Shown here: one piece after another, positions 1 to 64,000 of the stretch | Numbering within the stretch: the stretch's first letter is position 1 | Layout: every line of letters starts with the position of its first letter | Program-made: the position numbers and the translations under genes | Assembly (NCBI GenBank): GCA_036350795.1 | Contig: JAZBNV010000028.1 | Location: 5,235-69,234, forward strand | Source: Marinilabiliaceae bacterium | GTDB lineage: Bacteria; Bacteroidota; Bacteroidia; Bacteroidales; VadinHA17 | Direction: 5' to 3' | Length of the DNA: 64,000 bases | The notes under the pieces: generated by a model | Told to the model about the DNA's origin: nothing | What the model saw: the letters and a program-made list of their open reading frames with translations, nothing else | Databases searched by the model: none

Positions 1-313
1 CCACTATCTCGTCCGGGACCTCAACAACTTTCTTTTCCACAACCTCATAATCCCTGATAATATTCAGCTTGGCCTGTGGCGCAACAAGTGCAATCCTGTT
101 AATATCCTCGTCCTCGAAAAATATATCTTCAAGCTTAACTATAGCCTTCTTACCGAGCTTATCGCTGGTGAAATTTGTGCCAAAGGTTATGAGCTTGTCG
201 AACTCATCCAGTCCCAGTATCTGTATTACCTTGAATAAGTTATTTGCCGGTATATGATCTATTACTGTGCCGTTCTGTATTGCGCTAACGCTAAGTTGTT
301 TAGGTTCTTTCAT
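1..313 (-). CDS. pyrI: Aspartate carbamoyltransferase regulatory subunit (3' end runs off the window edge)
   Basis: Not in the ORF track. Manual translation from ATG at 313 gives [33 protein letters not shown]..., the PyrI 'I.NGTVIDHI' motif. Lies directly downstream of pyrB. Confidence 0.95.
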
Positions 314-330
314 CGTTCTCAGGTATTATG

Positions 331-1239
331 TTATTTAAGTCCCAGCAGTGAACATAGAATTGCCTGCCTGGTATATACACCATTCAGGGCCTGTTCAAAA
401 TAGTATGCCTTCTTGTTGGAATCAACATCCATATCGATTTCATTAACCCTTGGCAGTGGATGCAATACTCTCATATTATCCTTGGTGTTGTCGAGCATTG
501 AATTCTGAAGTACATACACATTCTTTACTTTTTCATACTCCATGGGATCACTGAATCTTTCCTTCTGCACCCTTGTCATATAAATAATATCTGCCTTTGA
601 GATTATATCAGTGAAATCCTTGTGTTCATAAAACTTAAGGCCCAGTTCTTCGAGGTATAGTTTATATTCGTCAGGCATCTTCAGTTCGTCAGGCGACACA
701 AAATTAAAGGTGGCATTCCACCTTGTCATCGCCATCATCAGCGAATGAACTGTTCTCCCATATTTCAGGTCGCCCACCAGGAAAATATTAAGGTTGTCAA
801 GTTTTCCCTGTGTTTTTCGAATGGAATACAGATCGAGCAGGGTCTGTGTGGGATGCTGGTTAGCGCCGTCACCGGCATTAACGACCGGTATGCCGGCCAC
901 CTCGCTGGCGTAGCGGGCACTTCCTTCTATCGGGTGTCGCATCACTATCAGGTCGGAGTAATTACTTACCGTTCTGATTGTATCGTTAAGAGATTCTCCC
1001 TTAGTTACACTCGAACTTGAAGAGTCTGTAAAACCTATTATCTTACCTCCAAGCCTTGATATAGCACTTTCAAAGCTAAGCCTTGTCCTGGTTGATGGTT
1101 CAAAAAATAAGGATGCAATTACCTTGTCCTGAAGAAGTTGTTGTGAAGGATTCTTTTCAAACTCTGCAGCTAAATCCAGAATCCTGAGTATCTCTTCCGT
1201 GGTAAAATCGTCGATTGAAACTAAACTCCTGTTCTTCAT
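331..1239 (-). CDS. pyrB: Aspartate carbamoyltransferase catalytic subunit
   Basis: [21 protein letters not shown] and HPLPR motifs. Confidence 0.98.
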
Positions 1240-1335
1240 TAATTGGCTTCTTTTATATTAGTACCTGCTGCAAATTTAACAACTAATAATTTTGAGTTAA
1301 TTGTTGTTGAAAAGTAATTGATAAGTATCTGCTTC

Positions 1336-1953
1336 TTAATCTAAAGAAGGTAGATCATTAATTGTGATTCCTTCAATTATACTTAACCTGCCAATAAGCC
1401 GGTCTTTGTCAGATTTCCGGAAACATAGGTCGAGCGAGCATGAATTTTCAAATACCTGGTTCGACTGCTCAGGATTTTCATCTTTTATTATTTTCATTAC
1501 GGCATTCATTGCTTCATAGGGGAAACTGATATGTATTTTCACCTTAAGGTGCTCAGTAATGATAATACTGTTTTCCAGTGCATTCCGTGCAGCATTTCTA
1601 TAGGCATTTATTAAGCCGCCTGCACCCAGCAGCGTTCCTCCGAAGTACCTTACAACTACTATCAATACATTGCTTAATTCAAACGAGGATATCTGTCCCA
1701 ATATCGGCCTGCCTGCGGTCCCTGATGGTTCGCCGTCATCATTTACCCGCCAGTTGTCATCTTCCGTACCAATTTTGTATGCATAGCAATGATGACGTGC
1801 ATCACGGTAGTCCTTCTTAACTTCCTCGATTATCCTTTTTGCTTCCTCCGCAGAGCCAACCCTGCAGGCATGGGCAATAAATTTACTGCCCCGGTCCTTG
1901 AATATGCCGGAAGAGCTGGCTTTTATTGTTCTGTATTCGTCACTCTCCATCAT
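1336..1953 (-). CDS. YigZ/IMPACT family protein
   Basis: SKFIA, ARHHCYAY, DDGEPSGTAGRP and VVRYFGGTLLGAGGLINAY motifs. Confidence 0.93.
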   Translation of the reverse strand: MMESDEYRTIKASSSGIFKDRGSKFIAHACRVGSAEEAKRIIEEVKKDYRDARHHCYAYKIGTEDDNWRVNDDGEPSGTAGRPILGQISSFELSNVLIVVVRYFGGTLLGAGGLINAYRNAARNALENSIIITEHLKVKIHISFPYEAMNAVMKIIKDENPEQSNQVFENSCSLDLCFRKSDKDRLIGRLSIIEGITINDLPSLD

Positions 1954-2810
1954 ACAAAACTAAGAACAACTATTGAAACAAGCGAGAGACCTATGCCGAT
2001 CCTGTTAAGAGTGCTTACCTTCTCTTTAAAAAGGGCAAGAGCAAGCAGTATTGACAGCAAAACTATGCCTATGTTATTAATGCCGAATACGATCGACGAA
2101 TCAAAAACATTGCTGTCGAGTGCCATTATTATGCCATAGAGTGAGCCGAAGTTTACGATTCCAAGTGTTATTCCCATAATAATAAGGTCTGGTTTAAACC
2201 ACGACTTAAATGACTTTTTCCTGAATGGAGAAATAATGAATCCGCTGATTGCAGCTATCAAAAACAGGGATGATGAGAACACTATGCTTAGATCTTCATT
2301 CAGGTAACTTTCCTGTGTATACTTTACCAGCGAGTCAATTATGCCTGAACCGGCAAACAAAAGCAAAGGAAACCAGGCGTAAGATGAATTTGATATTTTC
2401 TTTGTTTCCTTTCTGTAAGTGGTGAGAAAGACTGATAGTATAGCGAGTATTATCCCTGCAATCTTAAGTATACTGATTCTTTCGCTGAAGTAGATAATTG
2501 AAAAGCTTATTGGAATAACAACCGACATTTTTGTGGCAATTGTTGTTGGAGCTATCCCGGTAAGCTGAGTAGACCTGGCCATAACCAGGAATATAAGAAT
2601 AAACAGTATTCCGATAATTACTGACAGTGGCAGCCAGTTAAGCTCTATTATATCTGCGGCCGGAAATCCTCCTATCGAAAAACCAAAGATGGAGGCAGTA
2701 ATATAATTGATAACGATTAATTTAAAATTATCGAGTTTCCTTATTCCTGCCACTTTAAATATTACCATTAGCAGTGAAGATGATACTATACATAATAGCA
2801 GATAGGCCAT
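1950..2810 (-). CDS. DMT/EamA-type membrane transporter
   Basis: About 10 hydrophobic segments in two repeated halves; C-terminal 'LFKEKVS'. Confidence 0.8.
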   Translation of the reverse strand: MAYLLLCIVSSSLLMVIFKVAGIRKLDNFKLIVINYITASIFGFSIGGFPAADIIELNWLPLSVIIGILFILIFLVMARSTQLTGIAPTTIATKMSVVIPISFSIIYFSERISILKIAGIILAILSVFLTTYRKETKKISNSSYAWFPLLLFAGSGIIDSLVKYTQESYLNEDLSIVFSSSLFLIAAISGFIISPFRKKSFKSWFKPDLIIMGITLGIVNFGSLYGIIMALDSNVFDSSIVFGINNIGIVLLSILLALALFKEKVSTLNRIGIGLSLVSIVVLSFV

Positions 2811-2819
2811 CGGTTTAGC

Positions 2820-3530
2820 TTACTTTTTTATTTTCTTAATTATTGCTCCGGCAACAGAATGCATCAGATTAAGGTCCTTGTCACCGGCAAGGCCGATTCT
2901 TTCCATTATACGCCCCGCCAGGTTAGGGTTTTCTGAGATTCCCGTATACTCAAGTATATATTCCACTTTTTGCTTAACACTAAGGAACGAAGCACTGTTC
3001 TTTTCTCCAGATTCTTCTTCATGGCCCGGATCTGCCGATCCGGGTGCTGATAACTCAAAGGCATATACCATAACGGCCTGTGCCAGGTTTAATGAGGGAT
3101 GTTTTACAGACATTGGAATATATGAAGCTATATCACATAGTTTCATGTCTTTATTGCTGAGACCTGATTCTTCGCTCCCGAATACGATTGAGACTGTACC
3201 ATCGATAATGTTCTTCGCCTGCACAAATTCATTAAGATTCCTGATATTTATATTATCCTGTTTAACAGCTCTTCTGCGGGTTGAAGTGGCTACCGTCAGA
3301 TCAGAATTGACAAGGGCATCTTCCAGCGTCTTAAAGATTTTTGCATTTTCAAGGACATCTGCTGATCCATGTGCCATCCATTGGGCTCTTCCTTCATGGT
3401 AATGGCAGGGATTAACAAGGATAAGTGAGCTGAAGCCCATGGTTTTTATGGCCCTTGCACTTGCCCCGATATTCTCCGGGACTTTTGGTTCGACGAGGAT
3501 AAAATTGATATTCATGATTAAAGAATACAA
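2820..3530 (-). CDS. SPOUT tRNA/rRNA methyltransferase (TrmJ/LasT-like)
   Basis: LVEPKVPENIGASARA, VFGSEESGLSN and SLNLAQAV motifs. The start is probably the second Met (MNINFILVEP). Confidence 0.9.
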   Translation of the reverse strand: MYSLIMNINFILVEPKVPENIGASARAIKTMGFSSLILVNPCHYHEGRAQWMAHGSADVLENAKIFKTLEDALVNSDLTVATSTRRRAVKQDNINIRNLNEFVQAKNIIDGTVSIVFGSEESGLSNKDMKLCDIASYIPMSVKHPSLNLAQAVMVYAFELSAPGSADPGHEEESGEKNSASFLSVKQKVEYILEYTGISENPNLAGRIMERIGLAGDKDLNLMHSVAGAIIKKIKK

Positions 3531-3597
3531 ATATTCTTAAAAAATACCGGATGAAAAAAATATATCTACTTTTGTATTAACAGTAATAAATATTACT

Positions 3598-3984
3598 ATG
3601 AGTATGGTACTTGACGAGAAAGATTTATCCAAGCTTATTGTGGTTGGCGACCGGATTCTGATTAAGCCTAAAACGCCACAGTCAAAAACCAAATCTGGAT
3701 TATACCTTCCACCGGGAGTGCAGGAGAAGGAAAAAGTCCAGATTGGCTACGTGCTTAAGGTAGGTCCCGGATATGCAATACCCTCTGTCAGCGATGCTGA
3801 TGAACCCTGGAAAGCTGCATCAAACGAGCCGCAATATGTTCCTCTCCAGCCAAGAGAAGGCGACCTGGCTGTATATATGCAAAACAGTGCCATTGAGATT
3901 GAGTTTAATACAGAAAAATATGTTGTGGTGCCACAGTCTTCATTATTGCTGTTAATGAGGGATGACGGACTATTTGACAGCTAA
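3598..3984 (+). CDS. GroES/chaperonin-10 family protein (no adjacent groEL)
   Basis: GDRILIKP..KTKSGLYLP..G.VLKVGPG Cpn10 pattern; TACTTTTG box upstream. Confidence 0.85.
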   Translation: MSMVLDEKDLSKLIVVGDRILIKPKTPQSKTKSGLYLPPGVQEKEKVQIGYVLKVGPGYAIPSVSDADEPWKAASNEPQYVPLQPREGDLAVYMQNSAIEIEFNTEKYVVVPQSSLLLLMRDDGLFDS

Positions 3985-4012
3985 AGACTGCTTTTAGGGA
4001 AAGGTATATTTT

Positions 4013-6382
4013 ATGAAAGATAATTCACGTCTTATTATTTTGATCAGTATAGGTTTTACCCTGCTTATATTTATTATTGTTTTTTCCAGGATAAATAACA
4101 ACCGCAAGCTGGAGCAGAAAATTGCTATGTACAGTGGTTCAGAAAGCTGCAAGCCCTGCCATGAACGCTTTTACGAACTTTGGGCGCCATCGCATCATGG
4201 ATTGGCCATGCAGGAGGTAAGCCCGGGCTTTATAGACACCGAGATCAGGAATCTGACCGAAGGGATTGCTGTTGGCGAATCGCTTTTCAGCGTTGAAGTT
4301 TCAGACAGTTCCCTGTTTTTTGTTCAGCTTGAGCCCGGTGGAGAGCTAAAGCGCTATAAAGCAGTGCACGCACTGGGAGGTAAGTATATTTATTATTTTC
4401 TTACTGAGTTCGACAGGGGCCGCTTACATACGCTGCCACTGGCCTATGATTGCAAAACAGAAAGCTGGTATAATAATCCTGAAAGTGGTGTAAGGCATTT
4501 TGAGACTATTGAGGATGAAGCCCTTGACTGGGAAAATCATCTGTATACCTTCAATACTTCCTGCTACAGTTGCCATGTCAGCCAGCTTGAATCAAATTTC
4601 AACCTGGAGGATCTTACTTATACAACCACCTGGAGCGAGCCTGGAATAAACTGTGAAACATGCCATGGACCGAGCTCAGAGCATATCAGGGTCTGTGTGG
4701 AAGCAGGGGAGGGTGAAGTGCCGGACGATCTGAAGATAATACTTACAAGTGCATATACACCAGAGCAGAATGACGCTGCATGCGGATCGTGCCATGCAAA
4801 ATCAGGTATAGTAGCCCCTGGCTATCCTCCGGGCGAGAGATTCTACGACTACTTCAACCTTATAACTCTTGAGAATCATGATTTTTACGCCGATGGGCGT
4901 GATCTCGGTGAGAACTATACCATGACAACCTGGTCGCTGAATACCTGCCAGATGGAAAGCGATATGCATTGTGTCAGCTGCCATACATCCAGCGGCAGGT
5001 ACAGGTTTAGTGGCGAAAATCCAAACCTGGCCTGTTCTCCCTGCCATAGCGACAAGGTTGATAATGTAAGTGCCCATTCTCACCATAAACCTGAAAGCAC
5101 TGGAAGTGAATGTATTGCATGCCATATGCCAAAGACAGTCTTTGCAAGAATGGACAGAAGTGATCACTCTTTCCGTCCCCCGATGCCAAAGGCAAGTATG
5201 GCATTCGGATCACCCAATGCCTGTAACCTGTGCCACCACGACCAGTCGGCCGAATGGTCGCAGGCATGGATAGAAAAAACTCATGGCCATAATTTAGGAT
5301 ACCAGGATGAAACACTGAGACTGGGATCATATATCAGGGAACTGAGAGACGAAAACTGGAACAGTCTTGATAAACTTAATATGGGACTGGTTGCGGGAGA
5401 ATTTGGCGAGGTATACACCACTTCGTATATCAGGTTGCTTGAAAGCTGCAACGAGCAGTCAAAATGGGAGGGTATAATGGCAAGAAAAGATGATGAATCC
5501 CCGCTTGTCAGATCAGCCGTTGCAAGTGCTCTCGCAACAAATGGGAGTGAAGAAGCACTCGATATACTGATGAAACTGGTTAATGATGATTACAGGCTGG
5601 TTCGTATTAATGCTGCAAACGCACTCTCAATGTATGGCAACAGGTACCCGGGCATACTAAATGATACGGCAGTTACAGAAGCTTTAAATGAGTATATAAG
5701 CTCATTAACATCCAGGCCTGATGACTGGTCGTCGCATTATAATCTCGGGAATTTTTACAGCGCAGGTGCAGATTACCAGAAAGCACTTGAGGCATACCAG
5801 AATTCAATAAAAGTATACCCCGAGGCAATAATGCCTATGGTAAATGCAGGATACCTGTATTCTTTGACAGGTAACATGGAAGCATCTGAAAAGATGTTTG
5901 AGATGGCCCTGTCTGTTGAACCTGACCATGAGGCAGCACTGCTTAACCTGGCTTTACTTTATGGTGAAACAGGTAATAATGAAAGGGCAATATCCTGTTT
6001 CAGGAGACTCCTTCTGGTATCTGATAAAAATGCAACTGCGGCCTATAACCTTGGAATCCTGTTAAACGAATCTGATCCCATAGAATCGCTTGCTTTACTT
6101 AAGAATGCCTCTGCCTGGGACAAAAATCCAAAATATTCCTACACCTACGCATATTTTCTGGGAAAGGAGGGAAACACCCCAAAGGCTAAAACAGTTCTGA
6201 AAGGCCTCCTGGAGTTAAACCCCGGGTATACAGATGCATATTTTCTGATGGGAACCCTTATGATAGAACAGGGTAATGGAAAAGAAGCAAGAAAATTTCT
6301 GAATGAAGCCCTTCTGAAAGATTTTTTTACTGATGAACAAAAACAGGGAATACAAGCGCTTCTGAAATCAATTGTGGAATAA
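4013..6382 (+). CDS. Membrane-anchored multiheme c-type cytochrome with HEAT and TPR repeats
   Basis: N-terminal TM helix; 8 CxxCH motifs (CKPCH, CYSCH, CETCH, CGSCH, CVSCH, CSPCH, CIACH, CNLCH); HEAT-like 'LVRSAVASAL' and 'LVRINAANAL'; C-terminal TPRs. Confidence 0.88.
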   Translation: MKDNSRLIILISIGFTLLIFIIVFSRINNNRKLEQKIAMYSGSESCKPCHERFYELWAPSHHGLAMQEVSPGFIDTEIRNLTEGIAVGESLFSVEVSDSSLFFVQLEPGGELKRYKAVHALGGKYIYYFLTEFDRGRLHTLPLAYDCKTESWYNNPESGVRHFETIEDEALDWENHLYTFNTSCYSCHVSQLESNFNLEDLTYTTTWSEPGINCETCHGPSSEHIRVCVEAGEGEVPDDLKIILTSAYTPEQNDAACGSCHAKSGIVAPGYPPGERFYDYFNLITLENHDFYADGRDLGENYTMTTWSLNTCQMESDMHCVSCHTSSGRYRFSGENPNLACSPCHSDKVDNVSAHSHHKPESTGSECIACHMPKTVFARMDRSDHSFRPPMPKASMAFGSPNACNLCHHDQSAEWSQAWIEKTHGHNLGYQDETLRLGSYIRELRDENWNSLDKLNMGLVAGEFGEVYTTSYIRLLESCNEQSKWEGIMARKDDESPLVRSAVASALATNGSEEALDILMKLVNDDYRLVRINAANALSMYGNRYPGILNDTAVTEALNEYISSLTSRPDDWSSHYNLGNFYSAGADYQKALEAYQNSIKVYPEAIMPMVNAGYLYSLTGNMEASEKMFEMALSVEPDHEAALLNLALLYGETGNNERAISCFRRLLLVSDKNATAAYNLGILLNESDPIESLALLKNASAWDKNPKYSYTYAYFLGKEGNTPKAKTVLKGLLELNPGYTDAYFLMGTLMIEQGNGKEARKFLNEALLKDFFTDEQKQGIQALLKSIVE

Positions 6383-6384
6383 AC

Positions 6385-7497
6385 ATGTTAAGAACTGAGA
6401 AGGGACTGCTGGGAAAAAAATCAAGTTACTTTATCACTTTTGAGAACTATGGTGATTTCAGCCTGTTGAACATCAATATTATAATATCTGATAAGCCTGT
6501 CGATACAGGTATTATTGCCGCGATAGAAGACCTGCTCTGTTCAAAGAAAGCAAAAGTCTTACTCGCTCTCGCTTTTGCCGGGCATAATTCTCCATACCTT
6601 GATCTTGTTAGCGGACTCGGGAAATCAGAAATTGTAAATATTCAGCTTCCCTTAATGTTATATGCTAAGTCTGATACCCTTAAGATACAGTTTATATGCA
6701 CTGATAGTAAGAATGTTAGCTCTAAAGGGGATAGTTCTGAGATAAAGATTCCTGGTACTGATTCCATAAGATTTGTCTATCTTAATGCGCTCATAGATAG
6801 AAGCCGGGATTCCGGGAGTTCAGATCAGGCTGCAGGGGTATTCAATACCCTGAAATCCGGCTTGAAGGATAATAATCTTGAGCCTGCTGGTATTGTAAGA
6901 ACCTGGATTTACCTCGATAATATTCTTGGCTGGTATGACGAATTCAACAGCGTACGTTCGGCATATTTTAAGGAACATGGAATCTTCGATTCCCTGGTCC
7001 CGGCAAGCACAGGAATTGGATCAGCTAATGCCTTCAAAAGAGCAATTGTTTTATCGGGACTGGCAATCGAGCGTAGTGAAGGCCTGAGTATTGAGACCAT
7101 AAGTTCACCGCTTCAATGTGAGGCACTTGACTACAAGAGCTCCTTTTCGAGGGCAATAAGGCTTAAGTCCAAAGAATATAAGAAACTTATGATCAGTGGA
7201 ACAGCAGCTATACTGCCTGGCGGAGAAACTGCTCATATCGGTGAAATGAAAAAGCAGGTGGAAATGACTTTCCGGGTCCTGAAGGCAATCTTAAACAAGG
7301 AAGGAATGGATTTCCAGGATGTTTCGAGGGCAATAGCTTACTTTCCTGACAGCACTACGAAAAATGTTTTAATTGATTGTTGCAGGCAAAATAAGCTGAA
7401 TGCTGATACTGTTCTTATGGTAGAAGCCGATATATGCAGGGAAGACCTGTTGTTTGAGATGGAGATGGATGCTTTCTCAGGCAAGCAGGGCAGCTAA
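6385..7497 (+). CDS. Tandem RidA/YjgF-fold protein, chorismatase (FkbO/Hyg5)-like
   Basis: VRTWIYL, PASTGIG, SSFSRA, ISGTAAI and DICREDLLFEME motifs. Confidence 0.7.
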   Translation: MLRTEKGLLGKKSSYFITFENYGDFSLLNINIIISDKPVDTGIIAAIEDLLCSKKAKVLLALAFAGHNSPYLDLVSGLGKSEIVNIQLPLMLYAKSDTLKIQFICTDSKNVSSKGDSSEIKIPGTDSIRFVYLNALIDRSRDSGSSDQAAGVFNTLKSGLKDNNLEPAGIVRTWIYLDNILGWYDEFNSVRSAYFKEHGIFDSLVPASTGIGSANAFKRAIVLSGLAIERSEGLSIETISSPLQCEALDYKSSFSRAIRLKSKEYKKLMISGTAAILPGGETAHIGEMKKQVEMTFRVLKAILNKEGMDFQDVSRAIAYFPDSTTKNVLIDCCRQNKLNADTVLMVEADICREDLLFEMEMDAFSGKQGS

Positions 7498-8223
7498 GCC
7501 TTTCCAGGTAGTAAATATGCCCGCAAGAACCAGTAGCAGCAGGACTATGGTGCGTATTTTTCTTTCGTTTATAATTTTAGTGAGTCTTTCGCCCAGGAAA
7601 AAGCCGGCAATCATTGATGGTATGCAGAAAATAATCAGCAGTAGTTGCTCAGGGTCAATACTTCCGGTGACTGAATAGAGTGCGGTTGAGTATGCATATG
7701 AAACCAGGAAGAATACAGACATTGAATACCTGAACTCATCATGTTTGAGTTTTGTGCCACCAAGCATAAGAGCTGCAACAGGACCACCTATTGATGCACT
7801 TCCTGCAAGTATCCCACCTATAAGTGATGCCAGCGAATAAGCCATGCCAGGCCTGGCGAACCTTAGCCTGTAACCCGAAAACATTAAAATCGCAAAGATT
7901 AAAATTACCAGGCCTGCACAGGTTCTGAGAATCTCGTTGTTTATCCTGTTTAGCAGCAGTACACCTGCAGTAACACCCAGGCTCGAAAAAACAATAATAA
8001 TGATAAAATATCCTGACTTAATTAAACCCTTTGATTTTATGAGGTGTACGATAGAAAATGCCAGGTTAACCGCAACAAGCAGAACAACTGTTTCCCTGTA
8101 TGGAAGTATTAAACTCAGCAGTGGCAATGCTATCATTGCCAGGCCAAACCCGCTTAATCCTCTTACGATGCTTGCAAAGAAAATTATAAGAAAGACAGCA
8201 AGAAGCAGGTTCAGGTCAGGCAT
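7477..8223 (-). CDS. TauE/SafE (TSUP) family transporter
   Basis: GLSGFGLAMIALP motif and IGGP repeat; about 8 TM segments. Confidence 0.85.
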   Translation of the reverse strand: MPDLNLLLAVFLIIFFASIVRGLSGFGLAMIALPLLSLILPYRETVVLLVAVNLAFSIVHLIKSKGLIKSGYFIIIIVFSSLGVTAGVLLLNRINNEILRTCAGLVILIFAILMFSGYRLRFARPGMAYSLASLIGGILAGSASIGGPVAALMLGGTKLKHDEFRYSMSVFFLVSYAYSTALYSVTGSIDPEQLLLIIFCIPSMIAGFFLGERLTKIINERKIRTIVLLLLVLAGIFTTWKGLAALLA

Positions 8224-8225
8224 TT

Positions 8226-9392
8226 TTAGTAGTGCTTTATTAGCGAAAATTTCTTTTGAAAGTCAGACACTTCAGAACTCCAGCGTTCTTTTTCTATAAG
8301 AATATTTTCTCTTTTAGTCAGGGCTTCCCTTGTCGTGGAATCGCCCATTAATATATCGAAGGGCATCAGCCTGTACTCATATTCGTATGGTGGTTTATTG
8401 AACTCCATATACAGAGGATTTGTCCTGATAATGGAATCATATAGCGAGATAGCTGTGAATACCGGTTCGTAGGTCCCCGGGTCTGTGATATGTATTTGAA
8501 TTCCTTTGCAGTAGCTGTCAGAATATTTATTGAATGTGGGGATGAAATCGTGCAATCTGAAAGCACATCCTTTTAATTTTCTTGCTTTTAGGTCCTCAAT
8601 TATTGAAGCTGTGTCCAGTGCAGGAGCGCCAAATAATTCAAAAGGTGTTGTAGTTCCTCTTGCCTCAGACAGGTTAAGAGCTTCAGTTAGAACCATCCCG
8701 GGGTAAACCACAGCTGTTTCCTGTGATGGCATATTCGGAGATGGAGGCACCCACTGAAGGTCTGTATCCCTGTACATCATGCCACGTTTCCATCCCGACA
8801 TCCATTCAATGTGCAGTTCACATGCTGTATCTTCATATTCATTAAGCCATAATGCTATTTCGCCGATGGTGAGATCATGGCAAAGAGGTATTTCTGCTCC
8901 GCCTACAAAGGTAAAATAATCCCTCTTCAGAACGGGACCTTCGCATCCCAGCCTGCTTACAGGGTTTGGCCTGTCAAGCACAAGCACAGGCAGTGATAGT
9001 TCGGCACATACCTGCATTACATTCTTCAGGGTCCAGATATAGGTGTAGGGACGGGCACCTATATCCTGGAGATCAACCACAACAATATCAACGCCTTCAA
9101 GCATATGGTGTGCCGGTGTGCGATGCCTGCCATAAAGGCTGTAAACCGGTACTCCAAAAGCGCTTTCGCTATTCCCTTCCCATTCAATCATATTATCCTG
9201 TGTTTGCCCGAAGAGACCATGCTGAGGTCCAAAAATACACTTAAGACTTGTTTCCCTGCATTCTCTGAAAAAATCTATAATATGAACAAAATCCCTGTTA
9301 ATACTTGGAGCATGGCATAATAATGCAAGAGATTTTCCTTTCAGAAGGGGAGGCAGACTTTTCGAGATCTTATCAAAACCGGTAAAAACCAT
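8226..9392 (-). CDS. DUF1343 / NamZ-family exo-beta-N-acetylmuramidase
   Basis: FGPQHGLFG, DLQDIGARPYTY, LDRPNP, WVPPSPNMP and LSEARGT motifs; no obvious signal peptide. Confidence 0.88.
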   Translation of the reverse strand: MVFTGFDKISKSLPPLLKGKSLALLCHAPSINRDFVHIIDFFRECRETSLKCIFGPQHGLFGQTQDNMIEWEGNSESAFGVPVYSLYGRHRTPAHHMLEGVDIVVVDLQDIGARPYTYIWTLKNVMQVCAELSLPVLVLDRPNPVSRLGCEGPVLKRDYFTFVGGAEIPLCHDLTIGEIALWLNEYEDTACELHIEWMSGWKRGMMYRDTDLQWVPPSPNMPSQETAVVYPGMVLTEALNLSEARGTTTPFELFGAPALDTASIIEDLKARKLKGCAFRLHDFIPTFNKYSDSYCKGIQIHITDPGTYEPVFTAISLYDSIIRTNPLYMEFNKPPYEYEYRLMPFDILMGDSTTREALTKRENILIEKERWSSEVSDFQKKFSLIKHY

Positions 9393-9544
9393 AGCTGCAA
9401 TTACTTTAACTATAAACCAGGATATTAAGCATTATAAACAAATAATTCAATCTGTTGTTTTCTATATATAAATATAGAATTGAACTAAAAACCTGACAAA
9501 ATAGTGATAATAATATTTTAGAACTTATTTTTGTGAAATAATTA

Positions 9545-11275
9545 ATGCCAGGTATGATAAAGGTACTTAAGAATATATTTGTTGTTCTGCTTACTCTAAC
9601 TCTTTTTTCATGTTCAGGGAATGAACAAAGGCATAATATTACCATTGTCGCTACCACTGATGTACATGGTGTAATATTTGGGAAAGATCCTTCAAACGGA
9701 GAGCAGAGGGAATCCTCAATGTCAAAAATCTCTTCTTTCTTAAGCCGGCAGCAGGACAGGAATATTCTACTTCTTGATAATGGTGATAATATCCAGGGTA
9801 CACCTGAAGTGTATTATTATAATTTTGAGGATACGGAATCAAAACACCTCTGGCCAAGGGTTCTTAATTATATTGGCTATGATGCTGTTACCGCAGGCAA
9901 CCATGATATTGAAGCCGGCCACGAAGTATACGACAGGATCAGGGACGAATACAACTTTCCTATGCTTGCAGCCAATGCTATAAGTACTGAAACGGGCGAA
10001 CCATATTTTGAACCCTATACAATTATTAGAAAGGGAGGTTTAAAGATAGCAGTTCTGGGTCTGATAACACCGGGAGTACCCGGCTGGCTTCCCGAGGTGT
10101 TGTACGAGGGCATTGAATTCGGGGATATGACAGAAGCAGCTGCCAGGTGGATGCCGGAAATACTTGAGAATGAACCTGACCTGGTTGTAGGCCTGTTTCA
10201 TGCAGGATGGAACGAAAGTTATGGAGGAGGTGAACCAGGGTCATTCAAAAATGAAAATGCATCACTCTCAGTTGCCCGCAGGGTTGATGGTTTCGATATT
10301 ATATTTATCGGACACGATCATGATCTTATGGCCGACTATATCGAAACCGAAAGCGGAGACAGTGTTCTTATAGTAGACGGAGGTTCACACGCCAGGTTTT
10401 TGCCTCTTGTTGACATTGAACTAATTGATTCAGGACAGGGAAGAACTATCCTTCTAACCCGTCATCTTATTAAGACAGATACACTGGAAACTGACCAGGC
10501 TTTTGATAAAGAATTCAGTAAAGACTTTTCGCTGATTGAAAGATATATAAACAGGGAGATTGCTTACCTGAGAAATCCTATAAGCACAAGAGAGTCATTC
10601 TTCGGAGACTCTGATTTTATGGATCTGATTCACAGCGTGCAGCTTGAAACAACAGGAGCCGATTTGTCCTTCGCTGCTCCTCTCTCCTTTGATGTGAGTA
10701 TTGATTCGGGTCAGTTATATGTGGCAGATATGTTCGACCTTTATCGCTATGAGAATATGCTTTACACAATAAAGCTGAAAGGGAGTGAGATTGATGATTA
10801 TCTTGAATATTCGGCCGCATTGTGGTTTAATACTATTGATGGAAAGGATAGCAGGATTTTGAAGTACAGGGACGATTCAACTAACTTCCTGCTTAACCGG
10901 TCGTATAATTTTGATTCTGCTGAAGGAATCAATTATACGGTTGATTTAAGTAAGACTGAGGGAAACAGGGTTGAGATATCGGCTTTTACCAATGGTATGA
11001 CTTTCTGTAATGATTCGGTTTATACTGTTGCTGTAAATTCATACCGCGGATCCGGAGGTGGAGGTCATCTGACAAGGGGTTGCAGTATAAGTGAGAAAGA
11101 TCTCTCCGGCAGGTTGCTTGAATCAACCAGTAAGGACCTGAGATACTATATGATGAAGTGGATTGAGAGTAATGATACAATTGAAATCAGGAATAACAAC
11201 AACTGGAGACTTGAACCTAAAAAGCTGTTGGGTGAAAGAATGCAGAAAGAGTACAGTTATTTGTTTAATAAATAG
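9545..11275 (+). CDS. Lipoprotein 5'-nucleotidase / 2',3'-cyclic-nucleotide phosphodiesterase
   Basis: Lipobox LFSC; metallophosphoesterase motifs TTDVHG, DNGDNIQG, GNHD and GHDH. Confidence 0.9.
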   Translation: MPGMIKVLKNIFVVLLTLTLFSCSGNEQRHNITIVATTDVHGVIFGKDPSNGEQRESSMSKISSFLSRQQDRNILLLDNGDNIQGTPEVYYYNFEDTESKHLWPRVLNYIGYDAVTAGNHDIEAGHEVYDRIRDEYNFPMLAANAISTETGEPYFEPYTIIRKGGLKIAVLGLITPGVPGWLPEVLYEGIEFGDMTEAAARWMPEILENEPDLVVGLFHAGWNESYGGGEPGSFKNENASLSVARRVDGFDIIFIGHDHDLMADYIETESGDSVLIVDGGSHARFLPLVDIELIDSGQGRTILLTRHLIKTDTLETDQAFDKEFSKDFSLIERYINREIAYLRNPISTRESFFGDSDFMDLIHSVQLETTGADLSFAAPLSFDVSIDSGQLYVADMFDLYRYENMLYTIKLKGSEIDDYLEYSAALWFNTIDGKDSRILKYRDDSTNFLLNRSYNFDSAEGINYTVDLSKTEGNRVEISAFTNGMTFCNDSVYTVAVNSYRGSGGGGHLTRGCSISEKDLSGRLLESTSKDLRYYMMKWIESNDTIEIRNNNNWRLEPKKLLGERMQKEYSYLFNK

Positions 11276-11281
11276 ACTATA

Positions 11282-12406
11282 ATGAATAAATTATTTTTAA
11301 GACTAAATACTTATGCGCTGCTAATCTTCTTAATATTAAGTGGGTGTAGCAGTGACGCTTACAGGCATGGTAGTGAAGAAAAGGTTAAAAACGTAGTACT
11401 TATTATTGGCGATGGCATGGGACTGGCACATCTATATAGTGCTATGTCGCTATACCAGGGTACCTTGAATATTGAAAGTGCCAGGAATATTGGATTTGTT
11501 AAAACCCATTCAGCCGATAATTATGCTACCGACTCGGCAGCATCTGGAACAGCTATGGCAACGGGCAAGAAAACCCGAAACGGAATGATCGGTCTTTTGC
11601 CTGACAGTACTGTAACTGAAAACCTGACAGAGCTGCTTCACAAAAATGAGCGAGCCTCAGGTGTTGTAAGCACAAGCGCTGTTACGCATGCTACGCCTGC
11701 CAGCTTTGTAGCTCATAATATTAACAGGAATAATTACTATGAAATTGCGGAAGACTTTCTGCTTACCCAGCCAGATGTATTTATTGGAGGTGGATTGAAG
11801 TATTTTAACAAAAGGCCCGATAACAGGGATCTTATTAAAGACCTGCGCAAGAACAGGTACAATGTTGTACTCAGTATCGAAGATCTTCTTGAAGTAAACA
11901 GTGTTAAACTTGCTGCCCTGCTTTCTGAAGAACATATGCCACAAATATCCGAGGGAAGGGGAGATATGTTATCCTATGGTGCACTTAAGGCAATAGAGAC
12001 CCTGAGCAAGAACCGAAACGGATTCTTTCTTATGATTGAAGCATCCCAGATTGACTGGGCTGCCCATTCGCACGATACAAGGTATATCATTGAGGAAACT
12101 ATTGACCTGGACAGAACACTTGGTGTTGTACTGGATTATGCAAGACGACTGGGAAATACCCTGGTTATAGTTACCGCTGATCACGAGACAGGTGGAATGA
12201 CTATAGTGAAAGGTGATAACAATAAAGAATCTATTGTTGCAGAATATTCAGTTGGAGGTCATACAGGACTTGCTGTCCCAATTTACTCCTTTGGACCGGG
12301 CGCAAGCCAATTTACAGGATTCCTTGATAATACCGAGATATTTAACAGGATAGTTAAAGTAATGGCTCTGGATGAGAACGGTGTAACTGATAGTAAGAAG
12401 AAATAA
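11282..12406 (+). CDS. Alkaline phosphatase (lipoprotein)
   Basis: IGDGMG, TDSAASGTA, HATPA, IDWAAH and TADHETGG motifs; lipobox LSGC. Confidence 0.93.
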   Translation: MNKLFLRLNTYALLIFLILSGCSSDAYRHGSEEKVKNVVLIIGDGMGLAHLYSAMSLYQGTLNIESARNIGFVKTHSADNYATDSAASGTAMATGKKTRNGMIGLLPDSTVTENLTELLHKNERASGVVSTSAVTHATPASFVAHNINRNNYYEIAEDFLLTQPDVFIGGGLKYFNKRPDNRDLIKDLRKNRYNVVLSIEDLLEVNSVKLAALLSEEHMPQISEGRGDMLSYGALKAIETLSKNRNGFFLMIEASQIDWAAHSHDTRYIIEETIDLDRTLGVVLDYARRLGNTLVIVTADHETGGMTIVKGDNNKESIVAEYSVGGHTGLAVPIYSFGPGASQFTGFLDNTEIFNRIVKVMALDENGVTDSKKK

Positions 12407-12469
12407 TGGATATGTAATAATCCGTCTTCTATCTGTAGTGCTCCTGACTAATGAAAAATAACCTGAATA

Positions 12470-13081
12470 ATGGTTAAGAATGGCGACAAACTTCCTCTTG
12501 TTGAGCATTTTTATACTCTCCAGGGAGAAGGGCATAATACAGGTAAAGCAGCATATTTCCTGAGGATTGGAGGATGTGACGTTGGATGTAGCTGGTGCGA
12601 TTCGAGATATTCGTGGAATCCTGATATTCATCCACTTGTTCCTATAGAAGAGATTATTGCAATAATCGCCGGGTCGGGAGCCGATTCAGTGGTTGTAACA
12701 GGCGGAGAACCACTGATGTGGAACCTGGATTTGCTTTGTGACAGCTTAAAAAAGATTGGAGTAAAAACCTTTCTCGAAACATCAGGAGCATACCCTTTAA
12801 GCGGTACATGGGACTGGCTCTGCCTCTCTCCAAAAATAAATGCTCCCCCAAAGGAGGAAGTGCTAAAGCAGGCACATGAACTAAAGGTTATTATTCAAAA
12901 GGAGGAAGATTTCTCGTGGGCTGAAAAGATGAGCAAACTCGTAAGTAAAGATTGCTATTTGTACCTTCAACCGGAATGGAGTAAATCGAGCGAAATAACA
13001 GGCACGATTGTTGAATATATTTTACGAAATACAAGGTGGATGATTTCCTTGCAGAGTCATAAATATATGAAAATACCCTAG
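12470..13081 (+). CDS. queE: 7-carboxy-7-deazaguanine synthase (radical SAM)
   Basis: FYTLQGEG, CDVGCSWCD, VTGGEP and LQSHKY motifs. Confidence 0.92.
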   Translation: MVKNGDKLPLVEHFYTLQGEGHNTGKAAYFLRIGGCDVGCSWCDSRYSWNPDIHPLVPIEEIIAIIAGSGADSVVVTGGEPLMWNLDLLCDSLKKIGVKTFLETSGAYPLSGTWDWLCLSPKINAPPKEEVLKQAHELKVIIQKEEDFSWAEKMSKLVSKDCYLYLQPEWSKSSEITGTIVEYILRNTRWMISLQSHKYMKIP

Positions 13082-13085
13082 GCTT

Positions 13086-15017
13086 ATGTTGAGGTGGTTT
13101 ATTATAGTAATTTTTTACCTGGCCAGCCTGCTGACTGTTAACGCACAGGATTTTCATACCTCTTCAAACAGGGCTCTGAAATCTTACACTGAAGGTAAAA
13201 GGGCCTATGATTTTGTGCAGTATGAACTCGCCGAACAGAAGCTCAGGGATGCGATTAAGATTGACCCTGAATTTCTTGAAGCTCATCTTATTCTTGCTGA
13301 ACTTTATAAGGACAAAAAGAAATACGACTCCTCAATCAAGTCCTACCTCAAGGTTTTTGAAATAGATTCATTGTTTTTTAAGCCTGCCATCTTCAGCCTG
13401 GCCGAAGTATATTTTTTGAATGGTGAATATGGCGAGGCACTAAAATACTTTAATTCCTTTCTTAATAAATCACCTGTTTCTGATAAGCTTATCCAAAGAG
13501 CAGGTAAATATCTGGATGACTGCAATTTTGCACTGGAAGCAGTAAAAAATCCAGTTCCCTTCCATCCCCGGTCACTGGGCGATTCCATTAACACAGATTA
13601 CGATGAATACTGGCCATCAATAAGTGTTGATGATAAACTGCTGATATTTACCCGACAAACCTCCCAGAGTGCAAAAAGCCTCAGTGGTATCAGGTACCAG
13701 GAGGATTTCTATTATAGTTCGAGGCCCGATTCTGTGTGGTTAAAGGCAAGGAATATCGGGACACCACTAAATACGGCAGATAATGAAGGTGCCCTGTCCT
13801 TATCAGCCGGCGGGCAATCAATGTATTTTACTGCATGTAACCGGCCTGATGGATTAGGTGGATGTGATATATATTATTCTTCAAGAACCGATAAGGGCTG
13901 GTTGCAGGGTTCCAATATTGGTGCCCCTCTTAATTCTGCCAGCTGGGAATCACAACCATCCCTTTCGTCGGATGGCAGGAGTCTTTATTTTGTGAGTAAC
14001 AGGAAAGGCGGTTTTGGTGGAATGGATTTATGGGTGAGTTATTATACCGATTCAGGAAGCTGGTCAGAGCCTGTAAACCTGGGCAGGGATATTAATACTG
14101 CAGGCGATGAAATGTCGCCTTATATTCACTTTGATGGTAAAACTTTATATTTTTCGAGTAATGGTCGTCCCTCAATGGGAGGCTTCGATATTTTTATGGC
14201 AAGCAAAATATCTGATACCATCTGGACAGGGATAAGAAATCTGGGTTATCCGATTAATACTCAAACAGATGAAATAGGTCTTATTATTAACTCTTCAGGC
14301 AATAAAGCATATTTTTCTTCTGCAATAAAACCGGGTTCGGGCAGGGATCTTTATAGTTTTGATTTACCGGAAGAGCTAAGGCCAAACCCGGTATCGTATT
14401 TTAAGGGAACAGTGCTGGACGCAAAAACCAGGCGCAGGCTTCAGGCAACTTACGAGTTAGTTAACCTCAAAACCAATGAGGTGGTATTAAGCTCAAGTAC
14501 AAATGGGAAAGGTGAATTTCTGATCTGCCTCAGTGCCGGCGAAAATTATGGACTGAATGTAGATCTTGACGCTTACCTCTTCTATTCTGAGAACTTCTGG
14601 CTCGAAAGTAATCATTCAGCGGCAGAACCATTCTTAAAAACGATAGAGCTAAGCAGGGTAAAGGTGGGCGAGGCTATGAATCTTTACAATATTCTCTTTG
14701 AAACTGATTCGTGGGAGATTAAGGAGGCCTCACTGGCAGAACTGCATCGTCTGAAGAATAAATTATTGGCTAACCCGAAAGTAATAATAGAGATTGGTGG
14801 ACACACCGATGCTACGGGCTCTGTAGAGTATAATAACATTCTATCGAAGAAGAGGGCTGACGCCGTAGGTGCTTTTCTTATTTCTGAAGGTGTCTCTGAA
14901 TCCCGGATCCGGTCGAAAGGATTTGGCAAATCCCGTCCTGTTTCTGATAATAATACTGAAGAGGGAAGAAGAAAAAATCGCCGGACAGAGATATTGATAG
15001 TAGATATTGTGGAATAA
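13086..15017 (+). CDS. PorE-like TPR / PD40 beta-propeller / OmpA-C protein
   Basis: Signal peptide, N-terminal TPRs, PD40 repeats (QPSLSSDGRSLYFVSNR) and OmpA domain (GHTD..G..YN..LS..RA, NRRTE). Confidence 0.9.
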   Translation: MLRWFIIVIFYLASLLTVNAQDFHTSSNRALKSYTEGKRAYDFVQYELAEQKLRDAIKIDPEFLEAHLILAELYKDKKKYDSSIKSYLKVFEIDSLFFKPAIFSLAEVYFLNGEYGEALKYFNSFLNKSPVSDKLIQRAGKYLDDCNFALEAVKNPVPFHPRSLGDSINTDYDEYWPSISVDDKLLIFTRQTSQSAKSLSGIRYQEDFYYSSRPDSVWLKARNIGTPLNTADNEGALSLSAGGQSMYFTACNRPDGLGGCDIYYSSRTDKGWLQGSNIGAPLNSASWESQPSLSSDGRSLYFVSNRKGGFGGMDLWVSYYTDSGSWSEPVNLGRDINTAGDEMSPYIHFDGKTLYFSSNGRPSMGGFDIFMASKISDTIWTGIRNLGYPINTQTDEIGLIINSSGNKAYFSSAIKPGSGRDLYSFDLPEELRPNPVSYFKGTVLDAKTRRRLQATYELVNLKTNEVVLSSSTNGKGEFLICLSAGENYGLNVDLDAYLFYSENFWLESNHSAAEPFLKTIELSRVKVGEAMNLYNILFETDSWEIKEASLAELHRLKNKLLANPKVIIEIGGHTDATGSVEYNNILSKKRADAVGAFLISEGVSESRIRSKGFGKSRPVSDNNTEEGRRKNRRTEILIVDIVE

Positions 15018-15039
15018 TATATGCCTGCCTTTAAAAGGA

Positions 15040-15066
15040 AAGTCCCGCTCGTTATAAGCGGGACTT
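15040..15066. terminator. Intrinsic terminator between convergent genes
   Basis: Perfect 10-bp stem AAGTCCCGCT / AGCGGGACTT with a 7-nt loop; T-rich tail on the minus strand. Confidence 0.75.
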
Positions 15067-15119
15067 AAATGCCCATTTCAATAGCAGACTTGTATAATAG
15101 GCTTCGGTAGGAGTAATCA

Positions 15120-15956
15120 TCAAATAGCGATCCTGGATTTAATCGTAAATTCTTCTTTCCCTACATCCTCAAAAATTTTCCTTTCCTGCACAGAGAAATA
15201 TATAGCTGAACCATTAACCCCGTTTGGTTCAATCCAAAGATTTCCCCCCATACTGCTTATTAGCTTTTGAGCCAGTATTAATCCAATTGCAGCAAAGGTA
15301 TTGTTGTTTTTGCCAAGCAAATTCTGTAATTCCTCACCTGAGAGAAGCTGCTTGTTGAGATGATATCCGGAACCTGAATCTATAACGTAAAAAATAACCC
15401 GTTTATCATCCCGTTTGTAACCTAATTTAACGTAACCCGAAGATGTGTGTTCAATAGCATTCTGAAAGAGGTTTTTAAGTACCCGAATTACTTTTTCCTC
15501 TTCCAGATATACCTTATAATCTGATGGAATCTCTTCCAGAACCAGTGAAACCTGGTTCCGGTCAAGCTTTGATAAGGAATTATTCAGATCAATTGCAAGG
15601 TTCTGCATAAATATCCCCAGTTCGCTCTTTTTAAGATTTGTTTTTGGAGATTCAGAATCAAGCATTGCCGAATCAAGAAAATTGTCAAATAACGTAATAA
15701 GTTGCTCGCATGAATTTAAAATATGATCAGAATATTCTTTTCGCTCCATAAGATTGCAGTTCTCATTACTCTGCAGAAATGAGAATGCTACAATGGAGTT
15801 CATATATGTTCTGACTTCGTGTGAAAGACCTGTTAATATTTTGGGGCAACTGAGAATGTTTTTATCATCGCATGAAATACCTCCTTCTGCACGATTTCCA
15901 GACTGGCTGAACCTGTCTGCAAATTTCTTTATATGTCCCTGGTCGGTGTTAAACAT
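15120..15956 (-). CDS. Sensorless cytoplasmic histidine-kinase-like protein (HisKA + degenerate HATPase_c)
   Basis: H-box LSHEVRTYMN, N-box NLFQNAIEHT and G1 DSGSG are present. The F box is not recognisable and G2 is degenerate (AAIGL). Confidence 0.8.
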   Translation of the reverse strand: MFNTDQGHIKKFADRFSQSGNRAEGGISCDDKNILSCPKILTGLSHEVRTYMNSIVAFSFLQSNENCNLMERKEYSDHILNSCEQLITLFDNFLDSAMLDSESPKTNLKKSELGIFMQNLAIDLNNSLSKLDRNQVSLVLEEIPSDYKVYLEEEKVIRVLKNLFQNAIEHTSSGYVKLGYKRDDKRVIFYVIDSGSGYHLNKQLLSGEELQNLLGKNNNTFAAIGLILAQKLISSMGGNLWIEPNGVNGSAIYFSVQERKIFEDVGKEEFTIKSRIAI

Positions 15957-15983
15957 TTCCCGTTATATTGCCTGTGAATGCCT

Positions 15984-16730
15984 CTATTTTATTTTCCTTA
16001 ATAACTTCTTCGCATCTTTTCTGAAGCGACTTTCACTGTTTAGTATTCCCTTAAGCGCCAGCATTGCCTGGTCGTAGTCTTCCTCTTTGTAATAGCAAAG
16101 GGCCAGGTAGTAACTGGCTTCCTCCATAAACATATTGTCTTTATTGTCTATTACCTGTGCAAAAGAGCTGATTGCGCCTGAATAATCGTTAGTCTGCATT
16201 GCCGATAAGCCACTTAAAAACCTGGCCTGTACAGTACATGAAGACTGATCCGGAATTGCATTAAAGAGGGCGGAAGCTTCTTCATAATAACCCTTATTGT
16301 AGAGTTCCATGCCCGGTACAAGCTCAGCTGGTGTTATACCTGAAACTGCCCTGCTATTGCTTGTAACTTCATATGCAGTAAGAGCTTCAGATGTAAAATC
16401 ATCAATATTTATTGAGCCCCTGCTTAATAAAAACAAGGCACTGATAAGTATTAAGCCAAGAAAGACAGCTGCGTAGTTTGAAGGTACTTTCCTTACAGCG
16501 CGTTCTATATTGGTTTCCTTACGGTACCTGGCTTCAGCATTCATAAGTTTTTTACGAAGCTGTATTGCATCAAAGTTGGATGCAATCATCTCTGCTTTTC
16601 TTCGTAATTCAAGTTCATTACGCAGCCAGAGATTGCCTTCAAGCTCTTTCTCAAACCATCTTTTTTCTGATGGCTGCATTTTATCTTCCAGGTATCTCTC
16701 AATAAACCTGGTAAATTCAATCTTTTCCAT
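15984..16730 (-). CDS. Putative anti-sigma factor: N-terminal cytoplasmic helical domain, one TM helix, C-terminal TPR domain
   Basis: N-terminal 'IERYLEDKM..SEKRWFEKEL' anti-sigma-like pattern; TM 'YAAVFLGLILISALFLL'; TPR helices (GMELYNKGYYEEA, ASYYLALCYYK); ECF sigma in the same locus. Confidence 0.7.
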   Translation of the reverse strand: MEKIEFTRFIERYLEDKMQPSEKRWFEKELEGNLWLRNELELRRKAEMIASNFDAIQLRKKLMNAEARYRKETNIERAVRKVPSNYAAVFLGLILISALFLLSRGSINIDDFTSEALTAYEVTSNSRAVSGITPAELVPGMELYNKGYYEEASALFNAIPDQSSCTVQARFLSGLSAMQTNDYSGAISSFAQVIDNKDNMFMEEASYYLALCYYKEEDYDQAMLALKGILNSESRFRKDAKKLLRKIK

Positions 16731-16953
16731 TTTTATATAGGTATTTCATGCATATCTGGTAGTTGTAATATCTTAATTAAGACACAGGGCCTTAAGTAAT
16801 TACCTATTTATCTATGCCAACTGGCGCATAATTTCTTATATGCACAAGAGCATTTTTGTTCGTTCTTATCTGCACCTGCCTTGCAAAAGCGGCAAACAGC
16901 AGAATAAGTTCAATATGTCAAAGAGACCAGCTCTCCGTATTCAAAGAGCTTTC

Positions 16954-17097
16954 CTAAATCTCAGGATCTACTGTTACCGGAGGTGTAACCGTTCCTTTAT
17001 TGTCGCCATCACCACCTCTTACATTAATCATTTCTTCGTCAGAAAGTAAAAAATTGTTGAAAGTCTCGAAATTGGTTTCTTGATTCAGGTTTTTCAT
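16954..17097 (-). CDS. Double-glycine leader peptide precursor, 47 aa (below the ORF-track cutoff)
   Basis: Manual translation: MKNLNQETNFETFNNFLLSDEEMINVRGG|DGDNKGTVTPPVTVDPEI*. LSDEEMINVRGG matches the LSxxE(L/M)xx(I/V)xGG leader consensus. A C39 ABC exporter lies 4 kb away. Confidence 0.82.
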   Translation of the reverse strand: MKNLNQETNFETFNNFLLSDEEMINVRGGDGDNKGTVTPPVTVDPEI

Positions 17098-17137
17098 CAC
17101 TTTAAATTTTTTGTTATTGATTCGGGTTATTTATTAC

Positions 17138-17176
17138 GTTACATATATACATGTAACAAACCCCCTGTTTGTGACA
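17138..17176. promoter_or_regulatory. Overlapping inverted repeats upstream of the peptide gene (candidate ECF promoter or operator)
   Basis: GTTACAT-N6-ATGTAAC (17138-17157) and TGTAACAAAC-N5-GTTTGTGACA (17152-17176). Confidence 0.45.
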
Positions 17177-17335
17177 CGAAAAAATCAACTTTTTTTAAAA
17201 TATTTTTTCAGATAGCTGTATGTATCAGAATATCAGGCGAATAAAAAAGTGAATTTTTTTGTCTTTTTGGAGTACTTTTGAGAAAATATTTGCGTTGATA
17301 TTTTTTTTGCACATTTTCGCATAAATTCAAGACGG

Positions 17336-20300
17336 GTGAAAGAGATTATACCTAATATAAGAATTCTGGTCCTGACGGCAGTTTTGTCCTTGTCGGCGGC
17401 TGGCATTTCTTCTGCTGGCTCTTCTTCGGTTAATAACTATGTTCATGTAAGCAGCCAGTCCGACACTCTTATAAAGTACATCAACAGGTTCAGAACTCTT
17501 CTTGCCAATCCCCAATCGCCGGATTGTGCTCAGATGTATTCAACTTTGTCTGCCACTTATAGTAATATTAGCAGGGAGGGCAGCGACACTTTTACACTGG
17601 CCAAATTGTCGGATATTGCAAGGTACTGCGGTTATTATGATTTCGTAAGTGGCGAATACGAAGAATCCAGGAAGTTCTATATGGATGTGCTGGATATTGA
17701 ACGATTGAAGGGGGATACTATAAGTGATAATTTTCTCGTGGCTTTATCGCAGATAGGACTTTCATATTTTAATGAGAAAAGGTTTAGTGAGAGTATAGGA
17801 CCATTACATAATTCTATAATAATCCGTGAAAGACTAGAAGGTGAAAACTCCTCTGGATTGGTAAGGTCCCTAATTATACTTTCTTCTGCCTATGTCGAAT
17901 TTCCTGCACTTGACCAGGCAGAGTCAGCAGCACGAAGAGGCATTGATTTAATATTTGCAACAGGGAGCCAAAATAATCAATTATGCAAGCTCTACTATAC
18001 ACTGGGCAGAGTATATAAAGAGAAAGGAGATTACAATACGGCAAAATCGTATCTCATGGAAGCGAGGACCAGCTTTTTTAATTACCAGAGCGACCCTGAG
18101 GTTCTGCTTTTGATAAATAATTTTAATGCAGTTATAGCAAAATTACTCAATGATACTACAGCAGCCCTAGATTCCTACAGAGATGCAATAGAATTTATTG
18201 AAACATATAATTATGCCGGGTCAACAGTGCCTGCTGTTTATTCAAATTACGGCTTTTACCTGGCCGAACTCGGCAGACTGGATGAAGCAGAATCCATGTT
18301 CCTGGATGCAATCGCCTGTAGCGAAAACAATTTTGGAGCATACAGCAGTTCAAATTTGCGCGAACGGGAAAACTATGCTGATTTTCTCTTTGACAGCCGT
18401 AAGAATTACAGTAAGGCTGAAGCGATCTATTCAGATTTGTTTAGCCGGATAGAGTCTGTTAATGATATAGAATCACTTACATATGTTTGCCAGGGCTATG
18501 CGGAAGTAAAGTCATACGAAAAGGATTTTGAGGCAGCTCTGGATTTATATTACATGGTTGATAAGCGCCAGGATGAAATGTCTCCATTAGACAGGGCATA
18601 CTACCTGCAGGGGCGGGGTGAAGTATTTCTTGACTATTACCTTCACTCCGATTCACTGAGTCTTCTTTCAGATGCACTCAGGGACTTCGATCTTGCAATG
18701 AATATTATTGATTCCTCCAAACTTGACCTCAATGTTGAGGCAAGCAGGCTGAATTTAACCGGCAGGTTTGATTTCTTTTCTGACAAGGCAATCAGGTCTG
18801 CTATTCTTCTCTACAATAAAACCCTGGACAGGTCTTACCTGGATAAGGCTTTTTCCTATTCAGAGAAATCAAGGGCCTCAACCCTGCTGGCTGCAACCAG
18901 GGAATCAAGGGCTATGAAATTTAATATCCCTGACAGCCTCCTGTTCAATGAAAGAGTATTATCAAGCAAGATAAAGGAGCTTGATGCAAGGATATTCACA
19001 GAAAAAGGCAGGGAGAGAGTAAATACCGGGGTTCTCACAGAACTGGAAAGCAGCAGGCTGGATGTATTTACAGAAAGAGAAAGGCTGGTGGATCATTTTG
19101 AAAGAGAATATCCTGATTACTACAGGCTAAAGCACAATACCAGGGTTGCCCAACCACAGGAAATTGTGAAACATATTGGCCGAAAAATGAACTTTATTGA
19201 ATACTATACCACAGACTCGACCATTTATATATTTGTAATAAACAGGGATGGAAGTCATATAGAAAGTGTGGAGATAGACAGCTCTTATAATAATATTATC
19301 AGGCAATTCAGAAGCGACCTGGTAAACCCTGTTTTTGAAAACGGTGTAAGAGACCAGTTTTCAAGGATTGTAAGCTCTGCTTACTACCTCTACAGTAAAT
19401 TAATTAAACCTGTTGAAGCTTACCTTGTATCTGATAAATTGCTGATTGCAGGTGATGAGCTCCTGGCATATATACCCTTCGAAGCCCTTGTGACAGATAC
19501 TGCAGGTATTTCTGCCGTGAATTACAGGAATCTTGCATTTCTATTCAGGGACTACGATATAGAATATACTTATTCGGCTACCTTACTGCTCGAAAATCCC
19601 GGTAAGGGGAAAAGTATATACAATAATGCCCTGGTTTTTGCACCCGGCTACGGCGGCGGATTATCTTCTGATTCAATAATGATATCGCGTCAGACTGAGA
19701 GGGAAGAACTGAAGGACATCCAGGGGGCTAAAGAAGAAGCCATTTATATAAGTGAGCTGCTTGGAGGGGATCTTTATATTGACACGGATGCAACTGAGGC
19801 CAATTTCATAAGAAAATGCAGCAAGCCCGCTGTTATTCACCTTGCAATGCATACCCTGATGAACGATATGGAACCCATGTTTTCAAGGATGGTTTTTTCT
19901 CTTAATGATTCTGTGGAGGATGGCCTTTTAAATACTTACGAGGTATACGATCTTGAGCTTGATGCAAAGATGGTCGTGCTTTCATCCTGTAATACAGGGA
20001 CGGGTTACCTCAGCAAGGGAGAAGGAGTTATAAGTCTTGCAAGGAGTTTTATGTTTGCCGGAGCACCAACGGTTGTTATGTCGCTGTGGGAAGTTGATGA
20101 TCAATCCGGAACAGATATTATAAAAACATTCTATAAACATTTAAAACAGGGCAGAAGTAAAAGTGAGTCATTGAGGAAGGCGAGAAAGAAATACCTTGCA
20201 AATGCAGGGCAGATGCATTCACATCCCTACTTCTGGTGCTCGCTGGTAATCCTGGGAGAAGACGAAGCTATATTCTTTAAGCTGAACAGGGTTTTTATTA

Positions 20301-20362
20301 TATCGGGAATTATTCTCCTGGTAATTGGAGGCATTTTTTATCGTAAGCTGTATCCTTCATAA
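17336..20362 (+). CDS. Exported TPR-CHAT (caspase/separase-like) cysteine protease with C-terminal membrane anchor
   Basis: N-terminal signal peptide; many TPR helices; CHAT motifs LAYIPFEAL, IHLAMH, VVLSSCNTG, VMSLWEVDD and HPYFW; C-terminal TM 'VFIISGIILLVIGGIFY'. Confidence 0.92.
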   Translation: MKEIIPNIRILVLTAVLSLSAAGISSAGSSSVNNYVHVSSQSDTLIKYINRFRTLLANPQSPDCAQMYSTLSATYSNISREGSDTFTLAKLSDIARYCGYYDFVSGEYEESRKFYMDVLDIERLKGDTISDNFLVALSQIGLSYFNEKRFSESIGPLHNSIIIRERLEGENSSGLVRSLIILSSAYVEFPALDQAESAARRGIDLIFATGSQNNQLCKLYYTLGRVYKEKGDYNTAKSYLMEARTSFFNYQSDPEVLLLINNFNAVIAKLLNDTTAALDSYRDAIEFIETYNYAGSTVPAVYSNYGFYLAELGRLDEAESMFLDAIACSENNFGAYSSSNLRERENYADFLFDSRKNYSKAEAIYSDLFSRIESVNDIESLTYVCQGYAEVKSYEKDFEAALDLYYMVDKRQDEMSPLDRAYYLQGRGEVFLDYYLHSDSLSLLSDALRDFDLAMNIIDSSKLDLNVEASRLNLTGRFDFFSDKAIRSAILLYNKTLDRSYLDKAFSYSEKSRASTLLAATRESRAMKFNIPDSLLFNERVLSSKIKELDARIFTEKGRERVNTGVLTELESSRLDVFTERERLVDHFEREYPDYYRLKHNTRVAQPQEIVKHIGRKMNFIEYYTTDSTIYIFVINRDGSHIESVEIDSSYNNIIRQFRSDLVNPVFENGVRDQFSRIVSSAYYLYSKLIKPVEAYLVSDKLLIAGDELLAYIPFEALVTDTAGISAVNYRNLAFLFRDYDIEYTYSATLLLENPGKGKSIYNNALVFAPGYGGGLSSDSIMISRQTEREELKDIQGAKEEAIYISELLGGDLYIDTDATEANFIRKCSKPAVIHLAMHTLMNDMEPMFSRMVFSLNDSVEDGLLNTYEVYDLELDAKMVVLSSCNTGTGYLSKGEGVISLARSFMFAGAPTVVMSLWEVDDQSGTDIIKTFYKHLKQGRSKSESLRKARKKYLANAGQMHSHPYFWCSLVILGEDEAIFFKLNRVFIISGIILLVIGGIFYRKLYPS

Positions 20363-20907
20363 TCTTCAAAGTCAGGATCAGCTTTAATAAGTTTGATAAG
20401 CTCTTCTTTACAGAGATATTTCTTTCTCCTTGCATAGGCAACACTTTTATAGCCCATTTCCCTCGCAATCTCTTCGTAAGTTTTTCCCTCCAGGTGCATG
20501 GTAAGAACTTTCTGACTTTCTGCTGGCAGTATAAGGAAAGCCCTCTGGACTATCTGTTCAATGGGTGTATCAAGAAGTTTCTCAAGCTCAGATTCATCCA
20601 TTATATCCTGATCATAATCGCTTTGCTCTTTCTTAAGCCTTAACTGGTTTGACCACAGGTTGCGGGCAATACCAAATACATATCCCTTGAGATCACAGCT
20701 TAGTTCAACTCCGTTGTGCTGGAATTTCTTAAATACCACCATCAGCGCATCCTGGAATACATCAAAAGCATCCGCCTCAGTTCCACTATTCTTAGTAATA
20801 TAAGATTTAACGGTACTGAAATAATTCTGGTAGAGGTAATTAAGTGTTTTGTCATCCCCCTTTCTTAAACCCTCAACCAGCTGTTTATCTGAGTGCTTCC
20901 TGAACAC
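20338..20907 (-). CDS. ECF-type sigma-70 factor
   Basis: Region 2 'DAFDVFQDALM...YVFGIARNLW' and region 4 'KTYEEIAREMG'; TATATTTG box upstream (20928-20935, minus). Confidence 0.92.
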   Translation of the reverse strand: MFRKHSDKQLVEGLRKGDDKTLNYLYQNYFSTVKSYITKNSGTEADAFDVFQDALMVVFKKFQHNGVELSCDLKGYVFGIARNLWSNQLRLKKEQSDYDQDIMDESELEKLLDTPIEQIVQRAFLILPAESQKVLTMHLEGKTYEEIAREMGYKSVAYARRKKYLCKEELIKLIKADPDFEDYEGYSLR

Positions 20908-21047
20908 TTTTTCTGAAGATTATATGACAAATATAGTATTTCCAAATAATATTACTCATCCTCAGGGCCAATTGCTGGCTTGCATAAGCCAGGTTTGCTT
21001 ACATTTAAATAATAGATATCTTTACTTTTTAATTGAAAATAACAGGA

Positions 21048-23234
21048 ATGTCTTTCCCTTTTGTACAGCAACCTGATGCTATGGATTGCGGACCCAGCTG
21101 CCTTAAAATGATAGCAGCATATTATGGTCGCGACCTTTCCCTGGCTAATCTCAGGGATACTTCATTTATTACGAGGGAAGGTGTGTCATTTCTCGGGCTT
21201 TCTGAAGCTGCAGAATCAGCCGGATTCAGAACTATAGGGGTAAGGATAGACTTTGAGAAGTTAAGGAACGACACCCCCTTGCCATGCATAGTTCATTACA
21301 GGCAAAATCATTTTGTTGTGGTGTACAGGATCAGGGGAGAGAAGGTATATATTGCTGATCCTGCTACAGGGAAGTTGATAGTGTCTAAAAGTGAATTTGA
21401 GAAGCACTGGGGCACTACCACCGTTGATTCACAACGTCAGGGGCTCGTACTGATTCTTCAGCCTTCCCCCAAATTTTATGAAGCTGAAGATGTCAGAAGC
21501 CAGGAGAAGGGGTTCAGGTTCCTCCTGAAATATGTCAGGCTCTACAGGAAGTTCTTTATCCAGTTACTTATCGGGCTGATAATCGGGAGCTTTATACAGC
21601 TGCTTCTGCCTTTTCTTACACAATCTGTAATTGATATAGGTATAAACACAGGGGATATAAAATTTATCTACCTGATACTCTTTGCCCAGCTGGCTCTTGT
21701 GGTCGGAAGAATGTCTGTCGATTTTATCAGAAGCTGGTTGCTGCTTCATATTGCAACCAGGGTAAATGTCTCTGTTATCTCAGGTTTCCTGTACAAACTG
21801 ATGTCGCTTCCCATCTCTTTCTTCGATACCAGGCTAACCGGTGACCTTTTGCAGAGGATAGATGATAATAACAGGATTGAAACTTTTTTTACCACAACCA
21901 CCCTTAACGTATTGTTCTCCTTTATCAATATCTTAATATTTGGTATCGTTTTAGCTATCTATGATATAAGGATATTGTTGCTCTTCGTGGCCGGAACAGG
22001 GCTCTATATTGCCTGGGTCCTGTTATTTATGAAGGCCAGATCGCGCCTCGACCACATCAGGTTTGCCCAGATGTCAGAGAACAACAGTAAGCTTATCGAA
22101 ATAATAAACGGGATGCAGGAGGTTAAGCTTACCCAGAGCGAAAGGAGTAAAAGGTGGGACTGGGAGAATCTCCAGGCAAAGCTGTTTAAAACCAAAGTAA
22201 AGGCTTTGAGTTTGTTGCAGTACCAGCAGGCAGGAGGGAGGCTGATAAATGAGGTAAGTAATATTTTGATTACGATTTTATCGGCCACTGCTGTAATTTC
22301 GGGCGACATTACACTGGGTGCCATGCTTGCTATCCAGTTTATTATCGGCCAGCTGAATACCCCGGTAAGTCAGATAACAAACTTTATACGAACTGCACAG
22401 GATGCCAGGATAAGTCTCGACCGGCTTGCTGAAGTACATGCTAAAGAGGAGGAGGAGAGCGCATCCGATATGAAAGTGCAGAACCTGCCCGCGGCCAGGG
22501 ATATTTATATTAATAATCTTTCATTCCAGTACGAAGGACCAAGATCGCCCTTTGTACTTAAAAATATTGACCTTGTTATCCCTAATAATAAGGTCACTGC
22601 CATTGTTGGTCCAAGTGGTAGCGGAAAAACTACCCTGCTTAAACTGATAATGGGATTTTACAAGCCTGTAGAGGGTGAAATAGTGATCGGAGATACCCTG
22701 CTTCCAAACCTGAGCGTTAAACTATGGAGGAGTAAATGTGGTGTTGTAATGCAGGATGGCTTTATCTTTCCTGACACAATTGCTTATAATATAGCACCCG
22801 GAATTGATATTATCGACCAGGACCGTTTCCTGAGAGCGGTTGATATTGCAAATATCAGGGGATTTCTTGAATCCCTCCCGCTAAGCTACAATACAAGGAT
22901 AGGGAACGATGGCAAGGGACTCAGCCAGGGACAGAAGCAAAGAATACTGATTGCACGTGCTGTTTATAAGGATCCGGAATACCTGTTTTTCGATGAAGCA
23001 ACCAATTCACTCGACGCAAATAATGAAAAGGTTATTACCGGTAATCTGAATTCTTTCTACTCGGGAAAAACCGTTATTGTTGTTGCGCACAGGCTCAGTA
23101 CTGTCAGAGAAGCTGATAATATTGTAGTTCTCGATGGCGGACGGATAGTAGAACAGGGAAGTCACGAGGATCTTGTAAGGAGCAAAGGCTCATATTTTAA
23201 CCTGATAAAGAACCAGCTGGAGCTGGGTACATAA
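21048..23234 (+). CDS. Peptidase-containing ABC transporter (PCAT: C39 peptidase + TMD + NBD)
   Basis: QPDAMDCGPSCL (catalytic Cys), NHFVV (His), IADP (Asp); Walker A GPSGSGKT, LSQGQKQR, FFDEATN. ATG at 21048 is preferred over TTG at 21033. Confidence 0.96.
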   Translation: MSFPFVQQPDAMDCGPSCLKMIAAYYGRDLSLANLRDTSFITREGVSFLGLSEAAESAGFRTIGVRIDFEKLRNDTPLPCIVHYRQNHFVVVYRIRGEKVYIADPATGKLIVSKSEFEKHWGTTTVDSQRQGLVLILQPSPKFYEAEDVRSQEKGFRFLLKYVRLYRKFFIQLLIGLIIGSFIQLLLPFLTQSVIDIGINTGDIKFIYLILFAQLALVVGRMSVDFIRSWLLLHIATRVNVSVISGFLYKLMSLPISFFDTRLTGDLLQRIDDNNRIETFFTTTTLNVLFSFINILIFGIVLAIYDIRILLLFVAGTGLYIAWVLLFMKARSRLDHIRFAQMSENNSKLIEIINGMQEVKLTQSERSKRWDWENLQAKLFKTKVKALSLLQYQQAGGRLINEVSNILITILSATAVISGDITLGAMLAIQFIIGQLNTPVSQITNFIRTAQDARISLDRLAEVHAKEEEESASDMKVQNLPAARDIYINNLSFQYEGPRSPFVLKNIDLVIPNNKVTAIVGPSGSGKTTLLKLIMGFYKPVEGEIVIGDTLLPNLSVKLWRSKCGVVMQDGFIFPDTIAYNIAPGIDIIDQDRFLRAVDIANIRGFLESLPLSYNTRIGNDGKGLSQGQKQRILIARAVYKDPEYLFFDEATNSLDANNEKVITGNLNSFYSGKTVIVVAHRLSTVREADNIVVLDGGRIVEQGSHEDLVRSKGSYFNLIKNQLELGT

Positions 23235-24550
23235 TGAATTACAGGAAACACGAAATAAGGGACTCATCTCCGGTAGAGGCTATAATAGGTAAGCCCCCGG
23301 GGGCAATTGTAAGATGGGGAATAACAATTATTGCTCTTGTTATAGTATTCGCTTTAGCTGCATCCTGGTATATTGAGTATCCATATACTGTAAGCGGTAA
23401 GCTTACTATAAGCTCTTCAAACCCGCCTGCCACACTTATGGCCCAGACCTCGGGTCGTATTGAAGAATTCTTTGTAAGCGAAGGACAGAAGGTTCACGAA
23501 AATGATATTCTTGCATTGATTCAAAGCTCTGCAAGCCTCGAAGATGTTACCAGCCTGTATAATATTATTAAGCTTACCGGGATAAATGTATCGGGCGATA
23601 CAGGGGCAAGGAATCTTAGCCTTTTTCCTGATAATATGGAGCTGGGCGAACTGCAAATGGTCTATTCTGCTTTCAGGTCAGCCTATATGAGTTATATAAA
23701 CCATATTGAAGTAGATTATTATGGGAAGAAGATTTCTGCACTTAATACCGAGATCAGCAGCATTGATCAATATATAGCAAGTCTTAACAGGAAGAAACTA
23801 CTGTTTGAAAAGAGAGTTTCACTTGCGGAAACAGAACATAGCAGAATGCTTGTGTTTATAAATGATTCTTTGATCTCACCCCAGGAAATTGAAGACTCTG
23901 AAAAGAAATTACTGCAGGATAAAATTGACCTTGAACAGGTTCAACAGGAAATAAATGCAAAAATAATTGAAAAGCAAACCCGGCTGCGCGACCTTGAAGA
24001 TTTTAAAGCTGCCAGGGAAAATGAGGTAAGGGAAAAATGGACCAGGCTGGAAGAAGAAAGACTTAAACTGGAGGGAGAACTTAGTTCATGGTTTTTGGAG
24101 CACCTTATTGCATCACCGATAAATGGCAGGGTTACCTTCTCTGATTACTGGGGAGAAAACCAGTCTGTAAAAGAAGGTGATATCGTAATGACCGTTATAC
24201 CCGATGGAGAAAACCGGACAGTAGGTCGCATGCAACTGCCAATGAGAGGATCGGGCAGGGTTGAACCCGGTCAGAAAGTTATCGTTAAGCTCGAATCATA
24301 TCCGTATATACAATATGGTATTCTGGAGGGCAGGATTGAAACAATTTCACTTGTTGCAAATGAAGAAAGATATGTTGCAGATATAGAATTTCCCAGGGGA
24401 CTTGTTACAGGAACAGGCAAGGAGCTTATATTCTCGCAGAATATGTCAGGAAATGCAGAGGTGGTTACCGAGAAAATGAAACTGATTGAACGTATTATAT
24501 ATCCACTGCGCTACCTTATTGAGCGTAATCGTATGCTCTCGGGCAACTAG
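23234..24550 (+). CDS. HlyD-family membrane fusion protein
   Basis: N-terminal TM, lipoyl-like 'SGRIEEFFVSEGQKV', long coiled coil and 'YPYIQYGILEG'; translationally coupled to the PCAT. Confidence 0.93.
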   Translation: MNYRKHEIRDSSPVEAIIGKPPGAIVRWGITIIALVIVFALAASWYIEYPYTVSGKLTISSSNPPATLMAQTSGRIEEFFVSEGQKVHENDILALIQSSASLEDVTSLYNIIKLTGINVSGDTGARNLSLFPDNMELGELQMVYSAFRSAYMSYINHIEVDYYGKKISALNTEISSIDQYIASLNRKKLLFEKRVSLAETEHSRMLVFINDSLISPQEIEDSEKKLLQDKIDLEQVQQEINAKIIEKQTRLRDLEDFKAARENEVREKWTRLEEERLKLEGELSSWFLEHLIASPINGRVTFSDYWGENQSVKEGDIVMTVIPDGENRTVGRMQLPMRGSGRVEPGQKVIVKLESYPYIQYGILEGRIETISLVANEERYVADIEFPRGLVTGTGKELIFSQNMSGNAEVVTEKMKLIERIIYPLRYLIERNRMLSGN

Positions 24551-25524
24551 GGCCGCTGCTCAAAACAGTCGGTGCAAACAGCGGATGATTTATCTGAGAA
24601 CTTCTCCAGCTCCCTGTAGTATTTTTCTCTTGCTTCAGATGCCTCCTCTTTACCTGTAAGTTTAAGTTTAACTTCTGTACCTGCCCTGATCTGCCCCAGT
24701 TTATACATATCGGCATGGATAATATTTGCAAACTGGGGATATCCTCCAATGGTCTGGCAATCGCTGCCCATTATTATTGGCTTTCCATCAGGAGGGACCT
24801 GTATAGTGCCAGGATGAACTGCATAGCTGAGTATCTGCCTTCCCGGAATTGCGCCGGGGTCACTTCCTTCGAGCCGGATACCCATCCTGTTTGACTGCGG
24901 AGATACGCTAAACTCCCGGCCCAGCAAACTATTTCTTATTTTCTCCGGAAACATATCAAAATTAACTCCTTCTGTAACTCTTAATACCATTTTATCAGGG
25001 AAAGAGGGGATTGAACCTGCGGGTGCAGATCTCTTTTTCAGCACGTTTAAAACTGAAGGATAAAGTGGAATAATGTCGTTCTTTTCGAGCATCCTTCCCC
25101 TGTAGCCTCCAAGTCCGGCCGGAATATATGTTGACATGCTGCCAAGTACTGGATCGATCCTGAAACCACCGGAGATAGCAAGGTAATTTCGCATGCCGCT
25201 GGCCAGTTTATCAATCCTCAGCCGGTCACCCTTCGATGCTCTTACAGCTTTCCAGCATTCTATTTTTTTATTTCCCAGTATAACTTCTGCTTTACCCCCT
25301 GTTATTGAAAACACCGCCGTCGACAGGAATTCAATTTCAAGGCCATGGAATATCGATTCAATTACAGCTTCACCCGGGGTGTTCCTTACCAGCCAGTTAG
25401 CAACAATATACGAATATTCGTCCATGGCACCTGCTGAAGGTAAGCCATACTCCCTGTATCCAAACCTTCCTTTATCCTGGATTGAAGCACCAAAACCCTT
25501 ATCTGTAATTATTATTCCTTTCAT
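24547..25524 (-). CDS. pxpC: 5-oxoprolinase subunit C
   Basis: IQDKGRFGY, GAMD, SNRMGIRL, GTIQVPPDG and QTIGGYP motifs. Confidence 0.9.
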   Translation of the reverse strand: MKGIIITDKGFGASIQDKGRFGYREYGLPSAGAMDEYSYIVANWLVRNTPGEAVIESIFHGLEIEFLSTAVFSITGGKAEVILGNKKIECWKAVRASKGDRLRIDKLASGMRNYLAISGGFRIDPVLGSMSTYIPAGLGGYRGRMLEKNDIIPLYPSVLNVLKKRSAPAGSIPSFPDKMVLRVTEGVNFDMFPEKIRNSLLGREFSVSPQSNRMGIRLEGSDPGAIPGRQILSYAVHPGTIQVPPDGKPIIMGSDCQTIGGYPQFANIIHADMYKLGQIRAGTEVKLKLTGKEEASEAREKYYRELEKFSDKSSAVCTDCFEQRP

Positions 25525-26240
25525 TCCAGGATTTCCTTCCTTACAGAATAATGGCCGGATCTCAGGTCTTCGGCAATATTAAAATATTCATCAAGACTGA
25601 CAGCTTCGAATTTAATATAAGAACCGGCTCTGAACAGAAATGGTTCTTTCTGCGAGAAGTCAAATAAACTCAGGGGAGTTTTACCAATTATCTGCCATCC
25701 GCCTGGCGATTCCAGTGGATATATACCTGTTTGATCGCCGGCAATTCCTACACTTCCAGCCTTAATCTTAAGAACCGGAGTTTCCTTCCTGGGAAAGGCT
25801 ATCCTCTTATCCATGCCTCCAAGGTAGGGGAACCCGGGCGTAAAGCCAAGCATATAAATTCTATAGGGCTTTTCGGAGTGTATCCTGATAAATTCTTCTT
25901 CCGGCAGTCCTTTCTCTTTTGCAATATACTCAAGATCAGGACCATACGCTCCTCCATAAGATACTGGAACATAAATAACAGTTTTTTCATTCCTATGCAG
26001 GTTTTCCTGCAGTTTATGCAGATGCCCTGAGATTTTTCCTCTTATTTCCGCCAGAGTGGTACTGGCATTGTTAAAATAGACCATCAACCCGGTATATGAG
26101 GGGACTGATTCAATATATCCCTTTATACCTGATGCACGTAAGGCAAGGTGTAAGTCAATAATGCTTTCGGATATTGTTTCATCTATACTGTTACCAAAGC
26201 TACAAAAGACAGCTGATTCGCCGGAAGGTATAAATTCCAT
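25521..26240 (-). CDS. pxpB: 5-oxoprolinase subunit B
   Basis: YGPDL, LGFTPGFPYLG and GIYPLESPGGWQIIG motifs. Confidence 0.92.
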   Translation of the reverse strand: MEFIPSGESAVFCSFGNSIDETISESIIDLHLALRASGIKGYIESVPSYTGLMVYFNNASTTLAEIRGKISGHLHKLQENLHRNEKTVIYVPVSYGGAYGPDLEYIAKEKGLPEEEFIRIHSEKPYRIYMLGFTPGFPYLGGMDKRIAFPRKETPVLKIKAGSVGIAGDQTGIYPLESPGGWQIIGKTPLSLFDFSQKEPFLFRAGSYIKFEAVSLDEYFNIAEDLRSGHYSVRKEILE

Positions 26241-26252
26241 ACAGGCACTAAT

Positions 26253-26993
26253 TTATCTGGCTCTTATAATATAAGCCCGTGAATTAATTTCTTTTCTGAG
26301 ATTCTCTGCAAAAACAAGGGCTTCACGGTTATCCCCGTGTAAGCATATTGTTTCTGCCACAATATCTATATAATCACCTTTTATGCTTTTAACCTTCCCT
26401 TCTTCCAGCATTGTTATCACCCTCCCGATACACTCATTAACATCATGTATTACAGCTCCCTCAATATTCCTGTCAACCAGTGAGCCATCATTATTATAGG
26501 CCCTGTCGGCAAATACCTCCGATACAAAGTCCAGACCACTTTCCCTGCATGCCTTTTCCAGTTCACTCTTCCATGGTCCGAATACCTTTGCTCCCGGGCA
26601 GGTCTTTTTTATGGCAGTAATAATTGCCCTGGCGGTAGTGATATCTTTCGCTGCCATATTATACAGGGCTCCATGTGCTTTAACATGCTTAAGTACAGCT
26701 CCTGATAATGATACAATTCCGGATAGTGATCCTAACTGGTAAGCTGTAATAATTTGCAGCTCAGCAGGCGACATTTTTATTGGCTTCCTCCCGAATCCTT
26801 CCCTGTCAGGAAAGCCCGGGTGGGCTCCAATTGATACACCGGCCTTAAGGGCCAGCTTAACGGTTTTATACATCAGAGCAGGTGATCCGGCGTGCAAGCC
26901 ACATGCAATATTGGCAGAGCTGATATGCTTCATCAGGTCCTTATCCATCATAAATCCCTCACCAACATCCGCATTAAGATCAATTTGTTTCAT
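26253..26993 (-). CDS. pxpA: 5-oxoprolinase subunit A (LamB/YcsF)
   Basis: IDLNADVGE, SANIACGLHAG, HVKAHGALYN, EVFADR and CLHGD motifs. Confidence 0.93.
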   Translation of the reverse strand: MKQIDLNADVGEGFMMDKDLMKHISSANIACGLHAGSPALMYKTVKLALKAGVSIGAHPGFPDREGFGRKPIKMSPAELQIITAYQLGSLSGIVSLSGAVLKHVKAHGALYNMAAKDITTARAIITAIKKTCPGAKVFGPWKSELEKACRESGLDFVSEVFADRAYNNDGSLVDRNIEGAVIHDVNECIGRVITMLEEGKVKSIKGDYIDIVAETICLHGDNREALVFAENLRKEINSRAYIIRAR

Positions 26994-27006
26994 ATTGTAC
27001 CTGAAT

Positions 27007-28245
27007 TTAAATCATTCCCAGAACACTTATAATACTTTTTATTCCCAGTGCAGTTGCCACCAGCAGTACAAGCACTCCGAGGATATTTGCAATTGGCCCG
27101 TTACTGTTGGATTTCAGCAGGCTTTTATTGTTCATTACCCTGAGAAGGAAGAAAGCTATAAAGGGCAAAAGTATCCCATTGGTAATTTGCGCAACGAATA
27201 TAGCTTTCACAGGCTTCAGGCCAATAGCCGAAAAAATAATCCCGGTAAGTAATACTGATATCCAGACAGCTCTGAACTTTGGAGACTTCATATCCGCCTT
27301 CCATCCTAGTATCTCAGAGCTTGCATAAGCTGCTGCCAGGGGCGCGGTAATGGCACTTGAAACCCCTGCAGACAATAAGCCCAGCGACAGGAATATTCCC
27401 GATGTCCTGCCAAGCAGGGGAGTAAGCTGCTGTGCAATATCAGCTGCGTTGCTTACAATGCCTGAAGTTCCGAAAAAGGCTGCTGCTGATGTTATTACAA
27501 TAGCTATTGATATCAGGCCACCGGCTCCTATTGAAATAATGCTGTCGCTCCTTACCAGGCTGAGCTTACCCGGATCCTTCCATCTTTGCTTCACTGCTGA
27601 TGCATGAAGGAAGAGATTATAGGGTACAACAGTAGTACCTATCAATCCCATAATTGTCAGTACAGAACCTTCAGGCAGCGACGGGAGCAGGCCTTTTGCT
27701 ATATTCAGCGGATCGGGTTTAACGATAATGGCTGTGGAGATAAAGGTTATGCTCATTAGAATAACAAGTACAATCAGTCCCTTCTCAATTACCCGGTAAC
27801 TGGCAGATATCAGCAGGCAGAACGCAATAAGGCCTATAACAGGACCCCAGAACAAAAATGAAAAATTTCCTATTTTTATTGAGCCAATACCGCTTATTTC
27901 TTCCAGGCCCATTGCTCCGCCTACAATGTTACCCGTTTCATAAGCTGCATTGCCTATAGCTATCGCAACTATTACTATAACTATAGAAAGAATCCTCCCT
28001 GCAGCATGCTTAAATTCATTGCGCATAGCCTCTCCGAGACCTACCTGGCCTATTAAACCAAGCCTCGCAGACATTTCCTGCAGAACCAGTGTTGCAAGTA
28101 TTGAAAACACTAAGGCCCACAGCAGGCTGTAACCGAAACCAGCGCCTGCAATAGTGCAGGTTGTTACTGTTCCTGGTCCGATAAATGCAGCAGCTACCAG
28201 GGCTGCCGGACCAACTGCTTTAAGCCTCTGTATTATTTTGTTCAC
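27007..28245 (-). CDS. NRAMP-family (YcsG-like) transporter, in operon with pxpABC
   Basis: AAFIGPGTVTT, LQEMSARLG and GTTVVPYNLFLH motifs. Confidence 0.88.
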   Translation of the reverse strand: MNKIIQRLKAVGPAALVAAAFIGPGTVTTCTIAGAGFGYSLLWALVFSILATLVLQEMSARLGLIGQVGLGEAMRNEFKHAAGRILSIVIVIVAIAIGNAAYETGNIVGGAMGLEEISGIGSIKIGNFSFLFWGPVIGLIAFCLLISASYRVIEKGLIVLVILMSITFISTAIIVKPDPLNIAKGLLPSLPEGSVLTIMGLIGTTVVPYNLFLHASAVKQRWKDPGKLSLVRSDSIISIGAGGLISIAIVITSAAAFFGTSGIVSNAADIAQQLTPLLGRTSGIFLSLGLLSAGVSSAITAPLAAAYASSEILGWKADMKSPKFRAVWISVLLTGIIFSAIGLKPVKAIFVAQITNGILLPFIAFFLLRVMNNKSLLKSNSNGPIANILGVLVLLVATALGIKSIISVLGMI

Positions 28246-28474
28246 GACCCTTATATAACCAGTCCGGGATTAATATGAATTAATTCATGAAATTAGCAAC
28301 TATATTTTTATTATGTCTCTTTCATCCAAAGATTATTTCAAAACTACCTGTAAATGGCTGTTTGATTAATTCCGATAATCTTTGAGTTTTCTCATTATTT
28401 TCAATATTTTCGTAGCTTGAATAATTCCAGGGATACTTTTCAAGGTAGATCTGGCTGAAGCTGAACTAAACGGA

Positions 28475-30583
28475 TTGATTATGACTATCAAAAATCCAGA
28501 CGACTCTGTTCTTAACGAACAACTCAATTCCGGAGAAAACGGGAAAGAATCTGAAGAAAACAAAATAAGTACCCGGGAGCCGGCTCCCGGGCCTGATTCG
28601 GACGCTGCTGATAAAGTTAAGGCTGCTAAAGATAATGCAGGGAGCGATACTGAAAGCATCCCTGTGAGTGATGATGCCTCAGTTTCTGAGGAGGATGAGG
28701 AAGCAGGAAAGGAAGCTGCCGATGTGGAAAACACGACTGAGGATAGTGATGCCTCAGCTTCTGAGGAGGAGGATGAGGAAGCAGAAAAGGAATCCAGTTC
28801 TGTTAAGGACCTTAAGGCTGCTGAGGAAAAGGAAGACAAACTGGAAGATTTGCCAGAGGTCGACTATTCAGCGCGCTCACGTTCTGAACTTGTTGAGACA
28901 CTTGAAATCCTGATAGAGAACAGACCCCCGGTAGAGATCCGGGATGATGTAGATAAGATTAAGATACTGTTCTATAAAAAATATAAGTTCGAAGTAGATG
29001 AACTGAAGTCCAGGTTTTTGGCTGAGGGCGGCAGTGAGGAAGACTTTAAGCCTCCTGTAGATGAACTTGAAAGCATAATGAAACGACTCCTTTCAAAGTT
29101 CAGGTCAAAAAAGGCGGAGCACGGCCGGCAATTTGAAATGGAAAAGCAGGAGAATCTCCGGAGGAAATATGAAATAATTGAACAGATAAAAGACCTGGTT
29201 AACAGGGAAGAGTCAATAAATAAAACATTCCAGGAATTCAGGGAGCTGCAAAATGAGTGGTACTCCCTGGGTGCGGTTCCTCAAAGTTCGCTTAAAAACC
29301 TCTGGGAAACTTATAACCACAATGTTGAAATATTTTACGACTATATTAAGATAAATAAGGAATTAAGGGATCTCGATTTTAAAAAGAACCAGGAGCTTAA
29401 GGAAGCACTGTGTGTTAAGGCAGAAGAATTAATAAAGGATCCTAACCCGATATCATCTTTCAGAATACTGCAGGATTTCCACCTGCGCTGGAGAGAGATT
29501 GGACCGGTGCCCAGGGAATACAGGAATGAGTTGTGGGAACGATTCAAGGAGGCCACCTCGGCAATAAATAAGCGACACCACGAATATTTTGAAAAGCAGA
29601 AAGATGAGCAGAAAGCTAATCTTGATGCAAAAACTGAGTTATGCGAAAAAGTTGAATCAATTCTGCAGGAGGAATTAAAGAGCTTCAAAGAATGGGAAGA
29701 TAAGGCAAAGCAGGTGATACTTATTCAGAAAAACTGGCGGAAGATTGGCTTTGCTCCAAAGAAATACAATACAGCAATATATAATCGTTTCAGGGCAGCC
29801 TGCGATAAGTTCTTCCAGGAGAAGAGAAACTACTATGCTGCAAATAAAGAAACACAGGTAAGGAACCTTGAACTTAAAACTGCTCTTTGTGAGAAGGCGG
29901 AAGAAATGCAGGATAGCACAAACTGGAAAGCTACCACCGAGGAATATATTAAATTACAGAAAGAGTGGAAGGAGATAGGTTCTGTTCCGCGTAAGTATTC
30001 TGATAAAATATGGAAGAGGTTCAGAAAGGCATGCGACACCTTTTTTAATAAAAAATCTGAATTCTTTTCAGAAGTTGATTCTTCGTTCGACGAGAACCTT
30101 GAAGCCAAAGAAAAGCTAATTCAAAGACTTGAAGATTTTGAGCCCGGAGTTAAGCTTGATGAAGCCTTTGAAGAACTCAAGAAAATACAGGAAGAGTGGA
30201 ATTCAATTGGATATGTTCCTTTCAGGAAAAAGGATGAGATTTCAAATAAATACAGGGTAGCACTTAATAAACAGTTCGATAAACTTAAAATAGACGAGGA
30301 TCAAAAGGCAATTATAAAATTCCAGAATAAACTTGAAAACCTTAAGGAAAATCCAAAAGCTTCTCGTAAATTACGAACCGAGCGTGACAGGTTTATTCTA
30401 AGAATAAAGCAACTGGAAAGTGATATTGTTACTTGGGAAAACAATATAGGTTTCTTTTCCAAATCAAGTAATGCTGACTCAATGATTAAGGAGGTAAAAG
30501 ACAAAATTGAGAATGCCAGGAAGACGATAGAGATGCTGGAGGAAAAAGTCAGGATGATAGATCAATCCGGTCTGGATGAATAA
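28475..30583 (+). CDS. DUF349 repeat protein with acidic disordered N-terminus
   Basis: Repeated 'W..IG.VP....LW.RF..A...FF' units. Confidence 0.9.
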   Translation: MIMTIKNPDDSVLNEQLNSGENGKESEENKISTREPAPGPDSDAADKVKAAKDNAGSDTESIPVSDDASVSEEDEEAGKEAADVENTTEDSDASASEEEDEEAEKESSSVKDLKAAEEKEDKLEDLPEVDYSARSRSELVETLEILIENRPPVEIRDDVDKIKILFYKKYKFEVDELKSRFLAEGGSEEDFKPPVDELESIMKRLLSKFRSKKAEHGRQFEMEKQENLRRKYEIIEQIKDLVNREESINKTFQEFRELQNEWYSLGAVPQSSLKNLWETYNHNVEIFYDYIKINKELRDLDFKKNQELKEALCVKAEELIKDPNPISSFRILQDFHLRWREIGPVPREYRNELWERFKEATSAINKRHHEYFEKQKDEQKANLDAKTELCEKVESILQEELKSFKEWEDKAKQVILIQKNWRKIGFAPKKYNTAIYNRFRAACDKFFQEKRNYYAANKETQVRNLELKTALCEKAEEMQDSTNWKATTEEYIKLQKEWKEIGSVPRKYSDKIWKRFRKACDTFFNKKSEFFSEVDSSFDENLEAKEKLIQRLEDFEPGVKLDEAFEELKKIQEEWNSIGYVPFRKKDEISNKYRVALNKQFDKLKIDEDQKAIIKFQNKLENLKENPKASRKLRTERDRFILRIKQLESDIVTWENNIGFFSKSSNADSMIKEVKDKIENARKTIEMLEEKVRMIDQSGLDE
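28673..28792 (+). repeat. Imperfect direct repeat (about 42-45 bp) inside the DUF349 gene
   Basis: gatgcctcagtttctgaggaggatgaggaagcaggaaaggaa (28673-28714) versus gatgcctcagcttctgaggaggaggatgaggaagcagaaaaggaa (28748-28792). Confidence 0.8.
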
Positions 30584-30603
30584 GAATTTTCAGATTTAAT
30601 TAA

Positions 30604-32226
<1,623 letters not shown>

Positions 32227-32253
32227 AGATTTTTTAATTGTTAAAGGATAATA

Positions 32254-34224
32254 ATGGACAGAAATACTATTACGGGCCTGGTACTGATCTTCGCGATCTT
32301 TATAGGCTTTAGTTTATATAACTCTCAGAAGAATAATAAGGCCTTCGATTCTCTTGTATCTGTTGCGGATTCATTGTACGAAGCCGGGGATTATGATAAA
32401 GCACTTATAGAGTACCAGAAGGCACTGCAGTATAAAAGGGGAGAGCCGGCCACTATTGAAAAAGTCAGGCAAATAAGGGACAGGCTTGCTCCTGAGTTAA
32501 ACACTGAATCTGATACTGCTGCTGCAAAAAATGATCCTGGCGTAAATCCTGAACAGCTTCAGAAACCCGCAGAAAATATTTCTGCTGATTACCTGGGTGA
32601 TTTTGCTGAATCAGGGTCTGGTGAACTAAGCTTTATTACACTCAGAAATAATAAAATAGACATAAAGATATCAAACAGGGGAGGCAGGCCTTACAGGGCC
32701 GAACTGCTCGAGTTCAAGACTCATGACGGTAAACCCCTCGTAATGTTTGATGGTGATTCCACCATGTTTGGTTTCAAGTTTTTTACATCTGACAATAAGC
32801 CGATTCAAACAGACAGACTATATTTTGAACCTGTTAATACACCTGAACTTGTTGATGCAGGTGAAGATGCTGGTGTGGTGGTAATGAGACTGAACTCCGG
32901 TGCAGACAGTTATATTGAATACAGGTATACACTCGAGCCCGATTCATATATGCTCGGTTTCAATGTTTCATTTGTTGGGATGAACCAGACAATAGCTTCA
33001 AATCTCAATTCCCTGTCTTTCGACTGGCAGGCCTATATCAGGCAGCAGGAAAAAGGCAGGCAGAATGAGAATATGTATACCAACCTGAAGTATAAGCTAT
33101 ACCAGGATGCTGTTGAAGGATTCAGGGACAGGTCGCAGAAGGATGTTGAAGAGAATGATATTACCACCAGGATGGAGTGGGTGGCTTTTAAGGACCAGTT
33201 TTTCTCGTCTGTGCTAATTAACGAAGAATACTTCAGTAATGGCACAGTAAAAACAGAGAAGTTACCTGACGAAAGTATATATCACAGGCTCTTCACGGCT
33301 GAACTGGGCCTCCCATACAATCCCGCTGCAAATACATCATATAAGATGAAGATGTATATTGGCCCGAATCATTTCACAACATTGAAATCATACGGCTATG
33401 AGCTGCAGGAACTGGTGATGCTGGGTAAGAATATAATAAGGTGGATAAACCAGTATGTAATAGTTAACATCTTTAACTGGCTTAACAGGTATATCAGCAA
33501 TTTCGGGCTTATTATTCTTATTCTTACCTTAATAATAAAAATAGTCCTGTTCCCTCTTACCTACAAATCATATCAGTCGCAGGCAAAAATGAAAGTCCTG
33601 AAACCACTGGTAGATGAAATAGGCAAGAAGTTTCCCAAGCAGGAGGATGCCATGAAGAAGCAGCAGGCCACTATGGACCTTTACAAGAAGGCCGGGGTAA
33701 GCCCACTTGGAGGTTGCCTTCCAATGATTCTTCAGATGCCAATCCTCTTTGCCATGTTCAGGTTCTTTCCGGCTTCAATTGAACTTCGCCAGGAAAGCTT
33801 CCTGTGGGCTAAAGACCTTTCGACTTATGACTCAATATTTGATTTACCCTTTACAATTCCAATGTATGGCGATCACATCAGCCTTTTTACACTGCTGATG
33901 ACAGTATCGACAATAATAACCATGCGCATAAACAGCCCCCAGCAAACCGGTTCTGAACAGGTGCCCGGCATGAAAATGATGATGTATCTTATGCCGGTTA
34001 TGTTTATGGTGATACTTAACAACTTTTCTTCAGGATTGACATATTATTACTTTCTTGCAAATATTTTTACTTTTGGACAGAACCTGATTGCGAAGAGATT
34101 CGTGGATGAAGAAGCAGTACTAAAGAAGCTTGAAGCAAATAAAAAGAAAGCTCCTTCAAAATCAAACTTCCAAAAGAGACTGGAAGAAGCAGCGAAAAAA
34201 CGAGGTCATAAACCTCGGAAATAA
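32254..34224 (+). CDS. yidC: Membrane protein insertase
   Basis: MDRNTITG N-terminus, GGCLPMILQMPI and LWAKDLS; follows pyrG as in many Bacteroidota. Confidence 0.96.
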   Translation: MDRNTITGLVLIFAIFIGFSLYNSQKNNKAFDSLVSVADSLYEAGDYDKALIEYQKALQYKRGEPATIEKVRQIRDRLAPELNTESDTAAAKNDPGVNPEQLQKPAENISADYLGDFAESGSGELSFITLRNNKIDIKISNRGGRPYRAELLEFKTHDGKPLVMFDGDSTMFGFKFFTSDNKPIQTDRLYFEPVNTPELVDAGEDAGVVVMRLNSGADSYIEYRYTLEPDSYMLGFNVSFVGMNQTIASNLNSLSFDWQAYIRQQEKGRQNENMYTNLKYKLYQDAVEGFRDRSQKDVEENDITTRMEWVAFKDQFFSSVLINEEYFSNGTVKTEKLPDESIYHRLFTAELGLPYNPAANTSYKMKMYIGPNHFTTLKSYGYELQELVMLGKNIIRWINQYVIVNIFNWLNRYISNFGLIILILTLIIKIVLFPLTYKSYQSQAKMKVLKPLVDEIGKKFPKQEDAMKKQQATMDLYKKAGVSPLGGCLPMILQMPILFAMFRFFPASIELRQESFLWAKDLSTYDSIFDLPFTIPMYGDHISLFTLLMTVSTIITMRINSPQQTGSEQVPGMKMMMYLMPVMFMVILNNFSSGLTYYYFLANIFTFGQNLIAKRFVDEEAVLKKLEANKKKAPSKSNFQKRLEEAAKKRGHKPRK

Positions 34225-34329
34225 TAGATTTCCCGTCAGGGAATAACACAATCTGCCGGTTGTGGATACATATTTAATTAATAATTAATTATGCCTGGTT
34301 TATACCACGCTGCTTAAATTGTAATTGTT

Positions 34330-35358
34330 ATGGCAAGGAAGGTAAAAATAAAAGACATTGCAGCCAGGCTGGGCCTGTCAAGCACCCTTGTTTCGCTGGT
34401 ACTGAATAATAAAGCTGACAAGCACGGAATAAAGAAGGAAACCCAGGAGAGGGTTATAGCACTTGCCCAGAAGATGGGTTTTTACGAAAATGAGCGCATA
34501 GATCCGGTAAAGGATATTTATGACATTGGACCCGGTATTATTGGCATGGTTGTTTCTGACCTGAAAGACCAGTTTATAGTCGAAATATCTGATCATTTAC
34601 GCAAGGCATTTTCAAGTATAGGATATGGATTCTCTATTATCACCTGGGATAAGAATGATAACAGGTTCAGGAGAATTGTATCTAATATGCGAAGAATGTA
34701 TGCCGGTGTAATTCTCGCAGGAGACGCGGCAGATGATAATATTATACGTGCCCTTAAAGCCTCGGACTATCCCTTTGTTGTTCTTGAAAGATCTGATGTA
34801 AACCTTCGCCTCAATATCGTAATGAGCGATTGCCAGGCAGGAGCCAGGAAACTGGCAGCACATCTGAATAAGTTTAACTACAGGTCTGTGGCTATCCTGC
34901 ATTCAGATGATTCTGCCTATTCACATAATAAAGTCAGATGTATCAGGGAAACCATGGAGCAGGAAAGTGAGGACTTAAGTATTAATAGCTACAAGATTGA
35001 TCTTGATATTACTCAAAATGTTGATATAGATAGTGTTAAGTCTTATTTTACTCCGCCTGATGCCGTACGGCTTCTGATTGTTGTTGAATCAATGCTGGTT
35101 TATCCCATGATTGAAGCTGTGAGGAAATTGAAGCTCCGTATTCCCGGCGATGTGGCCCTGGTATCGATGGAGAATGGAATAGGTTTTGACCTGATGGAAA
35201 CATCGGTAACACGACTGAAAAGGGATATAGCTTCCATGGCATCAAAAACCGTCTCGATACTGTGGACAGAAATAAAGAACAGTGGAAAGAGCAAATATAA
35301 AAGAACAGTAAGCCTTGCACCCGATTTGATAGTAGGGAGATCATGCGGGCAATTATAA
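34330..35358 (+). CDS. LacI-family transcriptional regulator
   Basis: HTH 'IKDIAARLGLSSTLVSLVLN'; 'LRIPGDVAL' and 'LIVGRSC' in the sensor domain. Confidence 0.9.
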   Translation: MARKVKIKDIAARLGLSSTLVSLVLNNKADKHGIKKETQERVIALAQKMGFYENERIDPVKDIYDIGPGIIGMVVSDLKDQFIVEISDHLRKAFSSIGYGFSIITWDKNDNRFRRIVSNMRRMYAGVILAGDAADDNIIRALKASDYPFVVLERSDVNLRLNIVMSDCQAGARKLAAHLNKFNYRSVAILHSDDSAYSHNKVRCIRETMEQESEDLSINSYKIDLDITQNVDIDSVKSYFTPPDAVRLLIVVESMLVYPMIEAVRKLKLRIPGDVALVSMENGIGFDLMETSVTRLKRDIASMASKTVSILWTEIKNSGKSKYKRTVSLAPDLIVGRSCGQL

Positions 35359-38009
35359 ATAACAGAAAGATGAACCTGTTTAAAGCCAATATTCTTTTAG
35401 TCCTGGTTTGTGCCATTATTACCGGGTCGTGCAAAAGGGATAAAGTCTTCTCAAGAAGTGATTATTCTGAATATATTACCGGGGAATTCAATAATACGAA
35501 AATTCTTGCCGGGAAAAGAAGTAATCAGCTCTTTTCTGTATTGAACGATAGCCTGGAGGAGGATATTAAAAGAGCCATGGAATTCTATTATGCTTCGATG
35601 CCCTTAAGTGATCTTGCTGATTATGATGGTGAATTTTTCCTTGCCAATGTTAAGAAAACCTTTGATGCATATAATGATTATGAATGGTGCAGAACCATTC
35701 CCGAAGATATCTTTCTGCACTTTGTTCTGCCACTTAGAGTAAATAATGAGAATCTCGACCATTTCAGGATAAACTATTATGCAGAAATCAGGGAAAGACT
35801 CAGGGATATTGATAATATTGAAGATGCAGCCCTCGAAATAAACCACTGGTGCCATGAAAAAGTATCATACCAGTCGGCCGATATAAGAACCTCTGGTCCC
35901 GAAAGCACAATTCTTTCTGCACGGGGCCGGTGCGGAGAAGAATCAACCTTTACTGTCGCTGCACTCAGAACGGCAGGTATTCCTGCACGCCAGGTTTATG
36001 TGCCAAGATGGGCTCATAGCGATGATAATCATGCCTGGGTCGAAGTATGGCTTGATGGTATATGGAAATACCTGGGAGCATGCGAACCCGAACCCATGCT
36101 TAACAGGGGATGGTTTACCGGACCGGCCAGCCGCGCAATGCTGGTTCATACAAAAACCTTTGGAAGGTATTTTGGGTCTGAAAGTGTGGTGAAATCATTG
36201 CCAGAATACTCAGAAATAAACTGCCTTCATAATTATGCCCCAACAAGAACCATAGAGCTCAGGGTTATAAGTGCAGATAGCAACAGCCTTGCCGGGGCTG
36301 AAGTTGTATTCGGGCAAATGAACTATGCTGAGTTTTACCCGCTTGCCACAATTATAAGCGGGCAGGACGGAAAATGTAAATTTACCACCGGAAATGGAGA
36401 TATATTCGTATGGGTATCATCGAATGGTAATTCTGCCTTTGCTGAAATCGATATCAATGATAATAAACCGGTAATAGTACTTGATAAAGACCAGTTGGCA
36501 ACAGATAAGGTTTTTACCTACGAATTATCTGTACCACCGGGCACCAGGTCAGATGCAGTTCTTGCAGATGAATTGAGGGATATTAATACCATGCGGCTAA
36601 AATATGAAGACAGTATAAGACATTCTTATATTTCTTCGTGGCCCGGGGATGCTGAAATTTCAGCATTTTTAAAGGCCGAAGATTGCAGTATTGATGATTT
36701 TCTTCCCCTGGTAAAAACATCAATGGGAAACTACAGTGAAATTTTCGATCTTCTTAAAATGCTCGATCAGGGGCATAAGAAGGATGCTCTTGCCCTGCTG
36801 CAGGTTATTGCTGAAAAAGATCTCAGGGATTCCAGCGCGGAAACGCTCTTCGACCATATTGTGAATGCCAGGAAATACTACAATAATGAGTATTCTGAAG
36901 AAATATTCGTAAAATATATTCTTAACCCCAGGATTGCAAATGAAATAATTAAACCCTGGAGATCATATATTCAGAACCAGCAGGATAAGCAAACGATAGA
37001 AGCATTCAGAAAATCGCCGGAAATATTGTCAGAATGGATGAACGAAAACCTTCAACCGGAAGATGAAAGGAATTACTATGGTGTGCCCATTACACCACGG
37101 GGTGTACTTGAACTTGGAGTGACAGATACTCCTTCACGAGATATTTTATTTGTTGCCTGCTGCAGGGCATGTGGAATACCCGCACGACTTGAGCCGGGCA
37201 CCGGTCTGCCTCAATATATGGCTGAAGGAAAGTGGATCGATCCTTATTTCAGCGACCGGGGTGTTATAGAACCGCGTTCAGCCAGTATTAGCTTTGAATG
37301 GGATGGAACAGGACCCGAACCTGCTTATTACAGCTCTTTCACCCTGGCAAAGCTAAATGAAGGTGAATATAAAACCCTTGAATATGATTATTACAGGAAG
37401 CTGACAGATTTTACTGAGCCCCTGTTATTAAGTCCGGGCTTATATATGCTCACAACCTGTACACGGCCCGATGACAGCAGGATGCTTGCCTCTGTTTCTT
37501 TCTTCGAACTTATTGAAAACGAAAGTACCAGTCTCAGGATTGAACCAATACATATATTAAGCGATTTGAATGAGCTGGCAGTTCTGCAGTCTGATTCACT
37601 ATTATCCTTAAGCGGTGACTATATTAATACTGAAGACCTGCTTAAGGGGCAGGCAGTATTTGCCTGGATTGACCCGGGGAAAGAGCCCAGTAAACACCTT
37701 TTAAATGAGATTCAGTTGTTAAAAACTGAATTTGACAGCTGGGGCGGTAATTTTGTATTTCTTACCGAACCTTCAGTTCTTACACCTTCTTTCAGTACAG
37801 GTTTATATAAGAACCTGCCTGAAAACAGTCTCTTTTTCAGCGATCCGAAATATACTTTGCTCAAAAAGACTTTTCCGGATATAAATACCGACGCCTCACT
37901 TCTTCCGATTGTGCTCTTTGTTCTGAATGATAAATCGGTAGTATACAGATCGTCAGGATATAAAATTGGCTACGGTAACCAGGTATTTTACCTTACCCGG
38001 AACCTGTAG
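35343..38009 (+). CDS. Transglutaminase-like lipoprotein (two TG-like domains)
   Basis: Lipobox ITGSC (start likely at MNLFK); GRCGEES and HAWVE in domain 1; second 'CRACGIPAR' domain lacks the catalytic Cys. Confidence 0.85.
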   Translation: MRAIINNRKMNLFKANILLVLVCAIITGSCKRDKVFSRSDYSEYITGEFNNTKILAGKRSNQLFSVLNDSLEEDIKRAMEFYYASMPLSDLADYDGEFFLANVKKTFDAYNDYEWCRTIPEDIFLHFVLPLRVNNENLDHFRINYYAEIRERLRDIDNIEDAALEINHWCHEKVSYQSADIRTSGPESTILSARGRCGEESTFTVAALRTAGIPARQVYVPRWAHSDDNHAWVEVWLDGIWKYLGACEPEPMLNRGWFTGPASRAMLVHTKTFGRYFGSESVVKSLPEYSEINCLHNYAPTRTIELRVISADSNSLAGAEVVFGQMNYAEFYPLATIISGQDGKCKFTTGNGDIFVWVSSNGNSAFAEIDINDNKPVIVLDKDQLATDKVFTYELSVPPGTRSDAVLADELRDINTMRLKYEDSIRHSYISSWPGDAEISAFLKAEDCSIDDFLPLVKTSMGNYSEIFDLLKMLDQGHKKDALALLQVIAEKDLRDSSAETLFDHIVNARKYYNNEYSEEIFVKYILNPRIANEIIKPWRSYIQNQQDKQTIEAFRKSPEILSEWMNENLQPEDERNYYGVPITPRGVLELGVTDTPSRDILFVACCRACGIPARLEPGTGLPQYMAEGKWIDPYFSDRGVIEPRSASISFEWDGTGPEPAYYSSFTLAKLNEGEYKTLEYDYYRKLTDFTEPLLLSPGLYMLTTCTRPDDSRMLASVSFFELIENESTSLRIEPIHILSDLNELAVLQSDSLLSLSGDYINTEDLLKGQAVFAWIDPGKEPSKHLLNEIQLLKTEFDSWGGNFVFLTEPSVLTPSFSTGLYKNLPENSLFFSDPKYTLLKKTFPDINTDASLLPIVLFVLNDKSVVYRSSGYKIGYGNQVFYLTRNL

Positions 38010-38102
38010 TGTCAGCAGACCTGCCTGTTTTGTTTAACATTTATTGATAAAATAATCACGTATTTTTTTTACATATCTGATATTTGCATACTTTTGCATA
38101 TA

Positions 38103-38302
38103 TCAGGTAATGATACAATTTTCTAATGTATCATTAAAAGGGAATGCGGTTTGAATCCGCAACAGTACCCGCTGCTGTGATGCCCATTGCCTGGTTCCTG
38201 TTTATCAGTAAACAGGACGGCAATAGAGATCTTTTACCTGCAGCCACTGGCCAAAAAGGTTGGGAAGGCGTAAAGATCGGGATAATTCAGAAGACCTGCC
38301 TG
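38103..38302 (+). promoter_or_regulatory. Cobalamin (B12) riboswitch
   Basis: AGGT..AAAAGGGAATGCGGT..AATCCGCAACAGTACCCGCTGCTGTGA..GCCACTG..GGGAAGGC..TCAGAAGACCTGCC; TACTTTTG promoter box at 38089-38096; upstream of btu genes. Confidence 0.95.
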
Positions 38303-38406
38303 TTAAGGAGAAATCCTAAGCTTTCGGGATAAAAGCGATGGTTATGCGACATCACTTTTGTTTCCTGCTTGAATAAAAAGTAGTGTAAAACAAAAACCTA
38401 ATCAAA

Positions 38407-39138
38407 ATGAAAAAGAAGTTTCTTTTTTTAACAGTGGTGCTGACTGTATTACTTTCATCATGTGAAAAAAATAAAATCACAACAGACCTTGTGGATTTTG
38501 AAGATCTTGCCGTAAATGGCGATGGTATCTGGAATGGATCAGCAGGAGAGGAAGGTTTCGTGTCGGGAAATGTCTTTTTTCCCAATATTTATGACACCCA
38601 GTACGATTCGTGGACAGGATTTGCATATTCGAACCATACTGATATTAATACAGCAGAGTATTCAAATCAATATTCTTCAATTGCAGGAAGTGGTGCAGAA
38701 CAATCATCAAAGTACGGGGTATTCTTTTCGTGGACCAACGACACCCTTGTTTTCCTGAGACCCGAAAAGGTCACAAATATCTCGGTGTCGAACTCCACTT
38801 ATGCCTACCGGGTAATGGAATCAGGTAATGACTTTGCAAAGAAATTCGGAGGTGAGGATGGAACAGACCAGGACTGGTATACACTTACCCTTACCGGGAT
38901 TGATGAAAGCGGACAGCCAGCCGGGAGCCTGGAGATATACCTGGCCGATTTTCGCTTTGCTGACCCGCAAATGGATTATATTTCAAATGTCTGGAATGAC
39001 CTTAGCCTGGAATGGATGGGTTTTATTAGTAAACTGGTCTTTACCGTGGCATCCAGTGATGTAGGACTCTATGGCATAAATACGCCTACTTATGTTTGCC
39101 TCGATAATATAGAAGGTCAACTCTTACCTCTTGAGTAG
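38407..39138 (+). CDS. DUF4465 surface lipoprotein (BtuJ-like cobamide-binding protein)
   Basis: Lipobox LSSC; 'WTGFAYSN', 'YLADFR' and 'TPTYVCLDN' motifs; first gene after the B12 riboswitch. Confidence 0.8.
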   Translation: MKKKFLFLTVVLTVLLSSCEKNKITTDLVDFEDLAVNGDGIWNGSAGEEGFVSGNVFFPNIYDTQYDSWTGFAYSNHTDINTAEYSNQYSSIAGSGAEQSSKYGVFFSWTNDTLVFLRPEKVTNISVSNSTYAYRVMESGNDFAKKFGGEDGTDQDWYTLTLTGIDESGQPAGSLEIYLADFRFADPQMDYISNVWNDLSLEWMGFISKLVFTVASSDVGLYGINTPTYVCLDNIEGQLLPLE

Positions 39139-39144
39139 AACTGT

Positions 39145-40113
39145 ATGAGACTGTTTATTTGTGTTCTTATCGCTTTGGCAGCTTCAGCCGCTGCAGGTCA
39201 GGGGTCATTACAGCTAAAAGCTGTTAACAGTGCTATACATGCCGATAGTTCAATAATTATTTCATGGGCAAATACAATAAGGGTGCTGCCCGGATTTATG
39301 GATATCTCCGCCAGGGAATCAGGAAGGGTTGATATAAGCGACTCCTCCCTTGCCCTCGGACATGCAGACAACAGGACAATCAGCCTGGGCGATAGTGGAA
39401 TAGCTGTTGTCGGCTTCCCTCTTCCGCTGATGAATACCGCCGGACCAGATTTTGCGGTTTTTGAAAACTCATTTGATGGAAAATTCCTGGAACTCGCACA
39501 GGTTGAAGTATCTACCGATAGCTCCAGGTGGGTTAAGTTCTATTCAGTGTCATTAACAGATACCCTTTCGCAGCTTGGCACTTTTGGTACTATTGATACA
39601 GGTAATATTAAAAACCTTGCCGGTAAGTTCAGGTCTTTTTATGGCACCGGATTCGATCTTGAGGAGCTTAAAGACTCCAGCGGGATTGATATAATGAATA
39701 TAAATTATATAAGGCTCACAGATGTAATCGGAAGGATCGATCATCCATTTCCTGTAAGATCCTCTGATGGCAGGATAATTAATGATCCCTGGCCAACTCC
39801 CTTTGCGACTTCCGGTTTTGATCTCGACGCTGTTGCAGTTCTTGGCAGCGGAGTTTCAGTAGTAAATACCAGAGAAGCGGCTCAACTCAAAGTTTATCCA
39901 AACCCCTCTGCCGGTTTGGTACAGATTGAAGCTATAATACCCGGGATGGAGAATCTTAAGCTAATTGCTCCTGATGGCAGGTTAATCAGGCAATTTGATT
40001 TGAGAACTAGCGGGCTTACCATTGATATGCAGGATTTACCTTCCGGTCTTTACTACCTGGTACCCTCTGATAAGACCAATTCTGCCATAGCGGTAATACT
40101 AAATCGGCAGTGA
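39145..40113 (+). CDS. T9SS-secreted protein in the B12 locus
   Basis: Signal peptide; 'DFAVFEN' and 'NDPWPTPFATSGFDLDAV'; CTD 'VYPNPS...G.Y'. Confidence 0.72.
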   Translation: MRLFICVLIALAASAAAGQGSLQLKAVNSAIHADSSIIISWANTIRVLPGFMDISARESGRVDISDSSLALGHADNRTISLGDSGIAVVGFPLPLMNTAGPDFAVFENSFDGKFLELAQVEVSTDSSRWVKFYSVSLTDTLSQLGTFGTIDTGNIKNLAGKFRSFYGTGFDLEELKDSSGIDIMNINYIRLTDVIGRIDHPFPVRSSDGRIINDPWPTPFATSGFDLDAVAVLGSGVSVVNTREAAQLKVYPNPSAGLVQIEAIIPGMENLKLIAPDGRLIRQFDLRTSGLTIDMQDLPSGLYYLVPSDKTNSAIAVILNRQ

Positions 40114-42020
40114 TGAAATGGCAGCTTATAATATTGTTTTGCACTGGTCTTACTGTGAATCTTAGCGCTCAGCATCACCTGACCGACGATACGATTACTA
40201 TCAACGAGGTGCTTATTCGCTCAGATCTTCCCGATGGAAGTTCAGGATTCCGAAAAACCGAATTTACTGATGCTGAAATACGAAGTGTGCCCGGAATCAG
40301 CATTACAGATTTCCTTGCAGCCAACACTTCACTTTATATAAAAGATTACGGGGCGGGCGGATTGAAATCTGTTTCTTTCAGAGGAATGGGCCCCGGGCAT
40401 ACAACAGTTTTATGGGAAGGCTTACGTATCGATAACCCAATGCTGGGTCAGAGCGACCTGTCGCTCGTTCCGCTGATGTTTATAGATAATATATCTCTTT
40501 ATTATGGGGGTAACCCTGATATTTTTGGTAACAGGGGCAGCGGAGGAACAATTAATTTGTCATCCGACCCCGGGTGGGGATCAGATTCAAATGTTTCATT
40601 TTATTCCGGGCTCGGAAGTTATGGCTCGTTTAACGAAGGAATCTCGCTGAGCCTGAGGTCTCCGGCTTTTGTTTACAGCTTACGGGCATACGCCGGAGGA
40701 GCCAGGAATAATTATCTCTATACAGATAATGTTAATTACGCTGAACCCCTTGAGCTTAGAAGGGAGGGGGCCGACTACAGATCCAGGGGTTTATTGCAGG
40801 AGATATCTTTTAAAAGCAGGAGTTCGGTTCTTGCAGCCAAACTATGGTATAATTTTAATAACAAAAATCTGCCCGGGTCAATTTTTACCAGCTCAGATCC
40901 GGGTAATGAAAAGCAGCTTGACGAGTCGCTTAAAGCCCTTTTTACTTATAAGTATTATAGTAAGAGAATAACAGTTAAAACCGGCGCCGGCTTAATATCA
41001 GACTGGCTCAGCTATACAAACCATCTACTTGATATCGATTCGGGGAATAAGGTTAATACCCTGAGTGCAAACGCCAAAGCTGAATACACATATACCGACA
41101 AATCAACACTTACCCTGGGCCTCAGATCAATAAATTCCAGGGTCAGAACCTCCAACTATACAGGAATAAAGGGAAGAGACCTTGTTACAATGGACCTGTC
41201 TGTAAATCATATTTTCTCCGATCTGCTTGGCTTACATGCTTCCCTTGTACAGGAATTGAATGATTTTAAGCTCTTGCCTCTTTCTCCCTCGGTGGGCTTC
41301 GATTTTAAACCTGCCAGGAAGACAAACCTGCATCTTCTCGGAAGCATCGGAAGATCCAATCATCTGCCCGGTCTAAATGACCTGTACTGGAATCCCGGGG
41401 GAAATGTAAACCTTCTGCCCGAAGAATCTCTAAATAGCGAGCTTACGATAAGCTACGAATATACAAAGCATGGGTTCAGATGGGCGACAAATACCACGGC
41501 TTACAGCTCAGGTATAAATAATATGATAGTATGGATTCCGCTTAGCCAGTGGGTATGGGGTCCGGAGAATATTTCAGTGGTAAAATCCACAGGTTTTGAA
41601 GCAGATAGCAAAATAGAAATCACCAGCGGGCAGTCCGGCATATCTTTATCTGCAGGCTATGCATTTAACAGGGTAAGAAGAACTGACAGCAGCACTGATA
41701 GCGGAACAAATCTCCAGCTGATTTATGTACCTGAGCATACAGCATACGCAAACTTTTTATACCGGCTTAATGGCCTATGTCTTGTTTGGAACTCTGAATA
41801 TACAGGTATACGCTATACCAGCACTGACAATACAAGCTATTTACCCTCAAATTTAGTGCACAGGCTTTCAGTTAATTACAGGGGACAGCTGAAAAGATCT
41901 GACTTTGTAACTGCCTTTACGCTGGCAAACCTCTTTGATCAGGATTACCAGAGCGTGTCAGGTTACCCCCTGCCGGGAAGATCGTTCAGTCTTTCACTCA
42001 AATTAAATCTCCATCTCTGA
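40110..42020 (+). CDS. btuB: TonB-dependent cobalamin receptor
   Basis: Plug motif 'SFRGMGPGHT.VLW.G', 'NDLYW.PGGN..L.PE' and C-terminal 'YPLPGRSF'; riboswitch context. Confidence 0.85.
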   Translation: MMKWQLIILFCTGLTVNLSAQHHLTDDTITINEVLIRSDLPDGSSGFRKTEFTDAEIRSVPGISITDFLAANTSLYIKDYGAGGLKSVSFRGMGPGHTTVLWEGLRIDNPMLGQSDLSLVPLMFIDNISLYYGGNPDIFGNRGSGGTINLSSDPGWGSDSNVSFYSGLGSYGSFNEGISLSLRSPAFVYSLRAYAGGARNNYLYTDNVNYAEPLELRREGADYRSRGLLQEISFKSRSSVLAAKLWYNFNNKNLPGSIFTSSDPGNEKQLDESLKALFTYKYYSKRITVKTGAGLISDWLSYTNHLLDIDSGNKVNTLSANAKAEYTYTDKSTLTLGLRSINSRVRTSNYTGIKGRDLVTMDLSVNHIFSDLLGLHASLVQELNDFKLLPLSPSVGFDFKPARKTNLHLLGSIGRSNHLPGLNDLYWNPGGNVNLLPEESLNSELTISYEYTKHGFRWATNTTAYSSGINNMIVWIPLSQWVWGPENISVVKSTGFEADSKIEITSGQSGISLSAGYAFNRVRRTDSSTDSGTNLQLIYVPEHTAYANFLYRLNGLCLVWNSEYTGIRYTSTDNTSYLPSNLVHRLSVNYRGQLKRSDFVTAFTLANLFDQDYQSVSGYPLPGRSFSLSLKLNLHL

Positions 42021-43057
42021 TGTTTAAAAGGACGGCACTTAATATTATTATTGTTATTGTACTCTCAGCGACGACCGCGTGTACAAAGAATGTGCCTGAT
42101 CCGGATACAGGGCTGCCTGCCTTTGATAATGGATTCTTTATTGTGAACGAAGGTAATTATACCTGGGGTAACGGATCACTCGACTATTTCTCCTATGATT
42201 CGCTATATGTTTACCCGGGCGTATTCAATAAAATTGCCCGAAAAGTACTGGGTGATGTTGCCATGAGGCTAAGCAGGCATGAGAACCTGCTGTATATTGT
42301 AGTTAATAATTCAGGTAAGATTGAAGTTCTTGACCTGGAAAAAAAGGAACACCATGCAACAATTAATGGGCTGGTTTCACCACGGGATATCAAAATTATT
42401 AGCCACAACAGGGCAATAGTTTCATCGCTGTACAGCGATTCTCTTGCTCTTGTTGATCTTGACGCATCACTTGTGAGAGACTATATCAATATCGGAAAAT
42501 CGTCAGAGTGTATATTGCTGAATGATGAAAATATTTTTGTTTCTAACTGGTCAGAAGAAAACACCGTTACAGTACTGAGCAGATCAGATCTTACGCTTGT
42601 TAAGAGCATCGAAACAGCTCCCGAACCTTCTGAGATGGTTTCAGACAATAATGGCAGGGTCTGGGTTATTTGCAGCGGAGGATATTTAAACCAGGCCTAC
42701 CCGGAACTTGTTGCTATTGACCCGGTCACATTGGAGATATCAAAGAGATTAACCTTTGGTAAAAAGGAAGACAGCCCTTCTGAACTGGTAATAAATTCAG
42801 CAGGTGATACCTTATACTATGTAAACGGTGGCATATTCAGGATGTCATGCAATGCTGATGAACTGCCTGCCGATCCATGGCAGCCTGCAGATGGAAGAAC
42901 CTTCTACAGGCTTGGTTTCGAAGCTCAGATGAATGCAATAATTGCTACAGATGCCCTTGATTATGTTCAGAAAGGCTATTTTTACATTTATACCCGGGAT
43001 GGCAGGGAGCAAGGAAAGTACAGGGCAGGGATAATACCGGGAAAAATTGAAAATTGA
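42020..43057 (+). CDS. btuG: BtuG-like beta-propeller surface lipoprotein (YncE family)
   Basis: Lipobox TTAC; 'FIVNEGNY', 'LGDVA', 'YIVVNNSGKIEV', 'DALDYVQKG' and 'AGIIP'; adjacent to btuB. Confidence 0.82.
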   Translation: MFKRTALNIIIVIVLSATTACTKNVPDPDTGLPAFDNGFFIVNEGNYTWGNGSLDYFSYDSLYVYPGVFNKIARKVLGDVAMRLSRHENLLYIVVNNSGKIEVLDLEKKEHHATINGLVSPRDIKIISHNRAIVSSLYSDSLALVDLDASLVRDYINIGKSSECILLNDENIFVSNWSEENTVTVLSRSDLTLVKSIETAPEPSEMVSDNNGRVWVICSGGYLNQAYPELVAIDPVTLEISKRLTFGKKEDSPSELVINSAGDTLYYVNGGIFRMSCNADELPADPWQPADGRTFYRLGFEAQMNAIIATDALDYVQKGYFYIYTRDGREQGKYRAGIIPGKIEN

Positions 43058-45221
43058 TATGATAAGGTTAATTCTGCTATCCGCATTATATTTCTTTACA
43101 TCGGGGATACTCCATCCTCAGATAATCCACTTTAATGCCTCACCTCACGGCTTTGCAGGCAATCGTGATACAGTAAGCTGGTATGATCCGGGAGTTAGCG
43201 AAAGTGAAAAGGAAGCCATTTTAAGTTCCAAGGGTAGCAGGGGCACCCTCAGGTTTGGAGTTGGCAGAAGTGTTGGTCTGAACCGCCAAAATTCAGGATA
43301 TATCGTAAGCAATGAAAACGGGAGCTACTCCTGGTTCCTTTTTGTGAGATCGAAAGGAGCCGAATCGCTGAATATTATTTTTTCCACCTACCACCTTTCT
43401 GAAGGTGAAACAGTATTCATATATAATCCGATGCTCACAGAGATAATAGGGCCACTGTCATCAAAAAATAATAAAACATTCGGTTCTCTTGCCGTGAAGC
43501 CACTACAGGGAAGTGAAATGATTATCGAGTACAATTTTATTCCCGGAAGCGGTGGAGAGCTTGAAGTAGGCCAGCTTACACATGATGTGCTGGGCATTGC
43601 AGATCTGCCTTTTTTGAGGTCATTGGCAAAAGACGATTCCGGTCCATGCCAGGTAGATATAAACTGTGCAGAAGGAAATAATCTGCAGAAGGAGAAAAGA
43701 TCCGTGGTGAGAATTATTGCCGGAGGGACAGAGCTCGGAACGGCCTTTATGCTCAATAATACCAAAAATGAGAACATAGCCTATACTCTCACTGCAAATC
43801 ACGTTGTCAGTGAGCAGGCCGATGCAAATAATTCCGTATTTCTTTTCAACTATGAAAGTCCCTGGTGCGATGGTCCTGAAGGACTGAAAAACCAGACACT
43901 ATCGGGTGCAGAACTGGTTTCCACAAACAGCGATATTGATTTTACCCTGCTCAGGATGACTGATTTTCCTCCGATAACCTATAAACCTTATCTTGCAGGT
44001 TGGACTGTTTCTTCCACCTTTCCCCAGTCAACACAAACAATACATCACCCATCTGGTGATGTAAAGAAAATTTCCATTGATAATGACCCTCCCGGTATCG
44101 CAACATTCCAGGACCTTTACACCAACGGATTCTGGCATATACTGAGATGGGAAACAGGAGCCACAGAAGGAGGTTCATCAGGTGCTCCACTCTTCAACCA
44201 GGACAGGAGGGTTGTAGGTTATTTAAGCGGTGGCGAGTCATATTGCGGACGATCGGTGAACGATTATTTCGGAAGGCTTGATGTGGCATACGATATTACG
44301 CAGGAAGCCGGCAGCAGCCTGAAAGCATGGCTCGATCCAATTCTTACAGGTGCAGTATATGTTAACGGCCGGGATCCCTATTATGATAATTTCAAGGAAT
44401 CTGATACCTTATTCAACGGCAGCGCCGATGAGTTTTATATTCAGGAGTATAGCGATCCTGGCAGAGGCTTGTCTACCGGCATAAACAGTGACAGCCTTCT
44501 TGCCTATGCAGAAAAGTTTACTGTAAACGGCACTAAATATATTACGGAAGTAAGATTATTCGTTGCGAGATCCGAATATACAGAGCAGAGTAACACTGTG
44601 CAAATAGCTTTACGTGATGATAATAATGGTCCAGCCGCACTGATTGCAGCAAGAAATTTCCCGTTAAATCAATGCAGGGATACATTTATGCTATCGGTAG
44701 ATTTCGGCGAACCGATAGAAGTCAGCGATGATTTCTTCGTTTGCTATCTTAATACCTATAGCATGCCAGCTGCTGAAGAAACAAGACAATTTGCGGTTTT
44801 CAAAGGGCAGGATCAAACTGCAGGCTCAGGCTCTGCATGGTTTATGGATTACTCAGGCTGGCATCCTTTCACAGATCATCCTTTCGATGCCGGGGAAGCA
44901 ACACTTTTTATCGAAGCACTTACTGTTAATGATGCCCTGGTAGGTATAGATAAGAGCTACAGCCTGCCTGAGATTAGCGTAAGAGTATATCCTAATCCTG
45001 TAAACAGTGACTTTTGGATAGAAACAGCTGGTGGGCCGGAGCGAATATTATCTGTAGAATTATTTGATGCAGGTGGCCGGCTATTGAGAACCATTGATGG
45101 TGCCGGAAGAGCTAAGATCCTCCTGGAGGGAATGGATGAATATCCTGACGGAATATATTATACCAGGATTAATATTGATAAAGGGAGCATAACAAGGAAG
45201 ATAATCAAATGGGGAAACTGA
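43047..45221 (+). CDS. T9SS-secreted S1-family serine protease, lysyl-endopeptidase-like
   Basis: Triad motifs TANH, DFTLL and TEGGSSGAP; 'IHHPSGDVKKIS'; CTD 'VYPNPV...GIYY..KIIK'. Confidence 0.88.
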   Translation: MKIDMIRLILLSALYFFTSGILHPQIIHFNASPHGFAGNRDTVSWYDPGVSESEKEAILSSKGSRGTLRFGVGRSVGLNRQNSGYIVSNENGSYSWFLFVRSKGAESLNIIFSTYHLSEGETVFIYNPMLTEIIGPLSSKNNKTFGSLAVKPLQGSEMIIEYNFIPGSGGELEVGQLTHDVLGIADLPFLRSLAKDDSGPCQVDINCAEGNNLQKEKRSVVRIIAGGTELGTAFMLNNTKNENIAYTLTANHVVSEQADANNSVFLFNYESPWCDGPEGLKNQTLSGAELVSTNSDIDFTLLRMTDFPPITYKPYLAGWTVSSTFPQSTQTIHHPSGDVKKISIDNDPPGIATFQDLYTNGFWHILRWETGATEGGSSGAPLFNQDRRVVGYLSGGESYCGRSVNDYFGRLDVAYDITQEAGSSLKAWLDPILTGAVYVNGRDPYYDNFKESDTLFNGSADEFYIQEYSDPGRGLSTGINSDSLLAYAEKFTVNGTKYITEVRLFVARSEYTEQSNTVQIALRDDNNGPAALIAARNFPLNQCRDTFMLSVDFGEPIEVSDDFFVCYLNTYSMPAAEETRQFAVFKGQDQTAGSGSAWFMDYSGWHPFTDHPFDAGEATLFIEALTVNDALVGIDKSYSLPEISVRVYPNPVNSDFWIETAGGPERILSVELFDAGGRLLRTIDGAGRAKILLEGMDEYPDGIYYTRINIDKGSITRKIIKWGN

Positions 45222-46354
45222 TAAATTATATTTTACCGCTGCTATTATTACTTGTTTCCTGCCATGAGTCAGAGAGGAATCGCGGTGAAAATAACAGTTT
45301 CAGTCTGTCGGGGAATAAATATGCCAGGCTGTTTATGCTTAGCGATTCAGGTGATTATTACAGGCTGGATATCAGGTCACCATGGCAGGGTGGGGATGAG
45401 GTTATTTATACCTATTACCTTACAGAAGGGAAAAGCAGTCTTCCTGCTGATACAGACAGCAACAGGATTATCAGGATTCCGGTCACCACTTCCGTATGTA
45501 TGTCTACTACCCATGTTGCAATGATTTCAAAAGTTGGTGGCGCTGAAGGTATTGTAGGTGTTTCAGGTCCTGATTATATTACAAATCCCATAGTTCGATC
45601 CGGAATAGAAGCGGGTATAGTATATGACGTTGGCTACGGAAATAGCATTAATAATGAACTGATCAGCTCACTTAATCCTGACCTTGTCTTTGTATATGGA
45701 ATAGGCCCGGAGTCGGCAGGATATGTCTCAAAATTACATGAAGCCGGAATAAATACAATATTTATATGCGACTACCTCGAGACTCACCCCCTGGCCAGGG
45801 CCGAATGGCTGAAATTGTTTGGTTTAATATACGGGCGCAAAGAGATGGCTCTTACTGCTTTCAATTCAATCTCGGGGAGCTATGAAAAAATCAGGAATGA
45901 GATTGCCGCTAAAATTGATACCCGGCCGGGAGTAATGCTGGGTCTGCCTTTTAAGGATAAATGGTTTGTATCACCAGGTAACTCCTATATTAGCAGTTTA
46001 ATATCAGATGCAGGAGGCAGCTATATCTGGTCTGAAATTTCATCCAGTACATCAATGCCACTCAGTATTGAATCAGTTTACCTGAAAGGTCTGGAGGCTG
46101 ATTACTGGCTGAATACAGGTGTAGCAGAAAGTATGGCGGAATTACTTTCGGTCGACCACAGGTTCAGAAACCTGCCTGCAGTACAGGGAGATAAATTATA
46201 TAACAATACCGGAAGGATTAACTCATCCGGAGGAAACGACTACTGGGAAGGCGGTTGCCTGAGTCCCGATACCATACTTATGGATATTGCCTCAATACTG
46301 CATCCCGGTATTATAAAGAATCATAAGCTGAGTTATTATAAAAAGCTTAAATAG
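45209..46354 (+). CDS. btuF: Cobalamin ABC transporter substrate-binding lipoprotein
   Basis: Lipobox LVSC; 'DYLETHPLARAEWLK' and 'GGNDYWE'. Confidence 0.85.
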   Translation: MGKLINYILPLLLLLVSCHESERNRGENNSFSLSGNKYARLFMLSDSGDYYRLDIRSPWQGGDEVIYTYYLTEGKSSLPADTDSNRIIRIPVTTSVCMSTTHVAMISKVGGAEGIVGVSGPDYITNPIVRSGIEAGIVYDVGYGNSINNELISSLNPDLVFVYGIGPESAGYVSKLHEAGINTIFICDYLETHPLARAEWLKLFGLIYGRKEMALTAFNSISGSYEKIRNEIAAKIDTRPGVMLGLPFKDKWFVSPGNSYISSLISDAGGSYIWSEISSSTSMPLSIESVYLKGLEADYWLNTGVAESMAELLSVDHRFRNLPAVQGDKLYNNTGRINSSGGNDYWEGGCLSPDTILMDIASILHPGIIKNHKLSYYKKLK

Positions 46355-46357
46355 TCA

Positions 46358-47422
46358 GTGGAGCTCCCCTTAATAAATATAAAAAACAGCACTGATGCTG
46401 ACAGAATCCCGGTTTTAAAATGTGCCGGACTCTTTCTCCTGCTGCTGCTTGTATTTATTCTCGATGTAATGGTTGGATCAAGAATTATCACCTTCCCCGA
46501 ACTATTCCGTGCACTTGCAGGCAAGGGAGATGAATATATCAGCTCCCTGCTGCTTACTTTTCGTCTGCCAAGAGCCTTAACAGCCGTCTTCGCCGGGGTT
46601 GCTCTTTCAGTTAGTGGCTTACAGATGCAAACAGTTTTCAGAAATCCACTCGCCGGTCCCTATGTGCTTGGAATAAGCAGCGGCGCAAGCCTTGGAGTTG
46701 CTTTACTTATCCTGGGCTTTTCTTCGTTCTTTACAGTTGCAGGTTTAACTATAGGTGGCAACTGGGCTATTGTGGTAGCTGCATGGCTGGGTTCGGGCAT
46801 CGTACTCTTGTTAATACTGGTAGTATCAGGAAGGGTACGGGACATCATGACTGTTTTAATACTGGGGATAATGCTTGGCGGTGCTATTGCTGCCATTGTT
46901 TCAATTTTGCAGTATTTCAGCAGTGAATCAATGTTGAAAGCCTTTGTAATATGGACAATGGGTAGCCTCGGAAATCTTACATGGAACCAACTAAATGTAT
47001 TGATAATAAGTATAATAACAGGTTTGGTGTTTTCGCTTATTTCTATAAAGCCCCTTAATGCAATGTTGCTGGGAGAAGAATATGCACGCACAATGGGCCT
47101 TAATATCCAGGGAACCAGGACCCTTGTTTTTATAAGTACAAGTATACTTGCAGGCAGTGTTACAGCATTCTGCGGACCAATTGCTTTTATCGGGATAGCA
47201 GTACCTCATATCACGAGACTCTTGCTTAACAGGTCGTCTCATAATTTCCTCTTCCCGGGTTCTGTAATTGTGGGAGGTATTCTGCTGCTTCTAAGCGATA
47301 TTATAAGCCAGTTGCCCGGTAGCGATAAGGTATTGCCGATAAACTCGATAACCGCATTAATTGGGATACCTGTGATGATCTGGATTATTTTGCGCCGAAA
47401 CAGGCTAATAAGTATTAACTAG
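46358..47422 (+). CDS. btuC: Cobalamin ABC transporter permease
   Basis: FRLPRA, QTVFRNPLAGPYVLGISSGA and FCGPIAFIGIAVPH motifs. Confidence 0.9.
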   Translation: MELPLINIKNSTDADRIPVLKCAGLFLLLLLVFILDVMVGSRIITFPELFRALAGKGDEYISSLLLTFRLPRALTAVFAGVALSVSGLQMQTVFRNPLAGPYVLGISSGASLGVALLILGFSSFFTVAGLTIGGNWAIVVAAWLGSGIVLLLILVVSGRVRDIMTVLILGIMLGGAIAAIVSILQYFSSESMLKAFVIWTMGSLGNLTWNQLNVLIISIITGLVFSLISIKPLNAMLLGEEYARTMGLNIQGTRTLVFISTSILAGSVTAFCGPIAFIGIAVPHITRLLLNRSSHNFLFPGSVIVGGILLLLSDIISQLPGSDKVLPINSITALIGIPVMIWIILRRNRLISIN

Positions 47423-48451
47423 ATGAACGGCTTGTCTGAAATATTAAAGATCGAGAATCTTGAGCTGGGTTATATGGGCTCGGATTATGCTGAAGTGCTT
47501 GTATCCGGGATAAATGCCAGGGCAATTGAAGGTGAAATGATAGCCCTCCTTGGTGCCAATGGCACCGGAAAGAGTACCCTGCTCAGGACAATCCTGGGTA
47601 TTCACCCCTGCAGTAAAGGGAATGTTTTTCTCAGGAATAAAGCTGTAAGTGCATACCGGCCCTCTGAGCTATCACGTTTTATAGGTTTTGTTGGAACATC
47701 AAGCTCATTCCCGGGTAATCTTTCAGTTCGTGAACTTGTTTCGCTCGGGCGTTTTCCCTATACCAACTGGATAGGAAAGATGAAGAAATCAGATTACGAC
47801 GTGGTTAACAGATCAATAGAAAATGTTGGACTGGGCAGGCTGAGCGAAAAGAAACTTGATGAGATGTCTGATGGCGAACGGCAGCGGGCAAATATTGCAA
47901 GGGTACTTGCCCAGGATTCGGATATATTATTACTGGACGAGCCAACTGCCTTTCTTGATCTGCCAAACAGGTATGAGCTGATATACCTTCTTAAGAATAT
48001 TATCAGCATCGAAAAAAAAACAGTTATATACTCCACGCACGATCTTAATATAGCCATCGGCGAGTCAGATAAGATATGGCTGCTCAATCAGGGCCGCCTG
48101 TTTGATGGTGCTCCCGAAGACCTGATGCTGAACGGAAATTTTTCGAACCAGTTCACCAACACCAGGATTAAGTTTGATAATGCCAGCGGAAGCTACATTT
48201 ATCCAAAAGAATCAAAAATAAGAGTCAGTGTTTATGGAAGGGGAGAAGTGCTGGATCTTACCCGGAGAGCCCTTTCACGGATAAGTATAATTGCTGATAC
48301 AGAAGACCAGGGCGAAAGTGTATGTAAAATATTGGTCAGCGATGCAGATTCACAGCACAAATGGACCCTGGTTCATCAAAACACCGAACATATTTTTTTT
48401 AGTATATATGATCTTATATACTTCCTGAAGACCGGTCTTTTCAGTGCTTAG
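47423..48451 (+). CDS. btuD: Cobalamin ABC transporter ATPase
   Basis: GANGTGKST, MSDGERQR and LLDEPT motifs. Confidence 0.88.
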   Translation: MNGLSEILKIENLELGYMGSDYAEVLVSGINARAIEGEMIALLGANGTGKSTLLRTILGIHPCSKGNVFLRNKAVSAYRPSELSRFIGFVGTSSSFPGNLSVRELVSLGRFPYTNWIGKMKKSDYDVVNRSIENVGLGRLSEKKLDEMSDGERQRANIARVLAQDSDILLLDEPTAFLDLPNRYELIYLLKNIISIEKKTVIYSTHDLNIAIGESDKIWLLNQGRLFDGAPEDLMLNGNFSNQFTNTRIKFDNASGSYIYPKESKIRVSVYGRGEVLDLTRRALSRISIIADTEDQGESVCKILVSDADSQHKWTLVHQNTEHIFFSIYDLIYFLKTGLFSA

Positions 48452-49862
48452 TCTTTTTGTAGTTGGAAATAAAATCTTCAATCATTTCAACCGATATCTT
48501 TTTTGCGATAATATTCTTATCCCTGTCGAGGATATATATAAGAGGCGTGGCATTTACATTGTAGAAGAAATCATAATGAGTCGATCTCGTGGGGTCCCAG
48601 CCATTAATCCAGTTCAGCTCGTGCTCTGCAATATATTGTTCCCATTCTTCCTTACTCCCCTGCGTACAAACAGAAAATACCTCAAAGTCGTTAGCAGAAC
48701 GATTGTCATAAAGTTCTTTCAGCTTTGGGGTTGTGGTCTTGCAGTGACCACAGTTTGGTTCCCAGAAATACAGAATTGTATATTCATTCTTTACATCATA
48801 CAGCGACCTGGGAATACCCTCGTAGGTGTTCATAACAAGATTAACGGCCTTTTTGCCAATAAGATTAGGCCTTAGTCTCTCTGCATCTTCTTCAAGACTT
48901 TTATAGGTTTCGTCGCTTATCCAGTAGGCTTTCCCAGAAAGGTAGTAGTCGTCGATTATCTTAACCACAACTCCGTCATGACCCATAATCTGGCTCTCCC
49001 TGAACTGATTAAAAAGAAAAACTACCATATACCTGAACATAGTCGAATCTGCCTCGGTAAGTGAAACTATCTCAGGTATATGACGAATTAAGGTGTCCGG
49101 ATGCTGAATTAGAATCCTGGAAAAATATGTCTTTAATCTGCCATATAGAACGGGCGTTCTTATTAAGCGTGAATCTGACAGGTCTACATTGTCAAAAAAG
49201 TGTTTAACGTTATAGTTATACTGCATTATCCACCTTAGTGAGTCGGGATTGTGAGAATCAGGAGCTATGTTGAATTCGGCTTGTTCCATAGGGATAAGAG
49301 CCCTTACAAGCAAGGAAAGAAAGGAACCGGGCTTACTGTCGGCAGTTTCTTTAAGAAATTCAACCATGGTCTTTTCATAATCTGTAATCATCTCCTGCAG
49401 GATTGCCGTTGAATCCTGGCTGCTTTTGTTTTGCTCAAGACGGGTCTTAAGATTTCTTGAATGCTCCTGCATCCCGATCCATTTTCTCTGGTATTGTATA
49501 AAACTGGTATTTTCTTCACTGCCATCTACTTTCATGGTTCCAACAATATCATCTTTTGAGCAGCTGATACTGAAAAACTGGTCATCATCAATTATAATAT
49601 CAAAATACCTGTTATCGGGCAGCAAAATAATATACAGGCCCTGGTCCAGCATCTCCTCGCCTTCATATATTCCGTAGCCTTCAGAATCAGTTGTAATGGT
49701 ATCTTTAATATATTGTTTATCGCCCAGGTGGTAGCCAATGGTAAGTATACTGTCCTCATTACCCTCTATAGTGATTTCCAGTTTAAATCCCTGTGCTTTC
49801 ACCATCATTGCCGGAAGCAGGAATATTGCTATTATGCTGAAAAGGATCTTTGTAATTTTCAT
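48441..49862 (-). CDS. Exported TlpA/redoxin-domain thiol-disulfide oxidoreductase
   Basis: Signal peptide; C-terminal thioredoxin fold 'FWEPNCGHC' and 'YNVNATP'. Confidence 0.85.
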   Translation of the reverse strand: MKITKILFSIIAIFLLPAMMVKAQGFKLEITIEGNEDSILTIGYHLGDKQYIKDTITTDSEGYGIYEGEEMLDQGLYIILLPDNRYFDIIIDDDQFFSISCSKDDIVGTMKVDGSEENTSFIQYQRKWIGMQEHSRNLKTRLEQNKSSQDSTAILQEMITDYEKTMVEFLKETADSKPGSFLSLLVRALIPMEQAEFNIAPDSHNPDSLRWIMQYNYNVKHFFDNVDLSDSRLIRTPVLYGRLKTYFSRILIQHPDTLIRHIPEIVSLTEADSTMFRYMVVFLFNQFRESQIMGHDGVVVKIIDDYYLSGKAYWISDETYKSLEEDAERLRPNLIGKKAVNLVMNTYEGIPRSLYDVKNEYTILYFWEPNCGHCKTTTPKLKELYDNRSANDFEVFSVCTQGSKEEWEQYIAEHELNWINGWDPTRSTHYDFFYNVNATPLIYILDRDKNIIAKKISVEMIEDFISNYKKTKH

Positions 49863-49976
49863 TTATTGCTTATTTGAGATCAGATGCAAAAATATAGTTT
49901 ACAAATACATTGCCAAAATTGAAAAGGTGATTCACAGTATTTTATATCTTTACACTTTCAATGGACAGCTAAGGGT

Positions 49977-50894
49977 ATGATATCTATTTGTATTCCGGTT
50001 TATAATTATGATTTAACCTCTCTTGTAAATTGTCTGCATACAGCAATTGAAGATTCAGAGATTTATGGTGAGATCATAATAGGAGCTGATGGTTGCGATA
50101 ATTCTTTCCTGGAATCATATAAGATGTTAACCAGTCTTAATAAGGTAAGATTACATATCTCTGAAAAGAATATTGGCAGGGCAGCCATCAGGAATGAGAT
50201 TACCGCGGCTTCAAAAGGTTCTTTTCTTTTGTTTATCGATGCTGATGCCCTTGTTGTATCGAATGCAAGGGATTATCTTGATCGTTATGTGCAATACCTG
50301 GATTCAGCGCCTGTAATATGCGGCGGAGTACAGTACAGGGAAACAGAGCCCGACGATCCTGACAAATATCTTCGGTGGCGCTATGGTCACTTCAGGGAGA
50401 TGAAAGCGGCAAAAACAAGGAATAAGAAAGCATATGCCTCATTTTCGGGCTTTAATTTTCTTCTTGAAAGATCTGTAGCTGAGAAGATCAGGTTTAATGA
50501 GGAATTTGTTAAGTACGGGCATGAGGACACTCTCTTTGGCTTCCAGCTTTTGAACGCAGGCATTCCTGTCCTTCATATCGATAACTCCCTCCTGCACGAT
50601 GGTCTTGAACCAAACAGAATATTCCTCGGTAAAACAAGCGAAGGCATTGGTAACCTGAGCAAACTATATGATCTGGTAAAAAACAAGAAACAGCTTGGAC
50701 GTGTCGTCAGGCTGGTGAAAGCATACAATTATATAAAGATTCCGGGACTCGACAGGGTGCTCTGTAATATATATTTAAAACGGAGAAGAAGAATTGAAAT
50801 AATTGTAAGATCAAGAAAAACATCACTGCGTATGTTTGATCTCTATAAGCTTTCCCTGTTCTGCTATCACAGGATTAAGAAACCTCTCGACTAG
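49977..50894 (+). CDS. GT2 family glycosyltransferase
   Basis: ISICIPVYN, GRAAIRN, FIDAD and YGHED motifs. Confidence 0.9.
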   Translation: MISICIPVYNYDLTSLVNCLHTAIEDSEIYGEIIIGADGCDNSFLESYKMLTSLNKVRLHISEKNIGRAAIRNEITAASKGSFLLFIDADALVVSNARDYLDRYVQYLDSAPVICGGVQYRETEPDDPDKYLRWRYGHFREMKAAKTRNKKAYASFSGFNFLLERSVAEKIRFNEEFVKYGHEDTLFGFQLLNAGIPVLHIDNSLLHDGLEPNRIFLGKTSEGIGNLSKLYDLVKNKKQLGRVVRLVKAYNYIKIPGLDRVLCNIYLKRRRRIEIIVRSRKTSLRMFDLYKLSLFCYHRIKKPLD

Positions 50895-51376
50895 GGCTTG
50901 CCCCACCTGAACGACCTGCTGTCTATAGCCCTTTCTGTGGCAAGTATTCCATCCAGGTGATCATATTCGTGCTGTATTAATTCTGCCATATCATCACTTA
51001 AATCCCATTCCTCCTTTTCCCAGTTGAGATTCATAAACGAGATTCTCAGGTGCTTATGCCTCAGTACCTTCACAAAAAGATCAGGAAAACTCATACAATC
51101 ATCCCAAAGCTCCATCATTTCGTCGCTTGCATATTCTATTTTCGGGTTAATTAACAGGTACCTGCTGTCGGTATCTATAGCTATAACCCTTTTCAGCAAT
51201 CCTGTTTGTGGTGCTGCAATTGCCCTTCCCCTTCCGTAAACATCCCTGAATTCCCTTATTAGTCTCCACATCAGGTCGAAATGTGGAAGCAGCTCTTCTA
51301 CTTCATCCCTTCTGAGTTCCAGGGATTTTTTATACAATATCGGATCACCGATCTTCCTTATTTCACTCAGGCTCAT
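50891..51376 (-). CDS. def: Peptide deformylase (variant motifs)
   Basis: GDPIL, GRAIAAPQ, DDCMS and QHEYDHLDG. Confidence 0.85.
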   Translation of the reverse strand: MSLSEIRKIGDPILYKKSLELRRDEVEELLPHFDLMWRLIREFRDVYGRGRAIAAPQTGLLKRVIAIDTDSRYLLINPKIEYASDEMMELWDDCMSFPDLFVKVLRHKHLRISFMNLNWEKEEWDLSDDMAELIQHEYDHLDGILATERAIDSRSFRWGKP

Positions 51377-52485
51377 AATGTATCCCGGTATTTAATTTGC
51401 ATATGATCTGCCCTGGTGCCGTCGCCAAGCAAATATCCTCCCAGGGCTTCAGCCGTAAGACATGAGTGTACAGGTATAATATATACAAGATCACCTATTG
51501 AGACAGATCCCGGCACTCCGTCACTGTACCTCAAAATGCCATGCTCCTGTGACAGGCTTTCAAGATAAACAGGCTCAGAAGGAAGTGCCCGGCCATCTCC
51601 ATTTTTCCCGATAAGCAATCCATATACCTTTCGTCCCTCCGTTTCGGCATATTCTTTTGAGAAATGAATTCCTCCTCCATAAATTACCACCCTGGACCTG
51701 TCAGAGGAGATATCTGCAACAGGACAGGCTACTCTTACAGCTACCTGGTCAAGCCTGCACGATCCGATAAAATATTGCATCAGATCGTAAAATACAAAAT
51801 TACCGGGTCGCAGTTCATCAATCCCTTTAAACTCATTGCAAACTGATGCCGAGGGTGTGTCACCGACAGATAAAAGCAGTGACGGATCTCCGATACTGTC
51901 TCTTGCATATATAAGTCTTTCGGCAGATAACTCAGAGATCTTCTGTATTTCTTCCCTGCTTTTTGCTTTGTAGGTGTTGCCTGAGTGTGTCATCAGGCCT
52001 TTTATACTTATATACTTACACTGCTTAAGAATCCGGTATGTCTCACGAAGGCCGGCTGAATTGTCCCATAAGCTGCCTGATCTGCCATAACCTGTATCAG
52101 TTTTGATCATAACACTGACCTTAAAATTGCAGTCCCTTGCAAGCAGTTCGGCCGACTGCGGGCCTGTTATGCACAGGCCAAGATTTGTTTTACCCGCCAG
52201 GTCTCTTATCTCATTCACTTCCATGGGATTATACGGGAAAGCAATAAGAATATCTTCCCATCCATCCTTACAAAAATATTCAGCCATTCTTACAGATGAA
52301 ACACATATTTTATCAACTCCGTATTCCCTGAACCATCTTCCTGTTTTATGCGACTGGTGAGTTTTGAAATGAGGTCTGAAAGTAAGACCCATTGCAGCAG
52401 TTTTTTCGGTCATTTCCCTTATGTTCTTCCTGCAAAGGGCCTCATCCAGTAATAAGGTAGGAGTTTTTATTGTCATATTGCCCAC
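51373..52485 (-). CDS. PLP-dependent alanine-racemase-fold enzyme (D-threonine aldolase / DSD1 family)
   Basis: TPTLLLD, FRPHFKTH, GDTPS, LSQEHG and PVHSCL motifs. Confidence 0.88.
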   Translation of the reverse strand: MGNMTIKTPTLLLDEALCRKNIREMTEKTAAMGLTFRPHFKTHQSHKTGRWFREYGVDKICVSSVRMAEYFCKDGWEDILIAFPYNPMEVNEIRDLAGKTNLGLCITGPQSAELLARDCNFKVSVMIKTDTGYGRSGSLWDNSAGLRETYRILKQCKYISIKGLMTHSGNTYKAKSREEIQKISELSAERLIYARDSIGDPSLLLSVGDTPSASVCNEFKGIDELRPGNFVFYDLMQYFIGSCRLDQVAVRVACPVADISSDRSRVVIYGGGIHFSKEYAETEGRKVYGLLIGKNGDGRALPSEPVYLESLSQEHGILRYSDGVPGSVSIGDLVYIIPVHSCLTAEALGGYLLGDGTRADHMQIKYRDTL

Positions 52486-52575
52486 ATTCTTATGTTACTG
52501 TAAAAGTACTAAAATATAGATATTAAAGTTTGTCTTATTCTCTTTGTATATTTGGAATATTAAATTCAGACAGTT

Positions 52576-53916
52576 ATGAGAAGCAGAGTTACAAACTGGA
52601 TAAGGGTTAAGCTTAAATATATTACCGAAGACATCTGGCACATACCCCTGGGCGATCTGCCCCGAAGGCAATCATTCCTGATAAGGGAAATCAGGATTAT
52701 AGTGCTTGCCTTTAAAGGCTTTACAGAAGATAAAGTACAGTTGAGGGCATCGGCTCTGACTTTTAATACCCTTCTGTCAATTGTACCTATAGCAGCACTT
52801 GCCTTTGGTATAGCACAGGGATTTGGATTTGACAGGAAGCTGGAGACCGAGATTATGAACAGTTTTCATGGTCACGAGAAAGTAATGGAATATGTATTGA
52901 ACCTTGCGCGTGGCTTCTTCGATAAACTTGAGCCTGGCTTAATGGCAATTATCGGACTTGCAATCCTTATCTGGTCGGTGATGCAGGTTTTGAGCCATAT
53001 TGAAAAATCCTTCAACCATATATGGCAGATTAAAAAAGGGCGGCCCTGGGGCAGGAAGTTTGCAGATTACCTTTCAATTATGATTATAGCACCGGTATTT
53101 CTTATCCTGTCGGGAAGTGTTACTGTCCTTATCTCTACCATGCTGGAAGAGTTTTCTGCCAGGATAGGAGTTTTAAACAGTCTCAAACCTGCAATTGTCT
53201 TTCTTCTGAGATTCACTCCCTTCTTTATTATGTGGACTGTATTTACACTATTGTACCTTGTAATGCCAAATACACGGGTTAAATTCAGATCAGCCCTCGT
53301 TGCCGGTATTATTGCCGGTACAATATTCCAGATAGTGCAGATTCTATATATTAATTTCCAGGTAGGTGTTTCAAAGTATAATGCAATATACGGGAGTTTC
53401 GCAGCTTTTCCACTGTTTATTATCTGGATGCAGATAAGCTGGCTTATAGTTCTCCTGGGAGCTGAGCTTTCTTTTGCTAATCAGAATGTCCATAAGTATG
53501 AATTTGAATATTCTTCACTTAAAATAAGCGATGGCCAGATAAGGCACTTGCTTCTTATGATATTAAGCCTGGTTGTAACACGGTTCAGGAGCGGAGAATC
53601 TGCGCTTTCGGCAACAGAGATTTCACGACGCTTCCAGGTTCCGGTAAGGATAACCAGGGAGGTGCTTTACAGGCTCACCCAGGCTTCATTATTAACAGAG
53701 ATCCAGGTTGAATACCCCAAGGAGAGAATTTACCAGCCAGCAGTAGATCCTTCGCTGCTCACTATCCATTATGTATTGTCGAAGATCGACAATGTGGGCA
53801 CAGTCGATTTGCCTGTTCTCAAGGACAAAGAGTTTAACAGAATAGCACAAATCCTGGCTTCGTTCTCAGAAAAGATAAAAGATTCTGAAGAGAACATACC
53901 CTTATACGCCCTCTGA
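52576..53916 (+). CDS. YihY/BrkB family membrane protein with C-terminal winged helix
   Basis: ASALTFNTLLSIVP, IEKSFNHIW and YNAIYGSFAA motifs; TATATTTG box upstream. Confidence 0.9.
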   Translation: MRSRVTNWIRVKLKYITEDIWHIPLGDLPRRQSFLIREIRIIVLAFKGFTEDKVQLRASALTFNTLLSIVPIAALAFGIAQGFGFDRKLETEIMNSFHGHEKVMEYVLNLARGFFDKLEPGLMAIIGLAILIWSVMQVLSHIEKSFNHIWQIKKGRPWGRKFADYLSIMIIAPVFLILSGSVTVLISTMLEEFSARIGVLNSLKPAIVFLLRFTPFFIMWTVFTLLYLVMPNTRVKFRSALVAGIIAGTIFQIVQILYINFQVGVSKYNAIYGSFAAFPLFIIWMQISWLIVLLGAELSFANQNVHKYEFEYSSLKISDGQIRHLLLMILSLVVTRFRSGESALSATEISRRFQVPVRITREVLYRLTQASLLTEIQVEYPKERIYQPAVDPSLLTIHYVLSKIDNVGTVDLPVLKDKEFNRIAQILASFSEKIKDSEENIPLYAL

Positions 53917-54606
53917 TTCTTTCTTGCCTGCCGAAGACTTAAGGTAATTTATCATTTCCATAAAACTCTCCCAATGAAAGAAAGGGTAGTGGGGGAGTTC
54001 AAGGCTTACAAGACTGGTGCTTTCTCTTTTCGACCAGTACCCTCTTACATTCTTATAGGGAAAAATCCTGTCACCGGGTGAGGCAACTGCAATGTCCCAC
54101 CTGTACTTCAGATCATTTGTTTCCATTATCCTGTTATACATCCAACGCAGTTCTTCCCTGAATGAGTCTACACTCCTTCGTGATGTACGGTCCCTGTACT
54201 TATCCAGTGTTGTCTTGTCCCCAAAGAGCCTCAGGTTAAACTTCTCCATGCCCTGGTCGCTCAGCTTGTTAAGAGTACCCTCGAAAATATCAAGCGGAAC
54301 CCCGTAAAGGTCATCAGCAGGAACCGGCGTTCCATTAATGGCAATCGACAGGTCGGGCTCCAGTCCCATTGAGGATGAAAGGTACTCAGCAGCCCAGATA
54401 CCCAGCGACCATCCAATAAGGGTAATATGCTCGTAGGTCTTTTCTTCTGGCAGAATAAGGGGCTCATCAGCCGAATAGTTATAATAAAGAATAAGGTCGT
54501 GTTCATGCGTGCATAAAGGCAGGAATGCATTCTGGTCGGTTCCCCATCCGCCAAAAACAATGATCAGGTTAGTGTTAGCCTCTCTTCTGCGTATATAGGT
54601 CTTCAT
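53902..54606 (-). CDS. DUF452 / BioG-type pimeloyl-ACP methyl ester esterase
   Basis: FGGWG, GWSLG nucleophile elbow, AINGT and C-terminal PHYPF. Confidence 0.8.
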   Translation of the reverse strand: MKTYIRRREANTNLIIVFGGWGTDQNAFLPLCTHEHDLILYYNYSADEPLILPEEKTYEHITLIGWSLGIWAAEYLSSSMGLEPDLSIAINGTPVPADDLYGVPLDIFEGTLNKLSDQGMEKFNLRLFGDKTTLDKYRDRTSRRSVDSFREELRWMYNRIMETNDLKYRWDIAVASPGDRIFPYKNVRGYWSKRESTSLVSLELPHYPFFHWESFMEMINYLKSSAGKKESEGV

Positions 54607-54660
54607 TAAATAAGGAATGAAAAAAGATCATGCAAATATAGTGATGAATGATATAAATAG

Positions 54661-54835
54661 AAAAAGAGGAGAAAAACTGGTCGATGTTACAGGGAACGGG
54701 TGCGTTTTTTCGACCCGGAATCTACTGTCTGATAAAAGAAAGGCGTAGTGCCTAATTTGAAAGTCAATGTCTGCAATACAATCCTGCCTTCACCTAACCA
54801 ATATGTTTTATCTCCTCTTTCAGCTCTAAGAGCCG
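54661..54835 (-). ncRNA. Probable 6S-like RNA (Bacteroidales-1 type)
   Basis: Own TATATTTG promoter (54841-54848, minus); terminal stem AAAGAGGAGA / TCTCCTCTTT enclosing about 160 nt, followed by a U-tract; no ORF in the track. Confidence 0.6.
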
Positions 54836-55047
54836 TCTAACAAATATAAATGATTAAATTAAAAATTCAAAAAAATATTGCAGAACATTTAAAATATCAG
54901 GGGCTTCTTATTTGCTGAACACCTCCCTAACCTGCCCCTGGTGCACAATAGGAGATAAAATACATTTTGCCATGTAAAAATTGATATAAACCATTTTTTT
55001 GATAGAACTTCTGGATTACATTTGTGATTAAACATAAAAACACACCT

Positions 55048-56847
55048 ATGACCATTATTGAAAAGATACTTGCTGCCCACTCCAAACATGCAAGTGTTAA
55101 AGCAGGAGATATTATTGATGTTGAAATAGACGCACGGGCTGCACGCGACTTCGGGGGAGCCAATGTTGTAAAGAATATCAGGGAATATGGCCTAGATATT
55201 GACGACAGCGAAAAGACCATGTTTACCTTCGATTGTAATCCGACAGGTTCGGATCAGAAATATGCTGTAAATCAGCATATATGTCGTCTGTTTGCCCGCG
55301 AAAAGGGTATCAGGGTATATGATATTGATGCCGGCATTGGCACTCATATACTTATTGACGAAGGCTATGTTTACCCTGGAGCAACTGCTGTATCAACCGA
55401 TTCGCATGCTAATATTCTTGGGGCTGTCGGAGCTTTTGGCCAGGGAATGGGCGATATGGATATTGCTGCATCATGGAACAAGGGTAAGGTCTGGTTCAAG
55501 GTTCCTGAAAGTGTTAAGATAATTCTAAAGGGCAGTGTGGGAGCAAATGTAATGGCAAAGGATATAGTGCTTAACCTTCTAAAGGAGTTTGGCGCAAATA
55601 CTCTTCTTGGCTATTCAATAGAATTATATGGGGCGGCTATTGATTTGCTCGACCTGGATGACAGGATTACTATTGCATCGATGGCTACTGAGATGGGAGC
55701 TATTATTATATTAATACCTCCAAACAAGCAGGTTGTAGACTACTGTATGAAACGCGCAAAAAGGAAATTTGAAGCTGTTTATGCAGATGATAATGCTGAA
55801 TACACTAAGGTGTATGAGCTTGATGCAGCAACATTTGAGCCTATGGTTTCGAGACCTGGCAAACCGCATGATACGGTTGCAATACCTCTTGTAAAAGGAA
55901 TAAAAATAGATTCCGCTTTTATCGGCAGCTGCACAAACGGCCGGATAGAGGATATGCGGGCCACTGCAAGGGTACTTGAAGGTAAAAAAGTGGCTCCGGG
56001 TGTCATTCTGAAAATAGTCCCGGCTACCGATGATGTATGGAAGCAGTGTCTTGATGAAGGTCTTATCGATATCTTCAAGAAAGCCGGTGCACTGGTTTCG
56101 AATGCCGGCTGTGCAGGATGTGCTGCCGGACAGGTTGGACAAAACGGTCCGGGCGAGATTACAATAAGTACCGGTAATCGTAATTTTCCGGGTAAGCAGG
56201 GTAAGGGTGATGTTTATCTTGCCTCTCCGTCAACAGTTGCTGCCTCAGCTATTGCCGGGGTAATTACCTCAGCAGACAGTATACCTGAAAAGGCTGCTCT
56301 GCCGCAAATACCGCTTGCTCCGCCCGGGATAAAAACACGGGCAAAACGAAATACCGGGGCAGTCAAGCAGAAAATCTCAGGTCGCTGCTGGATAATCAAT
56401 GAAGACAATATTGATACCGATATGATCTTTCATAACAGGTACCTTGCAATTACCGATATAAACGAAATGGGACAGTATACCTTTGATAACCTGCCGGGCT
56501 ATGAGAATTTTGCCCGTGAAGCCAGGAAGGGAGATATTGTTTTTGCAGGTAAGAATTTCGGGTCAGGCTCTTCGCGTCAGCAGGCTGTCGACTGCTTCAG
56601 GGCACTGGGCATACAGGCTATAGTTGCAGAATCATTTGGTGCTATATACGAACGAAATGCAATTAATGCAGCATTCCCCCTGCTTAGCTATTCATCTCTT
56701 GGCGAACTTGAGCTAAAAACAGGCGACGAGGTATCGCTGGATTTAAAAACAGGAGAACTGCTGAATAATACAAACATGAAGAAAATTTATATTAACCCCT
56801 TCAGTGAGGTTCAGATGGATATCTACATGAACGGGGGTCTTTTATAG
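55048..56847 (+). CDS. Fused large+small subunit aconitase-family dehydratase (LeuC-LeuD / homoaconitase-like), copy 1
   Basis: DSHAN, GSCTNG, CAGC, STGNRNF, NIDTD and NFGSGSSRQ. The TACATTTG box at 55017-55024 favours ATG 55048. Confidence 0.88.
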   Translation: MTIIEKILAAHSKHASVKAGDIIDVEIDARAARDFGGANVVKNIREYGLDIDDSEKTMFTFDCNPTGSDQKYAVNQHICRLFAREKGIRVYDIDAGIGTHILIDEGYVYPGATAVSTDSHANILGAVGAFGQGMGDMDIAASWNKGKVWFKVPESVKIILKGSVGANVMAKDIVLNLLKEFGANTLLGYSIELYGAAIDLLDLDDRITIASMATEMGAIIILIPPNKQVVDYCMKRAKRKFEAVYADDNAEYTKVYELDAATFEPMVSRPGKPHDTVAIPLVKGIKIDSAFIGSCTNGRIEDMRATARVLEGKKVAPGVILKIVPATDDVWKQCLDEGLIDIFKKAGALVSNAGCAGCAAGQVGQNGPGEITISTGNRNFPGKQGKGDVYLASPSTVAASAIAGVITSADSIPEKAALPQIPLAPPGIKTRAKRNTGAVKQKISGRCWIINEDNIDTDMIFHNRYLAITDINEMGQYTFDNLPGYENFAREARKGDIVFAGKNFGSGSSRQQAVDCFRALGIQAIVAESFGAIYERNAINAAFPLLSYSSLGELELKTGDEVSLDLKTGELLNNTNMKKIYINPFSEVQMDIYMNGGLL

Positions 56848-56871
56848 TATTACCAATAAATTAATTATCCA

Positions 56872-58653
56872 ATGTCAGCAAGAACCTTTGTCGAAAAAAT
56901 TTTCAATGCACCTGCCGGAACAATAGTATTTGCCAGGCCGGATATTGTCCTAACACACGATAATACAGCCAGTATCTTTAACACTTTCACAAAAATGAAG
57001 GGTGAAAAAGTGTTTGATCCCGATCAGTTGCTGATTGTGCTCGATCATAATGCTCCTCCCACCAGTGCGAAACTGGCCACGCAATACCAGGATATCAGGA
57101 ATATCGTGGCAAAACAGTCAATAAATAAATTCTATGATGTAGGCAAGGGTATCTGCCACCAGATAATGTCGTACCATGCCAGGCCTGGAATGATAATAGT
57201 GGGCAGCGACAGCCATACCTGTACAGCAGGGGCTTTCAATGCCATGGCCGCCGGAATAGACAGGACCGAGTCGGCAGGCATCTGGAAAAGAGGAGAGACA
57301 TGGTTCAGGGTACCCGAAAGCATGAAGATTACCCTGAACGGCAGTTTGCAGGAGGGAGTATTTGCAAAGGATCTCTCTCTCTTTATTATAGGTTTGATAA
57401 AATCTGACGGGGCAAATTATATGTCTATCGAGTACCATGGCGAAGGAGTTAAAACCCTCGGTATTTCTGATCGCATGACACTTGCCAACCTGGCTTCGGA
57501 GATGGGAGCAAAAAATGCTGTTTTCCCGGCCGACGAGGTACTTGAGGATTTCCTGGGAGAAAGACCGGCAAATGCAGTGTGGGCTGATAAAGATGCACAC
57601 TACCATACAGAAATTACAATCGACATGGATTCAATTCCGCCACTTGTAGCGGCACCGCATCATGTTGATAATGTTAAAACGGTCAGTGATGTTGAAGGTA
57701 TCGAGGTACACCAGGGACTTATCGGAACCTGCACAAATGGTCGCATCGAAGATCTCAGGGAAGCGAACAGGATACTCAGGGGCACTAAGGTTAAAGAAGG
57801 ATTCCAGCTGCTGGTTATACCCGCTTCCCAGAAGATATACCTTCAGGCTATTGAGGAGGGCATAGTAAATGATATGATTGAGGCAGGAGCAAATATCCTT
57901 GCCCCCAGCTGTGGACCCTGCCTTGGAACAGGTCAGGGGATACCTGCCGATGGTGCCAGGGTAATTTCCACTGCCAACAGAAATTTTCTGGGGCGCATGG
58001 GAAATAAGGAAGCTGAGATTTACCTGGCATCACCTGCTACGGTAGCTATGTCGGCCATCTATGGAAAGATAAGCGATCCCAGGGGAAGAAGCTATAAAGA
58101 CAGTTTTGATTTCGGAACAACAGGAGACACAGGTGACAGCGGTGTAATCACTGACGACAGGTTAAAGGGAAATGTGTGGGACTATACCGACGTTCACAAT
58201 ATGAACACCGACCAGATGTTTGCCGGCAACCTTACCTATAACATACTCAGCTCCGATGCAGATGCAATTATGCCCCACCTCTTCAAGGGCTTTGATGAAA
58301 GCTTCAGCGACAGGGTGGCTGCCGGACAGATGATCCTGGCCGGTGAGAACTTTGGTTGCGGCTCTTCGCGCGAGCATCCTGCAGTTGGACTGGCGAATGC
58401 CGGGATTAATGCCGTTATTGTAAAATCCGTAAACCGGATATTCTATCGCTCGGCAATAAACCAGGGACTGCCTCTGATTGTGCTTCCTGAAGCAGTTGAT
58501 GCCTATAAACCCGGAGATAAAGTGCTTATCGATTTTTCTTCAGGTACAGTTATGGTAGGAGATCATACAATCAGGTTTGAACCACTGCCTGACAAGCTGA
58601 ATGAGATAATCAGGAAGAAAGGACTGGTTAACTGGATATCTGAATCATCATAG
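56872..58653 (+). CDS. Fused large+small subunit aconitase-family dehydratase (homoaconitase-like), copy 2
   Basis: LTHDNT, DSHT, GTCTNG, CGPC, STANRNF, NMNTD and NFGCGSSRE motifs. Confidence 0.88.
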   Translation: MSARTFVEKIFNAPAGTIVFARPDIVLTHDNTASIFNTFTKMKGEKVFDPDQLLIVLDHNAPPTSAKLATQYQDIRNIVAKQSINKFYDVGKGICHQIMSYHARPGMIIVGSDSHTCTAGAFNAMAAGIDRTESAGIWKRGETWFRVPESMKITLNGSLQEGVFAKDLSLFIIGLIKSDGANYMSIEYHGEGVKTLGISDRMTLANLASEMGAKNAVFPADEVLEDFLGERPANAVWADKDAHYHTEITIDMDSIPPLVAAPHHVDNVKTVSDVEGIEVHQGLIGTCTNGRIEDLREANRILRGTKVKEGFQLLVIPASQKIYLQAIEEGIVNDMIEAGANILAPSCGPCLGTGQGIPADGARVISTANRNFLGRMGNKEAEIYLASPATVAMSAIYGKISDPRGRSYKDSFDFGTTGDTGDSGVITDDRLKGNVWDYTDVHNMNTDQMFAGNLTYNILSSDADAIMPHLFKGFDESFSDRVAAGQMILAGENFGCGSSREHPAVGLANAGINAVIVKSVNRIFYRSAINQGLPLIVLPEAVDAYKPGDKVLIDFSSGTVMVGDHTIRFEPLPDKLNEIIRKKGLVNWISESS

Positions 58654-58658
58654 GCATC

Positions 58659-61600
58659 CTATCTGATAATAACTAATCTTCTGTTATAAGTTCCATTTTT
58701 AGTTTCTATTCGTAAAATATAAACTCCTTCAGCAGTATCGGCTATAGAAATCTCATTATATCCGGAAGTAAAAGCTACATCCTTTCTGGAAATTACCCTG
58801 TTACCCTGTAATCCGATAAGCGTTACTTTACCTATATTTTCGGTATTAATACCTTTAATATAGATTAGCTCTGAGGCGGGATTAGGATATATTGCAAATC
58901 CAGATAGCATATCAGGCTGGTTTATGCCTGTAGCAAGAACCTCGGTAGTGATTTCTATGCCTGATACAGTAGCCAGAATAGAAATTGAGTCAGCAACAGG
59001 TGTTAGTATTAAGAGTGGATTAGCCGGATCCATCGGCAGGCCTTTATAGTCAACAATAAACTTATATTCATCATTCGGAAGTCCTTTAAATTCAAAGTAG
59101 CCACTTTCATCTGTGATATCATAAGCTTCCACCTGGCCACTTGAGTTATTGACAAGGTAAACCAGGATTCCCGCCATTGAAGCAGAGCCCGCCTTGCTTT
59201 CTCCAAATGTTACAACAGTATTGCCTTTACCGCTTCCTTCAACTACATTGCCATTTATTGTTCCATCCCCGCTGCCTTCGCCGGGTTTGGCTACCAGGTT
59301 AATATCCTGGTTGCTTAAATCAGAGTTTACTGTTACATAGCTTGCATTATAGAGGTCCGGTACATCTCCCAGGTATGTTGGAAGAAATTCAGGGTATTCA
59401 TCAGGATCAGGATAGAATCTTACAGTGTATTCGTCCTCAGTAAGGTTATTAAAAGTATAACTGTTGGTTCCGATAATACCAATTAACTGTTCATAGTTAT
59501 ACGATCCTGCCCTGTAAAGGGCTGCATAGCCCTTGCTTACTTCTGAGATGCCATTGTCTTCAAAAATATTACCACTTAATGAGTATACAAGAGCAGCAGC
59601 ATTAATTGATATTTCCCTATCAACTGAATTAAGTTCAGCGTCAGTTATTGTAAGAAGTACCTCATAAGTGCCAATATCATTAAAAGTATGTACAGGGCTT
59701 TGCTCCGTGCTGACCTCACCATCGCCAAAACTCCAGTCGAAGGAGTAGGGTGAAGTACCACCGCTTACGCTAACTGTAAAGTCAATTTCCAGGGGGACAC
59801 TTCCACTGAGCTGACTTGCATTTATAAGAGCCCGCAGCGGAGCTATTCCCTCTTCAGCTGTTCCAGACAGAGTAATAGTAATTGTATCTTCGTCGGTGTC
59901 ATTTGATGCTATTCTATAACTGGCTGATTTACTACCTGCAAACAGCGGTGAAAACCATATAGAATCTGTTACACTTTCGCCGCCTGCAAGTGTTCCGTTA
60001 AAACCTTTATAAACGAATTCATACATATCTCTGCCCAATATTGCAGTGCTGCTTACAGTAAGGTCTGAAGTCTCGGTATTGGTCAGGGTAATAAGCATCA
60101 GGGATTCTTCTCCGACACTTATATTCCCAAAGTCGATGCCTGCTTCAGAAACAGCCAGGTTCCTTTCAACAGATGTTCCCATAAGACTGATAACCATGGG
60201 ATTGGAATATGTGGAATTGGAGTAGATATTTATACTTGCAGTACAATCATCTGCAATTGTTGGGTTGAAAGTTACCTCAACTTCGCACGATTCTCCGGGA
60301 GCTATGGAGGTGCAACTCTGACTTATTGAAAACTGGTCAGCATTTACACCCGTTAGTGTAATGTTGGAAATTGTAAGATCCAGGTCACCTACGCTACGAA
60401 TCATAAAACTTTTTGTGGACGACTGGTTCATATCAAGATAAGCATAATCCAGAGTGTAAGTGCTTGCTGTAATTAAGGCCCTTGGATACTGGCCGTTTCC
60501 GCTTAGCCTTACCTGCTTATATGGATTTAGTGCATCATTGGACGTGATATTGAGGTAAGAAGTTTGTGCTCCTGTCTTCCTGGGATAAAAGTCGATTATT
60601 GCCTCGCATTGTTCGCCAGGGGCAAGAATGCCACAATCCTGGGATACAAGTGAAAAATCTGTGGGGAATTCATAGCCAAACATTTCATATTTTACATTCA
60701 CGTCAGAAATGATTAGATCTACCTCACCTTCGTTGGATATTTCTACTGTATCCCGCACATGAGTATAAGGAGTAACTGTACCAAGATTTACAGATTCCGG
60801 ATTTACATTCAAGCCCGGAGATGGGGTCCTGGCAAATACCGGAATATCCATAAACAATCTTGAGTTGCTGGTAAAATATATTCTCAGGTAGCTTGAAACG
60901 GCCAGCATTTCCTTTGGTGCAAAAGTTATAGTCAGCGAGTCTTTTATGCCTTGATATAACACAAAACCTGGTTTACTGATAATGAATCCCCTGGGATCAA
61001 GAACCCTGACCGAATCTATCAGTATCCTGTTGGCCATATCATTTAATAATGTAAGTTGAATGGTTTTTGATGAATCAAGCTTTACAAGTCCGAAGTCAAG
61101 AGTGTCCCTGTCCACAGTAAAATACTCTATTGCAGGACGCAGGGCATATTTTACCATACCCTGGTTCTCGTAGAGCAGGTGGATATTGCCATACTCATCC
61201 CCGTCCATGTCAAGCGATAAATCCCAACCTGTAGCTTCCTTTTCAATTGTCTGCTTAATCCATGGACCTGCAATATTAGTTCCATACCTTAGTTCTCCCG
61301 TGGGTTGATGGAAATATGAAACATGTACCGATCCGTTATCATCTGCAACAATTGCATTAGCTCCACTCTGGTTAGCACCGATATCTATCTGTTGGACTTT
61401 CCAGCTTGTTCCATCTTTCCAGGCATATTTAATATTCTCCTTTCCATCCCCATTTGTGCCTCCCGGGTATATAATATGTGGATTATTCTGGGCATCCACA
61501 TCAATATCAAGCACCATCCCTTCCAGCTGGGCCCCTCTCCAGGCTTCTTCAATTACCTCATCCGCATTCCAGCTGCTTATTATAGTATCCTGGCTTTTCC

Positions 61601-64000
61601 TGTAGATTGGTCCAATATTAATACCTATAAAACAGGTATGCGCAAAGCCATCGCTATCCAGAACCATATCAATATGATCATAACCTTCGGGATAAAATAT
61701 GGAAGGATAGGACCAGTCGTCTGCCATACAGTTTTGATACATAAATGGAGCAGTCCAGGCCGCACCTGGTGATTTCTGATAAAACATATGTATGTTATCA
61801 CCAGGACTGAGATCAGCGGCAATGCTTGAAAAACCAGTGTCTGACAGTGCAATAATACTATTGTGCCAGATACCTGCATTCTTGTCTGTAAGGTAAAAAA
61901 GCCGGCTATCTGGCCTCTTGTCGTATATATTATCCGAATAGGCGATATGTATATTACCGCTTTTATCCATTAATATATCACTATCGCTAAATCCACTGAC
62001 TGTATCAAGTAATTCATATTGCCAGATACCATCAGGTATTTTCGAGGCATACACTACAGAATCGGATGTTCCATACACTGCATGTACCTTACCATAGTCC
62101 TCTGCAAACAAGGATGGCTCTTCTCCGATTCCGAGTTCTTCTCCAACCACAATTTTTACCTCGGTCACCTCATTTATAGTATTATTTGAAGGATCGGGAT
62201 CAAAACCGGAACCACTGATTTCTGCTCTGAAATTCAGGTCTCCAATTTCATATGTTCTAAGATATATTTTTAAGATTGCTGCAGAATCATTCTTAAGAGC
62301 ACCAATATTCCAGGTCAGGCTCAGTCCTTCCTCACTTACATTTCCTTTATCAGCATTGAAACTTTCGAGCATCGCATTCACCGGTAAGAGGCATTGGACC
62401 ATTGCGCTGAGTTCATTATCAGGTCCATCATTCGTGGCACTCAGTTCATATACAAGGGTTTTGCCCTTTGGAACAGGATCGGTTTTTTCTACCAGTTCAA
62501 GCATAAGATCCACTCCCGGAGGCCTGTCCCAGATATAGATGTCCCCTTCATCATTCCTGTGATCTTCCCATACCACTCTTCCTTTCGATGTTCTTGGATT
62601 AAGCTGGTCACCTGCCTCAAGACATACAGGAACTATTTCACCGGAGTACGGATTGGTGAATTGGTATGCATAGATGTCCCAGGAGCCATTTTTGTCGTCC
62701 ATATATACAAGCTGACCGTCTGCGATGTGAGCGCCAGTCTGATTACTCCCATATCCCAGGTAAAGGCTCAAAATTGCATCAACATGGTGGAATGACCTGT
62801 ACATGTATAAATCCTTATCGCTTCCCCTTTCATCCGTCCATACAACAGTATAATCAAGTACATTCTTTACGTAAACGGAAGGCCTGGTCTGGTCTCCTGC
62901 TTCTTTACAAATCTTAAACACTTCATCGGTATAAATATTATACCCGTAAATATCAGCATCACCATTCCTGTAATCTTCCCATACTACAATATGACCTGAG
63001 ATTGACGGAAACGCCTGCCTTCCGGATGCAGAACAAATTACTTTTTCCTCAAGTGTAACAAGGTTAAACAGGTAAATATCATAGTCATCACCTCTCAGAT
63101 CCGACCATGTTACATAGGTACCTGATATCTCGGGTGAAGCCTGGAAGCCAGGTTCGTCACATACCGGTATATCACCCTGCCAAGGATAGTGAATGTAAAT
63201 ATCGGACTGACTCTCATTGTGATTTCTTGCATCTTCCCACACTATCCTTTCGCCTGATACCGCAGGCTCCGACTGGAACTCAGGATTCGTAACCAGCGCT
63301 ATCTCCTTTCCCACATCCAGGTGGTACTCATAGATATCCTTATTTCCGTTTCTATCGTCCTGCCACACCACTATTTCTCCATCTATGTCAGGAAGTCTTT
63401 GTATGCCTGCCCCTGTAACAAGCGGTAGCTCGGTAAATGCAGGTACTGTAGTGATATCCTTTTCAAGCGGCTCACTCTTGTTCCCGGATTCATCAACTGC
63501 AAAAACTGCAAAGGGATAGGTTTTGCCCTGCTCCAGGTCCACAGCCTCATATTGTCTCAGGTAGTGCTGTGTACTGCCAATAGCTACACCATCCTTTTCA
63601 ATCTCGTATTTTGTTACACCAAAATCATCATCTGCAGGTACCCAGCTGAATAATGCAGATGTCTCGGTTGTTTCTTCAACAGTTATTGTGGCTTCGTTGG
63701 GCCATGTTGGTTCATGGTCAAGTGGCATTGTATAATCCAGGTGTCCGCCTGAAACCCATTGATCTGCAGCATCTCCTGCTTCAATATTAAAAGAATAGCT
63801 CTGTTGACTAACAAGGCCTCTTATTGTTGTAAATAGAGAATCTCCTGATATAGTATAGCTTGGACCGTCAGTTTGAAGAATCCGATAATACGATATTCCA
63901 TTATCATCAGTAGCACCCGGACTCCACCCAAGCCTTAAAGTTGTTCCGCTTGCTGCCACAGAATACAGGGATGCTCCATCCCAAACAGGTTCTTCATCAT
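58659..64000 (-). CDS. Very large T9SS-secreted multidomain surface protein (FN3, beta-propellers, DUF11, ASH/Ig repeats, PKD, CTD); 5' end lies outside the window
   Basis: Frame stays open to the window edge (...DEEPVWDGASLYSVAAS); FN3 'W.PA.DD.GV..Y'; DUF11 'DPDPSNN'; PKD 'WSFGDG'; CTD 'IYPNPA...GVYILR'. Confidence 0.88.
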   Translation of the reverse strand, partial: DEEPVWDGASLYSVAASGTTLRLGWSPGATDDNGISYYRILQTDGPSYTISGDSLFTTIRGLVSQQSYSFNIEAGDAADQWVSGGHLDYTMPLDHEPTWPNEATITVEETTETSALFSWVPADDDFGVTKYEIEKDGVAIGSTQHYLRQYEAVDLEQGKTYPFAVFAVDESGNKSEPLEKDITTVPAFTELPLVTGAGIQRLPDIDGEIVVWQDDRNGNKDIYEYHLDVGKEIALVTNPEFQSEPAVSGERIVWEDARNHNESQSDIYIHYPWQGDIPVCDEPGFQASPEISGTYVTWSDLRGDDYDIYLFNLVTLEEKVICSASGRQAFPSISGHIVVWEDYRNGDADIYGYNIYTDEVFKICKEAGDQTRPSVYVKNVLDYTVVWTDERGSDKDLYMYRSFHHVDAILSLYLGYGSNQTGAHIADGQLVYMDDKNGSWDIYAYQFTNPYSGEIVPVCLEAGDQLNPRTSKGRVVWEDHRNDEGDIYIWDRPPGVDLMLELVEKTDPVPKGKTLVYELSATNDGPDNELSAMVQCLLPVNAMLESFNADKGNVSEEGLSLTWNIGALKNDSAAILKIYLRTYEIGDLNFRAEISGSGFDPDPSNNTINEVTEVKIVVGEELGIGEEPSLFAEDYGKVHAVYGTSDSVVYASKIPDGIWQYELLDTVSGFSDSDILMDKSGNIHIAYSDNIYDKRPDSRLFYLTDKNAGIWHNSIIALSDTGFSSIAADLSPGDNIHMFYQKSPGAAWTAPFMYQNCMADDWSYPSIFYPEGYDHIDMVLDSDGFAHTCFIGINIGPIYRKSQDTIISSWNADEVIEEAWRGAQLEGMVLDIDVDAQNNPHIIYPGGTNGDGKENIKYAWKDGTSWKVQQIDIGANQSGANAIVADDNGSVHVSYFHQPTGELRYGTNIAGPWIKQTIEKEATGWDLSLDMDGDEYGNIHLLYENQGMVKYALRPAIEYFTVDRDTLDFGLVKLDSSKTIQLTLLNDMANRILIDSVRVLDPRGFIISKPGFVLYQGIKDSLTITFAPKEMLAVSSYLRIYFTSNSRLFMDIPVFARTPSPGLNVNPESVNLGTVTPYTHVRDTVEISNEGEVDLIISDVNVKYEMFGYEFPTDFSLVSQDCGILAPGEQCEAIIDFYPRKTGAQTSYLNITSNDALNPYKQVRLSGNGQYPRALITASTYTLDYAYLDMNQSSTKSFMIRSVGDLDLTISNITLTGVNADQFSISQSCTSIAPGESCEVEVTFNPTIADDCTASINIYSNSTYSNPMVISLMGTSVERNLAVSEAGIDFGNISVGEESLMLITLTNTETSDLTVSSTAILGRDMYEFVYKGFNGTLAGGESVTDSIWFSPLFAGSKSASYRIASNDTDEDTITITLSGTAEEGIAPLRALINASQLSGSVPLEIDFTVSVSGGTSPYSFDWSFGDGEVSTEQSPVHTFNDIGTYEVLLTITDAELNSVDREISINAAALVYSLSGNIFEDNGISEVSKGYAALYRAGSYNYEQLIGIIGTNSYTFNNLTEDEYTVRFYPDPDEYPEFLPTYLGDVPDLYNASYVTVNSDLSNQDINLVAKPGEGSGDGTINGNVVEGSGKGNTVVTFGESKAGSASMAGILVYLVNNSSGQVEAYDITDESGYFEFKGLPNDEYKFIVDYKGLPMDPANPLLILTPVADSISILATVSGIEITTEVLATGINQPDMLSGFAIYPNPASELIYIKGINTENIGKVTLIGLQGNRVISRKDVAFTSGYNEISIADTAEGVYILRIETKNGTYNRRLVIIR

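What the first reader, a model, noticed from the sequence alone, without database searches (positions are those of the whole stretch)
15120..24550. Candidate peptide-pheromone circuit: double-Gly peptide + PCAT/HlyD exporter + exported TPR-CHAT protease + anti-sigma + ECF sigma
Seen in sequence: seven contiguous genes between unrelated housekeeping genes. They encode a degenerate histidine kinase, a TM/TPR anti-sigma-like protein, a 47-aa GG-leader peptide, a signal-peptide-bearing TPR-CHAT protease with His/Cys dyad and C-terminal anchor, an ECF sigma, a C39 ABC exporter and HlyD. No RiPP maturase or recognisable immunity gene is present. Established: PCATs cleave after GG and export the core; TPR domains are peptide receptors in RRNPP quorum sensing; in type III-E CRISPR systems the TPR-CHAT protease Csx29 cleaves Csx30, an inhibitor of an ECF sigma. 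Inference: the exported 18-mer binds the periplasmic TPR region, activates CHAT, the anti-sigma is cut, and the freed sigma induces the peptide operon (positive feedback). That would be peptide quorum sensing through a caspase-like protease in a diderm bacterium. I know of no description of it.
Basis: partly seen in the sequence, partly recalled or inferred. Interest (0 to 1): 0.95.

Follow-up and report, generated by a model that had tools for sequence, protein, structure and literature searches.

The report
Exported peptide wired to caspase-like sigma switch
A group of sediment Bacteroidales carries a tightly conserved gene set in which a small secreted peptide, its exporter, a caspase-like periplasmic protease and a sigma/anti-sigma pair look wired into one self-regulating signalling loop, a design not yet described for bacteria with two membranes.

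Summary
In detail: all seven genes are at the stated coordinates with the stated domains. The set is not a chance neighbourhood. In 80 related loci, ECF lies next to CHAT in 73 of 73 loci with enough flank. The TM-TPR protein (ASF) is present in 63 of 64, and a GG-leader peptide in 62 of those 63. HK is present in 53 of 58 and PCAT in 45 of 49. Linkage survives rearrangements.

The window's genome has one PCAT and one GG-leader peptide. A conserved bipartite ECF-type promoter precedes the peptide-ASF-HK operon and occurs once in the genome (55.6 bits against 2.4 for the next site). In Prolixibacter the same motif precedes both the peptide genes and the ECF operon.

Sediment metatranscriptome contigs cover the peptide operon.

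ASF belongs to the family encoded directly after this ECF group across Bacteroidota. The CHAT dyad is invariant.

Best reading: a split, DdvA-like ECF/anti-sigma/TPR-CHAT switch that controls, and is probably fed back on by, an exported unmodified peptide. Peptide sensing and anti-sigma cleavage remain inferred.

The parts
15040..15066 (-). Strong intrinsic-terminator-like hairpin ending the peptide-ASF-HK operon
   Evidence: 11-pair stem with 6 GC pairs, followed by a T-rich tail. RNA contigs of three runs stop at 15071-15072.
15120..15956 (-). Soluble histidine kinase: DHp + CA only, no TM helix and no sensor domain. The G2 box is not recognisable. Conserved C-terminal ...RIAI tail.
   Evidence: Pfam HisKA and HATPase_c above cut-offs. 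No TM helix in 17 of 17 homologs. Box conservation in 55 homologs. Present in 53 of 58 loci with enough flank.
15984..16730 (-). ASF, a single-pass membrane protein. It has a cytoplasmic anti-sigma-like N-terminus (1-80), a TM helix (82-109), a periplasmic linker with near-invariant Arg127-Ser, and a C-terminal TPR domain (140-248).
   Evidence: zf-HC2 weak in 3 of 18 members. Atlas neighbours are anti-sigma N-terminal families at 0.82-0.86. Homologs sit directly after the ECF gene in other loci.
16929..16950 (-). Weak terminator-like hairpin directly after the peptide stop codon (possible attenuator between the peptide and ASF-HK)
   Evidence: 9-pair stem with 4 GC pairs.
16954..17100 (-). 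Double-glycine-leader precursor peptide (47 aa from the ATG at 17097). The predicted mature 18-mer is DGDNKGTVTPPVTVDPEI.
   Evidence: Homologs in 17 of 18 first loci and in 62 of 63 loci with ASF. Only GG-leader hit in the genome. Covered by RNA contigs in 3 of 4 runs, with a fourth run covering 16786-16956.
17148..17177 (-). Conserved bipartite promoter GTGTCACAAA-N13-ACATGTA (ECF-type geometry GTnAC-N17-YATnWA) with a T-tract upstream
   Evidence: Coordinates. 43 exact-pattern sites in 80 related loci, and unique in the genome by weight matrix (55.6 bits, next 2.4). Present upstream of peptide genes in 43 of 60 loci against 15 of 4000 random pieces.
17336..20362 (+). Exported, C-terminally membrane-anchored TPR-CHAT caspase-like protease
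   Evidence: CHAT E 6e-55 and TPR_12. His835/His839 and Cys885 invariant in 20 of 20. N-terminal hydrophobic segment and C-terminal TM helix. Single copy in the genome.
20338..20907 (-). ECF sigma factor, convergent with CHAT and overlapping its 3' end
   Evidence: Next to CHAT in 73 of 73 loci.
20928..20935 (-). TATATTTG element upstream of the ECF gene. It matches the Bacteroidota housekeeping -7 motif TAnnTTTG (motif recalled, not from a call).
   Evidence: Sequence. TAnnTTTG lies upstream of ECF in 62 of 74 loci against 318 of 4000 random pieces.
21033..23234 (+). Peptidase-containing ABC transporter (PCAT). The conserved start is the ATG at 21048.
   Evidence: Peptidase_C39 E 1.9e-36, ABC_membrane and ABC_tran. 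C39 Cys/His/Asp motifs conserved in 55 homologs. Only ABC hit covering the N-terminal peptidase part, of 40 ABC matches in the genome.
23234..24550 (+). HlyD-family periplasmic adaptor, translationally coupled to PCAT
   Evidence: HlyD_3 and TIGR01843 E 1e-29. One N-terminal TM helix.

Best explanation
The locus is a self-contained peptide signalling loop built on a split DdvA-like switch.

Proposed steps:
1. The ECF sigma gene, CHAT and PCAT-HlyD are transcribed from housekeeping-type promoters.
2. The sigma is held at the membrane by the single-pass anti-sigma ASF.
3. The exported, membrane-anchored TPR-CHAT protease acts in the periplasm as the regulated site-1 protease. It probably cuts the ASF linker, possibly at the conserved Arg-Ser.
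4. The M50 site-2 protease then frees the sigma.
5. The freed sigma reads one promoter in this genome, in front of peptide-ASF-HK.
6. The 47-aa precursor is cut after Gly-Gly by the C39 domain of the only PCAT and exported with HlyD as an unmodified, acidic, Pro-rich 18-mer.
7. The mature peptide, with its conserved C-terminus, is sensed again by one of the two periplasmic TPR domains (CHAT or ASF). That closes an autoinduction loop, damped by co-induced ASF.
8. The sensor-less HK, induced with the peptide, is the likely output branch.

Shown here: gene content, catalytic residues, topology by hydropathy, conservation of the linkage, the single PCAT and single substrate, the conserved unique promoter, the shared promoter with the ECF operon in Prolixibacter, and RNA cover of the operon.

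Inferred: sigma-ASF binding, CHAT cleavage of ASF, the peptide as ligand, the sign of the feedback, and the HK role.
For: - Linkage in 80 related loci: ECF 73 of 73, ASF 63 of 64, peptide 62 of 63, HK 53 of 58, PCAT 45 of 49.
- Linkage survives rearrangement: PCAT-HlyD moved to the HK side in L054, L056, L057 and in L101, L123, L135. G063 has an ECF>ASF>PCAT>HlyD operon.
- One CHAT, one PCAT and one GG-leader peptide in a 95.75%-complete genome.
- C39 and CHAT catalytic motifs are conserved.
- The promoter GTCAC-N17-CATGTA lies upstream of peptide genes in 43 of 60 loci, against 1 of 74 ECF genes and 15 of 4000 random pieces. It is unique in the genome.
- In Prolixibacter the peptide promoter and the ECF operon promoter share GGGTWACCTTTT-N12-GTATTAAC at the same spacing. 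The second one ends 9 nt before the likely ATG, so it must be a core promoter.
- ASF-family genes follow ECF directly in L058, L101, L120, L127-L129, L133, L135, L156 and in 16 of 40 distant loci. The ECF-adjacent L133 ASF groups with the peptide-adjacent L137 ASF at 99/93 support.
- Anti-sigma-like N-terminus.
- RNA contigs of 4 of 4 metatranscriptome runs lie on 15071-17126, with none on CHAT or ECF. That uneven cover argues against DNA carry-over.
- Cores are short, acidic and Cys-free, with conserved PP[VI] and C-terminal Ile. Tandem copies keep the core through synonymous changes.
- An M50 protease is present.
- Precedents, read as passages: the DdvA TPR-CHAT anti-sigma (PMC11506125) and Csx29 cleaving the anti-sigma-like Csx30 (PMC10028731).
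Against: - No direct evidence that the peptide is sensed at all. The mirror-tree test gave the same partial correlation (0.30-0.35) for nearly all domains.
- The CHAT/ECF/ASF triad exists in 16 of 40 distant loci with no GG peptide or PCAT nearby, so its native input need not be a peptide.
- In the window lineage the ECF gene itself lacks the bipartite motif (1 of 74). The sigma-promoter link there rests on analogy with Prolixibacter and L128.
- A peptide exported through a TolC-type channel would have to re-enter the periplasm, and no importer is in the locus.
- The anti-sigma assignment of ASF rests on weak profile hits (3 of 18, best E 0.0038; Atlas scores below 0.9) plus gene order.
- The two promoter boxes are also an imperfect 9-bp repeat about 20 bp apart, which could be an activator site.
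- The RNA data are low-depth assembled contigs and cannot give a start site or a strand.
Confidence: 0.5

Rival explanations
1. The peptide is only the output. The CHAT/ASF/ECF triad senses some other envelope or external cue, as proposed for DdvA with phage. Once released, the sigma switches on production of a secreted effector peptide (an interspecies signal, inhibitor or antimicrobial) together with ASF and HK. There is no self-sensing and no quorum sensing.
For: - Distant triads lack peptide and PCAT (16 of 40 loci have ECF and ASF; none of 40 has a PCAT or peptide hit), so the triad has its own input.
- The only strong promoter site in the genome is the peptide operon, as expected if the peptide is the product.
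- The DdvA signal is external and unknown (PMC11506125).
- In L101 the neighbouring PCAT sits beside a true TIGR04148 RiPP maturase, so related exporters do serve natural products.
Against: - Cores are 10-31 aa (median 16), have net charge of 0 or below in 72 of 75 and contain Cys in only 4 of 75. That is unlike membrane-active bacteriocins as I recall them.
- No immunity gene in the locus.
- The peptide gene is always placed directly upstream of the sensor genes (62 of 63), which is the arrangement of autoinducing peptide operons.
- Tandem copies conserve the mature core.
Confidence: 0.25
2. The peptide is sensed by a split sensor kinase. The ASF TPR domain binds the peptide and its cytoplasmic part controls the soluble HK, which acts through a response regulator or LytTR-type regulator encoded elsewhere. 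That regulator binds the two 9-bp boxes upstream of the peptide gene, as in ComCDE. The ECF sigma and CHAT form a separate or only loosely coupled module.
For: - The peptide-ASF-HK operon order mirrors peptide-kinase operons.
- ASF and HK are adjacent in 53 of 58 loci.
- In the two-ASF lineage the peptide-linked ASF keeps the HK while a paralog sits with ECF.
- Stand-alone LytTR proteins follow the HK in L101, L127 and L135.
- The boxes TGTCACAAA and TGACATGTA are an imperfect direct repeat about 20 bp apart.
- Nine LytTR-domain proteins exist elsewhere in the genome.
Against: - Prolixibacter has peptides, CHAT and ECF-ASF but no HK in the locus.
- HK is missing in 5 of 58 loci.
- There is no receiver domain in any locus examined. 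The LytTR proteins of L101 (116 and 137 aa) are too short to hold one.
- In L133 the same motif ends 9 nt before the ECF start codon, leaving no room for a separate core promoter.
- The HK lacks a recognisable G2 box.
- ECF and CHAT are the most constant partners of the peptide.
Confidence: 0.12
3. The peptide is a RiPP or bacteriocin precursor whose maturase and immunity genes lie elsewhere. The regulatory genes are ordinary producer regulation.
For: - Sub-threshold, leader-only matches to TIGR04149, lantibiotic and class II bacteriocin leaders.
- A TIGR04148 maturase in the related locus L101.
Against: - No TIGR04148 match above cut-off (best 34 bits, cut-off 300) and no TIGR04149 match in the window's genome.
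- The nearby radical-SAM gene is QueE-like and is not linked in the rearranged loci.
- Cores lack Cys in 71 of 75.
Confidence: 0.06
4. The neighbourhood is inherited synteny without functional coupling between the exporter/peptide part and the sigma/protease part.
For: Most of the 80 loci come from one order and share the same flanking genes, so many counts are not independent.
Against: - Linkage persists after at least three kinds of rearrangement and in loci without the flanking genes.
- The peptide and ECF promoters share a motif in Prolixibacter.
Confidence: 0.04

Closest known systems
[quoted passage not shown]
   Same: An ECF sigma controlled by a single-pass anti-sigma, together with a periplasmic TPR-CHAT that has a His-Cys dyad. 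The proposed model is CHAT as site-1 protease followed by RseP-type cleavage.
   Different: - Here the anti-sigma (ASF, with a small TPR domain) and the TPR-CHAT (own signal sequence and C-terminal anchor) are separate proteins.
- ASF has no zinc ligands.
- The regulon found here is the peptide operon, not a CBASS/CRISPR island.
- A self-made exported peptide and a PCAT are attached.
- That paper's search for fused forms found them in Myxococcota and one Comamonas, not in Bacteroidota.
Type III-E craspase: Cas7-11/Csx29 (TPR-CHAT) cleaving Csx30, an inhibitor of the ECF-like CASP-sigma (PMC10028731; passages read)
   Same: A TPR-CHAT protease whose cleavage of a sigma inhibitor releases an ECF-type sigma.
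   Different: Craspase is cytoplasmic and RNA-activated through Cas7-11. No cas gene is among the seven genes or their flanks here. The protease here is exported.
DegS-RseA-RseP-sigmaE envelope stress pathway of E. coli (textbook knowledge; mentioned in PMC10028731)
   Same: It works alike in the proposed model. A peptide C-terminus binds a regulatory domain of a membrane-anchored periplasmic site-1 protease, which then cuts the anti-sigma, followed by an M50 protease.
   Different: - DegS is a PDZ serine protease, not a TPR-CHAT.
- Its activating peptides are the ends of misfolded porins, not a dedicated exported peptide.
- It has no PCAT and no autoinduction.
Gram-positive three-component peptide pheromone systems (ComC/ComAB/ComDE, Blp, Pln; recalled)
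   Same: A GG-leader peptide gene placed directly upstream of its sensing genes. It is exported and cut by a PCAT with an accessory protein, and the peptide operon is autoinduced.
   Different: - Those use a polytopic membrane kinase and a LytTR response regulator.
- Here the kinase is soluble and no receiver protein is in the locus.
- The regulator here is an ECF sigma with an anti-sigma and a caspase-like protease.
- The host here has an outer membrane.
HetC PCAT of Nostoc (PMC10986499; search listing and abstract start only). HetF as a CHAT protease in the same developmental pathway is recalled.
   Same: A PCAT in a diderm bacterium linked to peptide-based cell signalling. A CHAT protease acts in the same process.
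   Different: No ECF/anti-sigma pair is involved, the genes are not clustered in this way, and no evidence links HetF to peptide sensing.

Membership tests
Peptidase-containing ABC transporter (PCAT) | N-terminal C39 peptidase with catalytic Cys and His, fused to an ABC membrane domain and an ATPase domain | tested here: met
   Pfam Peptidase_C39 E 1.9e-36, ABC_membrane and ABC_tran. DCGP..C, HF.V and DPA motifs conserved in 55 homologs.
Peptidase-containing ABC transporter (PCAT) | A cognate substrate with a double-glycine leader | tested here: met
   The neighbouring peptide has ...EEMINVRGG. It is the only hit of a leader profile among 72,678 small frames (E 6e-12, next 2.4).
ECF (group 4) sigma factor | Sigma-2 and sigma-4 regions only | tested here: met
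   Sigma70_r2 and Sigma70_r4_2. TIGR02937 61.3 bits, cut-off 42.9. Profile hits to RpoE and SigW structures, E 2e-11.
Class I anti-sigma factor (ASD / zf-HC2) | N-terminal anti-sigma domain recognisable by profile | tested here: inconclusive
   zf-HC2 in 3 of 18 N-termini, best E 0.0038. No PDB hit. Atlas neighbours are zf-HC2, RskA_N, RseA_N and DUF4880 clusters at 0.82-0.86, below the 0.9 bar.
Class I anti-sigma factor (ASD / zf-HC2) | Zinc ligands HxxxCxxC (motif recalled) | tested here: not met
   No conserved His or Cys at these positions in alignment A2. If ASF is an anti-sigma, it is a zinc-free one.
Class I anti-sigma factor (ASD / zf-HC2) | Encoded next to, and co-transcribed with, its ECF sigma | tested here: inconclusive
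   Not met in the window (ASF is 3.6 kb from ECF, in the peptide operon). Met for family members in L058, L101, L120, L127-L129, L133, L135, L156 and in 16 of 40 distant loci.
Class I anti-sigma factor (ASD / zf-HC2) | Physical binding to the sigma | not testable with these tools
CHAT caspase-like protease | CHAT domain with a His-Cys catalytic dyad | tested here: met
   PF12770 E 6e-55. His835/His839 and Cys885 invariant in 20 of 20.
DdvA-type anti-sigma | One polypeptide: cytoplasmic zinc ASD, TM helix and periplasmic TPR-CHAT | tested here: not met
   Two separate proteins. ASF lacks CHAT, and CHAT lacks an N-terminal ASD and has a C-terminal anchor.
DdvA-type anti-sigma | Extracytoplasmic location of TPR-CHAT | tested here: met
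   By hydropathy only: an N-terminal hydrophobic segment and a C-terminal TM helix with a basic tail. No signal-peptide predictor was available.
Type III-E craspase | Association with Cas7-11 and a CRISPR array | tested here: not met
   None of the seven genes or the six flanking genes has a Cas family hit. The rest of the window was not scanned for CRISPR.
Com/Blp-type three-component pheromone system | Polytopic membrane histidine kinase receptor and a LytTR response regulator | tested here: not met
   The HK has no TM helix in 17 of 17. No receiver or LytTR gene is in the window locus. LytTR proteins occur only in L101, L127 and L135.
RRNPP peptide sensing | Cytoplasmic TPR receptor fused to an effector or HTH domain, sensing an imported peptide | tested here: not met
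   Both TPR domains are predicted extracytoplasmic. Profile hits to Rap and NprR (E 1e-11 to 1e-14) are weaker than hits to generic TPR proteins.
TIGR04149/TIGR04148 rSAM-modified GG peptides of Bacteroidota | Precursor above the TIGR04149 cut-off and a TIGR04148 maturase | tested here: not met
   Peptide 13.3 bits, cut-off 25. Genome best 34 bits, cut-off 300, for the maturase; no TIGR04149 hit.
Class II bacteriocin / microcin | Dedicated immunity gene next to the structural gene | tested here: not met
   No further ORF with a family hit inside 15120-24550. Small unannotated immunity proteins cannot be excluded.

The most novel reading that the evidence does not exclude
This is peptide quorum sensing in a diderm bacterium through a caspase-like protease. 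The PCAT-exported, unmodified 18-mer binds through its conserved C-terminus to a periplasmic TPR domain and switches on the TPR-CHAT protease. The protease cuts the anti-sigma ASF in its Arg-Ser linker. The released ECF sigma transcribes only the peptide-ASF-HK operon, and the induced sensor-less kinase carries the signal to the rest of the cell. If so, it would also supply the first natural ligand class for the DdvA-like TPR-CHAT anti-sigma switches that are widespread in Bacteroidota and Myxococcota.
Probability: 0.3. Interest if true: 0.92.

Novelty: new variant of a known kind. Interest (0 to 1): 0.8.

Why it matters
- Dedicated peptide autoinducer circuits are textbook for Gram-positive bacteria. 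As far as I recall, and as far as my 8 full-text searches show, they are essentially undescribed in Bacteroidota.
- TPR-CHAT proteases have only recently been tied to sigma control (craspase, DdvA), and for DdvA the activating signal is still unknown.
- This locus joins the two themes. A candidate ligand (the exported peptide), its exporter, the protease, the anti-sigma, the sigma and the target promoter are all encoded together and conserved in dozens of species. The whole signal path can therefore be tested with defined parts.
- A cultured, non-pathogenic carrier exists (Prolixibacter bellariivorans ATCC BAA-1284, L133), with two tandem peptide genes and a promoter shared with the sigma operon.
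- Even if self-sensing fails, two results stand. A split DdvA-like ECF/anti-sigma/CHAT triad is widespread in Bacteroidota, and it controls a secreted peptide in one lineage.

Tried and rejected
1. **Mirror-tree test for the receptor** (55 loci). Peptide-core distances were compared with domain distances, controlling for the PCAT transporter part. Most domains gave partial rho of 0.30-0.35; the ASF linker gave 0.14 and the C39 domain 0.12. The test cannot say which TPR domain, if any, binds the peptide.

2. **Sequence searches against solved structures.** The CHAT and ASF profiles hit only generic TPR proteins. The CHAT domain alone and the ASF N-terminus alone gave nothing useful. DdvA did not appear by sequence.

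3. **Curated peptide families**. Only sub-threshold, leader-only matches were found.

4. **GG peptides near 40 distant CHAT loci**. There were no HMM hits. The six regex hits looked spurious (no Met-started leader of the right form, or they lay inside unrelated frames).

5. **Extra motif sites in Prolixibacter**. Two lie upstream of a CPBP/Rce1-like protease and about 770 nt upstream of a type IV pilin operon. About 0.4 chance matches are expected by my own estimate, so these are leads only.

6. **LytTR regulators as HK partners.** Stand-alone LytTR proteins are confined to L101, L127 and L135. The nine LytTR proteins of the window's genome were not examined further.

7. **RNA laid on the locus**.
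   - No contig lay on CHAT or ECF, but absence of cover is not evidence of silence.
   - Contig ends at 17125-17126 (two runs) are only a weak hint of a 5' end, because depths were 2-5 and no DNA run was laid.

8. **Supplements.** The ECF reclassification paper (PMC7826278) has no 'CHAT' in its main text. Its supplementary group tables and those of the DdvA paper (its table S7) could not be seen and may already list a CHAT-associated Bacteroidota ECF group.

9. **Considered and rejected.** The upstream radical-SAM gene is not a maturase: it is QueE-like and not linked in the rearranged loci.

Full report
**1. What is there**

- A 278-aa HisKA/HATPase_c kinase without any TM helix.
- A 248-aa protein with one TM helix and a C-terminal TPR domain (called ASF here).
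- A 47/48-aa ORF with a double-glycine leader.
- A 1008-aa TPR-CHAT protein.
- A 189-aa ECF sigma.
- A C39-ABC exporter (PCAT).
- A HlyD adaptor.

By hydropathy, CHAT has an N-terminal hydrophobic segment and a C-terminal TM helix followed by basic residues. ASF has a single helix at 82-109 with the more basic side N-terminal. The TPR-CHAT body and the ASF TPR domain are therefore predicted to face the periplasm, and ASF residues 1-80 the cytoplasm.

The CHAT HLAMH histidines and the SSCNTG cysteine are invariant in 20 of 20 homologs. The C39 Cys, His and Asp motifs are conserved in 55 homologs.

The kinase keeps its H, N and G1 boxes but has no recognisable G2 box, so 'degenerate' is half right.

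The flanks are ordinary: alkaline phosphatase, a QueE-like radical-SAM protein, a TPR/PD40/OmpA protein, and carboxyltransferase-type, LamB_YcsF and Nramp genes.

**2. Is it more than chance?**

The window's genome (188 contigs, 95.75% complete) has one homolog of the CHAT protein. Among 40 ABC matches, only the locus gene covers the N-terminal peptidase part.

CHAT homologs occur in 33 of 36 other genomes of the same family and in 7 of 24 genomes from the other families of the order that were sampled.

In 20 fetched neighbourhoods, the set lies in the same order between the same flanking genes in L039-L051 (no HlyD match in L050 and L051). In L054-L057 it is rearranged but still together. A short GG-leader ORF lies just upstream of ASF, on the same strand, in 17 of 18 loci that have both ASF and CHAT; L058 is the exception.

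A scan of one genome per species found 583 relatives among 599 candidate stretches. The best 80 (L059-L138) are almost all uncultured Bacteroidales, plus Prolixibacter bellariivorans ATCC BAA-1284.

Profile annotation of these 80 gave, counting only loci with enough flank:

| Component | Present / loci examined |
|---|---|
| ECF | 73 / 73 |
| ASF | 63 / 64 |
| GG peptide, among loci with ASF | 62 / 63 (L079 lacks the ORF but keeps the promoter) |
| HK | 53 / 58 |
| PCAT | 45 / 49 |

These genomes are kin, so the counts are not independent. The independent support comes from the variants:
- PCAT-HlyD moved to the kinase side (L054, L056, L057, L101, L123, L135).
- An ECF>ASF>PCAT>HlyD operon in G063.
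- Tandem peptide genes (L122, L125, L133).
- PCAT orthologs of 58-61% identity elsewhere in 5 of 5 genomes whose CHAT locus lacks one.

**3. The peptide**

A leader profile run over 72,678 small frames of the genome finds only this ORF (E 6e-12; the next hit is E 2.4 and has no GG). A regular-expression scan agrees. The only PCAT therefore has one visible substrate.

Across 75 distinct precursors:
- The predicted mature part is 10-31 aa long, median 16.
- Net charge is 0 or below in 72 of 75.
- Cys occurs in 4 of 75.
- PP[VI] occurs in 56 of 75.
- The C-terminal residue is Ile in 49 of 75.

No curated family claims it. The only matches are sub-threshold and cover the leader alone. The genome has no TIGR04148 maturase above cut-off and no TIGR04149 peptide.

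In tandem copies the mature part is kept. L125 shows four synonymous differences and no amino-acid change in 16 codons, while the leaders differ. Prolixibacter shows nine nucleotide differences and two amino-acid changes. The numbers are small, but they point to selection on the mature sequence.

**4. The promoter**

Upstream of the peptide gene lies TGATTTTTTCGTGTCACAAA, then 13 nt, then ACATGTA (window 17148-17177, minus strand).
- The exact pattern occurs at 43 places in the 80 loci.
- A weight matrix built from them scores the window's site at 55.6 bits. The next best site in the whole genome scores 2.4 bits.
- A looser form, GTnAC[AC]-N16/17-YATnWA, lies upstream of peptide genes in 43 of 60 loci, of ECF genes in 1 of 74, and in 15 of 4000 random pieces.

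The ECF gene instead has TAnnTTTG in 62 of 74 loci, against 318 of 4000 random pieces. I recall that motif as the housekeeping -7 element of Bacteroidota promoters.

The link to the sigma comes from Prolixibacter. The two peptide genes are preceded by GGGTAACCTTTTTCGCTTTTCCGGTATTAAC. The ECF-ASF operon is preceded by GGGTTACCTTTTGAGTTGAAAACGTATTAAC, with the same spacing, ending 9 nt before the likely ATG. That leaves no room for a separate core promoter, so the motif is the promoter. An autoregulated ECF operon is the usual case (established knowledge).

The pattern has 5 matches in that genome against 0 for the reversed control. Two of the five are the same place at overlapping contig ends.

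The inference that the window's sigma reads the GTCAC-N17-CATGTA promoter is by homology of sigma and position. It is not shown.

**5. Transcription**

Thirteen sediment metatranscriptome runs hold parts of the locus. Four were laid.
- Their contigs lie on 15071-17126, that is HK, ASF and the peptide.
- Two runs also have short pieces on PCAT.
- None lies on CHAT or ECF.

Such uneven cover is not what carried-over DNA would give. Contigs of three runs stop at 15071-15072, next to the strong terminator stem at 15066-15040. Two stop at 17125-17126, 22 nt downstream of the ACATGTA box. Depths are 2-5 and these are assemblies, so they show presence only, not start sites or levels.

**6. Is ASF the anti-sigma?**

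*Direct tests were weak or impossible.*
- zf-HC2 was found in 3 of 18 N-termini, best E 0.0038.
- The atlas places residues 1-80 nearest to zf-HC2, RskA_N, RseA_N and DUF4880 clusters at 0.82-0.86, below its 0.9 bar.
- There are no zinc ligands.

*Gene order is stronger.*
- ASF-family genes follow, and often overlap, the ECF gene in L058, L101, L120, L127-L129, L133, L135 and L156.
- Both ECF and ASF lie in the 20-kb neighbourhood of 16 of 40 CHAT loci sampled across the phylum.
- In a tree, these ECF-adjacent forms are basal. The ECF-adjacent L133 protein is sister to the peptide-adjacent L137 protein at 99/93 support. One lineage carries both forms as paralogs.

**7. The wider module**

Forty CHAT loci were fetched from the 65 of 400 other sampled genomes of the phylum that have a CHAT match. 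Among these 40:
- 39 have an N-terminal hydrophobic segment.
- 35 have both dyad motifs.
- 11 have the C-terminal anchor.
- 19 have an ECF gene within 20 kb, 17 an ASF gene, and 16 both.
- None has a PCAT or a convincing GG peptide.

So an exported TPR-CHAT plus an ECF/TM-TPR anti-sigma is a widespread Bacteroidota triad. The peptide, PCAT-HlyD and HK are an addition in one Bacteroidales lineage. Prolixibacter has the peptide in the locus and PCAT-HlyD elsewhere.

**8. Mechanism**

The best-supported reading is a split form of the M. xanthus DdvA/DdvS switch. In DdvA a zinc anti-sigma domain, a TM helix and a periplasmic TPR-CHAT form one protein, and CHAT is proposed to act as the site-1 protease before RseP (PMC11506125; abstract and passages).

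Here the anti-sigma and the protease are separate membrane proteins. An M50 protease is present. The ASF linker has a nearly invariant Arg-Ser that could be the cut site.

The sigma's only strong target is the peptide-ASF-HK operon. If the exported peptide is sensed by one of the periplasmic TPR domains, the loop closes.

The nearest working analogy is DegS, whose regulatory domain binds peptide C-termini and then cuts RseA (textbook; also cited in PMC10028731). The CHAT-cuts-sigma-inhibitor step has a precedent in craspase (same paper).

Which TPR binds the peptide, whether CHAT cuts ASF, and whether the peptide activates or inhibits are all inferred. The mirror-tree test did not help.

**9. 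Rivals**

- **(a) Output only.** The peptide is only the output and the triad senses another cue. This is favoured by the peptide-free distant triads.
- **(b) Split sensor kinase.** ASF plus HK form a split sensor kinase acting through a DNA-binding regulator. This is favoured by operon order, by LytTR genes after the HK in three loci and by the repeat-like boxes. It is weakened by the HK-less Prolixibacter locus, the lack of any receiver domain and the promoter geometry in L133.
- **(c) RiPP or bacteriocin.** This is weak for this genome, although L101 carries a true TIGR04148 maturase beside its PCAT.
- **(d) Mere synteny.** This is contradicted by the rearranged loci.

**10. Novelty**

Eight full-text searches found no paper that joins a GG peptide or PCAT with CHAT and an ECF sigma in Bacteroidota or any diderm. 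The ECF reclassification paper has no 'CHAT' in its main text. Supplements were closed and could hold a relevant group note.

The parts are known kinds, and the wiring is new.

Noticed in passing
window 15120-15140 (C-terminus of the HK) and its homologs: The soluble kinase ends in a conserved ...(R/K)IAI tail across most homologs ('iai' at 60% or more of 55 sequences). Its function is unknown; it could be a docking or degradation tag.
   Followed up: partly
L101:4489-5898 (-), 6869-7282 (-), 7299-7649 (-): In a two-ASF variant locus, a TIGR04148 'GG_samocin_CFB' radical-SAM peptide maturase (341.7 bits, cut-off 300) lies between PCAT and HK, and two stand-alone LytTR proteins (137 and 116 aa) follow the HK directly. 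LytTR homologs are also found in L127 and L135.
   Followed up: partly
L157 (= L133):3551-5692 (-): In Prolixibacter a DPP-IV/S9 prolyl peptidase gene lies between CHAT and the ECF-ASF operon. Orthologs (57-58% identity) lie near the locus in L136 and L137. Given the Pro-rich peptides it could process or degrade them, or it may be unrelated.
   Followed up: partly
L153:6924-8333 (-) and L154:6977-7390 (-): Two further copies of the Prolixibacter promoter pattern lie upstream of a CPBP/Rce1-like membrane protease and about 770 nt upstream of a type IV pilin / prepilin-peptidase-like / PilB-like operon. About 0.4 chance matches are expected, so this is uncertain.
   Followed up: partly
L156:151-5116 (+): In genome G063 a second ECF-ASF pair sits directly upstream of PCAT-HlyD in one apparent operon, on a different contig from that genome's CHAT locus (L109).
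   Followed up: no
L079:8722-9749: This is the only locus with ASF next to CHAT but no peptide ORF. The 278-nt gap still holds the full promoter motif, which suggests recent loss of the peptide gene.
   Followed up: no
L110:15878-18426 and relatives (L102, L107, L112-L114, L116, L117, L134, L138, L050, L051): One clade with cores ending ...PPVIIEI has PCAT but no HlyD match after it. In L110 a DUF349 protein and CTP synthase follow instead.
   Followed up: partly
window 24547-26993 (-): The downstream neighbours have CT_A_B, CT_C_D and LamB_YcsF domains. From memory, this family includes B. subtilis KipA/KipI, a histidine-kinase inhibitor pair. The synteny is lost in the rearranged loci, so this is probably a coincidence.
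   Followed up: no
window 17020: RNA contigs of three runs read A instead of T here. This is a synonymous change in the Val codon of the leader, so the runs hold a close strain rather than the same genome.
   Followed up: no
window 17121-17130 and homologous positions: A conserved AACCC(G/T)GA(A/T)T element lies 20-35 nt downstream of the ACATGTA box in most loci, near where RNA contigs end. It may mark the transcript start or a 5'-UTR element.
   Followed up: no

Follow-up and report, generated by a model that had tools for sequence, protein, structure and literature searches.

A 47-codon open reading frame (ORF) on the minus strand of the window, by which we mean the whole stretch of 64,000 nucleotides analysed here, is, judging from its leader and its conservation, a genuine double-glycine precursor gene. 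It belongs to a module of seven genes that encode the peptide, an anti-sigma-like TPR protein, a histidine kinase, a TPR-CHAT protein, an ECF sigma factor, a PCAT exporter and an HlyD-family protein. In the literature searched we found no description of a double-glycine peptide tied to an ECF/anti-sigma/CHAT module, and to that extent the module appears to be previously undescribed. Our tentative reading, to which we give slightly less than an even chance, is that the ORF encodes the precursor of a small exported peptide and that this peptide is part of a dedicated signalling module with a sigma/anti-sigma/TPR-CHAT circuit. This reading is based on the operon that the peptide gene shares with the anti-sigma-like TPR protein and kinase genes, on its dedicated promoter, and on the adjoining TPR-CHAT and ECF sigma genes. 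That the peptide acts as a cell-to-cell signal is plausible; to name it as the probable cue of the circuit is speculative.

The peptide gene and its family

The preliminary description reported a 47-residue double-glycine ORF with an 18-residue core and gave no strand; the ORF exists as described and is read from the minus strand (Table 1). It is present in a single copy in the genome and is preceded by the A-rich tract that had been noted 5' of its ATG, and an in-frame GTG at 17100 offers an alternative start that would add one residue. Translation yields the leader MKNLNQETNFETFNNFLLSDEEMINVRGG followed by the core DGDNKGTVTPPVTVDPEI. Double-glycine leaders typically comprise about 15–30 residues, end in GG, GA or GS, and are hydrophobic at positions −4, −7 and −12 and acidic at −8. 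The leader fits this pattern, with the Gly pair at −2/−1, Val at −4, Met at −7, Glu at −8 and Leu at −12, and so has the features expected of C39 PCAT substrates, as had been recognised from the sequence, and M1, L18, E22, G28 and G29 are invariant in an alignment of 18 orthologues. The core is net-negative and Cys-free, again as first described, with four acidic side chains, one basic side chain and a net charge of −3.

Full-length open orthologues are present in relatives, with matches in 32 of 61 genomes at E ≤ 1 and 13 small-ORF matches below 1e-3; a profile built from the 18 orthologues matches 615 proteins at E ≤ 0.01. Frame and length are conserved among the orthologues, and leader pN/pS ranges from 0.05 to 0.55 in all 15 pairs of six orthologues (pS 0.41–0.85). 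In public protein sets the relatives are annotated as hypothetical proteins. The exact peptide sequence is contained in the ESM Atlas, where a look-up returned top scores of 0.84–0.87, under the level of 0.9 that is meaningful, and the ComC and lantibiotic leader clusters found there are leads only. Searched by profile, none of 400 other genomes sampled evenly across the phylum had the family at E ≤ 1e-4, so that it is a narrow lineage trait. The number of relatives, the conserved frame and length, pN/pS values well below 1, coverage by RNA-library contigs (see below) and a fixed position in the module confirm by comparison that the ORF is a real gene, far beyond chance. The contrary explanation, a chance ORF without a product, could appeal to its shortness and to the lack of direct protein evidence, and its probability is negligible.

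The cores of the family are extended, Pro- and Asp-rich and fast-evolving, and their sequences vary between subfamilies. They follow a pattern of D/N-G, an acidic/Gly spacer, PP[VI] (in 114 of 121 cores) and a short tail with a terminal I, L, F or V (117 of 121). Net charge is zero or negative in all cores but one and Cys occurs in only two; this acidic, Pro-rich composition is unlike that of cationic membrane-active bacteriocins and bears out the earlier statement on the core.

Table 1. Features of the module and its surroundings in the window
Feature	Position	Strand	Basis or remark
Intrinsic-terminator-like site, end of peptide/anti-sigma/kinase operon	15040..15066	minus	11-bp stem, 6 GC pairs, T-rich tail
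Soluble histidine kinase, 278 aa	15120..15956	minus	HisKA + HATPase_c (Pfam, NCBIfam, hydropathy)
Candidate anti-sigma factor, 248 aa	15984..16730	minus	Hydropathy, TPR families, AF2 model
Terminator-like hairpin directly 3' of peptide stop	16929..16950	minus	Pattern scan: 9-bp stem, weak T tail
Peptide precursor gene, 47 residues	16954-17097	minus	ATG 17097-17095, stop 16956-16954
Stop codon of peptide gene	16954..16956	minus	
Predicted mature core, residues 30-47, DGDNKGTVTPPVTVDPEI	16957..17010	minus	Translation
Double-glycine leader, residues 1-29, last residues INVRGG	17011..17097	minus	Translation + orthologue alignment
Bipartite promoter-like motif TGTCACAAA-N13-ACATGTA	17148..17176	minus	Upstream of peptide gene
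Periplasmic TPR-CHAT (caspase-like) protease (predicted), 1008 aa	17336..20362	plus	Pfam CHAT E 6.3e-55
ECF-type sigma factor, 189 aa	20338..20907	minus	Sigma70_r2 + Sigma70_r4_2 (Pfam)
TATATTTG box upstream of sigma gene	20928..20935	minus	Conserved block GGAAATAcTATATTTG in 13 orthologous upstream regions
PCAT: C39 domain, six-helix membrane domain, ATPase	21033..23234	plus	Likely start ATG 21048
HlyD-family membrane-fusion/accessory protein	23234..24550	plus	HlyD_3, Biotin_lipoyl_2

The exporter and its pairing with the peptide

The PCAT, whose ATG is present where it had been placed, has C39 (PF03412, E 1.9e-36), ABC_membrane and ABC_tran domains, resembles TIGR01193 and TIGR03796, and retains the Cys in its DCGPSC stretch. 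The HlyD-family protein encoded after it has one N-terminal transmembrane segment and matches TIGR01843 at E 1e-29, below the cut-off of that model. The genome (95.75% complete) contains a single C39 domain, and an HMM of the leader, searched against its 75,608 six-frame ORFs of at least 25 aa, returned one match at E < 1, which is the peptide ORF. The genome thus has one such peptide for its one C39 transporter, and what had been stated for the neighbourhood of the PCAT, namely that this is its only plausible substrate, holds genome-wide. Across related loci the peptide and the PCAT are either both found or both not found; family f1 has the two of them, and so does G054, a genome that is more distant. 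The neighbouring PCAT therefore probably cuts and exports the peptide.

The peptide operon

In the operon headed by the peptide gene, the next genes encode a TPR protein with one membrane pass and a histidine kinase that lacks a sensor domain. The TPR protein consists of a cytoplasmic helical N-domain (residues ~1–80), one transmembrane helix (~87–105) and a periplasmic TPR region (~140–248), according to hydropathy, family matches and the AF2 model. Searches of the protein against Pfam and PDB sequences returned TPR matches only and no anti-sigma family. The model of residues 1–85 (pLDDT 79) gave eight Foldseek matches in the PDB at E ≤ 10, of which seven are ECF anti-sigma domains (RsiW, RslA and MucA), all of them weak (E 0.55–9.9). 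In five other genomes (L036 and L047–L050) the gene for the TPR protein comes immediately after that for the sigma factor; in the window the two are 3.6 kb apart. From the topology, the fold matches and this gene order we take the N-terminus of the TPR protein to be a candidate anti-sigma domain. A predicted complex of peptide residues 18–47 with residues 106–248 of the TPR region, both entered as alignments, scored 0.00 against a mark of 0.32 in a prediction made without controls, a value that speaks neither for nor against binding.

The kinase has neither a transmembrane segment nor a sensor domain, and its gene adjoins that of the candidate anti-sigma factor in most related loci. No response regulator for it was found in the module or downstream at the loci inspected; at two rearranged loci the genes downstream of the kinase encode unrelated proteins (LRR, FtsX/MacB, a TonB receptor and DUF4249) and no response regulator.

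The TPR-CHAT protein and the sigma factor

The TPR-CHAT protein, the only CHAT protein of the genome, is predicted by Pfam matches and hydropathy to comprise an N-terminal signal-like segment, a TPR array, a CHAT domain (residues 684–974) and a C-terminal membrane anchor, and the His-Cys dyad (H839 and C885) is invariant in 15 orthologues. The two best Foldseek matches of its AF2 model (pLDDT 83) are entries of the anti-sigma factor DdvA, 8rw5 and 8rot, at E 5e-15 to 7e-15 and with global TM-scores of just 0.23–0.32; below them come separase and the craspase Csx29, the latter at ranks 6–34. A phmmer search with the protein against PDB sequences returned weak TPR matches only and did not recover DdvA.

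The sigma factor scores 61.3 bits against TIGR02937 (cut-off 42.9) and contains regions 2 and 4 only. Its upstream TATATTTG box presumably corresponds to the −7 element of the Bacteroidetes primary sigma factor, TAnnTTTG; in the clade of the window the sigma gene carries a conserved housekeeping-type box that is distinct from the peptide promoter motif. The genome has a single M50 (site-2) protease.

Distribution of the module

Searched by tblastn with the proteins of the window, 11 of 20 related loci contain all seven genes and two more contain six, with no match for HlyD. The remaining seven are broken by contig ends or rearranged and keep at least two partners, and the same parts are retained in the rearranged modules L030, L036 and L043. 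In most loci the peptide and CHAT genes are divergent and share one intergenic region, and at nearly all f1 loci the anti-sigma gene lies in an operon with the peptide gene.

Transcription and promoter

In three of four sediment metatranscriptome runs, RNA-library contigs of at least 99% identity lie over the peptide ORF (X1, 16960–17125; X2, 16956–17106; X3, 16884–17126), although such contigs are not proof of transcription, strand or ends. Their sole difference within the ORF, at 17020, is synonymous. RNA-library contigs also span the downstream candidate anti-sigma and kinase genes, and the interval 17247–21419 with the CHAT and sigma genes is uncovered in the four runs, which is not evidence of silence. 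Two of the contigs end at 17125 and 17126, 3' of the promoter motif, which hints only weakly, if at all, at a transcript start.

The bipartite motif lies in front of the peptide gene, where no other block is as well conserved across 13 orthologous loci; its TGTCAC and ACATGT, separated by 16 nt, resemble an ECF −35/−10 pair. Exact copies number one in its own genome and one each in 10 of 41 genomes (own included), every time just 5' of the peptide gene; the reversed motif, used as a control, had no match in the same search. In G054 one shared motif lies 5' of both the sigma/anti-sigma operon and the peptide gene, and there are just three sites of it in 5.1 Mb. Since ECF sigma factors commonly autoregulate, its presence at both places ties the peptide promoter to the sigma factor, and we infer that the ECF sigma factor of the module uses this promoter. 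Alternatively, the motif could be an operator for a dimeric regulator; several orthologues have a partial inverted repeat, TGTCA-N17-TGACA, in this region. Downstream of the gene, the 230-nt spacer has a fold z of −2.29, and the hairpin that follows the peptide stop may attenuate transcription and thereby raise the ratio of peptide transcript to that of the downstream genes.

A proposed circuit

On the signalling reading, the ECF sigma factor of the module would drive the precursor promoter, and the C39 domain of the PCAT would cleave the precursor after Gly29, with the PCAT and HlyD protein exporting an acidic, proline-rich peptide of 18 residues. The peptide, or a C-terminal fragment around its PP[VI] tail, would then be recognised outside the cytoplasm by a TPR surface, which might belong either to the periplasmic part of the anti-sigma factor or to the array in the TPR-CHAT protein. 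The CHAT protease would clip the anti-sigma factor at site 1, the single M50 protease would complete the cleavage, and the released sigma factor would transcribe the peptide/anti-sigma/kinase operon again. Feedback would be positive via the peptide and negative via the anti-sigma factor, and the output would run through the sensor-less histidine kinase. The cleavage and export, the sigma dependence of the promoter, the anti-sigma function and the role of CHAT are all inferred. Because export by a PCAT and HlyD pair normally carries the cargo out of the cell, the 18-mer would need to re-enter the periplasm to meet the TPR domains, and no importer was found within the module.

A more specific version would make this a peptide quorum-sensing system of new design in a Gram-negative Bacteroidales, in which an unmodified acidic peptide of polyproline type is exported by a PCAT and read out by TPR domains in the periplasm, CHAT cuts an anti-sigma factor encoded apart from it, the peptide/anti-sigma/kinase operon is practically the sole target of the ECF sigma factor, and the induced kinase provides the output, which in G054 may instead be a sigma-dependent small RNA. 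Taken with all its parts, we consider this version rather unlikely.

Alternative explanations

The peptide might be output only, with the triad of sigma factor, anti-sigma factor and CHAT protein sensing some other periplasmic cue (envelope damage, or phage attack, as proposed for DdvA) and the peptide and kinase making up the whole response; the peptide could then alarm neighbours, be the ligand of another receptor, or bind a metal or a surface. In G039 and G043 such triads occur with no detectable peptide or PCAT nearby, even in a relaxed scan, so that a triad can evidently sense something else and the peptide may be output only. The sigma-dependent appearance of the peptide promoter likewise places the peptide downstream of the switch, the exporter architecture points outward, and for DdvA the signal proposed is a phage-related protein (PMC11506125). 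However, the co-transcription of anti-sigma factor and peptide at nearly all f1 loci is a layout typical of autoinducing circuits, the peptide operon is the sole detectable promoter target, so that there would be very little output without feedback by the peptide, and no other receptor is apparent. We regard this explanation as possible, if doubtful. Less probable is that the peptide tunes the protease rather than serving as a diffusible signal, acting on TPR-CHAT as a securin-like pseudosubstrate or inhibitor or as a substrate, which we judge to be unlikely. The divergent arrangement of the peptide and CHAT genes around one intergenic region and the extended, fast-evolving cores are consistent with such a role, as is the fact that separase, a structural relative, is held by the extended inhibitor peptide securin (PMC11506125). 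Nevertheless, the cores have no conserved cleavage-type residue, with Lys or Arg missing from 7 of 121, and export by the PCAT and HlyD protein would take the peptide out of the periplasm.

It is more improbable still that the precursor gives rise to a natural product or bacteriocin, its core being modified by an enzyme encoded elsewhere (ATP-grasp or radical SAM) or acting as an unmodified antimicrobial, with the nearby regulators controlling its production only. The leader is weakly similar to TIGR04149 and to lantibiotic and bacteriocin leaders, sources name one relative 'rSAM-modified peptide' and another 'natural product precursor', and a radical-SAM gene lies 4 kb away. All three leader family scores are, however, far under their cut-offs. 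Membership of TIGR04149 (GG_sam_targ_CFB) was rejected at 13.3 bits against a cut-off of 25 (E 0.058, leader region only), and so was a radical-SAM maturase, the only nearby radical-SAM protein being QueE-like and absent from the rearranged modules L030 and L036. The preliminary description had raised cross-linking by an ATP-grasp ligase, and this is not supported. Graspetides are expected to have an ATP-grasp ligase linked to the precursor and to conserve Thr, Ser or Lys together with Asp or Glu, and here no ATP-grasp protein was found among the conserved neighbours scanned, Lys is absent from 34 of the 121 cores and Thr and Ser are both absent from five, and core sequences differ between subfamilies; the peptide is thus not classed as a graspetide. 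Class II bacteriocins are defined by mature peptides that are cationic, amphipathic or both and by an immunity gene alongside. The cores are instead anionic and not amphipathic; the charge of −3, matched by values of zero or below in nearly all relatives, speaks against an unmodified class II bacteriocin, as does the finding of no small membrane immunity gene among the conserved neighbours, and in scans with Pfam and NCBIfam these neighbours included no immunity or modification gene. The scarcity of Cys and the cores without Lys also argue against modification.

Relation to known systems

The proposed signalling module shares several features with the double-glycine pheromone circuits of Gram-positive bacteria, ComC/ComAB/ComDE and BlpC/BlpAB/BlpRH. 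Like them it has a short double-glycine precursor, a PCAT and accessory protein for cutting and export, and a peptide co-transcribed with the presumed sensing parts from a dedicated, probably self-induced promoter. Whereas those circuits sense through a membrane histidine kinase and a response regulator, the kinase here has no membrane or sensor part and no linked regulator was found at the loci inspected; the switch would instead be an ECF sigma/anti-sigma pair with a caspase-like protease, and the host is a Gram-negative Bacteroidales. Regulated intramembrane proteolysis of the sigma-E type can be triggered by C-terminal peptides, as in DegS/RseA and AlgW/MucA/MucE. There, C-terminal residues activate a periplasmic protease, a single-pass anti-sigma factor is cut and the M50 protease follows (for AlgW, PMC8545111), and we propose the same logic here. 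In DegS and AlgW, however, a serine protease senses misfolded outer-membrane protein through its PDZ domain, whereas here sensing would fall to TPR domains and a cysteine protease, with a dedicated, exported gene product serving as cue.

The closest parallel to the TPR-CHAT protein is DdvA, a periplasmic TPR-CHAT anti-sigma factor for which its authors propose site-1 cleavage by CHAT and subsequent cleavage by RseP (PMC11506125). It controls a CBASS/CRISPR defence island, its activating cue is explicitly stated to be unknown, and DdvA-like proteins are reported only from Myxococcota and one Comamonas (PMC11506125). What the two systems share is the link between an ECF sigma factor and a TPR-CHAT protein of the periplasm that has a His-Cys dyad. 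DdvA, as presented there, is one polypeptide with an anti-sigma domain, a transmembrane helix and the TPR-CHAT part, whereas here the parts are divided between two proteins (15984–16730 and 17336–20362), and the TPR-CHAT protein of the window has, unlike DdvA, a signal-like N-terminus of its own and a C-terminal anchor; the account of the DdvA system includes neither a peptide nor an exporter, and the module has both. In craspase, a type III-E CRISPR system linked to an ECF sigma factor, the TPR-CHAT protein Csx29 cuts Csx30 (PMC10028731, PMC11506125). There too a TPR-CHAT protease of related fold is functionally upstream of an ECF sigma factor; craspase, as those papers portray it, is cytoplasmic and RNA-guided and has no secreted peptide, unlike the module. 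HetC of Nostoc is a PCAT suspected of exporting a signalling peptide in a Gram-negative host (PMC10986499); as in the module, the cargo proposed for the PCAT of a didermic cell is a regulatory and not an antimicrobial peptide. HetC differs in having a cyclic-nucleotide-binding domain; its substrate is given as unknown and the cited account describes no sigma/anti-sigma link.

Significance

The module combines three components, each well studied, for which we found no earlier description in combination: the PCAT-paired double-glycine peptide, the switch formed by an ECF sigma factor and an anti-sigma factor, and the caspase-like TPR-CHAT protease of the periplasm. Peptide cell-to-cell signalling is textbook knowledge in Gram-positive bacteria and barely documented in Gram-negatives, and to our knowledge none has been documented in Bacteroidota. 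For periplasmic TPR-CHAT anti-sigma systems, the peptide offers a candidate cue that is genetically encoded, short and synthesisable, so that whether it is one can be tested directly, given the synthetic peptide, the two TPR domains and the protease. Because the circuit is compact, has a single promoter target and contains each part once per genome, it could also serve as an orthogonal peptide-inducible switch.

The peptide gene and its family

We conclude that the 47-residue double-glycine (GG) open reading frame recognised in the preliminary description is a gene. Translation gave the 29-residue leader (ending in INVRGG) and 18-residue core (DGDNKGTVTPPVTVDPEI) that had been proposed, and V at −4, M at −7, E at −8 and L at −12 follow the spacing expected from the double-glycine leader consensus. 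The core is indeed acidic and Cys-free (four acidic residues, one basic, no cysteine), and an A-rich tract lies directly 5′ of the ATG. NCBIfam offered sub-threshold matches only, all to the leader: a lantibiotic family scored 14.1 bits, TIGR04149 13.3 bits (cut-off 25) and a bacteriocin-like family 12.6 bits. A Pfam scan of the ORF gave no match.

A tblastn-type search of the window's own genome and 60 relatives gave matches at E ≤ 1 in 32 of 61 genomes, and conservation of the ORF was borne out by open, full-length frames of similar size in numerous genera of the family to which the window belongs. An alignment of 18 orthologues shows no variation at M1, L18, E22, G28 or G29, and all 15 pairs among six orthologues have pN/pS values of 0.05–0.55 across the leader codons, with synonymous differences of 0.41–0.85. 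We also compared contigs from four sediment metatranscriptome runs over 15000–24600. Contigs of at least 99% identity cover the ORF in three runs (16960–17125, 16956–17106 and 16884–17126), the sole difference within it being a synonymous third-position change at 17020 (in the frame as read), and the two genes downstream are partly covered in all four; such RNA-library contigs are supporting evidence for expression only, because they cannot prove transcription, strand or ends.

A profile of the 18-orthologue alignment matched 615 proteins at E ≤ 0.01 in a collection of 5.8 billion. Those that carry a name are almost all annotated 'hypothetical protein' and come from metagenome bins of Bacteroidales or Bacteroidota; one match is labelled 'rSAM-modified peptide' and another 'natural product precursor'. 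We compared the cores of 121 members, namely that of the window and its 120 best matches. The core opens with DG or NG in 90 and ends in I, L, F or V in 117; PP[VI] is present in 114 (5–10 residues from the C-terminus in 113 of these), 120 carry no net positive side-chain charge, and two contain Cys. Three main subfamilies are visible among the cores: the window's type, ...[KR]G-x3-PP[VI]T(x)[DE]PE[IL]; a second, ...PT[RK]PP[VI]IIE[IFL]; and a third, ...PPI[RK][VI]. Distant members located by position are likewise Pro-rich and acidic after GG (e.g. DGDDQDILLPDPPPPPHGTE and DGGGSGDPGNSGEDIVPPPPDGLD). The Pro-containing tail is the conserved part of the core, and the N-terminal half behaves as a variable acidic spacer. 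None of 400 other genomes sampled evenly across the phylum had a family member at E ≤ 1e-4; the family is narrow, being confined mostly to the window's family, with at least one genome (G054) from another family of the same order. It is a new member family of the GG-leader peptides.

A conserved seven-gene module

The peptide gene lies in a module of seven genes, with the genes for a TPR protein and a kinase downstream of it on the same strand. The histidine kinase has no linked response regulator in any locus inspected. The convergent TPR-CHAT and sigma genes share 25 bases at their 3′ ends (20338–20362), and a comparable overlap of 16 bases, by ORF coordinates, occurs in locus L021.

Features of the module in the window
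Feature	Position	Strand	Description
Histidine kinase	15120-15956	minus	278 residues; HisKA and HATPase_c; without hydrophobic segment or sensor domain
Stronger terminator-like hairpin	end of kinase gene	minus	
TPR protein (anti-sigma candidate)	15984-16730	minus	248 residues; helical N-terminal region, one hydrophobic segment (~87-105), C-terminal TPR repeats
Terminator-like hairpin	directly 3′ of peptide stop codon	minus	
Peptide ORF	ATG at 17097, stop 16956-16954	minus	47 residues by translation
TPR-CHAT protein	17336-20362	divergent from peptide gene	1008 residues; signal-like N-terminus, long TPR array, CHAT (E 6.3e-55), C-terminal hydrophobic anchor
ECF-type sigma factor	20338-20907	minus	
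C39 peptidase-containing ABC transporter (PCAT)	21033-23234, probable ATG 21048		
HlyD-family protein	23234-24550		

We searched with the window's proteins (tblastn) in 20 loci, within at most 20 kb around peptide matches. All seven genes were found in 11 of them and six, with the HlyD match absent, in two; the other seven are cut by contig ends or rearranged, and each keeps at least two partners. Loci L030, L036 and L043 contain the same parts in a different order, and since rearranged modules keep the same parts, the linkage appears to be functional and not accidental. The flanking genes (QueE-like radical-SAM, TPR/PD40/OmpA, pxpABC, NRAMP transporter, nucleotidase and phosphatase-like) look unrelated to the module. 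The QueE-like gene (12470–13081, plus strand) scores below every equivalog cut-off, and the pxpABC 5-oxoprolinase cluster (24547–26993, minus strand) lies on the other flank; synteny of both is kept in close relatives and absent from rearranged modules. In L029 (G019:C1, ~9000–9742) the anti-sigma orthologue is in two overlapping pieces in different frames (query 1–121 and 112–247), which may reflect a frameshift or an assembly error. L046 (G033:C63) has a run of N at 1162–1278, the expected place of the peptide gene upstream of the anti-sigma orthologue, and G033 was left unscored for the peptide.

The peptide had been described as the only plausible substrate near the PCAT, and a leader HMM agreed, matching once among 75,608 six-frame ORFs of the window's own genome. 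That genome, a draft metagenome-type assembly (188 contigs, 95.75% complete), encodes one C39 domain, one CHAT domain and one M50 site-2-type protease.

The anti-sigma candidate and the TPR-CHAT protein

Although sequence-family searches with the 248-residue TPR protein matched no anti-sigma family, segment analysis of the hydropathy type gives it the topology of a single-pass anti-sigma factor. With the AF2 model of residues 1–85 (pLDDT 79) as query, Foldseek gave eight PDB matches at E ≤ 10. Seven of these (RsiW, RslA and MucA) are anti-sigma domains bound to ECF sigma factors; they superimpose at an RMSD of ~2 Å over ~50 residues, with E values of only 0.55–9.9. In G054 the gene and the end of the sigma gene overlap, and in four genomes of other families of the same order (G060, G039, G047 and G043; loci L047–L050) the candidate lies directly 3′ of an adjoining sigma gene in a triad with TPR-CHAT. 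We consider it likely that the protein is an anti-sigma factor. Within 8 kb of the triads in the two long loci (G039 and G043), no peptide or PCAT was detected, even by a relaxed scan that recovered its positive controls. The triad appears to predate the peptide add-on and to be more widespread.

H839 and C885 of the TPR-CHAT protein are invariant in 15 orthologues. Its AF2 model (pLDDT 83) best matched entries 8rw5 and 8rot (E 5e-15 to 7e-15) of DdvA, a periplasmic TPR-CHAT anti-sigma factor, followed by human separase and Csx29, the TPR-CHAT protein of craspase; global TM-scores are low (0.23–0.44), as expected for long flexible repeat proteins.

Putative promoters and regulon

The most conserved non-coding block of the locus is found 5′ of the peptide gene and reads AAAAAGTTGATTTTTTCGTGTCACAAA, ~13 variable bases and ACATGTA; we take its TGTCAC and ACATGT, 16 nt apart, to resemble ECF-type −35/−10 pairs. 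The exact bipartite pattern has one site in the window's own genome and occurs once in each of 10 of the 41 genomes searched (own genome included), always some tens of bases 5′ of the peptide gene, and a reversed-motif control had no matches in the 41 genomes. Distant loci have another pair in the same place (GGTWACCTTTT ... GGAWTWAAGG). In G054, where sigma and anti-sigma factor share an operon, GGTTACCTTTTTA-N8-(A/G)GGAT(C/T)AA(C/T)AGATGG precedes both this operon and the peptide gene, and a looser pattern has just three sites in the 5.1-Mb genome. An ECF sigma factor usually drives expression of the operon that encodes it, so this common motif indicates that the peptide gene likely belongs to the sigma factor's very small regulon, and we hold sigma dependence of the peptide promoter to be reasonably probable. 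Upstream of the sigma gene, the window's clade has instead a conserved GGAAATAcTATATTTG block containing what is presumably the −7 element (TAnnTTTG) for the primary sigma factor of Bacteroidetes; the ECF sigma factor would therefore be made constitutively, and the peptide, anti-sigma factor and kinase induced.

Alternatively, the block upstream of the peptide gene might conceivably be an operator for a dimeric regulator, as inverted repeats would allow: a 7-bp repeat, GTTACAT-N6-ATGTAAC (17138–17157, minus strand), overlaps the downstream promoter box in the window, and TGTCA-N17-TGACA is seen in several orthologues. In distant orthologues just the first arm (ACATGTA) of the window's repeat is conserved.

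A third copy of the G054 motif (GGTTACCTTTT...GGATTAATAGAT) lies in the region ~6000–6190 on the minus strand of L053 (G054:C6:106000-113500). The ~150 nt 3′ of it have no ORF, contain an internal hairpin and have a strong bidirectional terminator common to a convergent peptidase gene. This region may encode a sigma-dependent small RNA, which is possibly the output of the circuit in G054.

A layered model and its alternatives

All functional assignments here draw on sequence, synteny, models and contigs. We regard the product as very probably a real exported GG peptide, and tentatively propose, at somewhat under even odds, a layered model around it as the most economical interpretation. PCAT and HlyD would cut the precursor after Gly29 and export it. 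The 248-residue anti-sigma factor would hold the sigma factor until a site-1 cut by the periplasmic TPR-CHAT protease and a site-2 cut by the single M50 protease; the freed sigma factor would then transcribe one operon, whose peptide would give positive feedback, whose anti-sigma factor would give negative feedback and whose sensor-less kinase is a plausible output.

The peptide itself may be the cue that starts proteolysis, which we consider possible but less likely than not. The operon pairs it with its presumed receptor, as in autoinducing circuits, its extended Pro-rich tail is conserved, and two TPR surfaces would share the compartment, TPR domains commonly binding extended or C-terminal peptides. 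Against this, an expelled peptide must re-enter the periplasm, and the peptide-less triads of G039 and G043 suggest that the triad can work with another cue. The same triads favour a reading, somewhat unlikely in our view, in which the triad senses something else and the peptide is merely a product; the circuit would then have almost no output. That the peptide is a securin-like regulator or a substrate of the CHAT protease is possible but improbable.

A modified natural product is also unlikely: RiPP-leader family scores are far under their cut-offs, the nearby radical-SAM gene is QueE-like and is not carried along with the module, the cores contain hardly any Cys, and they show no conservation of Lys, Thr or Ser. 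The earlier suggestion of cross-links made by an ATP-grasp ligase likewise found no support in the neighbourhood or in residue conservation. Anionic, non-amphipathic cores and the lack of an immunity gene do not fit a membrane-active bacteriocin.

Comparison with known systems

Each part has known counterparts. GG peptides occur with PCATs, ECF sigma/anti-sigma pairs are known with regulated proteolysis, and in DdvA and craspase a TPR-CHAT protease is linked to an ECF sigma factor. Our literature search for a GG/PCAT, CHAT and ECF/anti-sigma module in Bacteroidetes/Bacteroidota found work on DdvA, craspase and Gram-positive pheromones and no such combination. The authors of the DdvA report propose that an as yet unidentified periplasmic signal activates CHAT, which clips the linker to the membrane helix, and that RseP then finishes release of the sigma factor DdvS (PMC11506125). 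By analogy, the window's module looks like a DdvA-type system split in two: whereas DdvA is defined by a single polypeptide, the module consists here of two proteins, a small anti-sigma factor that carries a TPR domain of its own and a separately anchored TPR-CHAT protease. It also differs from Gram-positive GG-pheromone circuits, which are defined by a membrane kinase and a regulator. By this comparison the module would work like a hybrid of the two types and be a member of neither.
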